A stretch of DNA of 64,000 nucleotides, taken from Antedon mediterranea (lineage: Eukaryota > Animalia > Echinodermata). The DNA lies in contig NC_092676.1 of assembly GCF_964355755.1 (NCBI RefSeq), positions 8,347,888 to 8,411,887 on the forward strand, in the 5' to 3' direction. Shown piece by piece: positions 1 to 64,000 of the stretch; position 1 is the first letter of the stretch; each line of letters opens with the position of its first letter. The notes beneath the pieces were generated by a model. The model saw nothing but the letters and a program-made list of their open reading frames with translations, was not told where the DNA came from and did not search any database. The translations under genes were made by a program, and so were the position numbers.

Positions 1-1242
1 ACAAAATTAATTACATTTTCCAAGTATTAAGATTACAGAAATCAGGTCTTTTCGAACGATTGTCATTTTGTAATGTTATTTAAACCGAACATTATCAACA
101 TTTAAATAGATGATCTATTAAATCTTTGTACTGTAACACATTTTACAATTCACCTTGTGAGAACTATTTCTATGAAACCTTGTAATATTAGTAGTGTATT
201 TAATATTTATTATTATGATATACAGTATGTATATATGCTTTTACAGTATAAGCCCTATAATAGGAGACACCATTGTGACCCTTAAAATCATCCCCTTACT
301 TGGGGTATCCCCTGAATGGCCATAGTGGTAAAACATATTCTTCTTGTTTGTTTCATTGGAAATTGTCTCCTTAAACTCAACTCGGACAGCTTCATATGAC
401 GAGGCCCGACAAGACAATTAAACATGCATGTACAGTATATAGTTCTCCCAATAACCTAAAAAACTATCCCTATACGCTATCCCAAGATGACTTGTCTCGT
501 CGGAATTCAACTCGGAAAACACCAACGAGTTATGCCGTTTCGTCGGGCCTTGTCGTACGATGATGTCCGAGTTGGTTGGCCTTAATATCTACATTCTACT
601 GTCATGGTTTCTATTTTTATGTAAAAAGGAAAAAAAATACTATACTTAGAAGAAAGGAAAATAGTTTAGAGATCTTGTAGTTATACTGTATTCTCTGAAA
701 TAATTGTCTCTAACTGTACAGTAACTTGTAAGTATAGTAAAGTATACAGTGTACTGTATAAAAGTGTATTCACCCTTTCCCAGTTGAATACTACTCTTTT
801 GAATATTTCTAAAATTGATCCATACTGTATAACACATTACTTAATCTGGCTCTCAGAAGTTGTATATATCAAATTTCTAATGTAAATTCATTGCATGTTG
901 AGTATTTTAATTAGCTTAATTTTTGTTGACAGTTCCCTTGCCTCGTGAACAGATGTAATTGTGATGTAGCTAGTAACACATGCATGTATTATATCATTGA
1001 GTACACATGTTTTTAAGAGACTGAGAACTAGTAATTGAATACCTTAATTTGAGATTTTAAACTTGATGTTGTACAGTACAAGTATAGTATATGACTTTAT
1101 CTTGCCAAATTTGTATTAGTTTAGATTAGTACCCTTTGCAAAAAGTGTATCAATAAATTTTGAAGAACATTTTGTAATTAGTTGTCATAATTTGGAATAT
1201 TGTTTGTAATTTCATTCATTTTATCCCAGAAACAATTTCAGT

Positions 1243-1432
1243 AAAGCTTGGTTCCCACTAGAACGTAACGCAAGGACATAAACGCAACGCAAACGTTTTA
1301 ACCAATGACAAGCAAAGTTATAGACAGTTAGCAATCACAAGCGAATAAGCCATCGCTTGTGATTGGTCGATTCACTTGCGCTGCGTTGTTACGTCCTCCT
1401 TGTGGTGCATCGCTAGTGGGAGCCACGCTTTA
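1243..1432. mobile_element. Palindromic MITE, family B (AGCTTGGTTCCCACTAG...CTAGTGGGAACCAAGCT), PIF/Harbinger-like
   Basis: Terminal inverted repeats flanked by TAA/TTA. A near-identical reverse-complement copy lies at 54547-54731. Further copies or fragments at ~22217-22338, 34500, 36040-36165, 42205-42344, 42590, 42688-42818, 54924-55078 and 59381-59465. Confidence 0.8.
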
Positions 1433-1779
1433 ATAAGATTCTGTTTTTACACACATAGATCCGGCTTCTTTTCAAGATAGTATGGGCTTCTTTTCGAAAT
1501 AGACTGTATTTGAATGTCTGATCGTGAAAATGTATGCAACTGTAACAAAATATTAATGACCTTACAACCCTTAATTATCTTAATGATCAAGCCTCATAAT
1601 ATTATGTTTAGTTTTCAAATGGTGTTTTGATTGCATCTTGTATCTTCTTGTCTGCTTCCTTGGCAAATATGTAAAATTTGGCAGGGAATGTCTTAAAATC
1701 ATATTACCGTATTGTAGCAATTTACAGCATTCAATTTGAAAAGAAGCGCCCCTTCTTCAGTTTGCAAACGTAATCTTGA

Positions 1780-1900
1780 AAAGAAGCCCACTATAGAGTC
1801 CTAAAAGAAGAAGCCCACTATAGAGTCCTAAAAGAAGAAGCCCACTATAGAGTCCTAAAAGAAGAAGCCCATTATAGAGTCCTAAAAGAAGAAGCCACCT
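1780..1900. repeat. Minisatellite, ~28-bp unit (aaaagaagaagcccactatagagtcct), about 4 copies
   Basis: Direct tandem copies visible in the sequence. Confidence 0.9.
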
Positions 1901-2099
1901 ATGGGATTCTTTTTGAGGTTTTACTGTAATTGTGCTTCAGGTATGATCACCCACCCCAAGTTTTCCACCCAATTTCAATATGCACCACTCAAAAAACAAA
2001 AGCCACCCACGCATAATATTTGACACCCATCTGTATACAATACTTATCTAGCTATATAACCCTATAACCATGGCGGGCCTAAAATATGCTATAACAGTA

Positions 2100-2800
2100 T
2101 AATCACTGACAAATGCATGGGTTCTAGACGTGTAATGACAGCCAAATGTTTGCTATTAAAAGCATACAAGACATTAAAAAGTCGCATATACTCTTGGGTA
2201 AAAATGTAACTCGGAGAAAAAAAAGTGAATTAAGGACATGAACTTGGCATGGAAAGCATTTCAACGATTAATTTGAAAGTTGGCAGTTAAATATTACTGG
2301 GACTTTGTTGTCACAGGAGAATTTGATGAAATGTATGAACTGGCAGTTGGCATACAATCAAACTATAACACAGAATTTCACAAGGTAAACACAACAAGAT
2401 ACCATAGGATCTTACCATAAGATACTTCCCCAAATTAGAAAAAGAAGTCATTTAGAATAAGTGGGCAGCAACATGCTACTCAAAAGTTTTCAAAGTTTAA
2501 ACTTTTGTCGTATGAAACCAGATTAAACTTTAAATTTACCTACTCTCAAATATCGTAGACAGAGGCCGGATATTCAAACACTCAGGATTATTAAAAGTAT
2601 TGATAATGTCTTTTTACTTTAATGTTTGCAGAAATACCAGAGGAAAGTCATTTAAGTTAAAACATCTATCTCGAACTAACTTGAGGCAGGGATCCTTCTC
2701 TAGGAACTGTTTGTCCAATGACGTCGTAAATTTGACATCGTTTAAAAAAGCTGGTCTGACCACCCGCACAAATATACACCATACGTTTAAAACAATAACT
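2100..2800 (+). mobile_element. Decayed CR1/L2-group LINE 3' fragment
   Basis: Broken frames ending in ...GSFSRNCLSNDVVNLTSFKKAG, resembling the SFF.R...WNxLPxxVVxxxxxxxFK C-terminus of CR1-group ORF2. Confidence 0.5.
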
Positions 2801-3954
2801 TTTTTTTTCACAAGGGGCCAAAAAGCATTAATGCTTGGCCTCTATACCCAGAATACCTGAATTCAGATGCTTTCTTGGGATACGGAAAGTTAAGTAATTA
2901 GACAGTCACTAAAACTGAAGTAAACAGAGCTGACATTGCTATTACAATTATTAAACAACAAAATAATATCAACAAAATGTAACAACAAAATAAAGTTGTA
3001 CATTCCAGTAAAGAAAGCATTTATTGTTAGAAATTAACTACAGTACAGTACTACTAAAGTAGAACAATATTTAACTTTATGCGTTGTATGTGTATTTTTA
3101 TACAGTACCGTTCTTATTTTGTTTTAAATATTATTATTATTATTTTAGGGATCATTGTGAGACAAGTTTTACTTCTAATTTTGATCCCTAAGATGGTCTT
3201 ATATTAATTATTGATTATTGTTTATTGTTAAAATATTGTTTGTTATATATTGTTTGTAATGACCATCTTAAATAAATGTTTATTGAATCTATAAACCTTT
3301 CGGACTTAACAAATTGTCCCCTTAAAAGGGGTACTTGAGTAGGGGTTCTACTGTGTTCCCATTTCAGGTAGAACTACATATATAAAGGATTTGCTATTAT
3401 TCATAATTACTGAATAAATTAAAAACAAAAATGAAGCCCAAAACCGAAAAAAAAAAATTCATCATCATGCCTGTAAAAATTTGAATTTCTCAAAATATTT
3501 AGTACTATTTGACAAACTACAAACATATACTAAGTTATTAATACGATGATATTGTCATTAAATGCAACTACTGTTATTGATTTGTAGAAAATTAATCATT
3601 ACTTGACTTTTACAAGATACTTATTCATGTTATTAATTAACTATGATCAATATTATATGAACTAAATTTAAAAAAAAACTTATTACTATGAATTTGAGAA
3701 ACATTATTGCTTCCATCATATTTACATACTTGTACCTCAAGATTAATGCTATCATCACAAAGTAACTAACTGTATATTTATTGATTTTAAATCAATAATT
3801 AATTACGCATCATGGGCAGATATACAAGGCAGGTTATCGTCTTATTAACTTTGAAAAGATCAATATTCATGATAATAAAGCTATATTAAAATCTACATTC
3901 CAATACACAGTAGTAGTAGTAGTAGTAGCAGTAGTAGTACAGTAAACACTCCTT

Positions 3955-4385
3955 TTTAACTCTTTCACAATCTCACCTCTTTTTCAAACCTACGCTACTC
4001 TTTCACAATCTACCTCTTTCTCAAACCTACTCTACTCTTTCACAATCTCACCTCTTTTTCAAACCTACTCTACTCTTTCACAATCTACCTCTTTCTCAAA
4101 CCTACTCTACTCCTTCACAATCTCACCTCTTTCTCAAACCTACTCTACTCTTTCACAATCTACCTCTTTCTCAAACCTACTCTACTCCTTCACAATCTCA
4201 CCTCTTTCTCAAACCTACTCTACTCTTTCACAATCTCACCTCTTTTTCAAACCTACTCTACTCTTTCACAATCTACCTCTTTCTCAAACCTACTCTACTC
4301 ATTCACAATCTACCTCTTTTTCAAACCTACTCTACTCTTTCACAATCTACATCTTTTTCAAACCTCTTCTACCTCTTTTTCAAAT
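3955..4385. repeat. Pyrimidine-rich minisatellite, ~37-38-bp unit (ctctttcacaatctcacctctttytcaaacctactcta), about 11 copies
   Basis: Direct tandem copies visible. Confidence 0.95.
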
Positions 4386-5488
4386 TGATCCTGCTATATT
4401 AAATGCAACTTAAACTTAATTGCATACCCGATATTGTAATACAGTAACAGTTTTTTTAAACAATAGTTGGCATCTTAGAGTAGAACAACGAGACAATGAA
4501 AATAGACTGTATTATAATATAAAAGATTTGCCTTGCTACTAAAGTTGATTTTAACCATTTCAAGAGTTATACAATTTAATTGTGCATGCTGTCAGTCAGC
4601 ATTTACCCACTTGAAAATATTCTGAAAATATAACTTAATATCAGCAAAAAATAACTTGGTGTTTATTTACTCTGGCGTGAGTTTCTGTAAATTCATAATA
4701 ATAAACTTAGTCGAACAAAATAATACTGCTTCCTTTAATATATATAATGTGTTTTTATATAATGATATTTTAAAAGATTACTTAGTAAAATGTATATTGC
4801 TAGAGCATACATACAGATTTGAATTTAACATGCAAACGATGCGTCTATCCTTATAAAAGCACTTATTAATAAGTCACAAAAATACTTGTTTAATATTAAC
4901 CTATCACTCACATGTAGTCTCACGGTACAAGTATATCAAATCAATAATGCAGTAAAACAAATTACATCCAGCACCACTGATTGAGGCACAACAATTAAAA
5001 TTCACCATATATGGTAAAAAACAAAAGGTCTTGATACTAATTTTCTGAATGTAAAAGCATAATTGCAGTAAAAACTGACTGGGAGAGTTTTGTTTTTAAA
5101 TAGGACTATTAAACTGAAGAAACTCCCAATATTGGCTGGATTTTTAATGCTTCTTAAACATATACAGTGGGCTATGTGTATGAGATTTTTGACAATAACA
5201 ATCAATCATCCGTGCCTAAACAATAACAAATAGGTTACTGTATGTAAGGGGCTGTAAGTCTAAAAGGCAAATGGTTTTATTATCAGACGAAACACTCCAG
5301 AAGAAACCTTATATACCCTTAGATACAGTATTTTGTCATAAAATACAAAAAAACAAGGAGAGAGGGCTCCATCATTGACAATTGTGATGTATGTGATGGG
5401 AGGGAACCAATGGATATTAATAGTAGACCTATGATGTGAAACAATTGATAAAAATACATGAAAGTAATAGGCCTACTGTATCTATATG

Positions 5489-5841
5489 AGTGAGTCATAT
5501 GGCCGAGCGGTTAAGGCAGGGGCACCGTTTACCGTACCTAAAGAGCCAACAACATCGGCAAGGGTTCGAGGCCGACTCGCTCCTAGTTCTGGTGGTGGAA
5601 CAAGTCTTCTCGTATAAACCGTAGGTCCAGTGTACACAGTTATAACCTGTGTGTACTTTAAAGAAACCCAGTTCATTATTCGAAAAATAGTAGGGGGTTA
5701 CCCCGGTGAACTGGTTCACACAATAGCCCCTGTAACAGGGGGATTACCACCTATCTGATAGGACAGTGATTAAATTCACTATTGGTAATCCTTGGCCAGA
5801 TTGCCTAAAGACATAAAATAAATAAATAAATAAATAAATAA
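5489..5841 (+). mobile_element. tRNA-derived SINE with Deu/Nin-type central domain
   Basis: A box TGGCCGAGCGG and B box GGTTCGAGGCC. Central AAACCGTAGGTCC...TAAAGAAACCC...AGTAGGGGGTTACCCCGGTG resembles the DeuSINE/Nin core. (TAAA)n tail. Relatives at 18812-19140 (+) and ~50405-50500 (-). Confidence 0.75.
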
Positions 5842-7365
5842 AGTATGTTGTCAAACAAATTATAGGTCTAAGGAGACCAGTAAACAATAGAAATACCTGA
5901 TGATAAGGCCAATTAAAAGAATTGTTAGTTTCATTTCTCCTCTTTAAATACTCCTTGAACCCAGGTGACCACTAAGTAAACAATTTATTTGTTATACATC
6001 AATTGCACATTTGTATTATGCTTATGTATTGATTATTATTGCAAACCTTTTATCAAATGAAAAAAATATACTTTTTCCTAACATTGTCATATTCAGTTAA
6101 GAATTAAATTTTCCATCCAAAATTTGATTAGAGTGATCTTTTAATAGTAAACCTGTTCTGTGAAAATCAGCCCACTTCAATCTGGTAATATTATAAAAGC
6201 TGTGAAAATCAGCCCACTTCAATCTGGTAATATTATAAAAGCTGGTAAAGTTGGTGATCTTCTAGTGTCAACTACTTGACCTGTTTTTGTAGTTTAATTA
6301 CAGGATATATAAATACAACTTCTACATTATCGAGGAATTAACAACAAACTTGATTTTTATTAGTTCACTGGTTTAATATGTTTAGGGAGTAATCACGACC
6401 ATGTGATAACATGCCCCAGGGTGCTGCAATTGGTTACAGTCCTATATTGTATGCTTTCAACATGCAGTATCTCCAATACTGCAATATTTGCCAAGTATCA
6501 TATGAATATTTGGTAATACAGCATCTTATTTTTATCACATGTGGTACCAGTATCAAAAGAATTAAATTAAGGGTTAGGTTATTTTATTTCATTTATTTAT
6601 TCGACCAATAAACAGATACAGAACAGAAACAAAGCACAAGGGTCAGGGGCAACTAAAGTAAAACAATTACTATAAGTCAGTAAATGCCCCTTAAAAAACA
6701 TCGAAATACAAAATATATTGCACCAAGTAGGCCTAAAACATTTGTACAAGTTTATTAAAAAGTCTCTTAATATTCAAAATTAGTATAAGGGATCGGTACA
6801 TATACCGTATATACAAAATTAAAAGATTAAAAAATTTATAATAATATATATATTATTAATAATGGTATTAGGTGAAACACATGTGATGCTGTATAACCAA
6901 CAAATATTCCTATGATAGTGGAAATATATACATACTCCTTTGATAGACCTCTATTTAGGAGACCACACTATTATAGGGGAAAGACATGGGTAAATAATAA
7001 CACAACAGCCCACCTTTATTTAAGAGACACCCTTATTAAATACTTGGACCTAGAAGGTGTCCCCTTAATAGAGGTTCTACTGACATACACTCATTTTACT
7101 CAAAATTATCTTTCAAATAATGGTTTAAATTTTTAATTGTTAAAAAGAAATTAAAGACTACAATTTATGTATATATATCTAGATATATTAACTCACTTAA
7201 AATGTCATTTATTGGCATAACATCGTTTGTCACTCATCAGTACATGTAAACAGTGTATATGAGTCAGGAACAAAGTACAAAGAACCTTGCTGTATCCTAT
7301 TAATGAATATTCATCATCACACAAACTAATGTGATTAAAGAGGAGTTATTGTATAGTAGTAGCCC

Positions 7366-7523
7366 AAAGCTCTGTCTACACTATCAAACTTTATGAGACA
7401 AAAAAATGTGATGTGCCCATTTGGATACGATGATGTCATATCACTACCATATTTAAGCATATCACCATTTGGTTACATCATATTTTTTTGTCACATAATG
7501 TTTGATAGTGTAGACAGAGCTTT
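7366..7523. mobile_element. Palindromic MITE, family A (AGCTCTGTCTACACTATCAAAC...GTTTGATAGTGTAGACAGAGCT), Harbinger-like
   Basis: TIRs, with a TAA TSD clear at the 47035-47158 and 52856-53012 copies. Other copies at ~13790-13870, 18568-18730, 26240-26375, 34240-34360, 55201-55310 and 56460-56600. Confidence 0.8.
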
Positions 7524-8894
7524 ATGAAGGTTGTTATTAGTCATTCCAATTAAAGGAATTTTCCAATTAGAGACCACATTTCTTTTTTTAGGATACATGA
7601 AAACAATGTACCTGTGCCATGCACAATTAGGCTACCGGGAAACACTTCTCCTTGCGAAGGGAAACACTCATATCTAAGTGAATAAAAACAGAAAAATCCT
7701 TAAAATTTACTGAGGATGATTGTTGAATATGCCATGAATAGCTATACTGGTCCATAAGGTACTATTAAACACAACTGTTTATCTATGTATCTATTATTGC
7801 TGCATATATCTTAAATATTAATTTTATTATCAATTGAAATATTAAAGTAGGACAGGCATTTACTGTATCAATGAAATTCCAAGCATGGACCGAGGCCTAT
7901 TTATTTAAACGCACCAAACTCTAATTGTACGAGATAAGCCCTAGTGCCTGATAGTCATGCTCGTAAAGCAACCGGTTGTCATAACAACATGCAATTTGCG
8001 GCCATTTACAATATGATTTACTTCTACCACATGACACATAATGATACTAGAACTAGATGCCAACATGCCAGTTAAAACGTCGATTACCAACTGAAAGCTA
8101 TTTCTATCGGAAAGCAAAAGTAATTGTTTCGTTATAAATATTGTGTGTTTGATTTAATGTGATTAGTGTACCATGATTAGTTTAATGTTGTAGATAATCA
8201 AATATAAACATACTGAGGTAGATACTGTTGTGATTGGTCACATCAAATGATTCCACAACTCTCATATTAACATTAATTACATGAACTATTTGGCAACTGT
8301 TCAATTTCTTTACAATCACTCCTATGACGTATAACTTGAAAAGGGGTTGATATTCATACACACTGTGATTGATCATTTATAAGATGATTACATTGATACT
8401 TGATTACGCATATACAATCGTATTAATATTACTATCGCAAGCTGTTTACAAACTTCTAAACAATCCCTTTACAATCTCTTTTATGTCACTGGAGATGAGA
8501 AGATTTGAGACGATTGTAAACAAAAAAATTCATAAGATGATTCTAACGAATGGTGTGACTAAGTTAGACCACATTACGTGACATTAATAGTTAACAAAAA
8601 TGTTGTTGAATCGCAGACAACGATGTAATGACGTTAACAAAAAGACTTGCAGATAAATTTTTTTTGTTCTCTATATTTTATAATTTGCACATTGCCGCAT
8701 TTCATATTGCATTGTTAATAAAAATGTCAGTAAAATCTACGAAATTATACATTTAAATTAATTATACTTTAATATATTATACATTGTTACAATTTTATAA
8801 TAATGGAATTCGGAGACACAAATATATTATAATATAAAGATTATTATATTATCATAAGGATGCCTCTCAAAACTGCAAATACAGCACTAAATCT

Positions 8895-11800
8895 TTAGTC
8901 AGATATAGATTCATTAAGAAACATCTTCAGTACTTGACCTTTGACACAAGACACAGGGAGGTCATCGGGTGCGTCAATGAAGACCTCCTCTGTGTTGTTT
9001 GCATGGTGAAACTGTTTTGCATGGAGATGAAAAATCCTCAACACATCTGTAAGCCTATTATACAAATGTAAAGAATATAAAAACAATTTAACTTTTATTA
9101 TCAATATATTTTTATATTATACTGTATTTATTCGAATAAACGCCCCATTTTGAATAAAAGCCTCCCTCAAATGAATGTCCCATAGAACATCATTTTGAAT
9201 AAATAAATTCATTGAATGACATTATCTACAATTTAGACTTTTGATACAAAATTACAGTTAAATATTTTATCACTTGTAGATATTAATTGTGTTGTATTTC
9301 CATATCTAGGGGGTATTTATTTTATTACACATACATATAAAAAAATGCCTCTTCCGAATAAATACCTCCCGATTAAAACCCTAAAAACCTCCCTGGGGCA
9401 TTTATTTGAATAAATACTGTATGTTTTGACACCTACCTGAAACTGTCTGGAATGCAGTCCCACAGGCTAGTGCAATATTCCTTAAATGCAGCCTTGTCCT
9501 GCAAATAACAAATTAAAAAACATTGTGATTAATTGGTATACAATTTTATAAATTGGGCTATAAATTTAAAGATGTATTGTTCCCAAAAACATTAAAAAAA
9601 TTAGACTACATTAAATCAGACTTTTGGAGTTTTAATAAACTAGAAAGTTTTCACTTATAAAAAGAAAAAATAAACGACTAAATTCAACCAAAACCCCATT
9701 GACTTCCAGTCTATTTGACTATTTTTTTGCTTTAAATTAGTTTTTTTCAGGTAAATACAAATTTTTTTCGATCCAATTTTTGGTCAAAGTGAATAATAAC
9801 TATTGTGACATTAAAATGGCATATTCAACCCAAAGGGTGTTACAAATTATTTTTTTTGGGAGACAATACATCTTTAAGTATTTCTAGCCCAATTTGAACT
9901 GCAGGAGGGGTTGGAGGGGTTGGAGATCTAGCTTGCACATTAACTTGTTTAAAAACCTTTTGAATGCAACTCCCTCATACATCCCGCTTGGTTGAGAATC
10001 TTTAATACAGTATGATATTCAAATGTTTTTAAATGCTGGTAATTCCACTGTTGAGGTCAAGAACAATTTAACATCAGCCTATTACCTTCACTAGAATGGT
10101 GAGAGGTTATGTGGTCGATTATGTGGCAGGATTACTCAAAAAGTTATTTCCAGATTTTCATAAGATTTAAAAGTATGGTTTCATAGCTGTATGGGAACAC
10201 GTCATTAAATGTTCATATGCCTTAGCAGAGGTTTGCGCTCTCCGAGTGCCTTCCTAGTTTTATTCAATCAGCTATAAATTTGCTATACCTTTGTGATACT
10301 GTTGACAAGAATAACAAAGAGTTCTTTGTGATGTTCTGTTCCAGTGTAGTTATGCAGTAAATGTAGTGCATCCGCCCAAAGCTTTTGATGTATTAAAACT
10401 TTAAGGGCTTCCACTTCACAATTAGTATCTTCACTGAAAGAAAAGAATAGAAAGTGAAATGGATATTCTAACCAGTCCCCACCGCCACCTCAACATGGGG
10501 GAGGACTTGGTCACAGAACTCAGTGTTTAAAATAACCTGTAATCAACAATCTTTATTTTCATTCTCACATCACTTAATAATAACAATTAAAAAATATATA
10601 TAAAGTCAACATTAAAGATGTATTGTCCCCCTGAAAAAATAATTTTGACAAAATTTTTTGTTGAATATGCCATATTAATGTCACATAATAGTTCTCCAAA
10701 AAATTGGATCAAAAAAATGTATTTGCCTGAAAAAAATGTAATTCAAAGCACATAGTCAAATTGGCTGCTAGCCAATGAATTTTTTTGTTGAATTTAACCA
10801 TTTTTTTGTGTCATTTTATAATTTTTATATAAAATATTTGTTTTTGTTTTCTTTCTACAGAAGTGATTACCTTTATTAAAACTACAAAATAAACTATTAA
10901 AAGTCTGATTTAATTAATCATTATGTTTTTGGGGACAATACATCTTCAATATTATCAAACAACACATAAATTTGACAAATAGTGCATGCAAATGTATTGA
11001 AATAGTAATATAAAATGGAAAAGCTCTGGTTGAAAATTATTAGGTTATATGCATTATCATGCATATAACCTCTTGATTCTGTCAAAATCTTTATTTATTT
11101 ATTTATTTATTCTTTCCTTAGCACTATTTTGTCCGTGAATTATCTTGGCATCAGTTTCATCTAGCTAGGTCAAGTTTTCAGAGTATATTCCTTATGGCCA
11201 GGAATCGATGTGGTTATATTTTCACGATGCGCAATCAAAAATTACGCGGTCTACGCGCGATTTTACGAAATCACGTTTGTAATCATATCTTCACAAGCAT
11301 GAATCACAATTAAACAAAATTTGGTACTCATAAATTTCAGGTCATATTTCATCATATGGCAATACAATTACGTGCGTAGCGCATATAACGCTTGCGTACG
11401 CGCGCTTAAAATGTTCAAAATTGTCAAAATTAATTTTCGATGAAATTAGAGTACGTTTCAGGCAATTTTAAGCGTTTAAAAAATTGCCATGAGTGCGCAG
11501 ATTTTTGCACGCGCACTGCGCGTTAAACGTTAATGCGCACTCTTTTTGTCCGATTTCTGTTTTACAATCTTTCTTTAATAATATCATCATATTTGATTCA
11601 CGTTTCAACTCGAAATTGTGTTATACGAGCACGTCAAAAGTGACTGGCTACGCACGTATAAGTTAACAAAATGGTGAAAATATGCTAAATTTTTAAATTA
11701 ATATATATCGTTGGAATGCTCGGGAACAGCTATTTTTTATTTCATTTTCTTGAAGTGTATGTATCATATGTATGATTTATTATGAAATAAAGAGAACAAA

Positions 11801-14800
11801 AGTTGATTAAGTCATCATTAATGGCATATTAAATTTACAAAAATTAATTTCGACAATCAAACAAATTATGACATTTTCTTAGGCCGAAATAACAAACTTA
11901 ACATTAACTTTCTTTCTTAAGAAGTTCATATATTAAAGTTAAAAGTATATAGTTTGACAGTGCATCATTTTTTTACATTTTTAAAGATGTCATCATAGTA
12001 AAAAATTATAATTCATTGCGGTATGTAATAATCTATTTGCACCAAAGTGGTTACTGCATAGTAAATACACGGAGGAATTTTTCTACAACTTTTAGTCAGT
12101 TGTGTATGGCTCGATGGTCTGTGCTCGTGTCTATGGCATTCAAGGTACCGCGATCGAGTCTCACCTTGGGAAACGAAATAAGATTTTTTTTTATTATCCG
12201 TATTGTTTGTTCAAATTTATTTCTTAGTGTATAGATTATACACATGATTTATAATGAAATATAGATAAAAAGTAACTTATGTCTTTATTATTATGTAACA
12301 AAAAATGTGGTTTATGACATTATACGCATATGGATCTTTGATCGGATTGTGATACCGGCTAAGGTGTTCGCGTTAGCAAGGTCCTCTCATATATTATAAA
12401 TAATTAAAGATTCTGAGAAAATCAATCAATCAATATATCTTTTAAAAATCAATTATCTTTATTTAAATCAATGCATATAACCTATAATTCGTCATAGTGA
12501 CGAATTAAATCTAGTTATTATTATTATTGTAATTATTATTATTGTTTTTTTATATTATTCCACAAGATTGTACTCACTGTGTTCAGATACATACCTTTTA
12601 AATTGTACATGTTTAGGCTATATTATCATAACAATATCATTTATTTCTGCTTACCTTAAAATGATAAGATCTGCTTTAGCTCTGGCAGCATCTGAGATTC
12701 TACGTGATCTGTGAAGATGTGGTAGTCCTGACCTTATTTGGTGCCACAATTGAAGCTGAAATCATATATATTCATGTTATATTTTTAATATTGTGTATGT
12801 GAATCAAATGTATTGCATAGCACTGTGTAAATTATAAATTAACAATACTGTTAAATTCTTGAAACAGTGCTCATACTAGGAACATGATCTCATAATCGCG
12901 TCGAGCATAGCTTATCGGGGAAAGTTCTGTATTACCGATCTCATTATCGCATCGAGCATAGCTCATCGGCGAAAGTTCTGTATTACGGAAAATAATACGG
13001 AACTACCGCCGATAAGCTATGTTCGCTGCGATTATGAGATATTTTTCGAATAATGAGCACTCTTTCTATAATTTGACAGTATGATATTTTTAATGTTATT
13101 TAAAATATTGAAATGACCGGATTACTCCTACTCTTTACAATTTGAATCATTTTTCAAATAGAACAAAAATGTAAGAAAACAAAATATATATATATAAATA
13201 TAATAAATAACTCACAGAATTACTTCTTCTGAAAAAAGCCGAAGAAGCAGTATCAGAATTCTTTAACTTTTGCACAAGATGAATGAAATTTATCTGCAAG
13301 TGAAATAATAGAACACAAAAGATGAATACAACACTAGAATATAATAGATGCTATTAAAAAATTTCCAATTCAATAGCCTACATTGTCATATTAAAATTAA
13401 TCGCTATTTGACCTAGATAGAAATAACCACAACGGTCATTAAGTAATCTAAGAGCATTTTCTAATCTAAAATATCAGTTTTAATAAACACTTTAGACGTA
13501 TTTATCATCTCGATATAATACTCTTAGTGATATATTTATATATGAAAACATATTATAAGCAATGTTCATGTAGAAAAACAAAAATATTAACAACGAGGCA
13601 AGACAGCTTCTAAAATAACGCATTTATATACGATTGCTAGTAATTTAATATGTGCTATTATTACACCCGAGTGTATCCCTGCCATTTGATTGGTTCATTT
13701 TGTATCATGTGCCATTTAGTTCTAATAAACAGTAAAAGTGATATTGAATTGTACTATTTTTTTCAGTTAAACAAAAATGTATGTGAAAAAAAAATATAAT
13801 GTGCCCATGGAACAATACATTTATAGGTCCATGGTCATATTACTACCATATTTGGGCACATCACACTTTTTCAGAATTAAATAATCATTCTGCACATGCT
13901 CATGTTTCATGACTTTTTGTCTTGACAGCTGCATATGGCATGTTATGAAAACAAAAGTTGATATATCTACAATATGTTTAAACATTCAAGGCCTGTAAAT
14001 CATTAATATAACAGTTACAATCTAAAATAATTAACGATAATGTACTGTAGATTTTTATAGCGCCATATCTGAAAAAAGCGCTCATGGCGCTCTAGCAAGT
14101 CAAATAAAAGTGGAGAAAGAGAATTAAAAGGAGGTACCAGAATATGAGGGCATTCAATGAAGATTAGTTTGCAGATGAAAGAGAACAAGGGGAATGATGT
14201 TGATGACATTGTTACTGTTGTACTTCCAAAGACATCATTTAGGTACTGAATAGCCTTCTCTTGCTCAACCTCATCTGCCGTCTGCAGGAACCATTGACCT
14301 ATTTTGGAACAAAAAATGTATTACTTTAAGAATTACTTTTTAATGAATATTTTCTTTATAACAGCAATTATTTCAATTATACTATAGACAGAAGGGTTAA
14401 AGGCCACGTACACGGACGAGTGGTAATAGTAGTTGGAAAACCCTGTGGGTTTTTTTTCACATAGATTTTTATCTATTCCGCTCATCTGCCCGTCCGCTTC
14501 GTGTTGTGTGTAAATGGTCATAAAAAATATCATAGATTCTATATTTTTGTTTACCATTTACCACTTATCGCTCGTCTGTGCTAATTGGCCTTAAGAAAGC
14601 AATCACAAAAAAGTCTCTCTTGACAGAATGTCCAGTTCAACTGTTTGTAGCATTTAATATTTTAAAGTTAAAGGTAAAAAAATAAATCACCTTACCATTT
14701 GCAAATCTTCCTAACTGAAGATACCGTAGTAAAATATCAAGTACCTTACAAGGGTAATTCTGGGCAAGCACTTCCATTTGATGGTATTTGTAGTCTAAAG

Positions 14801-17800
14801 TATTTAGAAAAATTCAACATTTATAATTAAATAATAATAATATTTTCATGCACATCCAACAATAAACTCGCAAATTACATGATGATATAAGGATAATTTA
14901 TCATGTTAATAAATTAGGTCTCATTTGAGGCTTAGAGAGAGAGAGAGGCATAGAAAGTGTCGAGGGGTATAACCCTGGTACTCGGTCAGGATTGAACTCT
15001 GGTACTAGGTGAAGATTGAACTCATGGTACTAGGTCAGGATTGAACCCTGGCACTAGGTCAGGGTTGAACCCTGGTACTAGGTCAGGATTGAATCCTAGA
15101 CCTTGGAATTGGAAGGCAAGCACAGTAACCGTCAAACCACAGTTCCTCTACTAATTTCTTACCAATTGATAGTATTGAAGAATCCTGAAGTAGAAATAAA
15201 ACTTCATCATAGAGAAAAGATGGTGATGATTTTCCTTCCTGCAATAAAGACAAATCATTTATTTAAATATCTTTGAATATTATATAGGGGAAGATCCAGG
15301 AGGCAGGGAGCGCTAGAGGCTTTGATATCTATTATTACCAGACAATTAATACATGTTAGATATGATACTGTATAATGCAAAAAATTAGAGATCTGTTGGG
15401 GTGGCAATGCTACTGAACTCAAATGGTCTAGAGCAGGATTGTAAGAAGAGCAAGGTTGATCGTCTTGTAGGAAGAGCGGTGGTGGTAAATGGTGAGGATC
15501 ATCAGTCGGTTGAGTCTTTCTACTTTAATTTAAATACGAATTAACTTGGTAAGATGTTTGGTGGTGTTTCAAAAGATGCGAGTCATCCGCTCCACTGATA
15601 TATCACCTTTCAGAAAAGTGGCAGATCTTGACACCAGTCGTTAATCATGCTCATTTGTGCTATCAAGCACAAAAATATTTAATTCTAATTTTAAAAATGT
15701 TTATATTTTGTATTTTTTATATTAATTTGTATTTTTAATATACGTATATTGAAAATTACAAGCACCTAGTTTCCCACAGTGAGGAATGAATAAAGTTTTA
15801 CTTTAACTTTGAGATTGGAATTGACTGTGGTTTCCTCTTTGAAATTGCACATTCGTTTGCTTATTATACAAATAAGTACGACTCGGCACTTTTTCATTTC
15901 TGAAATTTAACTTTTTGATCGATCTTTACCAGACAAAATCTCTTTGAATTTTTGTCTAATTTGCAAATAATATCTAAAAGTTTTGTAATTTTTTCATCAA
16001 TATTTTTAGGGTTATGTTGATACTAATATACTGACCTCTTGTTTAAATGACATAAGCTGAGAGTACTGTGTATTGAGGTCTTTAAACTGACTGAGTAATG
16101 AGTCCATACTCTCACTCAAGTCACTCTCAAGTTTGTTATCAGAGAACAGTGAGCACAGCCTCTCCTGCTCATTTACTACAGCATCTGGTTTACTGCCCTC
16201 TTTATTCTAAAATAAAAGTACAGTAGTGTGGTATAAACAAGGGAATTAAATATCTGTATATAATTCTTTACATTAAACCATGAAAACATACAACAAATCT
16301 TCATCTGGATATTAGTGGTTGCTAGGAGTATTGTAGCTTTGCTAGTTGTAGAACAGCCCCCCTTATTCGTATAGAAGTCTATATTACCTGTTGCAAGAGT
16401 GCAAGCAAGATTGCAGGGTTCTGAAACATTTCTGGTTTCAACAGTTCTGTAGTTGTAGACATTGTATTCATGTCACCTGATTTATCAACGACTAACATCT
16501 GTTTGAGGGCGACATTACTAGCAAGTCTGTCTTGGCCAAACTCTTCTAGTTGGCAGCTGTCTTGTAGCTTGTCCACATCTGTCATCTGTAAGTAAATGAA
16601 TGTAAATATTATTGATGTAGTTTCTCAGTAGCACTTTTTAAAATGATTTTAAAAAGAGTGTGTGTCATCTAATGCATGTTATCTAATATTAGGAATACAG
16701 GTCAGGATTGCGAAGAGTTAAAAATAATTGTTCTCCAGAGAGGTGGCATCCTATTTGACAGGACACTAAAACGGTTAAAACACATGATGTTCTACACAAA
16801 CCAAGTCTTAAAACAAGTCTTCAGAAGTGGAGACATCCAACAGGATGCAGAAAAAAACCCAGAAAAATTGTTTTTAAAATGACAAAATAAACAGTACATT
16901 CAACCAAAAACCCATTGGCTGGCAGCCAATTTGACTATTTTTAAAATTTGTTTTATTTCATACATATTCAACAGCTATTACGGATAAACTATTTAATAAC
17001 TTTAAATTAAAGTTTTTTTCAGGTAACTTTTTGTTTTAATCAAATTTTTGGTCAAAATGAATAACTATTATGTGACATTAAAATTGCATATTCAACAAAA
17101 AAATACTTTATATTAATTTTACCTGCAATTCCCACATTCCTTTGCAACTCCATACTCCAATGCTGGGCACTGGACCAAACCCTCTCCACATGTGGATATC
17201 ACTATCACCAAGACTGTGCATGTCAATCTCCTGTGTGACGTTTCCAGACTTCAAACAATACATCCTTTTGATTATATATATATAAACAAATTAGTACAAA
17301 ATGTGACAGTACTGCCTATGTATTTTAGTTTTATATTTCCAAACCAAAAAAAAGCAAACACATAACTTGAAGGGATACAGGATTGAAACCCATGCAGTCC
17401 AAACTAAGTATTATAGGCTTACAGTGCTGTACTGGCCACCAGATAAATGTCGGAACCATGACAGGATTTGAACAAAGGAATCTGGGGTTGCCAATCAAGC
17501 ATGTCAACAGTGCCACTAACTATAAATATGTTGTTAAAAGGCCAATTTACACAGACAAGCGATAAGGGTAAGTGGTATAAACAGAAAACATGTTATTTGT
17601 ATGTTATTTTCACAAAACGCAGAGCGTACAGGCATCGATCGGAAACCTTCGCAGGATATACAGCTTTACTACGTTGAAACACCGGTTCTTGTCAGATCAC
17701 CAAAGTTAAGCAATGTTGGGCCTGGTGATAGTTTGGATGGGAGACCATCTGGGAATATCGGGTGCTGTATATGAAGCTGAGGTCCCGTTAGGCATTTGAA

Positions 17801-20800
17801 ATTAGCATTGCTGTCTCTGCATCTACTATCCGCCTCAGACATCTGGTCAACGTGGGCACTGGCTGAGAGAAGCCCTTGATCAATGTTAGGACCAATCAAG
17901 ATGCTTTAAACAGTCCTGGCTTTGTTTGTATCAAACCTGTTAGTGGCGGTAATTATAGCTGTTGGTTTCGATTGAATGCAATAAAAATAAAATAAATAAA
18001 ATAAAAATATACAGATTCTACATGGGACAAGCATGCGATTTCAGCTAAGCGTTACCACTTGTATGTGTAAATTGGTCTTAATGCAATTTCAAGTATTTCC
18101 TTTAATTAAGATGAATGAAGTACAGTTGGGTCTAAGGGCTCGTTCAGAAGTAGGTATTAACCTGGGCAAGTTGGTTTCTTAGGCCAATCGCTGACTTTAG
18201 TGGGTAGGTCACCAACTTACCTGGGTAAATATATAAGCCTGAATAGCCCATAAGAAACATCAGTATTGGCTTAATCTGTGCAGCAGCAGTGGCCTGATTT
18301 TAAACAAACATATAAATTACACATTCACCTTATTCTTGACTGATCTACAGCAACAAGTCTGTTTCTGAAGACTACGAATAATTCTTGTTTAAAGTACTGG
18401 TAATTTTTTAGCCATATGGTTCTTGTAATCTCTAAATAAGAAAATAACATTATCAATTTTTATAGCATAAATGAACGAAACATCCGCATAATAGTGTGAC
18501 CCCTGAAAAGGGATTTCCCAAAGGAGGGGTTCTATCGTAGAACAACCCATTTTTTGGACACCTGTTTTAAGCTCTGTCTACACTTTCAAATGTAGTTTGA
18601 TAAAAAAAAATTGTGGTGTGCCCAAATATGGCAGTTATATGCTGAAATATGGTAGTGATATGACGTCATCGTGTCCATATGTGGGCACATCACATTTTTT
18701 TTGTCAAGTTTGAGAGTGTAAACAGGGCTTTTGGGTGAACTTCTTTCTGGTGCCAAAAACAAGAACAAATATATCTGAAATATATAGCTATCTATTCTCC
18801 TACAGACAACATTGAGACGAGTGGCCAAGCGGTTAAGACAGAGGGCACCACGATCCATAGCTATACAATTGGCACAGGTTCAATTCAGTCCTCGACCATT
18901 GTTCGAGTGGTAGAACAAGTCTTTTTGGATAAGGACTAAAAACTGTAGGTCCAGTGTACACATTTTGCTTGTTTGCACTATAAAGAACCCAGTTCATCTT
19001 TCAGAAGAGTAGGGTATTACCCTGGTGTACTGGTCCATTCAGCCTCTGTCATTGTAAACAGACGAATAGGTGCCGTTTTGTGGCAGCACTCGACACGAAT
19101 GGTCCCTTAGGGGAGAATAAAGTTATTGCATGTGCCGTCCACACCTGTGTGCAATTCAGACCAGTTAGGCTGCAAGTCACATATATATATATTTTTTGGG
19201 CCACAATAATTCATTCCATTGATACTTACTACTTTCTTTACCCAGAATATCCACCTTTCCATCACTGTGTACAATCAGTAGCTCTTTATCGATTTCATTT
19301 ATAAGCTTTGAAATTACTCTACAGCTGTTGACCTAGAATTTAAAACTTTAATATTTAAGTTTAATATAATAATATGCCAAGCAATGTTCTCAAATCTCAA
19401 ACATAAATTCCAGCTTAAGGGTGGTATATTGAATTTTGATTTACTGTTGATGTTACGCTATAATATTAATTTATTTAATGATTCAACACTTTTTTACGAG
19501 GGTGGTAATTAGGGACCCTCACAACAATTTGACAATAACTAAAAATCAAATTTAAATAAATAGCATTTCTAAAAATTAACAAAATAAAATAAAGAAAAAC
19601 AAATTAGAAACAAAAAGGAAAATCAATTAAAACAATAAATTAAATTGGCCATCTCAGAGAGAAAAGACAGGAGATAGGAAGCAATATATTTTGATAGCAG
19701 GATAGAATTTGGTTAAGGGTGAAAACATGGATGTGAAGGTCCTTAAATTTAAGTAAATATCTGTAGTAATAAAACTAGGGAAATAAAAAAAAAAGCTGTA
19801 AAGGCTATACATATTAAACTTCTATAATTTAAAATGGTGTTACAATATATACCATTAATACACATGCTAGCCTTGAATGAGGATGTACTCACTTGGGACC
19901 AGATATGAATAAGATTTCTTGCGACTACTTTAAAATCTATGCTTTGTTCTTGTCTGTTGTCACTAACTTTCTTGGCTAGTATGTAAGTCCTTATGGAAAA
20001 CTTGCCTCCAATACCATTGAGATACAGAACCAAAAATAGACCAGGAGGACCAGAGTTGCTGGAAAAACAAGCAAAAAAATATTAGAAGGACCTGGAAAAA
20101 GCATAAAACATAATAGGTTTTATTAAAATCATACATAATTTACACCATTTTTTAACCAATAGACAAATATCTATTACCTTGGCCAAATGTATATCCTATC
20201 GTTAATTTCATAAAAGTCTACTTCTGGGCAATTTGAAAGAAGTGTCTGCACAGGCCCAATATTTGTTATATCTTTTCCACCTAAACAAGAAAAATTAACA
20301 ATACTATTATTGATTCTTAGTAAAGTTTTATGTATCTTTAAGACTACCCTATTCAGGACACCCCTATTTAGGAGGACACCCCTATTTAGGAGGACACCCC
20401 TATTCAGGAGGACACACCTATTCAGGAGGACACCCCTATTCAGGGGACACCCCTATTCAGGAGGACACCTCTATTTAGGATGACACCCCTATTCAGGAGG
20501 ACACCCCTATTCAGGAGGACACCCCTATTTAGGAGGACACCTCTATTCAGGAGGACACCCCTATTAAGGAGGACACTCTTATTCAGGAGGATACCCTTAT
20601 TCAGGAGGACACCCCTATTAAGGAGGATACTCTTATTCAGGAGGATACCCTTATTCAGGAGGACACCCCTATTTAGGGGACACCCCTATTCAGGAGGACA
20701 CCCCTATTTAGGAGGACACCCTTATTCAGGAGGACACCCCTATTTAGGAGGACACCCTTATTCAGGACACACCTATTCAGGGGACACTCCTATTCAGGAG

Positions 20801-23259
20801 GACACCCCTATTTAGGAGGACACCCCTATTTAGGGGACACCTCTATTTAGGAGGAAGCCCCTATTTAGGAGGAAACCCCTATTTAGGAGGACACCCCTAT
20901 TTAGGAGGACACCCCTATTCAAGAGGACACCCCTATTTAGGATGCCCCAATTAAGGGGATGCCCCTATTAAGGGGACACCCCTATTCAGGAGTACACCCC
21001 TATTTAGGAGGACAACCCTATTTATAATGACAACCCTATTTAGGAGTACATCCCTATTCAGGAGGACACACCTATTGAGGATGCCTCTATTAAGGGGACA
21101 CCCCTATTCAGGAGGACACCCCTATTCAGGAGGTCACCCCCATAAAGGGAACACCCACATTCAGGAGGTCACCCCCATTAAGGGGACACCCCTATTCAGG
21201 AGGTCACCCCCAGTAAGGGGACACCCCTATAAAGCAGGTCACTCCTATTAAGGGTGACCTATTCTGGCGATACAATTTATAATAATAAAAATAATAAAAT
21301 ATAATATTTTACGATTAAGGCTAGCCCCTATTCAGTGTGTTCCTGATAGTGTTCCCACTGCGAGATACTCTATTTTTGTAGCTAAAATAATTGAGTAGGC
21401 CGAGTAACCTTTTTCCAGTGATCTAATATTCACTGAATTACTGCAGTCATCCTCTGGATCTGGGTTCTTCTCCAACCAAACCACTTGGTTACGCTCTTCT
21501 AGTATAACCACTCTAGAAATGGTGGCGCCCTTCGTTTTGCAGATTGAGAATTGGTGAACTTTGCTCCACGAGTGACTACCGGTAATGTGTTTCCAGATTT
21601 CCACATCACCATCTTCATGAAACTGAACACAAAAAAGAGGAGAGACTTAGCAAGAGAATGACTCAAAATATTGGGAAATTTCCACAATTAAATTTGGGAG
21701 TAGAGTTGTGGCTTGGTGGTTATGATGCTTTGCTACCAATCCTCGGTCCTGGGTTCGAGTCCTGTCATATGTCAGGATTTTTTCTAATGACAAATTACAA
21801 CTCCACTCCCAAAGACTTTGTTTATGTAGAGCATCTTGCATATATATTTGTCTTGTGAATGAGAATGACAAATTACAACTCCACTCCAAAAGACAATGAA
21901 TGAATTTGCTTATCATTATCCTTGGCAATTTGCCTAAATATACAAACAAAACAAAGGTTTGCCATTAACATACAGAAAGACTCTCTGTGCATGTTATGTA
22001 GATAGGACCTTAATATCCCATACGAAAGATGAGGAAACAAGTGTGAAGCAAAATGACTATGGAAGCAAACAAGATACATAATAATATACGTGTTCTTGTA
22101 AAGCGCCGAATTCCAACGATTGGATCATTGCTCATGGCACTGTGGACTAAGATGTTACACTTTTCAACTACATGCTTCTCTCCTAAAGGTCACGTCATGT
22201 CAGTGCAGCAACTTTAACGCTTGGTTCCCACTAGGACGTAACGCAACGACGTAAGCAATCAAACCAATTACAAGTGATTGTGATTGGTCAACTCACTTGC
22301 GTTGCACTTACGTTGCGTCCTAGTGTGAACCAAGCTTAAGGTTCTCTCTCTCATCTGTCCAGTCAAATTCCCTACTACTGTACCACATCACTACACACTT
22401 AAATTAGATTTATTTTTGTAAAGTATAATTGTAAATTCTTACTATAAAAGCAACATTCCAATTTGCTCGTAGAACATGGACATGAATTATCGGTGAAACA
22501 CCCGACAGAAAGAAGGTAAATGGCTTACACACTGTAGAAGTCTGAGGAGAAATAAAATTAGTGGCGTAATGCAGTGGCCTGGAGGTCTTGGACGTTCTCA
22601 GCCCTTTTCGACATATTCTAATGCCTGTTATTTCCTCATGGGCCCTGCTCAGAGACCCCGTAAGCTCCAGGGCCTCTGGGTTTAGCCAGTGAGCGCTCAT
22701 AGCTGTTACATCACTGGAAACAAGATGTATTGCCATACGCATATGAAATGTGTGGCCTACATCATTGTATGATTAAATAAATTAGAAAAATGTCGCCTAA
22801 AATCATTTGAACAAAAGTTGTCACAGCCGGTACAACTAGCCTATTCGCATAAATGCGAAGTTGGCAGTCAATGGGTTAAAGGATTAAATACATACAGTAC
22901 CTTAGCGTCTACTGGGAAAGCATCAAACACCTGTAGTGTTTGAATATCCTTCTGCATAAATAGGTGTCCAGGTGTGCAGAATAATTTGAATATGTCATTA
23001 CTTTGAAAGGCTGTTTCAAGCACCTGAAGAACAAAACAGAATATTCTATATTATGAAAATTATTTGACTAATGAATAGAATAAATAAAAATGATAAATGA
23101 GGAAAGTTTAGTGTACACAAGGTAAACACACAAAACAGATTGCCAGAATTAAAAACACATACTGTAGGCCTAGATATAAATAATAAGACAACAAATAGCG
23201 CATACTGTTACAGGCTGGTAGTGGATATGACTTGAAACTTTTCGGAACTTAAACATCAT
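8895..23259 (-). CDS. HPS6: Hermansky-Pudlak syndrome 6 protein homologue (BLOC-2 subunit), 18 coding exons, ~752 aa
   Basis: GT-AG exons with consistent phases: 23259-23206, 23023-22901, 21622-21409, 20280-20178, 20058-19893, 19332-19230, 18431-18329, 17264-17123, 16585-16388, 16206-16036, 15238-15163, 14794-14696, 14298-14138, 13293-13216, 12755-12655, 10433-10289, 9498-9437, 9054-8895 (TAA). Blocks are colinear with human HPS6 as recalled: EDGDVEIW~ESGLAEVW, ICKTKGATISRV~LCPGGGARVVAV, VVWLE~LVWCE, NIRSLE~CVRTLE, LLSNCP~LLHHCP, LLIVHSDGKVDIL~LLLLDFGGTVSLL, FQNPAILLALLQ~FRAPQALASILQ, FPLFSFICKLIFIECPHILINFIHLVQ~[35 protein letters not shown]~KEQWDRAL. Confidence 0.88.
9120..9421. mobile_element. 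TA-flanked MITE (Tc1/mariner-pogo-like), TIR CYGTATTTATTYGAATAAAYGCCCC
   Basis: Inverted ends flanked by TA. A second copy at ~36490-36717. Confidence 0.65.
9566..9878. mobile_element. TTAA-flanked MITE, family C (TTAAAGATGTATTGTCCCC...GGGGACAATACATCTTTAA), Kolobok-like
   Basis: TIRs with AG...CT termini inside TTAA. Copies at 10612-10949, 53189-53560 and 62626-62927; partials at ~16870-17100 and 26627-26840. Confidence 0.75.
10081..10260 (+). mobile_element. Short DINE/HINE-type non-autonomous Helentron
   Basis: 5' TTACCTTCAC...GTGAGAGGTTAT fold-back; 3' AGAGGT then the GCGCTCTCCGAGTGC hairpin and CTAGTTT. Confidence 0.6.
11040..12516 (+). mobile_element. 1.47-kb non-autonomous Helentron/DINE-like (HINE) element in HPS6 intron 15
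   Basis: 5' subTIR AGGTTATATGCA with an adjacent inverted copy TGCATATAACCT; (TTTA)n microsatellite; 3' subTIR TGCATATAACCT (12472); hairpin AATTCGTCA-TAG-TGACGAATT; CTAGTT end. Confidence 0.75.
12845..13082. mobile_element. TA-flanked palindromic MITE (CTGTYAAATT...AATTTGACAG) with an internal ~49-bp duplication
   Basis: Extended imperfect inverted repeat. Confidence 0.6.
14970..15148 (-). repeat. tRNA-SINE head whose B-box segment is amplified into a ~24-bp tandem repeat
   Basis: Minus strand reads TGGTTTGACGG...GGATTCAATCC, followed by repeats of tgacctagtaccagggttcaatcc. Confidence 0.65.
15370..15810 (+). mobile_element. Decayed LINE 3' end (Rex1/Babar-like)
   Basis: Remnant ...DASHPLH...QKSGRS, then a T-rich 3' UTR and AATAAA. 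Same type as 48300-49070. Confidence 0.5.
17656..18014 (+). mobile_element. 5S rRNA-derived SINE (SINE3 type) inserted in a Harbinger-like MITE (17535-18081)
   Basis: 17660-17770 follows 5S rRNA (ACGTTGAAACACCGGTTCT.GTC.GATCACC.AAGTTAAGCAA...TGGATGGGAGACC..CTGGGAA...GGGTGCTGTA) with many substitutions. Then a ~210-bp unrelated body, an A-rich tail and a flanking ATATACAG direct repeat. Confidence 0.8.
18812..19140 (+). mobile_element. tRNA-derived Deu/Nin-domain SINE
   Basis: A box TGGCCAAGCGG; same central domain as 5489-5841 but a different 3' part. Confidence 0.7.
20345..21265. repeat. Minisatellite, 17/18-bp unit ACACCCCTATTCAGG(A)GG, about 50 copies, in HPS6 intron 3
   Basis: Direct tandem array; explains the spurious TPLFRR and GHPYSG ORFs. 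Confidence 0.95.
21695..21893 (+). mobile_element. tRNA-derived SINE (3'-truncated)
   Basis: A box TGGCTTGGTGG and B box GGTTCGAGTCC. The same family occurs on the minus strand at 49790-50033 and 50125-50368. Confidence 0.75.
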
Positions 23260-26200
23260 CTGAAAAAAAGATATATATATATAATTTAGGCATAGGCACT
23301 TTGACTTCACTGTTTTCAAGGACAGTGTAGATAGCACTCGGACAACAAACATAGTTCATTAGTAATACTAGGCTTCATAATATAGTAGTACTACTTAGGA
23401 CTGGAATGTAAATAGTTTTTTATTCATTACATATGTTACACATTCATGAGTTGGGTACTACAGTACTATACTAAGCTAAATTATATACTGTACTTCTACT
23501 GGTGGGGTTCACACTAATTATTAATCTACGCTTAGAAGTGATGGTAGGGTTCTGGGATATAAAATCTTATCAAAACAAATTATACACAATACATGTCTAC
23601 GCCTAGTCGTGGATGGAATTCCTTTCTCGGGCCTCAGGCCCTTGTATGTAACCTAAAAGAATACATCCGTCTAGGGAAATGGCGAGAAAGACGATGTTCA
23701 ACAAAGAAGATGGTGAGTAAAAAAAATAACAACAAAAAAACCAAGGTACTACCAATTCAGCCATCCGACAGGCTTACGATGCACCGATATTATAAGACAT
23801 TACCCTAGTCTTTTATCAAAAACCATAGGGGGTGTTATATAGGCGTAGTAGTAGATATTGCCTGGAGATTGTATCTATGACTAGGCTAGGCCTAGGCCTA
23901 GTTAGGGCCTTAGTTTAGGCGTATGTTATTAAAATGCATTCCATTGTAAAAAATAAAAAATGTTATGGTTGTACACGACGATAGACGATAACCTCGTGAT
24001 CATCCTAACTTAACACTAACAGAGTAGGCCTAGCCTAGATAGTAACTACTACACCCTGCAGATAGGCCTACCAGCTAGGCCCTCCTACCTAGTTAGGGGC
24101 AGGGTCAGCCAGGCCTAGGCCCGGGTTAGATCCATCTCGGCCGCCGACAATCTCGGCCGCCGGATTAAAAACCCGAATTGTATGGCGCGCCACCGATGCT
24201 TGTATTGTGAGTAATACTGTAGGCCTAGTGTGTTTGCGGAAATGTAATGCATACGCACGTATTCTACACTAATTAATACATTCATTAATTCATTAATTAA
24301 CTTTTAATTAATGTTTTAATAAATGCTTTTTTTTTAAATTTTCAGATTAATAGATTAGTAGTAGTGATATCAATTCATAGCCTAATGGACGACGAATAAG
24401 AATACTTACAATATAAACAACTTTAAGTAAATATTTCATTTTATTGAACAGTAACAATTATTATATAAAAAGTCATAATCAAAAAAATCAAGTTTACAGA
24501 AATGTCAACATTATATTATTTTAAACTATTATTCCGTTTACAATTTTAATTTCAAGTTACAAATTAACTGATATAATAAATAAATGAATATTCATGCATA
24601 CAGTAACAGAATTGAGATAATGTGTGCGTTATTAAGCTTAGTTGCGTCTGACGTCAAGAGTTAAGTTGTTCGGTTAAAGTAGTCTGCTGGCAGTTGTGAG
24701 AAGCGAGTGTACTGATCGTTGACCATCGCTGTATTCTTGCCACATTCTGCTCAATCTTGCATTGGTTGCTGCTGCATGTGTAGTCTGTACTCGCAGGTTG
24801 TCCTCCCTGAATACTAGTTCAGCATTAATACCAACCGCCACCGCCTCTTCGTACAACAATTCGCATAATAGGTAGAATGGTATGTTCGCTAGAAAAGGAA
24901 AAAAAAAAGAGATTAAGACATTTAAATACAAAGTACATCATATCGCACGTAATGGACAGGTACAATGGGATTTGTGCGGTTTTTTTATTCTGTAAGAAAA
25001 GAGAAATAACGTATTTTTGTTTGACGTCTACGAACAGAATTTTTTCCTGTAGGAAAAGAAAAAAAATATTAAGACATTCAATGGAGAAACTTGAGGTAGA
25101 CATCGGCGTACGTCAGGTAAGGTATGATGCAGAACGGAATTTTGTTACTGTTGGAAAAGGAAAAAAATATTAAGACATTCAATAGCAGACAAAAACGTAC
25201 CTCGTTTGGCTCTGTTGTTAAGACGGCGGTGCCAACCTTCCAAATCATTGTTTGTGCGGATGTTTTGGCGGTATACGACCCAATCTTCAGGAGAAAACAC
25301 ATTACCCTGGATCAATGTGGTCCGCATGTACATCATTAAGTCAGCCAGTGCCAGCACACCACCATCCAGTTGTTCAAGTTCACGAAATACGGCGTCGATG
25401 TGTTCCAACGGCAGAACGGGGAGGGCCATGAGCTGTCGGATTGTCTGCAAGAAATGTTGGTATTAATTATGTTACGATTCCCGATTGATAACTGCAATAA
25501 ACAAATAGTCCAGTCCCTAAGGGGAGAAAAAGGGGTGGGATGTTACCAGACTGGATACAAATTTTTCAATATAGCAGTTTGGTAGAGTATAGTGTGGAGA
25601 TGCCAAAACAAAGTTACTGGAAATCTGATTTGACCTCTGTGACCTCTGACCTCAATTTTTATATTTTTCTATTATATAACTAAAAATCGCCATATCTTGA
25701 CAACGCAGGGACATTTTGTTTTATTATTTTTTTTTCAAAATGCTTGGAAGATATATATTTATATTCGCTATAATGAAAAAAATTGTACAAAAATGGCCGC
25801 AAAGGCTTTATTTTTCAGTTTGACCTTTGACCTTGATTGCCTAATATCTCAATAACACGCAATCTCAGAGATTTGAGAATGGGCTCAAAATGTTAAGAAA
25901 ATAAATCTAATATTTAGTCTAATAGAAACTTTTTTCAAAAAATTACCATAAATTAAGCTTTTTTGACCCTTGACCTCTAATGTTTGAATATGTCAATATC
26001 TCGGTAACTATTTGTCCTAAAAAGTTCAGTTTGGTGTCAAATTGTTTAGAATATACACATTTATATTTGCTCTAACAAAATATTTTGTCAGAATTCAATT
26101 GGAAATGTCATTTTGAGCTATGACCCATCGTTTTGCATATATTTTGCAATTTATAATCTATAAAAAGAGATCGAGAGAGGGGAGGGGGTTGGGGTGGATG

Positions 26201-26879
26201 GAGAGACACATATTTTTGTTACATGTTACACAAATGTTAAACTTTGTCTACACTATAACATTTTTATGTGACAAAAAAATGTGATGTGCCCATATATGGA
26301 CACGATGAATGACATATCACTACCATATTTGGGCACATCACACCTTTTTTGTTAAACTAGTTTATAGTGTAGACAAACATGTAAAAAATATGTGTCTCTC
26401 CATCAACCCAACCACCTCCCCCTCTCTTGCTTTTCCAATGCTACTGCATGCATCTATACACATCAAAATGGCCCGAATTGTACTGGAAAGTTTTTAGCTG
26501 CATTTGAAAATAAGTCCCAGAGGATGGGTGTATTGTAATGTTATCAGAATTATGGCAATTGTTTGTAATGGGAATCCGAAAGTTTTAAAACTACATTTGA
26601 AATATTTGCTAATAATATCACATGCTATTAAAGATATACTTATTTTCCCCCTGACAAAAGTAATTTTGACAAATATTTTTGTTGAATATGCAATTTTAAT
26701 GTCACACATAATAGTTTCACCAAAATTGGATTGAAAAAAAAATGATATAGTGCATACCCAAAAAAACTGTAATTCAAAGCAAAAAATAGGCTGGAAGTCA
26801 ATGTGATTTTGGATAAATTAACTGTTTATTTTGTCTTTAAAGTGATATTTACTCTATTTTTTAGGTTAGCTCTTTGATT

Positions 26880-27700
26880 AAACACCTCTTCCAGTGCAGT
26901 GAAGATCTTAAGTGTCGCATTGTCTTACTAATCTTCCTTAACTTCTCTTTGAACGATCGTAATCAATATTTGTTGAGGTATAATATTTCCCTCTAATATG
27001 GTAATGCCTGTTTTATTGAGTCAAATGCTTTCTGATAATCTCTAAATCAAAGATTTGGTGATATTCATTTCCTTTTTATTTTAGTTGATTGACAAACTGT
27101 ATAAGATGGTCCTACTGTATAAAGCCTTATATATTGGTTTATTTACTTCTAGTCGGTTTCTGATTTTGTTTTTTGATTACTTTTGTAAATTATTTGTGTA
27201 CATGTGATAATGTTCGTTTGGTCGGTAATGGTTGATGTCAGTTTTGTCATGTTTTTGTGGATTAAAGTATAATTATCATTGCTTCTCTTAATTTCTTCTG
27301 GTTTCAAAGATTTTGTTGTATAGTGTTATGAGCTGGATGTGTTATTTGCCTCATCAAGCCAAGATGGTAATTTTGACTGCTCACTGGTTTGTTTTCCTTT
27401 TATATTCCACTACAGTATGTTCTTGAAAAGAAATCAGCTTTGTAATTAATTTGTCTTTGATCCTTTTCAGATTTCTAATATTTTAAACATATGTTTTTCT
27501 TTTCTTCGCTTTTTCCTCACTGTTTCAAACATTTTATTTTTTCAGCATACTTCAAGCAATTAATTGATAATTAGGTCATAATATGTTTTATGAGTATCAA
27601 ATCGCATTGGTTAATTCTTCTTTTCTTTCTTTAAGATCCTGATTTTCTTTGTTTTTTTTTAAATGTTATTTAACTTTAAGTTTATCTAATTTTTTGTTGA
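26880..27700 (-). pseudogene. Decayed RTE-clade LINE reverse transcriptase fragment (second copy ~28136-28900)
   Basis: Minus-strand remnants DYQKAFDSI and VRQCDT...KIFTALEEVF match RTE motifs DYEKAFDS and GVRQGDTISPKLFTAxLEEVF; many stops and frameshifts. Confidence 0.7.
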
Positions 27701-29340
27701 TATTAAGTGTTGCTCTTACGGTGTAGGCCTACCATGCGATGGAATTATATATTGAAATTAAATTAAACATTAAGTTTTAAGAAAATTGTAAAAGGCTAAA
27801 TAGGATATTGAATGTAGTTCTGGTCCACTAAATCTATATTTTAGGTATATTATTATAAGTATGACACACGCACGCTTAACAGTATATCCTGGTCATACCT
27901 CAAACTGGCATTTCCAGTAAAAATATGATAACATCTTCTATTAGAGCTAATATAAATGTTTACATTTTGAACATTTTGACACCAAGTTGAACTTTTTATG
28001 ACATTTGGTTACAGAGATACAGACATATTTAAACATTAAAGGTCAAAGGTCAGTAAATGACATTTCCTGTGGATTTGGAAGAACATGTTTAATTAGAGTA
28101 TATATAAATATGTATGCTCTTAACAATTTGAAACAAATCTTCCTTAACTTCTCTTTGAACGATCGTAATCAATATTTGTTGAGGTATAATATTTCCCTCT
28201 AATATGGTAATGCCTGTTTTATTGAGTCAAATGCTTTCTGATAATCTCTAAATCAAAGATTTGGTGATATTCATTTCATTTTTATTTTAGTTGATTGACA
28301 AACTGTATAAGAAGGTCCTACTGTATAAAGCCTTATATATTGGTTTATTTACTTCTAGTCGGTCTCTGATTTTGTTTTTTGATTACTTTTGTAAATTATT
28401 TGTGTACATGTGATAATGTTCGTTTGGTCGGTAATGGTTGATGTCAGTTTTGTCATGTTTTTGTGGATTAAAGTATAATTATCATTGCTTCTCTTAATTT
28501 CTTCTGGTTTCAAAGATTTTGTTGTATAGTGTTATGAGCTGGATGTGTTATTGCCTCATCAAGCCAAGATGGTAATTTTGACTGCTCACTGGTTTGTTTT
28601 CCTTTTATATTCCACTACAGTATGTTCTTGAAAAGAAATCAGCTTTGTAATTAATTTGTCTTTGATCCTTTTCAGATTTCTAATATTTTAAACATATGTT
28701 TTTTTTTTCTTCGCTTTTTCCTCACTGTTTCAAACATTTTATTTTTTCAGCATACTTCAAGCAATTAATTGATAATTAGGTCATATGTTTTATGAGTATC
28801 AAATCGCATTGGTTAATTCTTCTTTTCTTTCTTTAAGATCCTGATTTTCTTTGTTTTTTTTTAAATGTTATTTAACTTTAAGTTTATCTAATTTTTTGTT
28901 GATATTAAGTGTTGCTCTTACGGTGTAGGCCTACCATGCGATGGAATTATATATTGAAATTAAATTAAACATTAAGTTTTAAGAAAATTTTAAAAGGCTA
29001 AATAGGATATTGAATGTAGTTCTGGTCCACTAAATCTATATTTTAGGTATATTATTATAAGTATGACACACGCACGCTTAACAGTATATCCTGGTCATAC
29101 CTCAAACTGGCATTTCCAGTAAAAATATGATAACATCTTCTATTAGAGCTAATATAAATGTTTACATTTTGAACATTTTGACACCAAGTTGAACTTTTTA
29201 TGACATTTGGTTACAGAGATACAGACATATTTAAACATTAAAGGTCAAAGGTCAGTAAATGACATTTCCTGTGGATTTGGAAGAACATGTCTAATTAGAG
29301 TATATATAAATATGTATGCTCTTAACAATTTGAAACAAAT
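26930..29340. repeat. Near-identical tandem duplication, ~1.2-kb period (26930-28135 and 28136-29340)
   Basis: The copies differ only by a few substitutions and small indels. Confidence 0.95.
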
Positions 29341-32300
29341 TTCAAGAAATTTTGACCAGTAGTTATTGAGATATAGTAAGCCGATGTCAAAGGTCAAAAC
29401 ATTGAGAAATTACATTTCCGGTCGTTTTTTTTTTAAAAGTTCTATTAGAGCGAATATAAATATGTACCCTCTGATCTATTTGACACCAATATCATTTCAA
29501 TTGTCAAACCCGTTGCGAAGATATGGCTGTTTAAGATAGAAATATAAAAATTGAGGTCAGAGGTCACAGAGGTCAAATCAGATTTCCAGTAACTTTGTTT
29601 TGGTATCTCCATATCATGTTCTATCAATATGCCAAAGGGCACACTTGTATCCACTATGGTAACATCATTTCCCCTTAGGGACTGGACTAAAAGAACAAAG
29701 GTTAAATAAGTAAAAAAATCTCACCATATTCGTCGCAGGATCAGCTCTGTATGCTCGTGTGAGTCCAAGTTCTTGTACCTTGCGATAAACTGCCTGAAAA
29801 ATGTAAAAAAGCATGTAATAAACAAATGTTTTAAAAAGACACCAGTTAGTTCGGTAGCATACCTGTGAGTAATGAAAGAGACAGCCGGATACACGAACAA
29901 GTGGCATGACTTCTCGGATTGCTTGCCAGATAGAGGCCTCGAAGTCGGTGACAATTTTCTCAACGTTTGTAGCTGGAAGTAAGTCGATGACTGCTCGTAG
30001 GACGGCTGTATAGTCCACCATTCGCTTTCCCGACATTACTGCAAACAACAGCGGCACCTGCTTCATTGATGTACCATGGGTGATGAAGCTGTGAATCGAG
30101 AAGAGTTGATAGAACGGGTCTCTAATTAATTTAAACGTCCCATCAACATACCTGGAAATAAAAAGTGTTATACTGCTAAAAATCGGAAAATAAATGATAA
30201 TATGCATAGTTAAAAAACACAAAACATGCACAAAAGGGTTACAAAAGTACTTACCATGTCCGTGCGTTTCGTAGCATATCCATCATATTTGGTGTTGAAA
30301 AAATAATATGCCAACCTCCATCGACGAGCACGTCACCTTGTAAGAAGCCGGGTGCGATATGATTCTCATCCAGGTCGAAGTACAGATCATTTGGTTGGTT
30401 TGGTCTGGTCAGTTTTCTTTTTAAGTTTGCTTGGCGTGCAAGGTTTCTTGGAGTCGGCAAAGTCGGGTGTAAGACAACATTCCCTTCCCCGATCTCATCT
30501 CGTAGGATCTAAAATGAAATAAATTAATGCATAGAAAATGACAACCTGTAACTCAATAAATGATCAGACACGGAAACATTATGAAAACGTTATGGAACTT
30601 ACCTTCTCCACCATTTCAGAAGTGGATTCAAAAGGCCTGTTTACTGCCTGCTCTTTTACGTTTCTACGGATGATGGATACTTTTTCAAGCCCTAAATGAA
30701 AAAAAAAAAGGTTAGATAACGAAACAATCTTCAAATTTTCACACACAAACATTGTACACATTTTAAATGTTTGTTGATTAGACATACCTGGCATAGCTCC
30801 GCATATGTGGTTTTGTAAACCTCTAATGTAGACACCATCTCTTTCGATCACGGTTGCCCTACACGTCAAGTTTCTGTTCCGAACGCAGCACCTCCATGTT
30901 ACATTGTTAGGTCGGCGTCTATCCACTTTCTTGGTGTATTGATAGCCATCGCTGCTTGTCAATGTGTCCTGAAGAAGAAGAATAAAATTTAAAGACATAG
31001 GTTTAAATCACTGGGACTAGAAAGTATGTAGCGACTGAAACAATGGTATTGAAAACAATCTGTTTTAGTGTAGTTGTTGATTTATTTTGTGACATATTTG
31101 AATTGATTGAATTTTAAATTATCACGTACATTGGACATGCATATGCCGTGATACATCACATAATTATTAAAAAATAGAACAAAATAATGTAACATTACCT
31201 TTCCACGGATTGATGTGGCTTCGAAAATCTTAAAAGTAACCTCATCCTCTACACCAACTGGAATGTCTGGATTTGGTACTCGATATGGGTTTGGTAAGTT
31301 TTGTTCCTCAACAACTGCAGGCTCTTCAAATGCTCCAAGGTCTCCAGCAAAGACATCTAGTTGGGCTGCAGGTTCTTCCGGAACAGGTCGCACACATTCA
31401 TTACACGTCCAATCAATGTAGCCGTCGCGGATACCAGCAAGATAGGCAGCACGTGTTATACCAGTACCGCAAGTTCGATGTTGCCACCGTTGGCACTCCT
31501 CGCAAAAAACAGCCTCCTGGCGATGATTACGGTAACAGGTTCTCTACACTGGATACAGTCGTTCATTATTGTTGCAGTCGAAGATAAATCAGTTTGAAAG
31601 TGAACATGTACGTACTAGCACCCCCCATTTTATACACAGAGTAGACAATTATTTGCGCAACTATTGTGTGCCTTTCGCAAAGGACACTTTTTACTATTGA
31701 CACAAAATTACCTTTGATTTACGCATCTTCCGACTTTTTGGTTTACGAAAAGCAACCGAACATTATGTTTTGTCTTATGTGTTTTATTGTTTTATTATAT
31801 TATGCATTAAATCAAAGCCTCAAATCCTATATGATGTATTGTTTCTATAATGAATGAAATCAAAGCGTCATCACAAAGACATACTTTCTTTTTATTCAAT
31901 ATTGTTGCTTTGATTTGTTTGTGATTAGCACAATATAGGGGATTAGTATTATTTGTTTTGTAGAAAGTATGCACGCATTTTGATGATGCCGTTGTGTTGA
32001 CTGCATTTTTTAAGTAGATTGAATCAACGCAAAGATACTCATATCATTTTAAATCATTTATTTCGTTTTTTATTAAACTAATTATATAATATAGCAGTAT
32101 ATACCTTGTACTGTAATAAATGTAACTCATTCAGTATTAATTCACATTTAAACATAAAACGAAATATATTGTACTATTCGATTTATTTTATATATAAAGC
32201 TGGCTAACTGTTTAAAAATATTATTTGTGACACTCTTAAATACAGTATTTTATTTTCAAATCAAAATAAATACATCATAAAAACATCGTTAACTTTAAAG

Positions 32301-32419
32301 CCTGTGTTGTAGACGTCGTCACTATTACACTATCATAACGGGCACTTTTGGCGCTCCATACAATATCGCGTTCTGTAACCGGCGGCCGAGGTTGTCAGCG
32401 GCCGAGATGGACCTAAGCC

Positions 32420-33150
32420 CTAGGCCCTACCTATTGTTGGCCTAGGCTAGACTAGCTAGGCTAGGCCTAGGCCTAGGCCTACTAGCTAGGCTAGTAGTAT
32501 TAAATTAGTAATACTTAGTAGGCCTGGATAGGCCTAGCCTGGTAGTAGGCCTATCCTGTGGAGCCTAGCTTCTCTATACAAGCAAGGGTTTATTTGGTGG
32601 TTAATAGATCTGAATTATAATAATATAAACCAAATTACAGAATGTTACGCTTTCCTCCTCCTCCTCTCTTTATGTTTTGCCTGTTGTTTTTGTCACATGT
32701 GGTTTGTTTGTTTGACACGCACGCCCTCTTTGGTCATAACAAAATTAATATTTTGACATTTTTAATACAAAACAAATTAATAAATAGGATGTCTACAGTA
32801 ACTATAATATCTAATAGGCGCCTTCAACTTTCACGATTCCTTTCACTAAATCATTATTCTATGTATACAATAAAATAGGTAAAAAAACTGTGTAAACTCC
32901 ATATGTCACCGAAATTTGATATTAATTTTGTTACCAATCCCTGTGTTTATTGTTTTTGAGGTATCATCAATATGCACCGGTAAAACAATTACTTTGTCGA
33001 AAACTGTTCACGAAAGAGACGATGTACCATTTTTTTGGAAATTATGTAACTAAAAGTGCGTAGACCTATTGAGTAAAATGAATGAGGATAAGTTGCCTAT
33101 TATACTTACCGGTGTTTATTTTATAAATATTGTGATACCGTGGCAGCAAA
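32420..33150. promoter_or_regulatory. Probable divergent promoter / 5' UTR region between HPS6 and the metalloprotease gene
   Basis: Head-to-head gene orientation. TAGGCCTA-rich tract split by the MULE (23880-24122 and 32420-32570). Candidate minus-strand 5' UTR exon with a donor near 32637-32657. Inference only. Confidence 0.4.
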
Positions 33151-36100
33151 ATGACACTAATGATACAGATAATTTGTTTGTTTTTAGTTCACGTAGGCCT
33201 AAAGTTTGTATCGTTACATGAAACCAAAGGCCTAGTACATCGAGAGCTTAACTGTGAAGAAGAATCGGACTGCAAAACCTGTATCACGGATTTGTTTAAG
33301 GCAACCTTAAACAAGTGGAAAGGTTCTGGTGATCTGCAAGAAAAAACAGGTTATAGGCATGCTTTAGTTGAGTTGCTTTTTGTCTTTGATTCCACCTTTC
33401 AAAAACAATTTGAGAACAACTCCAGACGTTTAGAACATATTGTTCGTTGGCTAGTAAACAATGTAAGTAACTTACAAAGTTGCAGACATCCATAGTCTGG
33501 CTTTCAACATTTTCTGAAAGAAAATTGTTAGTTACACAATTCTTCAGACATCATGGGCATCATCAATACATTAGAGAAATTGTAAGAGTGCGCCATACAA
33601 AGATCACAATATACAATATGTATTTCGACCTAATTATTATTAGTAAAGATTAATATTTTGGAAAACATTCATGTGTACTACTTGAGTTCAAAATACAGTT
33701 TCCTGATAAAAAAAAAACTCGACTGGTGGACTGACATAAGAAGGATAGAGTACTGACAGACGCACCGCCCACCGTATATCCAATTTTTTTTTTGCATTTT
33801 TAGCAGAACGGTTTTTTGATACATTTTTTTACCAGAAGGTTGACCAAAATACTGAAAAAGTCTGCATTTGACAGGCATGTTAAATGTGATCTCTGTTACA
33901 TTTAAATGTATGTACATTTAAGTCGAATAAGAGGCATTTGTACTGGTGTCTAAAGTGTTTTTTTTTCTCTTTTTTTCATTTAAAGATGAAGACGATCTTC
34001 GAAAACTCTACCCTCGCCAATCCAAATTTAAGTGTTAGACTTGTAGATGTGATTCTAGCGACAGATTTGATAGCTAACAAGACAGATGAATTGGTTTGTA
34101 TAGGCCTAATCATTGTATTAAAATAAATGTACCCCGATGAAATCCATAGACTTCTAAATAAAGATCACTAACTGCCTTTAAGGTGACCAACATTGAATTT
34201 ATTGGTCTTCAATAAGACAAATTCTTTCAAGACACTTTACTAAAGTTAATTTGACAAAAACAGTGTGATGTGCCAAAATATGGTAGTAATATTACGTCAT
34301 CGTGTCCATATGGGCACATCACATTTTTGTCACATAAAGTTTGATAGTGTAGACAGAGCTATACGTTTGCCTCTCTTTACCAGGAGTACCTGGTAGGATC
34401 AATCACTGCAACATTATGGGAGTAGTGTTCCATAGGTATTGGACCCAATGATTGAGAACGTAGTTTCCCCCATTACAAGGAGTGTGCAGTGGTTAGATTT
34501 AAGCTTGGTTTCCATGACGCAACGCAAGGTGCACATCAAGTTGACAAAAATTACTTGGGCTAAATAATATTAAGTAATAATAATAAGTGTTTACTTTAAT
34601 TACAGAAATTAACTACAAAGTCAAGGAGATTGCATATTTCTAAAAGAAAATATGTAGATGGACACGCCGTATTAAAACGTTACATATCTACTTTTAACAG
34701 ACTGGCCATCAAATTCGACCATTGTATTATTTTGACCAGGTAAATGCCTCTAGTGTGAGTAAAGTGAAAGCGGATAGGTTGGTTATTAACCCACAATCAT
34801 AATTGATAATTGATTGCGCGTATGCGACCAACTTAACCGAATAAATAACTAAATCTGAACGGGCCCTAATCGTTTGGAGATAGACTTAAAAAACGTTAAA
34901 TGATTTGACTGCACAAGACAAACTGTGTTATTATTTCCCAACAGCTAAGCTCATGTTTTCAGAAACCGAGTCTTCTAACGACGATAATCCATATAGTGTG
35001 ATAGTGATTTGAACCATCATCGATAACATCATAAGATTAATTTTTTATTTCATGCCTCTAACATAGTCTTGATCTTTGGAAGATGGAAAGTCGTAGAAGT
35101 AGGCCTATACAAAGCGATATTGATGGTAGGTATAGTTTAACATGAATTTAGGTTTTCCTTTATTCCGAATATGATAATAACTGTCTGTCGATTTGGGATC
35201 TCACTGAAAAAAATACAGGCGATTGATTTGATCTATATACTTTAACTCCATTTCAATCGTCCAATTTTTTGTCTTGTAGGTTGTAGCTACCAATCATCAA
35301 CTTGTATGTATGAACGATTTTCATTGGTCGAATATTCTGAAGATCTGTACATGCTTTTGCGCACATGTTTGCATGAATTAGCGCACGGGTAAGTTAAGTT
35401 GAATGAAGTAAACTTTGACCTAGGCGTTATTCTGGTCTTCGTATTTGTACCTAATCGAGACCTGAGATTGTTGTTCTCAGTCAAAACCATTAGGCCCGTT
35501 ATTCCTGGACTATCTCTGGATTTAGTCGGTAAAACGGTATTCATGAAAGGAGGCCTAGACTCAACCTGGACTAAACCTGTACTAAAATCTGCAAAATGTT
35601 GTCCACCCCAAAGTTAGGCCTGGACTAAAGATAGTCCCCTTTGAATACGGGCCATAAATTCTAACTTTTAAAGTTTTAGGTTTATAAGCTCTTTGCTTGT
35701 CTGCCACCAGTGGTTGTTGTTCTTTCTTACAGACTTGGCGGATATCATGACGGAGAGTCAGACGTGCCATTCAGACGATCTCTGGCCAATCATTGCCATC
35801 CACGTGATGGATTCATTATGGGCATGCCTATTGCAAATGGGTTTGCGTCAAACTTCCTTAAATTTTCAAATTGTACTTTAGAAGATTTTTCTTTGTTTTT
35901 AAGGTTAGTCATAGTATTTCATAGTATATTTCATATTGTGATAAAAGCATGATTAATGCTTATAATAATAGATTTTAAATCATAGCTGAGATGTTACATC
36001 AGATCATATATAGTAAATTTGTATATTAAATAAGCATGCTTGGTTCACATGACGTGACGCAAGGGTGTACGTGCAAGTGAGTTGACCAATCACAAGCGAC

Positions 36101-36256
36101 AGTTCGGATGACCCATCGCGTTGTGATTGGTCTAATTACGTCCTTGCGTCCTGGTAACCAGGTTTAGTACTTAAAAATCATTTTCAAATTTATTTAAAAC
36201 CGGTACAGTACTTTGTTCACAGATCAAGAAGAGCATCTTGTTTGTATACTAATTGA
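33151..36256 (+). CDS. Secreted M12B (reprolysin/ADAM-ADAMTS-like) zinc metalloprotease, catalytic domain only, 7 exons, 308 aa
   Basis: Exons 33151-33462, 33986-34093, 34606-34739, 35067-35125, 35280-35388, 35733-35903, 36223-36256 (TGA), all GT-AG and in phase. Hydrophobic N-terminus, VELLFVFD, FDHCIILTSLDL, zinc motif HELAHGLGGYHD, Met-turn GFIMG, FSNCT...FLRSRRASCL. Confidence 0.9.
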
Positions 36257-39200
36257 AGTGAAGAATATACTGGCAAATAAAGCTAATGCTATTAAGGTAA
36301 TTTGTAATTACAAACATCAATTTAGAATTCACACCGGGCTAATGGCAAATCAAATTACTCAGATGCCAAGTTGGAGCAGTGGGCTGCTTAAGTTGAACTT
36401 TATAATTTCACAAACAAATTAATTATTAAAATCGACAGAAATGTTGTAAATTCTATCGTAATGGTGAAATATATATAGATTTATAATACGTTCCGTATTT
36501 ATTTGAATAAACTCCCCCACAAATAAACGCACACAAAAGAACATCGTTTGAAATAAATTCCCCCTAAAATAAACCCTGAAATAAATGCCCCGCCCCTGCC
36601 TACACAAACAATCTTGTATTATAACACATTTCTATTTGTAGTAGAATTCTTTGACTTCCATGATTTACAATTGACCAAACATTTTGATACGGTGCGTTTA
36701 TTCGAATAAATACGGTACGTTTCTAAGCGCTTGCAGCGGCGTCGGCGCTTCATACAGTAGTATCAAAGAGCACTAGACTAGATCTCTGGGAAATAACTAC
36801 AAGTTCTTAAATTTAAAAAAAAAAGCAACAATGTAAATTAAAACAAAGACAAGAAAATCTGCTTAGTAATACGGTACATATAAGCAGAAGTCTATATTTT
36901 CTATATTTTTTTTTTGTAGTTTAGACCTATATTTCCCATATATGTTATACAGGTTACATGGCATTTAGTTAATAATATGAACTAGAAGATATATGTTATA
37001 AAGCCGCTTATTTCTACATTTTTCCAATTAAATAAGTCTTATTGTGATTGGATCGTCGGCTACCATGTGACGTATTTGTATGTTAGTAAGACGCAGGTCA
37101 TTATGGTAATTTAGTCATAACAACAACAACAGTGTTGTCTCTTGAAGAAAAAGACAATACTTACAGTAATATTACAAGGTAGTCTGTCATGTTAGAGCTT
37201 TGTTGCATAAAGGCCACACGTGTTTGTTCCTGTCTGCTCCTTCTGAACAGTTTAGCCTGGCTGATAGATGAGAGAGTAATTCATGCATACATTTTGGCCC
37301 GTAAGTATAGTTTGTATCTGTGCTTACATCTCTGTTTCATGGTAGCCTATAAAGTACATTATATACCGTGTGTAGTAGGCATATAATAAATATAAACGTA
37401 TGTGTTTAAATGCAATGTAAATCGAATCAGTCTTATCGATTCTCCTCATTGATATGGTAAACCTTAATACTTATAGTATTGAGTATAAATTATGTGCATT
37501 TGTAAATAAAAACCAACGTTGCGTTAATTAAAATAGAAACCTTGTACAGAAAGGAAACCTTCTTGTATACGTTCTCTCAGTTTAAAAAAAAAACCAGCGA
37601 ATTTCAGTAACCTAAGCGTACGCGAGTGTATCCTTTGTGTAACATGAAGGTAATAGTGTTCACTACGAGCTTACGCACAATGGTACCGTAGGCCTACATT
37701 TCTTATACGATGAAATTTGTGAGAGCAGTTAAGCACGAATAGTATGCCACTGTATGCGGAATATATTATACTCTTATATATATGTATACAAAATGGAGAA
37801 AAGCACTCGATGAATATTTGATTGAAAGCCGCCGGTTACAATTCATATATTTATCACACATACGAAATAGTTACCTACCATGTTATGTGTCGTATTATTA
37901 GACAAGCTTAGGCCTATAGATTTATGTATACAAAGGTAGAGTGTAGACAGCTTGGATTCGTACCCTATTCTGATACTCTACTTTGAGAGTAAAAAGGATG
38001 AGGGAGGCTGAAACGACTGCTATATCCAATTGACGTAAAACATGGAAAATAAAATGGTCTGCTAGTAAATTACTAATTAAACAGAAGATTCCTAGTTCGA
38101 CTCTCGATTGGGGGACTTTTGAAACTGTTTCATTTTAACGTTTAATATTGATTTACTTCAGTATACTAGGCCTGTGTTTCTCTATTTCCGTTATACTATA
38201 TTTCTGTCATTTGAATATGAATATTTCTAAAGCACGAGATGCTTAGCTTTGTGACAATTTAAATGTCGAGCCGTTTCTGTAATCAAAAATATTGATTTTT
38301 TATGTTGTTCTAATTTTCTTTGTCGCTTTTTCAATACATCATTACAAAACACACATTATATCCACAGCTCCTATATCAAAATAGTGAATAGTCCACGATT
38401 AATGCAATTATGATAGCTTAACTCTGCCTGGTCCTTAGACCTCTATACTATATTGTGGGAAGATGAAATTAATATCACAAGCCTACCACAATGGTCTAAA
38501 GATGACTAAATTAATTCTCTATCTATCTGTTCAATACAATTGTGAAATGAAGGTTTCTATTTTGGCGTTTCATAATTCGAAAAAAAACCTCAAGGTTATG
38601 TAATCTAGATGTGTTGTCCTTGCGTTTAAAAAGATTGTTTTCGGCATTGTAGAAAAAATAAAGAATTCGATGTTGTAAACACTTCTTCATAGTTAGGACC
38701 ATAACGATCAAAGATAAATATATAAACATACATTTTTCTTACATAAAATGAAAAAAAAAAACTATATGATAAATGATGTCTGATAAAAATATTATTTTTT
38801 AAAATTTCAATCAATCATGGCGTCATTTGATTGGGCGTGCAAAGATATGCATATGGTTATCCTACAGATCTTGAATGACAATTTGCTAATCCTTTGTTTT
38901 ATGTAAGAAAATTGTCTATCTAGTTATATAATAGTCGTATCGTCCTATAAATGGGCCTATACTACTGTGTTATCGTATTCTGCTGAAAAACGTTACACAA
39001 CAACCCGGCTGTTATAACAGTCACAGACGATAATGACAATTATAGGCCTACTGATCATGTTTTTAAACAAATAAAGGCATAGGTCTACAATAGTCCGTTT
39101 AAAGTAGTATAGGATATAGGTTCCATTTCTTATAAAACGGCAAAGCCTGTCCGGACGTAACGATTTACACGTGTAATGGTCGCGTGTGGTGTGAATTTTG

Positions 39201-39949
39201 AAATAAACTAGCTGTATCAAAAACCCACCTATAGAAAACGAGTCATGGGGTATTTTGGGTAGAAACTGGGATCCACTGGATTTAAGATATCTGATCAAGA
39301 ATGTGGAGAATCGCAAGCGAAATTCTGCCATCTAAACCCTTAATCAAAATGGCCGCCATCGAAAAGGATAAACACACACAATAATTCAAGTCAAAGTTTT
39401 TAATTGATCTGTGTTTTCTCCCCTTATTTATCGAGTCCATGTGGATTCTTAGCATATTGGCTAACGAGGTTTCTAATTTACATATATTCATATTTCGGCG
39501 GTAATGTTTAAATCGAATACAGAATCTTTTAAAAAAAATGTACGAACATGTAATTCGTTAAACATTAGACGTATACTGTAGGCCTAGAAGAAACTATTCT
39601 ATAATGGACTTTCATATAGAAGATAGGCCTACTTAAAAGTTGTAAAAGGTTCTACAATTTAAATGAATCAGTTACCATGAACCTGCCTGGATGTTAAGTG
39701 CTATAACTAATCACTCATTTAGTCATTTAATATATATATATATATATAGAAACTTGTATTCTCATTTTGATATTAAAAAAAAAACGGGGTAACCAATGGT
39801 AATCCACGACTTGCACTACTGATGTGGCAGCGAATATGCATTTAATCAACCACTGACAAACCCATCTGCATAGGCCTAGTAAATGATAATGACTGTAAAC
39901 TGTGATGAAATAGCCATATAAATAATAGTTTAATGTTTGTTGTAACGTT

Positions 39950-40125
39950 ATTTACCCTGAATGATTGCTTCTGCACCCTGTGGTAAAGTTCGTATTTACC
40001 CTGAATGATTGCTTCTGCACCCTGTGGTAAAGTTCGTATTTACCCTGAATGATTGCTTCTGCACCCTGTGGTAAAGTTCGTATTTACCCTGAATGATTGC
40101 TTCTGCACCCTGTGGTAAAGTTCGT
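39950..40125. repeat. Perfect tandem repeat, 44 bp x 4
   Basis: atttaccctgaatgattgcttctgcaccctgtggtaaagttcgt repeated without spacers. Confidence 0.95.
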
Positions 40126-40769
40126 CAGCGAGGTGTATTATGAATTTCATTATTTCAAAGGCTTAGCCTATATTTGAATAGTCCCATTTATCATTGATGC
40201 CTAATGATTATGTTGCTCTTCGTATTTCGCTTGAATTGATGGGTTGAGTTTAAAAGCAAATTTAAAAAAGAAATTCCAGCTGTCGATAGTATGGTATAAA
40301 ATCTGAAGTTGCCAATAAAACCATTGACAAAATGATTCTAAGTGCCGTATCTCATAATATTTGTTCTGTATCATATCAAATTCCGTAATACGCCTGTATC
40401 ACAGATTCTACCTATAGTTCTTAACTTAACCTTCCACGATAGAGGCATGACATGTGATACTGTATTACAGAATTGCCCATGACACTAGAAAAATATTTTG
40501 TGGAGATAAAGCACTGAGAATCATGTTGGTAATGCTTTTATTGACAACCCCCGATTTATATTATATTGATTGGAATGTTTTATAATAGTATACCTGTAAA
40601 TGAACAAATTATAAATTCTCAAATATGAGCTTCATTACCCGATCAAAATATCTCACCCAATTTTTATTTTTTTAATAAATTTTTTTTACGATACGCAGAA
40701 ATACAATACGTTTCAATTATACGACCCTGAAAATGAATATTAATCTACAGTTAATATTAATATATTTAA

Positions 40770-41165
40770 ATTGTGTATGCCTATAGTTTATAATCCAAAT
40801 TATGTATGCCTATAGTTTATAATCCAAATTAGGTAGACCTTAATATCCAAATTATGTAGGCCTTAATAATCCAAATTATGTAGGCCTTAATAATCCAAAT
40901 TATGTAGGCCTTAATATCCAAATTATGTAGGCCTTAATCATCCAAATTGTGTAGGCCTTAATATCCAAATTGTGTAGGCCTTAATAATCCAAATTGTGTA
41001 GGCCTTAATCTCCAAATTATGTAGGCCTTAATAATCCAAATTATCTAGGCCTTAATATTCCAAATTGTGTAGGCCTTAATAATCCAAATTATGTAGGCCC
41101 TAATAATCAAAATTATAGGCCTTAATAATCCAAATTATGTAGGCCTTAATAATCCAAATTGTGTA
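40770..41165. repeat. Minisatellite, ~22-24-bp unit (taatccaaattatgtaggccttaa)
   Basis: About 16 degenerate tandem copies. Confidence 0.92.
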
Positions 41166-41655
41166 CTACTGCAAATAATGCATATTCGCCAAGTGATGGT
41201 GAAGTGATTATCACGATGCATTTTGGCTTCATGCGTCGAATGCTCTAGCTGATCAGGTACGGTACGTACACCAACAACATTGTTTCACTTAGTAAGTGCA
41301 ATAAATAATTACGCAATTACTCCTTGCAATGTTTTATATTATGTCATACTCATCATTCTCATATGCTACAATGACCCTAATTGAGTTTAATAGTGTTATG
41401 ACATATTCTACAAGTCAATCACGTGTCGTTTGGTTGCTTGTGAATTTATTACTCAAGCATTATTATAAAAGGTTCAGTACAAGTTTAGCGGCTTAATAAT
41501 TCATTTTTCCGACGTTAAGCTTTAGTTTGTTTCCATTTTTGTCTAGAGAAGGATGTGACTTAGATGTTGTTAAATGAAAAGAAAGATTAAGAATGTCATA
41601 AATAAAGGTTTTTGGTTAGAACAACATAATAAATCAATCAAACGCTATACTTGGA

Positions 41656-41699
41656 AAAATCTAAATAATGCCCACCAGAGGGCGCATTATTTAGATTTT
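41656..41699 (+). promoter_or_regulatory. CTCF-consensus motif inside a 16-bp inverted repeat
   Basis: CCACCAGAGGGCGC (41672-41685) between AAAATCTAAATAATGC and GCATTATTTAGATTTT. Confidence 0.45.
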
Positions 41700-44305
41700 A
41701 ACCAATATTGAAGATACAGATAACTCGAGATTTTAATCAGCCTTTGTGACGTCAAAATATTTATATGTTCCTGGAAACCAATAGACATGCAAGTATATAG
41801 CTATATACAAACAAAATTAGATAAGAGGACTTGAAATGTTATCATACAAACATAGGCCTATACTAAGAAATCAAATTGGTATTTTGACAAGTAATAATAG
41901 ACAATTTGAATTGTTGGAATTATTGAATTACAGTTTGTTTTATCACAATAATTGCTAAACCAACATTTTAAAAATAACCTAATAATAAGAATTGAAGATG
42001 ACCTACGCTAAACGTAGGTTTCGTACTCATCTCTTGACTGGGATTGTATATATACACTCATTATTATATTATTATTGTAGCTGCTGATTATACCTTGGTC
42101 AGTTGATTTGCCCTACTCTGACGTAATGTGTACTTTTGTACTTACTAAAGTACCTAGTAAAAGTACAAATTAGGTCAAAGTAGGGAAAAACATCTGACCA
42201 ATTATGCTTGGTTTCCACTAGAGACGCAACGCAAGGGCGCAACGAAACACAAGCGATGAATCATTCGAACTGTCGCTTGTCATTAGTCAATTCGCTTGCG
42301 TTGCGTCTACGTCCTCGGGTGGCGTCTCTAGTGGGAACCAAGCTCTACTCAACTCCCTGACAACGCACAAAGCTACTCCACAGTAGTTAAATACAATTAC
42401 AACCCTGATACTATACTACTGTACTACTATACAAAGCAAAGTTATCAATGTATTTATAGAAAGATCATACACTTGTTATAAGGTTTAAGTTTACAGGCAG
42501 AAATTCTCTCAAATAATTGGCAATATGCCTTCTCAACTGCGGTTTTCTTTTTTTTTCTAAAGCTTGATCACACTTACAGTACGCTTTTCATTGGTCAACT
42601 CGCTTGCGATGCGTTTTACCTCCTTGCCTTGCGTCCTAGTGGGAACCAATCAATCATGTTTTTTATTCTGAAAAAAATATTGGCCTAAAGCTTGGTTCCC
42701 ACTAAGACCCAACGCAAGGACGTAACGCAACGCGCAGTGATTTGACCAATCAAAAGCGATGGATTAATCGAACAATCGCGTGTGATTGATCAATTCGCTC
42801 TGTGGGAACCAAGCTTTAAATTACAATACAAATAGTATAAAAACACAAAAGAGTACAAAAGGCCTGCTAATTGTTATTGTTCTCATATAAAACAATATGG
42901 CAAGAGAAAATAATAATATCTATAGAAAATATCATTGTGGTAATTTATTATTTTCGAGATCTGGAAAAAGAAAAGGATCACAACTTCTTTATATGAATCG
43001 TAAGTATTTTCCCTCCATTTGGTACGCATATTATCATTTACGTTTGTTTGATATTAAATTTTATGTGAAGCCATAACTAACGATTTTCGATCTTTCAGTA
43101 GCATCAAAGTAATTATAAAGTACAAGGGTTTGTTTGTTAAAACGTAGGCCTTTATTTTCAGATGATAATGGCAACATTAATTATTATATTAACGTTGAAG
43201 ATGCACCGACGATGACAGGAGTGATGCGTAAATAGCGTTACCATGGTTATTCAAGATTGATTAGCGTATGCTGTGTTGTAAATGAATCAAATATTTTATC
43301 TTTTATGTTTCCAGGTGCACACCAACCGACAATTAAGCAAAATCCTTGAATGATAGCGGTGGCAACAAGAAACGAATACAAGTAACCATGGAAACCAGTT
43401 ATGCATACAATAGATAATGAATTTGTTGGGATATTGGTAGTTAAAGAGAAATACATGTAAATCATTATCTAGGATCAACTTGTAATGCTTCACTCATTAT
43501 AGTAGTACTATTGTATGGATCTATCTCTAGGAAGTATTAATTGTGCCTTAATACCTTGCAGCAGTTATAGATGTACACAAGAAAAAAATTATTTTCATAA
43601 CTAGACTACGCATGAAAATCTAGAATACGCCGTAAATCAATGATTACACGGAACTCTTTGACGTACCCGACATTTTACATTGCTTCAGAAATGATTACAA
43701 CAATTGATGTTCTTTGAAGAAAAACAAAGATGAGTATACCTGTTTCATATTGGATTTCGAATAATGGATTAACAACCTTCTTAAATGAAACACCTTATAC
43801 TACTATTTTGTAGGCAGAAAATAAACCTTCTGGCGCCAAACCAGTGAAACGTCATTGGCGAACAGGAGTTTACAACTCTCACAAAAGGGGCTTACATGAA
43901 AACAATAAGATGTTTGCAGTAGGACTAGTTGTTTTCAGCTAATTGTTGTACACGTAGAGGTTATTTCATTTGCAAGAGAGAACGATTGTCTCAGATTTTA
44001 TCATATAGAAATATTTATTTATAAAAACAAAAAATGATATGTAAATGTTTAGTGTTGCTGAACCTTTACAGAAAGTTCTGCAATTTTATCACATATTAAA
44101 ACGGTTAATAAAAATCAGACAATCCGTTCCAAAAGAGGAGAAACATAACAAAAGGCGTCGTGTCTGCCAAATGGTAATTCTGTTATTCATTATCGAAATG
44201 CTCAAGAAACAATGCCGGAAATCTAAATTGGTGACATATTACTTTGTCATTGACGTCAACAAAGACAAATCTTGGAACAGTAAATAAACTTTGGACAAAT
44301 GCAAG

Positions 44306-45397
44306 ATGAAAGAGCTATTAGGTATCATCTTCCAGATGATTGTTCTAATGACGTTATGGTTGATATCTGTTATTGGTAACTCGCTTGTGCTGACCGTTGT
44401 CTTTCGTAGCAAACGTCTTCAAAGCACCACCAATTATTTTGTCGTGTCTCTCGCTTTAACCGATATGGTGATGACGATTTTTTGTATGCCTTTTATTGGA
44501 ACCAGAATTGTGAGTCAGCAGTGGATCATAAAAGAAGCTCTTTGCAAATGGACACGATTTGTCGAATATGTTGTACCTAGCGTCACCGCTTTCATACTAA
44601 TTGCCATCTCAACTGATAGATTTTACACAATAATTTATCCATTGACTTTTAAGATAACTCGAGGCATCGCGAAGAGACTTATACTCTTAAGTTGGCTTTT
44701 TGCTGTTTTGTTATCCTGTCCATCATTCTTCACAACATACACGCACACTGACAGCGAAAAAAATGAAACCTTCTGTTCTATATGTTCAGCTGAACCTGGT
44801 GGAAGGTCTTTTATTTTAGGATTATTTTTAATGACGTATGTGTTTCCTGGGATAATGGTGGTTTCAATTTATTGCAAAGTGGTCAGTTATATATGGACGG
44901 TTGGTGGTGGTGCTCGAACGTTTCAAAGAACATCCAATACTATACCAAGAGCCAAAGTAAAAACCGTAAAAATGTTAATTTTTGTAACGATAGTGCACTT
45001 TTTCTCATGGCTGCCATTGTTTTTCGTTCAGATAACTCGAGCGTTTGATGAAGATGCTTGTGTTGTAAAGACATCTATGTATGTGGGTACAGTACTGTTA
45101 GCATATGCACCGAGTGCGTCTAACGTTGCCATATATTCTTATTATAACTCGAACTTTCGCCGTGGTTGTAAAGAAGTGTTTTGTATGTCGACTATACGAT
45201 GCCAAAGAGGAGAAACGTACGCCATAACAAAGGCATCACGGCTGCGAAAGAGCAACTCTGTTATACCATTATCGAGCAGCTCAGTAGAAACGGACGTTAC
45301 GAATTCATCGTACATTCGATTTGACAGAACTGCAAATGGTGATTGTAACATTGCTTGGCCATTGACGTCAACTGGATCTAACAACACGTATGTTTAA
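44306..45397 (+). CDS. GPR19: Class A orphan GPCR, GPR19 orthologue, single coding exon, 363 aa from the first ATG
   Basis: Seven TM segments. GNSLV...RSKRLQSTTNYFVVS, DRFYTIIYPLTFKITR, PRAKVKTVKM, YNSNFRRGCKEVFCMS and the C-terminal AWPL...NTYV match GPR19 as recalled. The ORF-track start at 44291 is TTG; the first ATG is 44306. Confidence 0.92.
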   Translation: MKELLGIIFQMIVLMTLWLISVIGNSLVLTVVFRSKRLQSTTNYFVVSLALTDMVMTIFCMPFIGTRIVSQQWIIKEALCKWTRFVEYVVPSVTAFILIAISTDRFYTIIYPLTFKITRGIAKRLILLSWLFAVLLSCPSFFTTYTHTDSEKNETFCSICSAEPGGRSFILGLFLMTYVFPGIMVVSIYCKVVSYIWTVGGGARTFQRTSNTIPRAKVKTVKMLIFVTIVHFFSWLPLFFVQITRAFDEDACVVKTSMYVGTVLLAYAPSASNVAIYSYYNSNFRRGCKEVFCMSTIRCQRGETYAITKASRLRKSNSVIPLSSSSVETDVTNSSYIRFDRTANGDCNIAWPLTSTGSNNTYV

Positions 45398-47633
45398 TGT
45401 TCCAAAATTTACTTTATACTAAAAGCTGAAACTTGTTACACAATTATATGCTTAGATTAACTGCAGAAAATCTTTTTGAAATACTATAATAGGCGCAAAT
45501 TTGAAATCCACGATGGCGGTCAAAATAGTTTCGAGAAATATTTACCCCCAATTGCAATAAATCAAAAAATAAATTTTAAATCTTAATTTGAGTATTAAAT
45601 CTCATAGAATTACATTAGGTTCCTCACTTCTATGCGAATGTACGGTACATGATGGGCCAGCACAAATGGGTCACAACAATAACATTTAACTTTGCCACTC
45701 CTTGAATTTAACGAAAAGTCGGTTGCTGACATTAAATGTAAACATTAAATAAAATAGTTATATAAGCAAAATATTCTTTATGAAATGAATAATATTTTTA
45801 ATTAGTTAGTGTTGTAAAATATTTTCCATGTTCCTGAACAATTGATAATATTTTGTAAACGTGCTATGCATTAGAACAGCATAATAATAATAAAAAAATT
45901 ACGGCACGTAACAAGAAAAATTACAAAATAAACAAAACATTTATATCGATGTGTACACTGCTATAGGCATAAAATTAGGTTGAGGTGACGTCATTACAAT
46001 TATTGATAATCAATATATTATTGTTTATGTTGCTCTCGGCATTTCGAAAAACATGCCTAACAATACATAAAGAATTATATTGTTGACTTTATTTTCCGTC
46101 TGATACAACAAATACATTTGTCAAAATGTTTTTATTATTATTTGTTTATATAATTATTGATAGTCTACTTACTAAGTAATGCTGTTTTATGAATAAGTGT
46201 AATTTGGTTTCAAATTGATGCTGTCCTATGTATCATGGATAATAAAATGTTTAATCTTTAATTCACGAGGGACAATAGGAATCAAACTGAATGTTATTTT
46301 AAGAAACATGTTTTTGGTTACCAGAACAATTTTATTGTAGATCTCTAATTTAAGGTCAAGCAGTGTGACCAATATGGTGATGATGGCAGGAGTAGCAGTG
46401 TTCTTGCACAGAACACTGCTGCAGTAATAGAAGAGAACAAAGGAAGAATAACCATGTGTTGATCTGTGCCTGCGTGGCTAAATAAATTGAATTGACTGCA
46501 GAATGTCTTAAGAAGACAGTTATTGCAGAATAGGGAGATTAGGCATGATATAACCAGAGAAAACAGACTATCAGAAGAAGTACGATGTTGATAAGGCATA
46601 CATGCTTTTTTTTAAATTTTCATTTCTGCGTTGCTAAGGAAAATCCATTACAATGGACAAGGACTGTCTGTAGCGTCAACATGACATAATATATGCATTA
46701 AGTTATCGTACTCGTTATAATTAAATGGACTTTGATTTATAATTAAACAATGATGCTTATAATGGCAAAGATAGAAGACTGGTAATGATGATTTATATTA
46801 TGGGATGGAAATACATCACTGTATTGTTAATCGTCTTAAATGTTTAAGTAATGTCTTAGTTCAATGTAGTATGTCTGTAGTTAACTGATCGATTGAAGTT
46901 CGATTGAGTTTAACATTTCAGTAAGTAAGTAGCCTACGTGTCTAGCGCAATATGTTTAAGCGCACGTACACACCAGGGTTTATTGAACTACGCGTTTACG
47001 TATCAAAGTGTTTTTGCTGCTTTTTAATTCATCTAAAGCTCTGTCTACACTATCAAACTATTTGTGACTAAGTGTGATGTGCCCAAATATGATAGTGATA
47101 TGACATCATCGTGTCCATTTTTTGTCACATAAAGTTTGATATAGTAGACAGCGCTTAAGTTGCACAAGTTCTAGTTGGTTCACACTAGACGTTTTTCCAG
47201 TGTAGTACAATTTGTATTCAATAACTATTCTATGTTTTATGATAATGACGTCATAATTGACACTATATGATTTGGAAAATATATTTTGATGAGAAATGCA
47301 TTAAAAAATGTATCCAAAAGCAGTTATTGTTTTTAGTATTCGTGTCCTTCTATTAATTCGGATCCAAATAAAATTATTTCAAGAAAATATTAGGCCTAAT
47401 GAATGATGTGCTGTTTAAATGAAAACATTTCATCTTGTAGGCCTAGTTAAAGTTAATTTTCCACAGCTCGTGCAACAGCAGAGTTTAATTAAAATTACCG
47501 CATCAGCTTAGCACGCACGGTATAAATAAGAAATAGATTATGATTTCATTTTGGCAACCGATATGCACATCATAAGGACGTCAAGGCATGATCAATGTCA
47601 AGTAATCATGTTAAGCAGCCATATGCAAATATT

Positions 47634-47852
47634 AAAGGCCAACACAGACAGCATCGTACGACGAGACCCGACTAACGAAACGTCTCGCCGGTGCTGTCTG
47701 AGTTGAATCCCGACGAGACGAGCCGTTTTGAAATAGCGTCGGGCGTAGTTTTTAGGTCGTCGGGAGAACTGTAAACATGTTTCATATTCTCCCGACGAGA
47801 CGACTCATCATCGGGCCTCGTCGTATATACGACGCTGTCTGAGTTGGCCTTA
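47634..47852. mobile_element. Palindromic Harbinger-like MITE (AGGCCAAC.CAGACAGC...GCTGTCTGAGTTGGCCT)
   Basis: TIRs with TAA/TTA flanks; an older copy at ~371-583. Confidence 0.7.
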
Positions 47853-48048
47853 GACATATAATTTGTTTTTTTTATGCCAATGCAATGTAATCATAAAGTA
47901 ATTTATTTTAAACCTTAAAAGTATATAGGGCCTATTGCATTTGGTTCATTGGTTGAACTATTGCATGCGGGGGACCTGGGTTCAATTCCCTATTTATGCT
48001 GATTCGGTTGTATTTATTATGACAAACCAGTATTTATGGCAACGTATT

Positions 48049-48123
48049 GCACCTGTGGTTCAGTGGTAGAATCCCCACCCTGTCATGCGGGAAACCCGTG
48101 TTCGGTTCGTGGTGGTAGATGCA
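48049..48123 (+). pseudogene. Degenerate tRNA-like sequence (Gly/Asp-like, GTC loop); a second remnant at ~47930-47992
   Basis: TGGTTCAGTGGTAGAAT D-arm and CTGTCAT loop, but a disrupted T-arm. Confidence 0.5.
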
Positions 48124-48299
48124 ATCTTGTTAATTTATTTATAAATTCTATACTTATGCTACCAGGTCATTTTATTCACCAACTATTCACCCTTTGCCTT
48201 TAGTTTTTTTTTCCAAATTACTCGATGGTATGACAACCTCTCCATTTCTTTCGCCATATATAATTGTCATAGTAACCAAGTATGATTGCGTCGCTTTTC

Positions 48300-49070
48300 A
48301 TAATAGAGCTGTCTAATTGAGTAAGGACATTTTTTGATATTGTTAGAGCTTGTGAATAAAGCTTGCGTATACACCAACTCATTATTAGGCCTATCTTGTT
48401 TATTTATACGTTGTTGTAAAATGAAAATTAAACCAGATCCTTGCGGGGCTCTTGGTTCTCGAGTAGATTTTTTTTCCTCAGAGGCTTTACTTTCTCAGAA
48501 AACTCAAGCAAATTAGAGTTGATAACACTAGTTTAATTCTATTTTATCAAAGTATTATTCAAAGTATTTTATCTTTTAGCATTGGATGTTTTTATGGTAA
48601 CTTTACTGAAAATGATAAGAAAAATATTGAGAGACCACGTAACATTGCACAACGTATTATTAAAGCTGATCTAACGCCTTGTTCATTTATCTATGAAAAG
48701 AGTATTTAAAAAAAAGTAAACAATATTATGAAAGACCCCACTCATCCGTTACATTACTGTTAGGCCTATAACTTAAGTAGATCAGGCATTAGGCTACGAC
48801 CTCCAAGAGCAAATCTTTGGTAGAACTAGAAAATCCTTCGTTGTAAATAGCATTCATATTTTTAATTATAATGTAAGACGATAATGCAATTTTTAAATAG
48901 TTTTACATTTTTAACAGTTTTTTTATTTTTAACTTTTTATCTTGTATTTTAATCTGTTTTAAATTGTTGCAACGTTTTTTACGTTTTTTTTTTATTGTTG
49001 TTTTAATCTACCAAGCAAAGTGAATTTCCACTTTTATAGACAAATAAAATTTCTTGAATCTTGAATCTTA
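48300..49070 (+). mobile_element. Decayed LINE 3' end (Rex1/Babar-like)
   Basis: Remnant IMKDPTHPLH...LSRSGIRLR...RTRKSFVVNSIHIFN, T-rich 3' UTR, AATAAA and a (CTTGAAT)n tail. Confidence 0.65.
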
Positions 49071-49736
49071 CATATGTTTCAGATTTCATATCTATCCTTT
49101 GAACACGTGTGATGGCCGTACTTTATTCAGGGAGTTGTTATTAATAACAACTCCCTGCTTTATTGTAATTAGTAAAAGTATGTGGTCCATAACAATTTAC
49201 ATTTAGAACATAATTATTAGTCTGTAATGGTAATAACTGTAACATATAGCGACAAATTATAATGTCGTGTCTTATTTTTCACAAGCATGGTGTTATCATC
49301 TCATTTACATTATACATTGGAGAATAATTAATGAGATGTAGATACGCTACGTATTGCAAATGTCAACGATATTATTTTTTTGTAAAATAAATTAAACTTG
49401 AGAAAAATCTAATTGACATCGAAAAAAAAAACATGAATAGATCAACAAAATACAGTTATATAAATTCAGTACAGTACGGTATCAGAATGGAGTTTCAGCA
49501 TTAGGTCTACTACAAATGGGCCAATCACAATGCTTTCTTCTGGTAGCTAAGTACATTGTATCTCATGTATGTAAGTTTTTTACAGTACAGAGAATCGACT
49601 ATTTGCTAACAACAGCCTATAACTCAAAATATTGAAATGTCTTTGGGCTAGGTGACTCTTAACCAGATAATTGAGTCAAATTAGTTTTCAGGTCACAGAA
49701 AGTGGTCTATGATGGAAAGGGCATACCATTTTTATT

Positions 49737-50407
49737 TAGGTTTTGTATTCATTCAACCTAACTGACAATCAAGGGCCCCCCATGATGAGTTTTTTTAAAA
49801 AACCATATTTAATGAGGGTTATCCATCCAGCTATTGCTGATCATTTGGGACCCTCAGAGGTTCACAAGACAAACATATACACAAGATGCTCTACATAAAC
49901 AAAGTCTTATTACAAGTCTTTGGGAGTGGAGAATTTGGTCCTTAGAAAAAATTCTGACATGTGACAGAACTTGAACCCAGGACCCTTGGAGTGGTAGCCA
50001 AGCATTATAACCACTAAGCCTGAACTCCACTTCATGTTCTTATGATATCTGTCTGTCTGTGACAGTGGCTGTAGGTTTTGTATTCATTCAACCTAACTGA
50101 CAATCAAGGGCCCCCCATGATGAGTTTTTTTAAAAAACCATATTTAATGAGGGTTATCCATCCAGCTATTGCTGATCATTTGGGACCCTCAGAGGTTCAC
50201 AAGACAAACATATACACAAGATGCTCTACATAAACAAAGTCTTATTACAAGTCTTTGGGAGTGGAGAATTTGGTCCTTAGAAAAAATTCTGACATGTGAC
50301 AGAACTTGAACCCAGGACCCTTGGAGTGGTAGCCAAGCATTATAACCACTAAGCCTGAACTCCACTTCATGTTCTTATGATATCTGTCTGTCTGTGACAG
50401 TGGCTGT
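49737..50407. repeat. Tandem duplication of 335 bp, each unit carrying a minus-strand tRNA-SINE
   Basis: 49737-50071 and 50072-50407 appear identical by eye. Confidence 0.92.
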
Positions 50408-51171
50408 GTGTACACTAGTACATCGAGGTAACCCCTACTCGTCTCGAAAGATGTGCACATGAGCCTGATGTGTACACTAGACCAACGGTTTATATTAGAA
50501 GCGGCCTCATTCTACCTTGCCGATCAGTGTTATCCCACAATTATTATGCTTCTTGAACAAAAGTATATTACTTTTGTTTCTTGAAATTAAATGTTTAATT
50601 CTTTCAATGCAATTTTACTAAGTTTTCTCAACATAAATTCATTACAATTACATTAAATGATATAATGAAAATATTCTCACAACAAGAAATGATTATAGGC
50701 CTATATGCTATATTATAATTTATTGCACAATATTTAGTCAAAGGTAAAATGTTAATTCTAATATAAGAGTTATCGTAGTATGCTGTTCATAAATTTACAT
50801 ATAATAATATCTCTTTTAAAGTAATAATTAATATATCGCTAAGTAAGTACGAACTTGTCTTGAAAAAAAAACCACAGAGGGCGTCAAACAGCAGAAAGTA
50901 TACTCTGTAACAATCCGAAGGTCTTGCTTAACTTATTACTGTCGGATAAATTATTTTAACAACTATAAACTAAAGAGTTTATATTATAACCAATAAGTTA
51001 GGCCTACTGATATATAACACTGAACAAAACATAACGATGCATTAGAAGCCCTGTAAACAATTGACAAAAGTGCATGTTAAATTATTTGGATATGATCAGT
51101 TTATAAGTCGCTCTTGAATAGAATACAATTTATTTTTTTTACATTGTACATTAATTACAGTGCGCAGTATA

Positions 51172-51209
<38 letters not shown>

Positions 51210-51451
51210 TACATATATAAACAAATCAGGCACAGAACATTAATTCTAAACCGCCCGGTGATATACTGAAATTTAATTAATTAATTTGAAACGATAAAGA
51301 TGAGGAAATCTGTGAGAATGAGAAAAAGTCGTACGGCGGAACAGCACTAGTCCTCAGCGTGCGTACAACTGAGGACTAGTGCTGTTCCGCCGTACCACGC
51401 TGAGAATGTTAAAGAGTCGCTATCCAATCGAGTTCGAACAATACCATGAAA

Positions 51452-51523
51452 GCCCCAGTGGTCTAATGGTTAGGACATCTGCATATCAAGCAGGCGGTCC
51501 GAGTTTGAGTCTCGGTTGGGGCG
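51452..51523 (+). tRNA. tRNA-like cloverleaf, anticodon ATC, copy 1 (T-loop TTTGAGT)
   Basis: Same as the 51816-51887 copy except one C>T change in the B box. Confidence 0.45.
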
Positions 51524-51815
51524 ACTTTTTCTCATTCTCACAGATTTCCTCATCTTTATCGTTTCAAATTAATTAATTAAATTTCAGTATATCACCGGGC
51601 GGTTTAGAATTAATGTTCTGTGCCTGATTTGTTTATATATATAAAAGTATCTCTTCTGAGATCCCGCCTCGTGAATAAAAATACTGTAAGATGAGGGCGT
51701 ATCAATTTGATCTCTGGTGCGCGTGCGTACAACTGAGGACTAGCGCTGTTCCGCCGTACCACGCCGAGAATGTTAAAGAGTCGCTATCCAATCGAGTTCG
51801 AACAATACCATGAAA

Positions 51816-51887
51816 GCCCCAGTGGTCTAATGGTTAGGACATCTGCATATCAAGCAGGCGGTCCGAGTTCGAGTCTCGGTTGGGGCG
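51816..51887 (+). tRNA. tRNA-like cloverleaf, anticodon ATC (Asp-like), probably repeat-borne
   Basis: Acceptor GCCCCAG/TTGGGGC, D-stem GTCT/GGAC, anticodon stem TCTGC/GCAGG with loop ATATCAA, T-arm CCGAG-TTCGAGT-CTCGG, followed by ACTTTTT (Pol III terminator-like). Confidence 0.55.
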
Positions 51888-53075
51888 ACTTTTTCTCATT
51901 CTCACAGATTTCCTCATCTTTATCGTTTCAAATTATATACATATTATATATGTATGTACTCAGGTTGAAATTTTCAGACCGTTTTTATTTATATATGTAT
52001 GTATATATATAAATCCAAAGGCAAATTACTGAAAAAATGACAATGCTGTGGGTATCAGTGGCTGGATCTCAATGGAGATACAAAAATAAAAAGCGAAAAG
52101 CTAAATTGTATGTATATATATATATATGTTCATTAAGCGATCATTCCACCAAGTCATTTATTTCTTGTTCTGAAAAATATTGCGATTTCATAGCGAACAC
52201 GCATAACGTATTCATTTATCAACATGACATGCTGCAATTGTATCGACGAGGAAAATCAAGCAAAGTTAGCCACGTACGTCAGATCCTGGGACATTGGACA
52301 TGGTCGGCTCATAGCGATTTCTACACTATTTTTGCTGGGTGAATTCGCTTAACATGTTGATTTCTGGTGGATAATGTCTTGTTCTTCGGTATAAGAAAAT
52401 AGATGTATTAACTGCATTAAAAATCTAAAGGAAGAAGAAGTACACTTTGTTATTGATGTTAGAAGTTAGACTAAAACTATAATACTCTGGCCTAAAATTC
52501 GTTCGCTTTTTCAGTTTTTATTCTAAACTTGAGTGTGACGACGGTAGGATCTATTCAACTATACGATGAATACTTAATTCATGACACGGCTGCGGAGTTC
52601 TATTGTTAGTAAGCTTGTTGGTATAATCATAGTGAAGCATATTGTCCATTGGTTCAAGTTTTAATAAAATCTAGAGAACACTTTGTCGTATTTTTTTTCA
52701 TTTAATATATTCGTCTCATTCAAGCATTCGTCTCATTCAAATACATATACAGTAATACAAAGAAAAACAAAGAGACATGGAATCCAAAAAGTGAACTTAA
52801 TCAACTATTAAGTGGACTACATTTATCTACTTATCAATCAAAAGATCTATCCACTAAGGCTCTGTCTGCACTATAAAACTTTATGTGACAAAAAATGCGA
52901 TGTACCCATGGACATGTTGATGTCATATCACTATTGTAGGCATATCACTACCATATTTGGGCACATCACACTTTTTTTGTCAAACTGGTTTGATAGTGAG
53001 ACAGAGCTTAAGATTCCTTCCAATATACAATTACATAATGTATTACCTTAAATTGTAAGGTTATTTGTGAAATTG

Positions 53076-56000
53076 CTATTGTTCTCGTCCGGTCATTGCC
53101 CTTTTTACTGCACTCCTTAGTCGCATTCTAAGACCCTACAAGATAAAGAAAGTTCATTAAAAAGAATCATGTATTGAAACATATTATTTAAAGATATATT
53201 ATCCCCCTAAAAAAATCATTTTTTAAACATTTTTTGTTGAATATATCAAATAATAACACTTTGACCAAAAACTTATTTTCCTGAAAATCAGAAAATGGTT
53301 TTTGCTTACAATTAACCGTTTCTTTTGATTTTTTTAAAGCTCACTATGTCGGTCGGATAGTCGGTCGGTCGGTAAACACTAACTCAAATTTGAGCACGCG
53401 ACTGCAGCTATGTATTATGGCCTTGTTAAGTGAAATAATTATTTTTGTTGATTTTTTTGTTTACAGAAGTGAATAACTTTTTTATAACGGAAAAGCCTAT
53501 TCCAATTCTGATTTTATCAATCTTTATTTTTCATGTTTTTGGGGGACAATACATCTTTAAAACTACTGCAAAACAAATATCAATATTATAGGCCTCCAGG
53601 CTAAGGGCTAAACAATACTCACCCTTGATCTTTCACGACGTGGCATGGTGCGTGATCCCTGTGTAGTAATAAACAAATCGTAAATATTTTGTCATTGTTG
53701 ATCTTAAAATATCATATCGAACAATAACAGAAATTAATGATATACTTGTGAAAACATTTTCCCTCTGGTTTCGATTAGTATAATGATATGTAGGCCTACT
53801 TTATTGATTGTTAACCAGTATAAATTTAAGTTGACGAAACTGTCTTAAAACGTATGTTAAATTTTATTATCAGGAAAGAGTGAAATTGGTTTTATTCTTC
53901 CCTGGGTTTACAATCATTGAACTACATATCAAAACCACCACACTTATTTCGTTTGTACATATTACCGATATAGGGCACCCATGCATCATTTTCAATACGA
54001 TATATTATTTTTAAAATAGTAATAGTCTTAGTTGAATGGTCTTTAATTAGAGACATTGTTTATCACACTAAGAGCGAGAGACTGACACAAATAACAAATC
54101 TCCGATTGTTTTGAGTTTTTTTGAAAATATTATATACCTCGCAATCCTGTTTGAATGCATGAAAAATAAACAATACGATATTTTAAAAAATGCCTTGAAC
54201 ATAAATAGTTATACAAAATGACATGATGACGACGCATGGTGATTGTGTACTAAAAATAAAAGTATTAATGAAACCAAATACAATCACAGCTTCAAGAGTG
54301 AACAGAAAACATTTTTGCAAACACACTCAATCAAGATTCGACTTTTTTTTCTTAAACATTGGCGAATTACATTTTTATGCAAAGGCGGAAATCATGAATA
54401 TGCATGAATTAATTTATGCATATATTAAGACAAGACACAGATAACAAAACGTTGCAAGAAATAATAGAGGAACAAACCTATGGAACGCCTCCTCTGCTTT
54501 CAGTAAATGTGAACTGAAAGCGTTTCATACCAACCAGGCTGTTCAGTAAAGCGTGGTTCCCACTAGCGACGCAACACAAGGACGTAACGCAACGCAAGTG
54601 AATTGACCAATCACAAGCGATGGCTTATTCGCTTGTGATTGCTAACTGTCTATAACTTCGCTTGTCATTGGTTAAAACGCTTGCGTTGCGTTTACGTCCT
54701 TGCGTTACGTTCTAGTGGGAACCAAGCTTAAGTAACATTCTGGTTTGATTCTTCATTTAACAATCATTCGCAAAGCTATCATATTTGTCGAAATAGCAAA
54801 AAATTAATTTTATTATTCTTCTCCGACATTGTTGTATGGAGAATTCCTTCCCCCAATGTTTTATGTGTTTTCAAATACTTATGTCCAATGTGTGTAAGCA
54901 TTGTTGGTTTTAGACCGGGGATAAAGCTTGGTTCCCACTAGAGACGCAACACAAGGACGTATAACGCAACGTAAGTGAGTTGACCAATCACAAGCGATGG
55001 ATTATTCGAACTGTCGCTTGTCTTTGGTCCCGTTGCGTTTACGTCCTTGCGTTGTGTCCTAGTGGGAACCAAGCTTTATCTCCAGACTTCCCCCTGTAGG
55101 CCTACTGTACATTACACACGAATTGTATTAAGAAATTCTAATAAAATGTTCTTATGAAATGTATACGAAAGCACATCACATAGATAGGCTACTATACCAT
55201 TAAGCTCTGTCTACACTATCAAACTAGTTTGACAAAAAAGGTGTGATATGTCCAAATATGGTAGTGATATGACATCATCATGTCCATATATGGACACATC
55301 ACACTTTTCTGAATAGAGGTTGACTGTAACTTTGATTTGAAAAACAAACAGAAAGTTACAACAAGGGATTAATTATACATTAATGGTAAATATGGCATTT
55401 CTAATACACATTTCACACAATTTTAAGATTGTAAGAATTATAGTTATATTGGTCCGGCTGAGCAATGTTTAACGAGTGGTCTTTAATTAGAGGGAGATCT
55501 GTATTATGGACAAATTAAAATAAATTATCTTACTTACCCTTGGGTGTAGCTATTAAAAAATGGAAATAAATAAATTGTATTAAAAATGTAGATGTACTAT
55601 AAATTATGGTTTATGATAATTGTTAATAACTACTGTGGGGTATCGATACGTTAGGGGTTGAGTAATTGGTCAGTTACAGTAAAAATTACGTCACAGTAGG
55701 TCAAACAGCTGACCAATTACTATAGTTGAGTTGGTATACAAAGATATATGCATATATATATATATATAAACACAACATGCAAAGAACATTATATATATAT
55801 GAATATGCATAATGTATGCAATGATAATGATAATCATTATGATATGATATTTGTGAGAATAGTGATGATTTAATAATTAATTCAATACTTACTCGACACG
55901 CCTGATAAGTTGAAATAAACAAAATCAAAATACATTGTATTAGAATATAATTTGTTAATACATGAATACAATACAAACTCAATTGTTTAAAGATACGTGT

Positions 56001-59000
56001 ATGAACCAAAACAAAATATTATTACACAAACTGTGTTTATTTTAAGGTATAAACTAATCAACTTACCACCTGATAATTAGTAGAATATGCATGGAAAAAA
56101 CAAGAAAAAAGGAGTTAATTATGAAGTTAATTATTTAACATAATAAAAGCATATCTATTTTTTTGCAAATGATTTTTTTTAATCGATTAAGAATTGTGAA
56201 GTAAATAAACTTACCCCACGTCCCTGTAGATGCCAATGAAGCAAGATTAAATATCAAAGAAAAAAGATTAAGTTTGTATTTGTGTTTTTCTAAATTTATT
56301 ATAATCTAATTAGTATTCTAATTAGTATCCTATGATAAGAAAACTAGAGATATATTATTATAAAACTAGATGGGCAACTCCAACCCAATCACAATCTACT
56401 TATATGTTTACAGTAAAGAAACCGTATCAAATTTTTACAATTTTGCAATTTTACATTCCTTACGCTCTGTTTACACCATCAAACTAGTTTGACATAAAAG
56501 TGTGATGTGCCCAAATGTGGTAGTGATATGTCGAAATATGGTAGTGATATGACACATCACATTTTGTAACATAAAGTTTGATATTGTAGACAGAGCTTAC
56601 ACGTGACAGTTAGAATACACGACATCACTAATACTAAACGCTTGCTCGTAAATAGATGGACACAGAAGAAAAAATAAAATGAGGTCAGACTGATATGTCG
56701 ACATGTGACATGTCAGTACACATAGAAAGGTCAACAGTATAAGTACATTTTAATCTAGGTTTATCAATTCAGGAGAATAGGACAACGTGAAATAAACACT
56801 ATAATACTGTACACTCAAAACATGAAAACATTCAGAATTTACATGACAGAATTAGATCAAAGTAATACGGTTTTACGAGAGTCAACATTTCCAAAATGAA
56901 AAAAAACAATCATAACGTATATACAAATCAGTTTTAACATTTAAAAAAATAAACCACCATTGGCCATATTGTAGGAAAATATCTATGAGAAAGTCTGTTT
57001 TCATTCGATTTTGTAAAAATGAACCGTTTACAGTTACTTTTAACGCGAACACAAAATATACCATGTAAACACTTTTTAAATGTTTTAATAAAAAATGTAA
57101 TTGAATTTGTGTAGTGCGTGAGCTTCGTCCTAGCTCAAGTATGTCGCACATATATTTACAAAAAAATTATTATCCGAGAAGAATAAATGGAAGCATTTGT
57201 TGTTATCTGCCTGTGCGCCCTCTATCAATGACAGAAATACAACTTGAGATTACCGAAAGTATAAGATAACATAAAGTAGTACTGAATCATTCCTTTAAAC
57301 CTGGAATTTTTGATTTACATTTGAGTTGTTTTCTCAAAGGTCAGAAAACAACAAATTGCAAGTATTTTTCAACTGAGTAAAAGGACAATTGTAGAATTAT
57401 CGACCGATAAACATGTAAACGGCACGATTTCGAGTCAAGTGATCTAAAATGCTATGAACTCCTCATGTTTGCAGCTTGCCCTACTTTTTAGCTTCTTCTT
57501 CGTCAACATGATAAATGTAATCAATTAAATCAGCGATGTTTCTTGCTGAGAACAAATTGCACATTTGAAAAGTGTTGACCCTCAGCAGAAATACAAAACA
57601 TGTTTTTGCAACATTCATGTCTGTACTGTCTATAATACTACTATTGTTGTTGTTTATTTGAAAAATCGGGTACTTTATTCGTGAAAGTATATTTTATAAA
57701 GAGCGCGCCATTTCTAGCAGTGCTTACTCCGTTAAAAGAATATGATTAAAAGACGTATTTATACCAGGACGATAAACAATTCAATATACATTTCGTACAT
57801 AAAAAAAAATTCAATTGTATCCTAATATTCTTCATTCGTTTTAAAAGAGCGCTTATGAAAATTTTACACGAAGTTAACGTTTCCACACATATTAAACTAT
57901 AATGAATATCGATACAGTATAGACCTTTTTAAGAGGACACCTTCGATCATAGAGTTGTTACCTGAATTGGGATTGACTGTATTAATACATTTCCATGTTT
58001 TCCTTTTCGGGAAAGTCTCCCCTTAATAAGGGTGTTCCAAAAGGAGGGATTCTATTGTACTGTACGATAATATTCTTAAAATTAACTATTTTTAGAATTT
58101 ATTTAAAGAAACTATGGTTTTGGCGATTAATATTTCGCAAGCAAACACTGTCGAAATAACGATAAATACAATATTTAGCCCACAGGCTGACCACATGCAG
58201 ACATCGATGACGGTTAATGACGACGGAGGCTGTGGCGTGTTTACTTAAACGGACTGGGCTTACAATTCTAATTAAATATTAAAGATGTATTTGAAATGAC
58301 CATCAAGCATACAATGAAATTTGTTGATATACTTACGATATTCTTTGTTCCGCAAGAGGCAAAAGAAAATAAAGTAAATAAGAAAGTCACAGCCATTAGT
58401 AATAATATCGTGGTTGTATTATATTTCTATCAATTGTCTACGTATCTCGCGTCAGTAAAATACCAATAATATTAGTTCATTTCAGTTTGTCATTCTTGGC
58501 CACATAAGACAGGGCTGGCGACAAACTCAATCGATATCAACTGTGTGACTGGACACAACACAATTACCTGTAAATTATCAACACAGTCACTGATATCAGT
58601 TGTTCTGCAATTGATGTGTTTTACCTAGAAAAAGTGGCAATTAATACTGTGTATTTTAGGAGGCTCTAATCGTTGTTGTTCCTGTTTTACTGTACTATGA
58701 TTAGTAGAGCAGTACAAATGATAATCCTACCCATAGAATATAGAAAATTACTTCGATAAAGCCCTTGGTAATATGGTTGTTGTTGAGGAAGCTACGGATT
58801 ATTAAATGCATGTAGTTTTCTTATGCTGGCCTAAAGTTGGCATATGATTATTAGTGTTATTCATTCATTCATTCATGTTTTATTTCGGAAAAAAATTTTT
58901 TTCTCATTCTCACAGATTTCCTCATCTTTATCGTTTCAAATTAATTAATTAAATTTCAGTATATCACCGGGCGGTTTAGAATTAATGTTCATTGCCTGAT

Positions 59001-59003
59001 GTG

Positions 59004-59036
<33 letters not shown>

Positions 59037-62000
59037 CCAAAGGCAAATTACTGAAAAAATGACAATGCTGTGGGTATCAGTGGCTGGATCTCAATGGAGA
59101 TACAAAAATAAAAAGCGAAAAGCTAAATCAAAACGATAAAGTAAACAGCCAGAAAAGTTAGCAGAGCTTTCGGGCAACACTAGCCCTTCATCAGTGCAAG
59201 TGAAGGAATAAAAAAAACCTACGCCACATAGTCACATGGTTAGAACAATAGCTTCATCCATCTACTATGTAGATTGGATGAAGGAAAAGAAAATTCATGA
59301 ATACATTACCATATATATATTATTACCAATCGTTACTTTTGTGCTAAACCATTAAGTATATAACGTTATTTTGTCTCTGTAAGCCTGGTTCCCATTAGAG
59401 ATGCAACGCAAGGACGTAGACTCAACGCAACACCCCGCAACGTTATACTAGTAGGAACCAGGCTTTGGAATCAAAATGACGTTCTAAACCTTATGGTTCA
59501 GCACCAAAAAACAAGCTTAATATATTAATAATTAACTATAACAGTGCAAGCTGTCGTGTTCCCTACGCAGCTGTTGAGTGGAAAAGTCACTCAGAACATA
59601 TGAGCATGCGTATAATTACTATTACAACCTAATAAGCTGCATAGTCGAGTGATAACCGACCGCGTGCTTTCAGTAGAGTCTTTAAAAATCCCTCTCTGAA
59701 TCCACTCTAAATTGCTAAGAAAACAACCATTGGTGACAGGCCTTCTGAACCAGGACACCCACTGATAATCAACCCCAGCCATTGAGATTGTCTCTTCCGG
59801 GCACACGCCGCATCCATTACCCTACATCCACCCCCTCTTATCCTCCTACTTGTCATTTTAATTATCGGCCTAACACCACTAATTTAAACTCATGGTACAC
59901 ATTAAAGTAAATGATTCTGTATATCAATGAATGAACTCAATCTTTGATTTTTATTGGGGTCCATTATCCTATCCGTACATCGTCCTTGGCCTTAACAAGT
60001 CCAACGACTTTACGAAGACTCCCTAGAGGCTCATCTTTACTCGCAGGTGATTCGGAAAGCAAAGGGCTTAGTTTGATGTTACCACTTCCTAACTCATCTA
60101 CCTACTCAGTATTAAAAATAACGTATACATTTTTGGCATGCGGTAGATATTTTTCCCAGAACCAATAAATACGCATTACTTTACTAGGGCTTTCTAACTA
60201 TCTGAGCAGATTTAGATAAATAATTTAACAACTTGTGATTAATCCAGGCTCGTGCACAATTGCATAGTTAACACACTTGCTATTGGGCTCATTTGAGACT
60301 ACAGAACTCATTTAAGATGGTCTAATGATTGTTTTTAATGCTCCCATCACAGCAAAACACTTTTGCAAATTTGTTGAAAATGCCATTGTTTTGTAGGTTA
60401 AAAATCGACTGGGTATAATACGGTAGGCCTACTGTAATTCATCAATGAAAATAAAAAAAAAACTATAATTTATTCTTATTTGACATAATAAAAATAATTA
60501 AAATTAACTAATGATCCAGAAATAATTAGGAATTAAATAATATTTTAGTCCCGAATATCTATCTAAATGTTAGTGATACGGAACTCAAGAAACAGAACAC
60601 TTTTTTAGAATTCGAGGCCCGACCTTTGTCATTTTCAACAATTTTGAGTTGAACTCATCTTTAAAGTAAATAAAAATGTTACCAAGTTCAAACGATTGGT
60701 TAAAACATACTGTACCAGCCATACAATGATAAAAATTGTCATGCTTTCATTTTTAGTAAAGTAAGCCATCAGATTATTGAAAATAGTTAAGTAGATCGAA
60801 ACATTAAATTCTCTTTCTAAGTGTCTTGTTTTATTTGAAATTTAGTCTATTTAGTGAATAAAATTATTGATGTTCTTGGCAAATTCCTTTCTATAGACAA
60901 ATCTTAAACGTGGGGTGTGATGATTAATGGAAATGGAAAGTTGAGGAATGAAAACGTCTTCCTTCAACAATTACGTCATTCCATGATTTATTTTTATGAT
61001 TTATTTACTGACAAATAAAATAGTAATGATACATCAAGTATAATATATTATTACCATTAATTATCACAGTATTTCAACTAACCATGCTCTAGTTCAGTGT
61101 TTTTTTAGAATCTTTAATCTCATTTTTATTCAGAATTTCCTAAAATAATCACTCTGAAATTCTTTTACAAAAAATATGTATTGATTCTAAAGATTTTAGA
61201 TTAGTACAAATACCGTTTTATAATTGGTCAGATATTGTCCCACTCTGAGCCAATTATTATCTTTTGTTTATTAGTATTTTTCTGACCTTCAAACTTGGAA
61301 TTATTGAAAATATTGTCATAATTTTCGACATATTCTCGATAAATTCAAATGGGTCTCAATATTATCTTTTCATTGTCTTTTATATTTATCAAAGTTATGT
61401 TTTTAAATCGTCGTCTTTATAAGGTAGGATTATTCAACATTTTTCAAAATTTCTAAATTAATTCTGCTGATTCTAAGGTATTTAGTTATGTTTTTCTAAA
61501 CGGATGCTTTGAAATAATATTGTTCTTATCAGATTTGTCAAAATATGAGAATATTGTGCTAACGACGTTGGTAAGATGGCATTATGAACATTTTGATTGC
61601 ACGAGCTGTGGACGCAAAAACGCTACAAACAACGCAGCAACATTTATGGACGTCTGTGCATGTACGGTATATACATTCGGGCATATATTCCTCCCTGAGT
61701 TTATAGCCTCTCTAACACGAGATTTATAGAATAATGACAACTGTCAAAAGTACGTTTTTAATAAATTTTTTTCGTTTTTTATTGGCATTTCGTTACTTAT
61801 TTTATATATTTTAATTACTTTTTTAAATGTAAAACAACGAATTCAATGTTTTTATTACAATTACTTTTAACATTGTAACATATAGCCTAAACGAGAGGAA
61901 AAAATATGCTTAAAAATATAATATTTATAACAGAGTATGATAATAAAAAAGTGGGACGAACCCACACAAGACAAAAAAAAAAATACATTCGGGCGTTGCT

Positions 62001-63259
62001 TGCTTCCAAGTGTTTGGCAAATTCTGAGGATATACTCTAAGAAAACAATACATACTACCTGTTATTTAATCGTCTATGACATTATAGTTGTTAGATTAGT
62101 ATTGGTTAAACTTAGGACTGTTCGAACAAGATGTTTTGAGTTCAATTGTTAACATAATAGTCTAATGTGCTCGAGTTTATATGAAAGCTTGAACAAATCG
62201 TAAGAGAATGAATACTTTTCTATAAATAAATCGAGAAATGATTACTTACATCGGATTGTCTTTTTGATGTTCTAAATAAATCATCAGCTGATAATAAATC
62301 TTGATTTACATTGGAAGGTCTCAACACTCTAGTTTGTACTGCAAATAACAGAAAAGTAATAGTAGAAATATTAATTATGTCTTACTACCACCCATTTGCT
62401 CTAGTTTCATGTCAAGCCTTCGATTCCTGGTCCTCGCTCACCGGCTACTTATGGCTAATGGTGATGATGGCTTATAAATATCATTAGGGACAAACGTGTT
62501 TAGAACAGATAATTAGGACACCTATTCTGTTCCTTTTCTTCTTCTTCCCTGTCTACATATTGTCGTAATCATCCCATGCCAACTTAAGCACACTTTTAAC
62601 AATCATTTATTTAAGTTACGGTGCTTTTAAAGATGTGTTGTCCCCCAAAATATGAAGATTACTAAAAAGACCATTTTGTAGTTTGAATGTAGTTAATCTC
62701 TTCAGTAGAAATAAATTCAGTCAAAAACCCATTGTCTGTCAGCCAATTTGACTATACAGTATTTTTCTTTGAATTACAGTTTTTTTCAGGTAAATAATAA
62801 ATTTTTCCCGATCCTATTTTTTCTCAAAGTGAATAACTAATATGGGACATTAAAATGGAATGTTCAACAAACTAATTGAAAATTATTTTTCAAGGGGGGG
62901 GGGGGGGGGGAGACAATATATCTTTAAGAGAAATGGCGCTCTGAAATATGATTAGTAAATATAAGGAAACTGTTTCACGATTTATTCCAGTCTATGTTTT
63001 TATCTTAATGTCTTGTGTTCTTATACATTTATGTTTATAGAAAATAATATTTTATAAATTCATATTAGCTGCTAATCGTACATGGTCAATGATCTCATCT
63101 TGCTAAGATGAAAATCAAACACATAGCGCCTTAGTTGTTATAGATAAACACACACACATTACTATGCCCTCGGGTAAAATTGATTTACTGTGTACCATGA
63201 TACTGTATTATTTTCATCAACAAATATTCCTTTCTAAGTTTACTCGATTGGAAAATGCC
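53076..63259 (-). CDS. 3' part of an unidentified protein-coding gene with a microexon array (5' end probably beyond the window)
   Basis: Candidate exons: 63259-63196, 62338-62250, 60101-59979, 58624-58568, 58342-58337 (6 nt), 56223-56215 (9), 56069-56067 (3), 55901-55893 (9), 55549-55538 (12), 54146-54138 (9), 53658-53623 (36), 53135-53076 (TAG). Joined, they give one open frame: GIFQSSKLRKEYLLMKIIQYHV-QTRVLRPSNVNQDLLSADDLFRTSKRQSD-VDELGSGNIKLSPLLSESPASKDEPLGSLRKVVGLVKAKDD-VKHINCRTTDISDCVDNLQ-NI-GRG-V-ACR-LHPR-DCE-GSRTMPRRERSR-GLRMRLRSAVKRAMTGREQ*. No family recognised. Confidence 0.6.
59030..59300 (-). mobile_element. Penelope-like element terminal-repeat fragment between (TA)n tracts
   Basis: Contains the minimal hammerhead typical of PLE terminal repeats; a truncated copy lies at 52011-52106. 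Confidence 0.55.
59161..59197 (-). ncRNA. Minimal type I hammerhead ribozyme motif
   Basis: Minus strand GCA-CTGATGA-A-GGGC-TAGTGTT-GCCC-GAAA-GC-TC^TGC: intact CUGAUGA and GAAA core, stem II, a short palindromic stem III and stem I GCA/TGC. Confidence 0.75.
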
Positions 63260-64000
63260 CTGAAACAATATTAATATCTATTGATATACCTGTGAAATAC
63301 GATACAACTTTATGTATTAGGTTCCAAGTTTAGTGTAATTTATTGGAGAAATTTTACATTATTCAATATATCAACCATTATATGAAAATAATATATATGT
63401 GTTCGGTAAATATTAATTAAGCTACATATTTAAGAGGTTAATGTACTTGTTCACCTGTTGAATGTGTAAGCGAAAATGATATTATAATTAATATTATCAC
63501 ATTTTTTTTTAATAGACACTGTTTTGTATAAAACATGTATAGAACCCGTCATTATGATTGTCTGACTCCTTATAAAACATTATTTTTTTCCTATCACGTT
63601 AAGACAGAAATCATGAATAATTCATGAGATTATAATGTTTTTAACATATACTTTTTAGTAGATTTTGAAATAGCATGTATATTCCTATCTGTTTGTAGCC
63701 GTTTACCCGGAGCGGTACCGTACATTACTTTAAATAAACTTAATTATCTCGTTAAAGTTATTAATTATGATAATTTTCTATCCCAATCATCATATCATCA
63801 ATCACCAATAAGCTAACACAGTCACAATAATATTTAAAATTGTTAAGTTTCAGATCGCGTAGTCACGTTTTCAGCGATAAAGATAAACAAGACCTAAAAT
63901 ACACTCTTGTCAGATTTAAGTGTTTAAAATATACATGGATTTAAAAGTAAATCTAAAAATAGACACGCAGTGATATGTGTACTAATGCTCTTAATGCTAC

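Follow-up and report, generated by a model that had tools for sequence, protein, structure and literature searches.

The window, a stretch of 64,000 nucleotides from the crinoid Antedon mediterranea (contig NC_092676.1), contains on its minus strand a predicted gene of 11 exons that runs from 63536 to 53076, lies wholly inside the window and would encode a stop-free product of 123 amino acids. The reading frame covers 372 nt without an internal stop (369 coding nt), and has nine consecutive phase-0 introns and eight consecutive symmetric exons. In order, the predicted product consists of a signal-peptide-like exon, a short pro-region, a Lys-Arg pair, a 69-residue part with four cysteines, and a basic tail. 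The central feature of the model is a run of six consecutive AG-unit-GT microexon candidates of 6, 9, 3, 9, 12 and 9 nt.

63455..63536, minus strand: first coding exon, 82 nt, ATG to donor, phase 1, called by a hydropathy heuristic
62250..62338, minus strand: exon 2 of 89 nt, entered in phase 1 and left in phase 0, GTAAGT donor, preceded by a strong pyrimidine tract
58568..58624, minus strand: exon 3 of 57 nt, symmetric, phase 0 the sole open frame, donor 8/9, TGC at -15, Cys 63 and Cys 71
58337..58342, minus strand: candidate microexon 1, 6 nt, AAG acceptor, AG-free zone of 82 nt, TGC at -19 and -12
56215..56223, minus strand: candidate microexon 2, 9 nt, AG-free zone of 64 nt, TGC at -20
56067..56069, minus strand: candidate microexon 3, 3 nt, AG-free zone of 83 nt, TGC at -22
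55893..55901, minus strand: candidate microexon 4, 9 nt, Cys 84, AG-free zone of 74 nt, no TGC
55538..55549, minus strand: candidate microexon 5, 12 nt, AG-free zone of 45 nt, no TGC
54138..54146, minus strand: candidate microexon 6, 9 nt, Cys 91, donor GTATAT (6/9), TGC at -13, the weakest unit
53623..53658, minus strand: exon 10, 36 nt, symmetric, phase 0, donor 8/9, Arg-rich, Arg-Arg 99-100
53047..53135, minus strand: last coding exon, 19 basic-tail residues, Lys-Arg 115-116, stop TAG at 53078-53076

The six units and their 57-nt and 36-nt flanks are all found on the minus strand where the original prediction had placed them, and all eight lengths are multiples of 3, as it had claimed for the units. 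Its GTAAGT donor is present in five units, the last having GTATAT instead; the units are indeed stop-free, none of the 64 inclusion patterns yielding a stop, and the two said to carry Cys are units 4 and 6. Branch-point-like motifs lie upstream of five of the six units (in microexon 1, a CTAAT at -57). Microexon 5 has a second donor 4 nt downstream, the use of which would shift the frame. The last coding exon has a possible donor 29 nt past the stop, with AATAAA at 52522 and 52162. Among the differences listed against a contig of run X1, none falls in microexon 1 or its splice dinucleotides. The allelic differences given for X1 and X3 lie outside exons and are too few to test constraint. Of the five sequencing runs from two studies, none was listed as RNA. 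Run X1, whose type was guessed as RNA, consists of unspliced, low-depth contigs, none over the 57-nt exon, and has no bearing on expression; X2-X4 consist of near-identical contigs, from which this DNA may itself derive.

The clustering of units with splice signals is far beyond chance. With a GTAAGT donor, an AG acceptor, a pyrimidine tract and a length of 3-15 nt as criteria, the 4,909-nt interval of the array, which was picked post hoc, holds five matches, and the remaining 123,091 nt (both strands) hold four (Poisson P ~8e-7). In 150 order-4 Markov sequences of 128 kb each, the best 5-kb cluster held three units of any length (one run of 150) or two of 3n length (five of 150), and none reached five. 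All six minus-strand GTAAGT hexamers in the 52-64 kb region are donors of the gene model. Candidate exons with a strong donor, a 3n length of 30-150 nt and an open phase 0 number three window-wide, and the only two on the minus strand are the 57-nt and 36-nt flanks. Six lengths picked blind would all be multiples of 3 with a probability of (1/3)^6 = 0.0014, and the microexon bases are 58% G+C (28/48) versus 32% around them (P=1e-4). The six units have AG-free zones of 45-83 nt; versus 719 matched sites, their minimum has P=0.0015 and their mean P=0.018. The zones of the four flanking exons measure 20-69 nt, a modest contrast.

At the donor level of unit 6 (6/9), 0.9-1.6 chance matches are expected within the interval. 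Further candidates at this level are one of 4 nt at 58267-58264, one of 8 nt at 56754 and one of 6 nt at 56398, all absent from the original prediction; those of 4 and 8 nt, which are not multiples of 3 and would shift the frame, score as well as unit 6. All six units are exon-like in their sequence, five of them strongly so, and the sixth (54146-54138) stands at chance level. Together with the three further candidates, this unit is what would be expected if the whole array consisted of splice-like motifs that had arisen by chance in A+T-rich DNA, intronic or intergenic. Such an origin appears most unlikely, as none of the 150 simulations exceeded three such units per 5 kb, the units lie outside repeats and are not tandem copies, and the G+C content, the AG-free zones and the flanking exons provide independent support. 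Tandem duplication of intron-exon units was considered as an origin and found no support, only the T-rich upstream tracts being alike; since the downstream flanks are unrelated, the units are not tandem copies.

The phase-0 reading proposed originally is favoured by base composition. Third-position G+C is 0.36 in this phase, close to the 0.37 of the neighbouring GPR19 gene, and 0.70 and 0.64 in the other phases; the phase-1 and phase-2 readings are disfavoured. In exon 2, one of three frames is open and exits in phase 0. The units could nevertheless be spliced into a gene that has decayed, does not code for protein or uses another frame, such as phase 2 starting at an inner ATG or in a 22-nt form of exon 2, with the 57-nt exon skipped. 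Across the array, a phase-2 frame stays open for 33 codons, exon 2 has a possible inner acceptor at 62271 that would give the 22-nt form, and searches with the exon-2 and exon-3 peptides found no protein record. Against these points stand the third-position values, the eight consecutive symmetric exons, the 123-codon open frame and the signal-like exon in phase with it, which make a gene of that kind very improbable. An Rfam search gave no match in the gene.

The first exon likely encodes a signal peptide. It has a basic n-region, an 11-residue hydrophobic core (mean Kyte-Doolittle 3.2) and a polar c-region, and two in-frame stops lie just upstream of its ATG. Of the 22 phase-1 frames in the window that run from an ATG to a donor, it is the only signal-peptide-like one, and of 110 such frames with a donor score of at least 6/9 it is the most hydrophobic. 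In the 1.65 kb searched, 0.002-0.18 equally signal-like frames are expected, depending on the cut-off, and at 447 other acceptor-like T-rich sites a frame as hydrophobic occurs at only 2 (cut-off 2.8) or 15 (cut-off 2.3). The call is a hydropathy heuristic with three controls, and its thresholds were set after the exon had been seen. T-rich DNA produces hydrophobic frames. The original prediction had expected the host gene to be identified beyond the window; since the likely signal-peptide exon and the 89-nt exon 2 lie upstream of the array and the stop lies at 53078-53076, it need not be sought there.

Exons of the eMIC type are usually single insertions within larger neuronal proteins. The array had been credited with the signature of Srrm3/4 (eMIC)-dependent neural microexons, and one feature supports this: the AG-free zones are long, as is reported for eMIC targets in the available parts of two studies (10.1101/2024.09.17.613571, 10.1101/2021.02.24.432780). 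TGC does lie between tract and AG in four of six units, as claimed, but the enrichment over background sites is mild (175/737, 24%; P=0.03); TGC is missing in two units and is also present ahead of the 57-nt flank. In human eMIC microexon sets, UGC lies between tract and AG in 74-79%, according to the accessible text of the same two studies (10.1101/2024.09.17.613571, 10.1101/2021.02.24.432780). The eMIC or neural signature of the array is weak.

These features could also belong to a longer, non-secreted protein that starts beyond the window and has eMIC (Srrm234)-dependent neural microexons in its C-terminal tail. In that case 63454 would mark an acceptor, and the site is indeed acceptor-like: its AG-free zone measures 62 nt, and 8 nt further on lies a 6/9 donor that would give an 8-nt exon. 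The TGC count and the long AG-free zones would agree with such a tail, as would the description of eMIC, in the available part of its source, as bilaterian-ancestral. However, the TGC enrichment is weak, only 1-2 of the 447 control sites give a frame at least as signal-like as the ATG frame, and a conserved neural protein of 71-2000 aa, the size range covered by two of the searches, would have been expected to match the exon peptides, which none did. A neural tail is therefore quite unlikely. Neural regulation and a secreted product are compatible with each other.

The exon-2 peptide, padded to 40 aa with in-frame intron, has no match among 6 candidates of 71-2000 aa, among 1.84 billion representative proteins, in the ESM Atlas or in the PDB. 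The exon-3 peptide, padded likewise, does not match its one candidate of 71-2000 aa, nor anything in the ESM Atlas. Pfam returned nothing for the exon-2 or exon-3 frame (2 of 148 frames scanned, the other 146 being from 156 long frames). The two peptides were searched singly, a design that a family visible only at full spliced length would escape. Since the window's own GPR19 protein is present in the protein database searched and the exon peptides are absent, the gene is not recorded there as a protein of 71-2000 aa with these exons. None of the crinoid neuropeptide precursors in supplementary file 2 of PMC9793003 matches, and motif searches of its 7 files were likewise negative. In full-text searches of the literature, mostly excluding subscription papers, none joins microexon, neuropeptide precursor and signal peptide; in the literature on microexons and echinoderms, of the same coverage, no title or abstract opening describes such a gene. 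The host is likely a gene so far unrecorded, which would encode a small secreted peptide containing cysteines.

Our preferred explanation, which we hold to be evenly poised between right and wrong, is a predicted 11-exon crinoid gene for a 123-residue secreted precursor in which optional microexons switch between peptide forms. The precursor would probably be lineage-restricted, with a core written by symmetric phase-0 microexons whose inclusion is probably optional, so that splicing would reshape the loops of the mature peptide, giving either a short form with one disulfide or a longer one with two. A convertase would cut after Lys-Arg 53-54, at the end of the pro-region in exon 2, leaving a Gln that could cyclise, and the basic tail would be trimmed at Arg-Arg 99-100 or Lys-Arg 115-116. 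The product may act outside the cell, in signalling (neuropeptide-like) or as a defence peptide. The microexons could be recognised through their strong donors and far-upstream branch points. Since half of the 64 variants (32/64) have three cysteines, one of them unpaired, inclusion would mostly take place in blocks, with the two Cys units together, and a free 64-way combination is doubtful. The introns between the array exons are 145-2113 nt long, which makes joint inclusion possible. Tolerance of skipping would select for eight consecutive symmetric exons such as these. Symmetry can arise in constitutive exons too.

The same secreted-precursor gene could instead use its microexons constitutively, making one four-cysteine peptide in tiny pieces and no isoforms. 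With all units included the cysteine number is even, whereas half of the 64 patterns have three cysteines; GTAAGT, the consensus, is the donor of five units, and TGC is missing from units 4 and 5; aphid bicycle genes, moreover, build secreted proteins from small same-phase exons, as the available text describes (10.1101/2021.09.24.461719). On the other hand, each unit is a multiple of 3, which constitutive exons need not be, and four units combine a tract-TGC-AG layout with long AG-free zones, as in regulated microexons. Constitutive use is an unlikely reading of the gene.

If the microexons are optional, a bolder picture can be drawn, which we offer as speculation and would not favour as it stands: an independently evolved echinoderm MEG-like gene for a processed, disulfide-bonded signalling or defence peptide, whose ring sizes and cysteine number would be set by splicing six exons of 1-4 codons in varying combinations, perhaps under eMIC control and specific to neurons. 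One gene would then give a library of cyclic peptides. Most descriptions of symmetric microexon runs in small secreted proteins come from parasites and from insects that feed on plants (MEGs and bicycle genes), and the regulated neural microexons of bilaterians are described as insertions under eMIC control. A microexon run inside the predicted mature region of a convertase-processed, cysteine-linked peptide would join the two types of system, would offer a way of diversifying a peptide ligand residue by residue through splicing, and would mean that crinoid peptide catalogues overlook such genes.

Each of the known systems shares some features with the predicted gene. The consecutive microexons of RPS24, as far as the available description goes, also lie several in a row and are used combinatorially, but they are three (3, 18 and 22 nt), not all symmetric, and lie at the end of a ribosomal protein that is not secreted. 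SRRM3/4 neural microexons resemble the units in being shorter than 30 nt, in multiples of 3, with long AG exclusion zones, and in the UGC between tract and AG, here in 4/6 and only mildly enriched (p=0.03); a run of six within a predicted secreted precursor of small size is unlike them. Aphid bicycle genes, in the accessible part of their description (10.1101/2021.09.24.461719), are likewise of a lineage-restricted secreted type, with small same-phase internal exons, and are missed by sequence searches; theirs are in phase 2, with about 17 exons on average and CYC motifs, while the gene here has phase 0, 11 exons and no CYC.

Predicted crinoid neuropeptide precursors were defined by a signal peptide and dibasic sites, according to the available text (PMC9793003 section 36). 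The present gene has a predicted signal exon and three dibasic sites (Lys-Arg 53-54, Arg-Arg 99-100 and Lys-Arg 115-116), and it also resembles echinoderm precursors (crinoid PCNP1-20; SS1, SS2) in its Cys-containing peptide and its length of about 120 aa. The predicted product has no clear amidation signal. As in starfish ArSS2, one Cys pair lies 12 residues apart and encloses Gly-Arg-Gly. The somatostatin/allatostatin-C type (SS1, SS2) was rejected as a look-alike, there being no FWK/IWK or FxP motif and the loop not being C-terminal (32 residues follow the last Cys); the first intron is in phase 1 here and in phase 0 there. Starfish Arnp18, Arnp21 and Arnp25 have another number and arrangement of cysteines, as far as they are described in the available text (PMC4772807).

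The closest comparison is with schistosome micro-exon genes (MEGs), a link that the original prediction had raised. In the accessible parts of their descriptions, MEGs have 10-20 micro-exons, which hold up to ~75% of the coding region; as is predicted for the present gene, their products are small, putatively secreted and headed by a signal peptide, and a series of tiny symmetric exons would allow variants that differ by a few residues (PMC4350168, PMC4015677, 10.1101/2023.06.21.545858). The composite gene SmVAL6, in which ordinary exons are followed by a run of small ones, has the closest layout in the text available. The very small symmetric internal exons by which MEGs are recognised are present here as predicted units of 3-12 nt with 57-nt and 36-nt flanks, all in phase 0. 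Unlike MEGs, the gene has 6-8 short exons rather than the 10-20 given in those descriptions, dibasic processing sites flank its array, searches with its exon-2 and exon-3 peptides gave no homologue, and its host is a free-living deuterostome, not a platyhelminth parasite. Membership fails because the short exons hold only 13% (<=12 nt), 23% (<=36 nt) or 38% (<=57 nt) of the 369 coding nt, not ~75%. By analogy, the predicted gene would work like a schistosome micro-exon gene without being a member of that group.

The six candidate microexons of the minus strand, 6, 9, 3, 9, 12 and 9 nt long (units 1 to 6), stand between exons of 57 and 36 nt, and the coordinates originally predicted for the units and both flanks were borne out on a direct check of the sequence. 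Under a fixed rule (AG acceptor, 3–15 nt, GTAAGT donor, pyrimidine tract), five matches fall inside the 4.9-kb interval that holds the array, against four in the remaining 123 kb; 150 simulated 128-kb sequences contained at most three matches per 5 kb, and at most two with a length divisible by three. Three features that were no part of this rule agree with the array: AG-free zones of 45–83 nt precede the units, G+C over the 48 unit bases is 58%, and all six minus-strand GTAAGT hexamers between 52 and 64 kb coincide with donors of the gene model. The two flanks are the sole minus-strand matches in the window to a rule for strong-donor, symmetric, open exons. In a repeat survey of the window the units lie outside local repeats, and comparison of the sequences around them gives no support to an origin as tandem copies. 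At least five of the candidate units are very probably real exons. The donor of unit 6 scores 6/9, a level at which 0.9–1.6 matches are expected by chance, and three weak microexon-like units in the interval have donors of the same level.

The array is non-repetitive and can be placed in a predicted gene of 11 coding exons and 123 aa, with no internal stops. The features concerned are as follows.

63536-63455, minus strand: predicted first exon, an ATG-to-donor frame found on searching upstream for a phase-1 partner
62338-62250, minus strand: predicted exon 2, 89 nt, with a strong acceptor and a GTAAGT donor
62271, minus strand: internal acceptor; its use would shorten exon 2 to 22 nt and change phase
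58267-58264 (4 nt), 56754 (8 nt) and 56398 (6 nt), minus strand: the weak units, at chance level; inclusion of the first two would shift the frame
55534, minus strand: second donor 4 nt beyond unit 5, whose use would change phase
53135, minus strand: start of the predicted last coding exon, its phase-0 frame closing at TAG 53078-53076
52850-53010, 54547-55310, 56460-56600 and 59379-59460: MITE-like high-copy inverted repeats in introns and just downstream of the gene, overlapping no exon

Exon 2 has only one open frame, entering in phase 1 and exiting in phase 0. Read in phase 0, the array has a third-position G+C of 0.36, which agrees with the neighbouring GPR19 gene (0.37); the two other phases give 0.70 and 0.64. 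The closing TAG precedes a possible donor by 29 nt. The first-exon frame encodes a basic n-region and an 11-residue hydrophobic core, with two in-frame stops ahead of its ATG. Among the 22 ATG-to-donor frames whose donor scores 7/9 it alone is signal-like, and in the set of 110 whose donor scores 6/9 it ranks first in hydrophobicity. Simulations gave 0.002–0.18 expected signal-like frames in the 1.65 kb searched, depending on the cut-off, the thresholds having been set after the frame was seen. Since its donor site also resembles an acceptor, all 448 acceptor-like sites were used as controls; the hydropathy cut-off that this frame passes is reached at two other sites, and a looser one at 15 others.

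The predicted product carries dibasic sites at residues 53-54 (Lys-Arg), 99-100 (Arg-Arg) and 115-116 (Lys-Arg), cysteines at 63, 71, 84 and 91, and a tail of 32 residues, 11 of them basic and three acidic. We consider it rather likely to be a secreted precursor. Such a precursor would be secreted, cleaved after Lys-Arg and disulfide-bonded, with its microexons optionally included. The symmetry and stop-free character claimed for the array hold, none of the 64 inclusion patterns giving an in-frame stop. The predicted peptide has two cysteines with no microexon, four with all six and three in 32 of the 64 patterns. Because secreted peptides usually avoid an unpaired cysteine, the microexons are more likely to be included in a coupled fashion or as blocks than to be mixed freely in all 64 ways. 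The full reading, a secreted precursor with optional microexon inclusion, has about an even chance of being correct.

The original prediction also saw in the array the signature of neural microexons that depend on Srrm3/4 (eMIC). TGC does stand between tract and AG in units 1, 2, 3 and 6, but the enrichment is weak: four of six reaches only P=0.03, because TGC precedes 24% of background sites in the window. In the published portions available, this TGC is reported for 74–79% of SRRM3/4 targets (10.1101/2024.09.17.613571) and long AG-free zones for fly eMIC targets (10.1101/2021.02.24.432780). Neural eMIC control seems rather unlikely.

The window is animal DNA with a G+C of 32%. Its GPR19 protein is 79% identical to that of Anneissia japonica and at most 50% to those of other echinoderms, which identifies the source as a crinoid, and the orthologue is a serviceable synteny anchor for locating the microexon gene in other crinoids. 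Other features of the window are listed here.

17656-17773: lone 5S rRNA match
21335-21646, minus strand: HPS6 N-terminal domain match (Pfam E 6e-6, just below cut-off), a probable HPS6 exon
29668-31543, minus strand: Mutator-like element, with Pfam matches to PHD, FLYWCH and MULE transposase in three successive frames
33136-33492, plus strand: 119-aa frame with a hydrophobic start and no Pfam match, which on visual inspection resembles the beginning of a secreted metalloprotease
38526-38738, minus strand: weak Pfam match to Mab-21_C
44288-45397, plus strand: GPR19, a single-exon ORF
48467-48706, plus strand: Pfam match to ALKBH8_N (E 1e-8), of a kind frequent on retroelement remnants
49737-50371: perfect 300-nt tandem duplicate of period 335 nt, either an assembly artefact or a recent duplication
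51357-51935: two tRNA matches within a duplicate of 215 nt (99%) flanked by SINE-like sequence

Protein searches with the exon-2 and exon-3 peptides, both short queries, returned no relatives, part of these searches covering only proteins of 71–2000 aa. No precursor matched in supplementary file 2 of the crinoid neuropeptide catalogue (PMC9793003) or in motif searches of seven of its files. The product resembles somatostatin-2 in a Gly-Arg-Gly and a Cys pair spaced 12 residues; core motif, position and intron phase, as given in the portions available of PMC8851493 and PMC7536072, rule out that identity. Identity with the aphid bicycle genes was likewise rejected on the descriptions available. 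Compared with the schistosome micro-exon genes (MEGs), the crinoid gene belongs to another phylum, showed no homology to them in the searches with the exon-2 and exon-3 peptides, and has short exons making up only 13–38% of its coding sequence; for these reasons it is not a member of the MEG family. The gene predicted from the DNA would nevertheless work in like manner to the MEGs and to SmVAL6, a composite schistosome gene with ordinary exons followed by a run of small ones, as far as the available accounts describe them.
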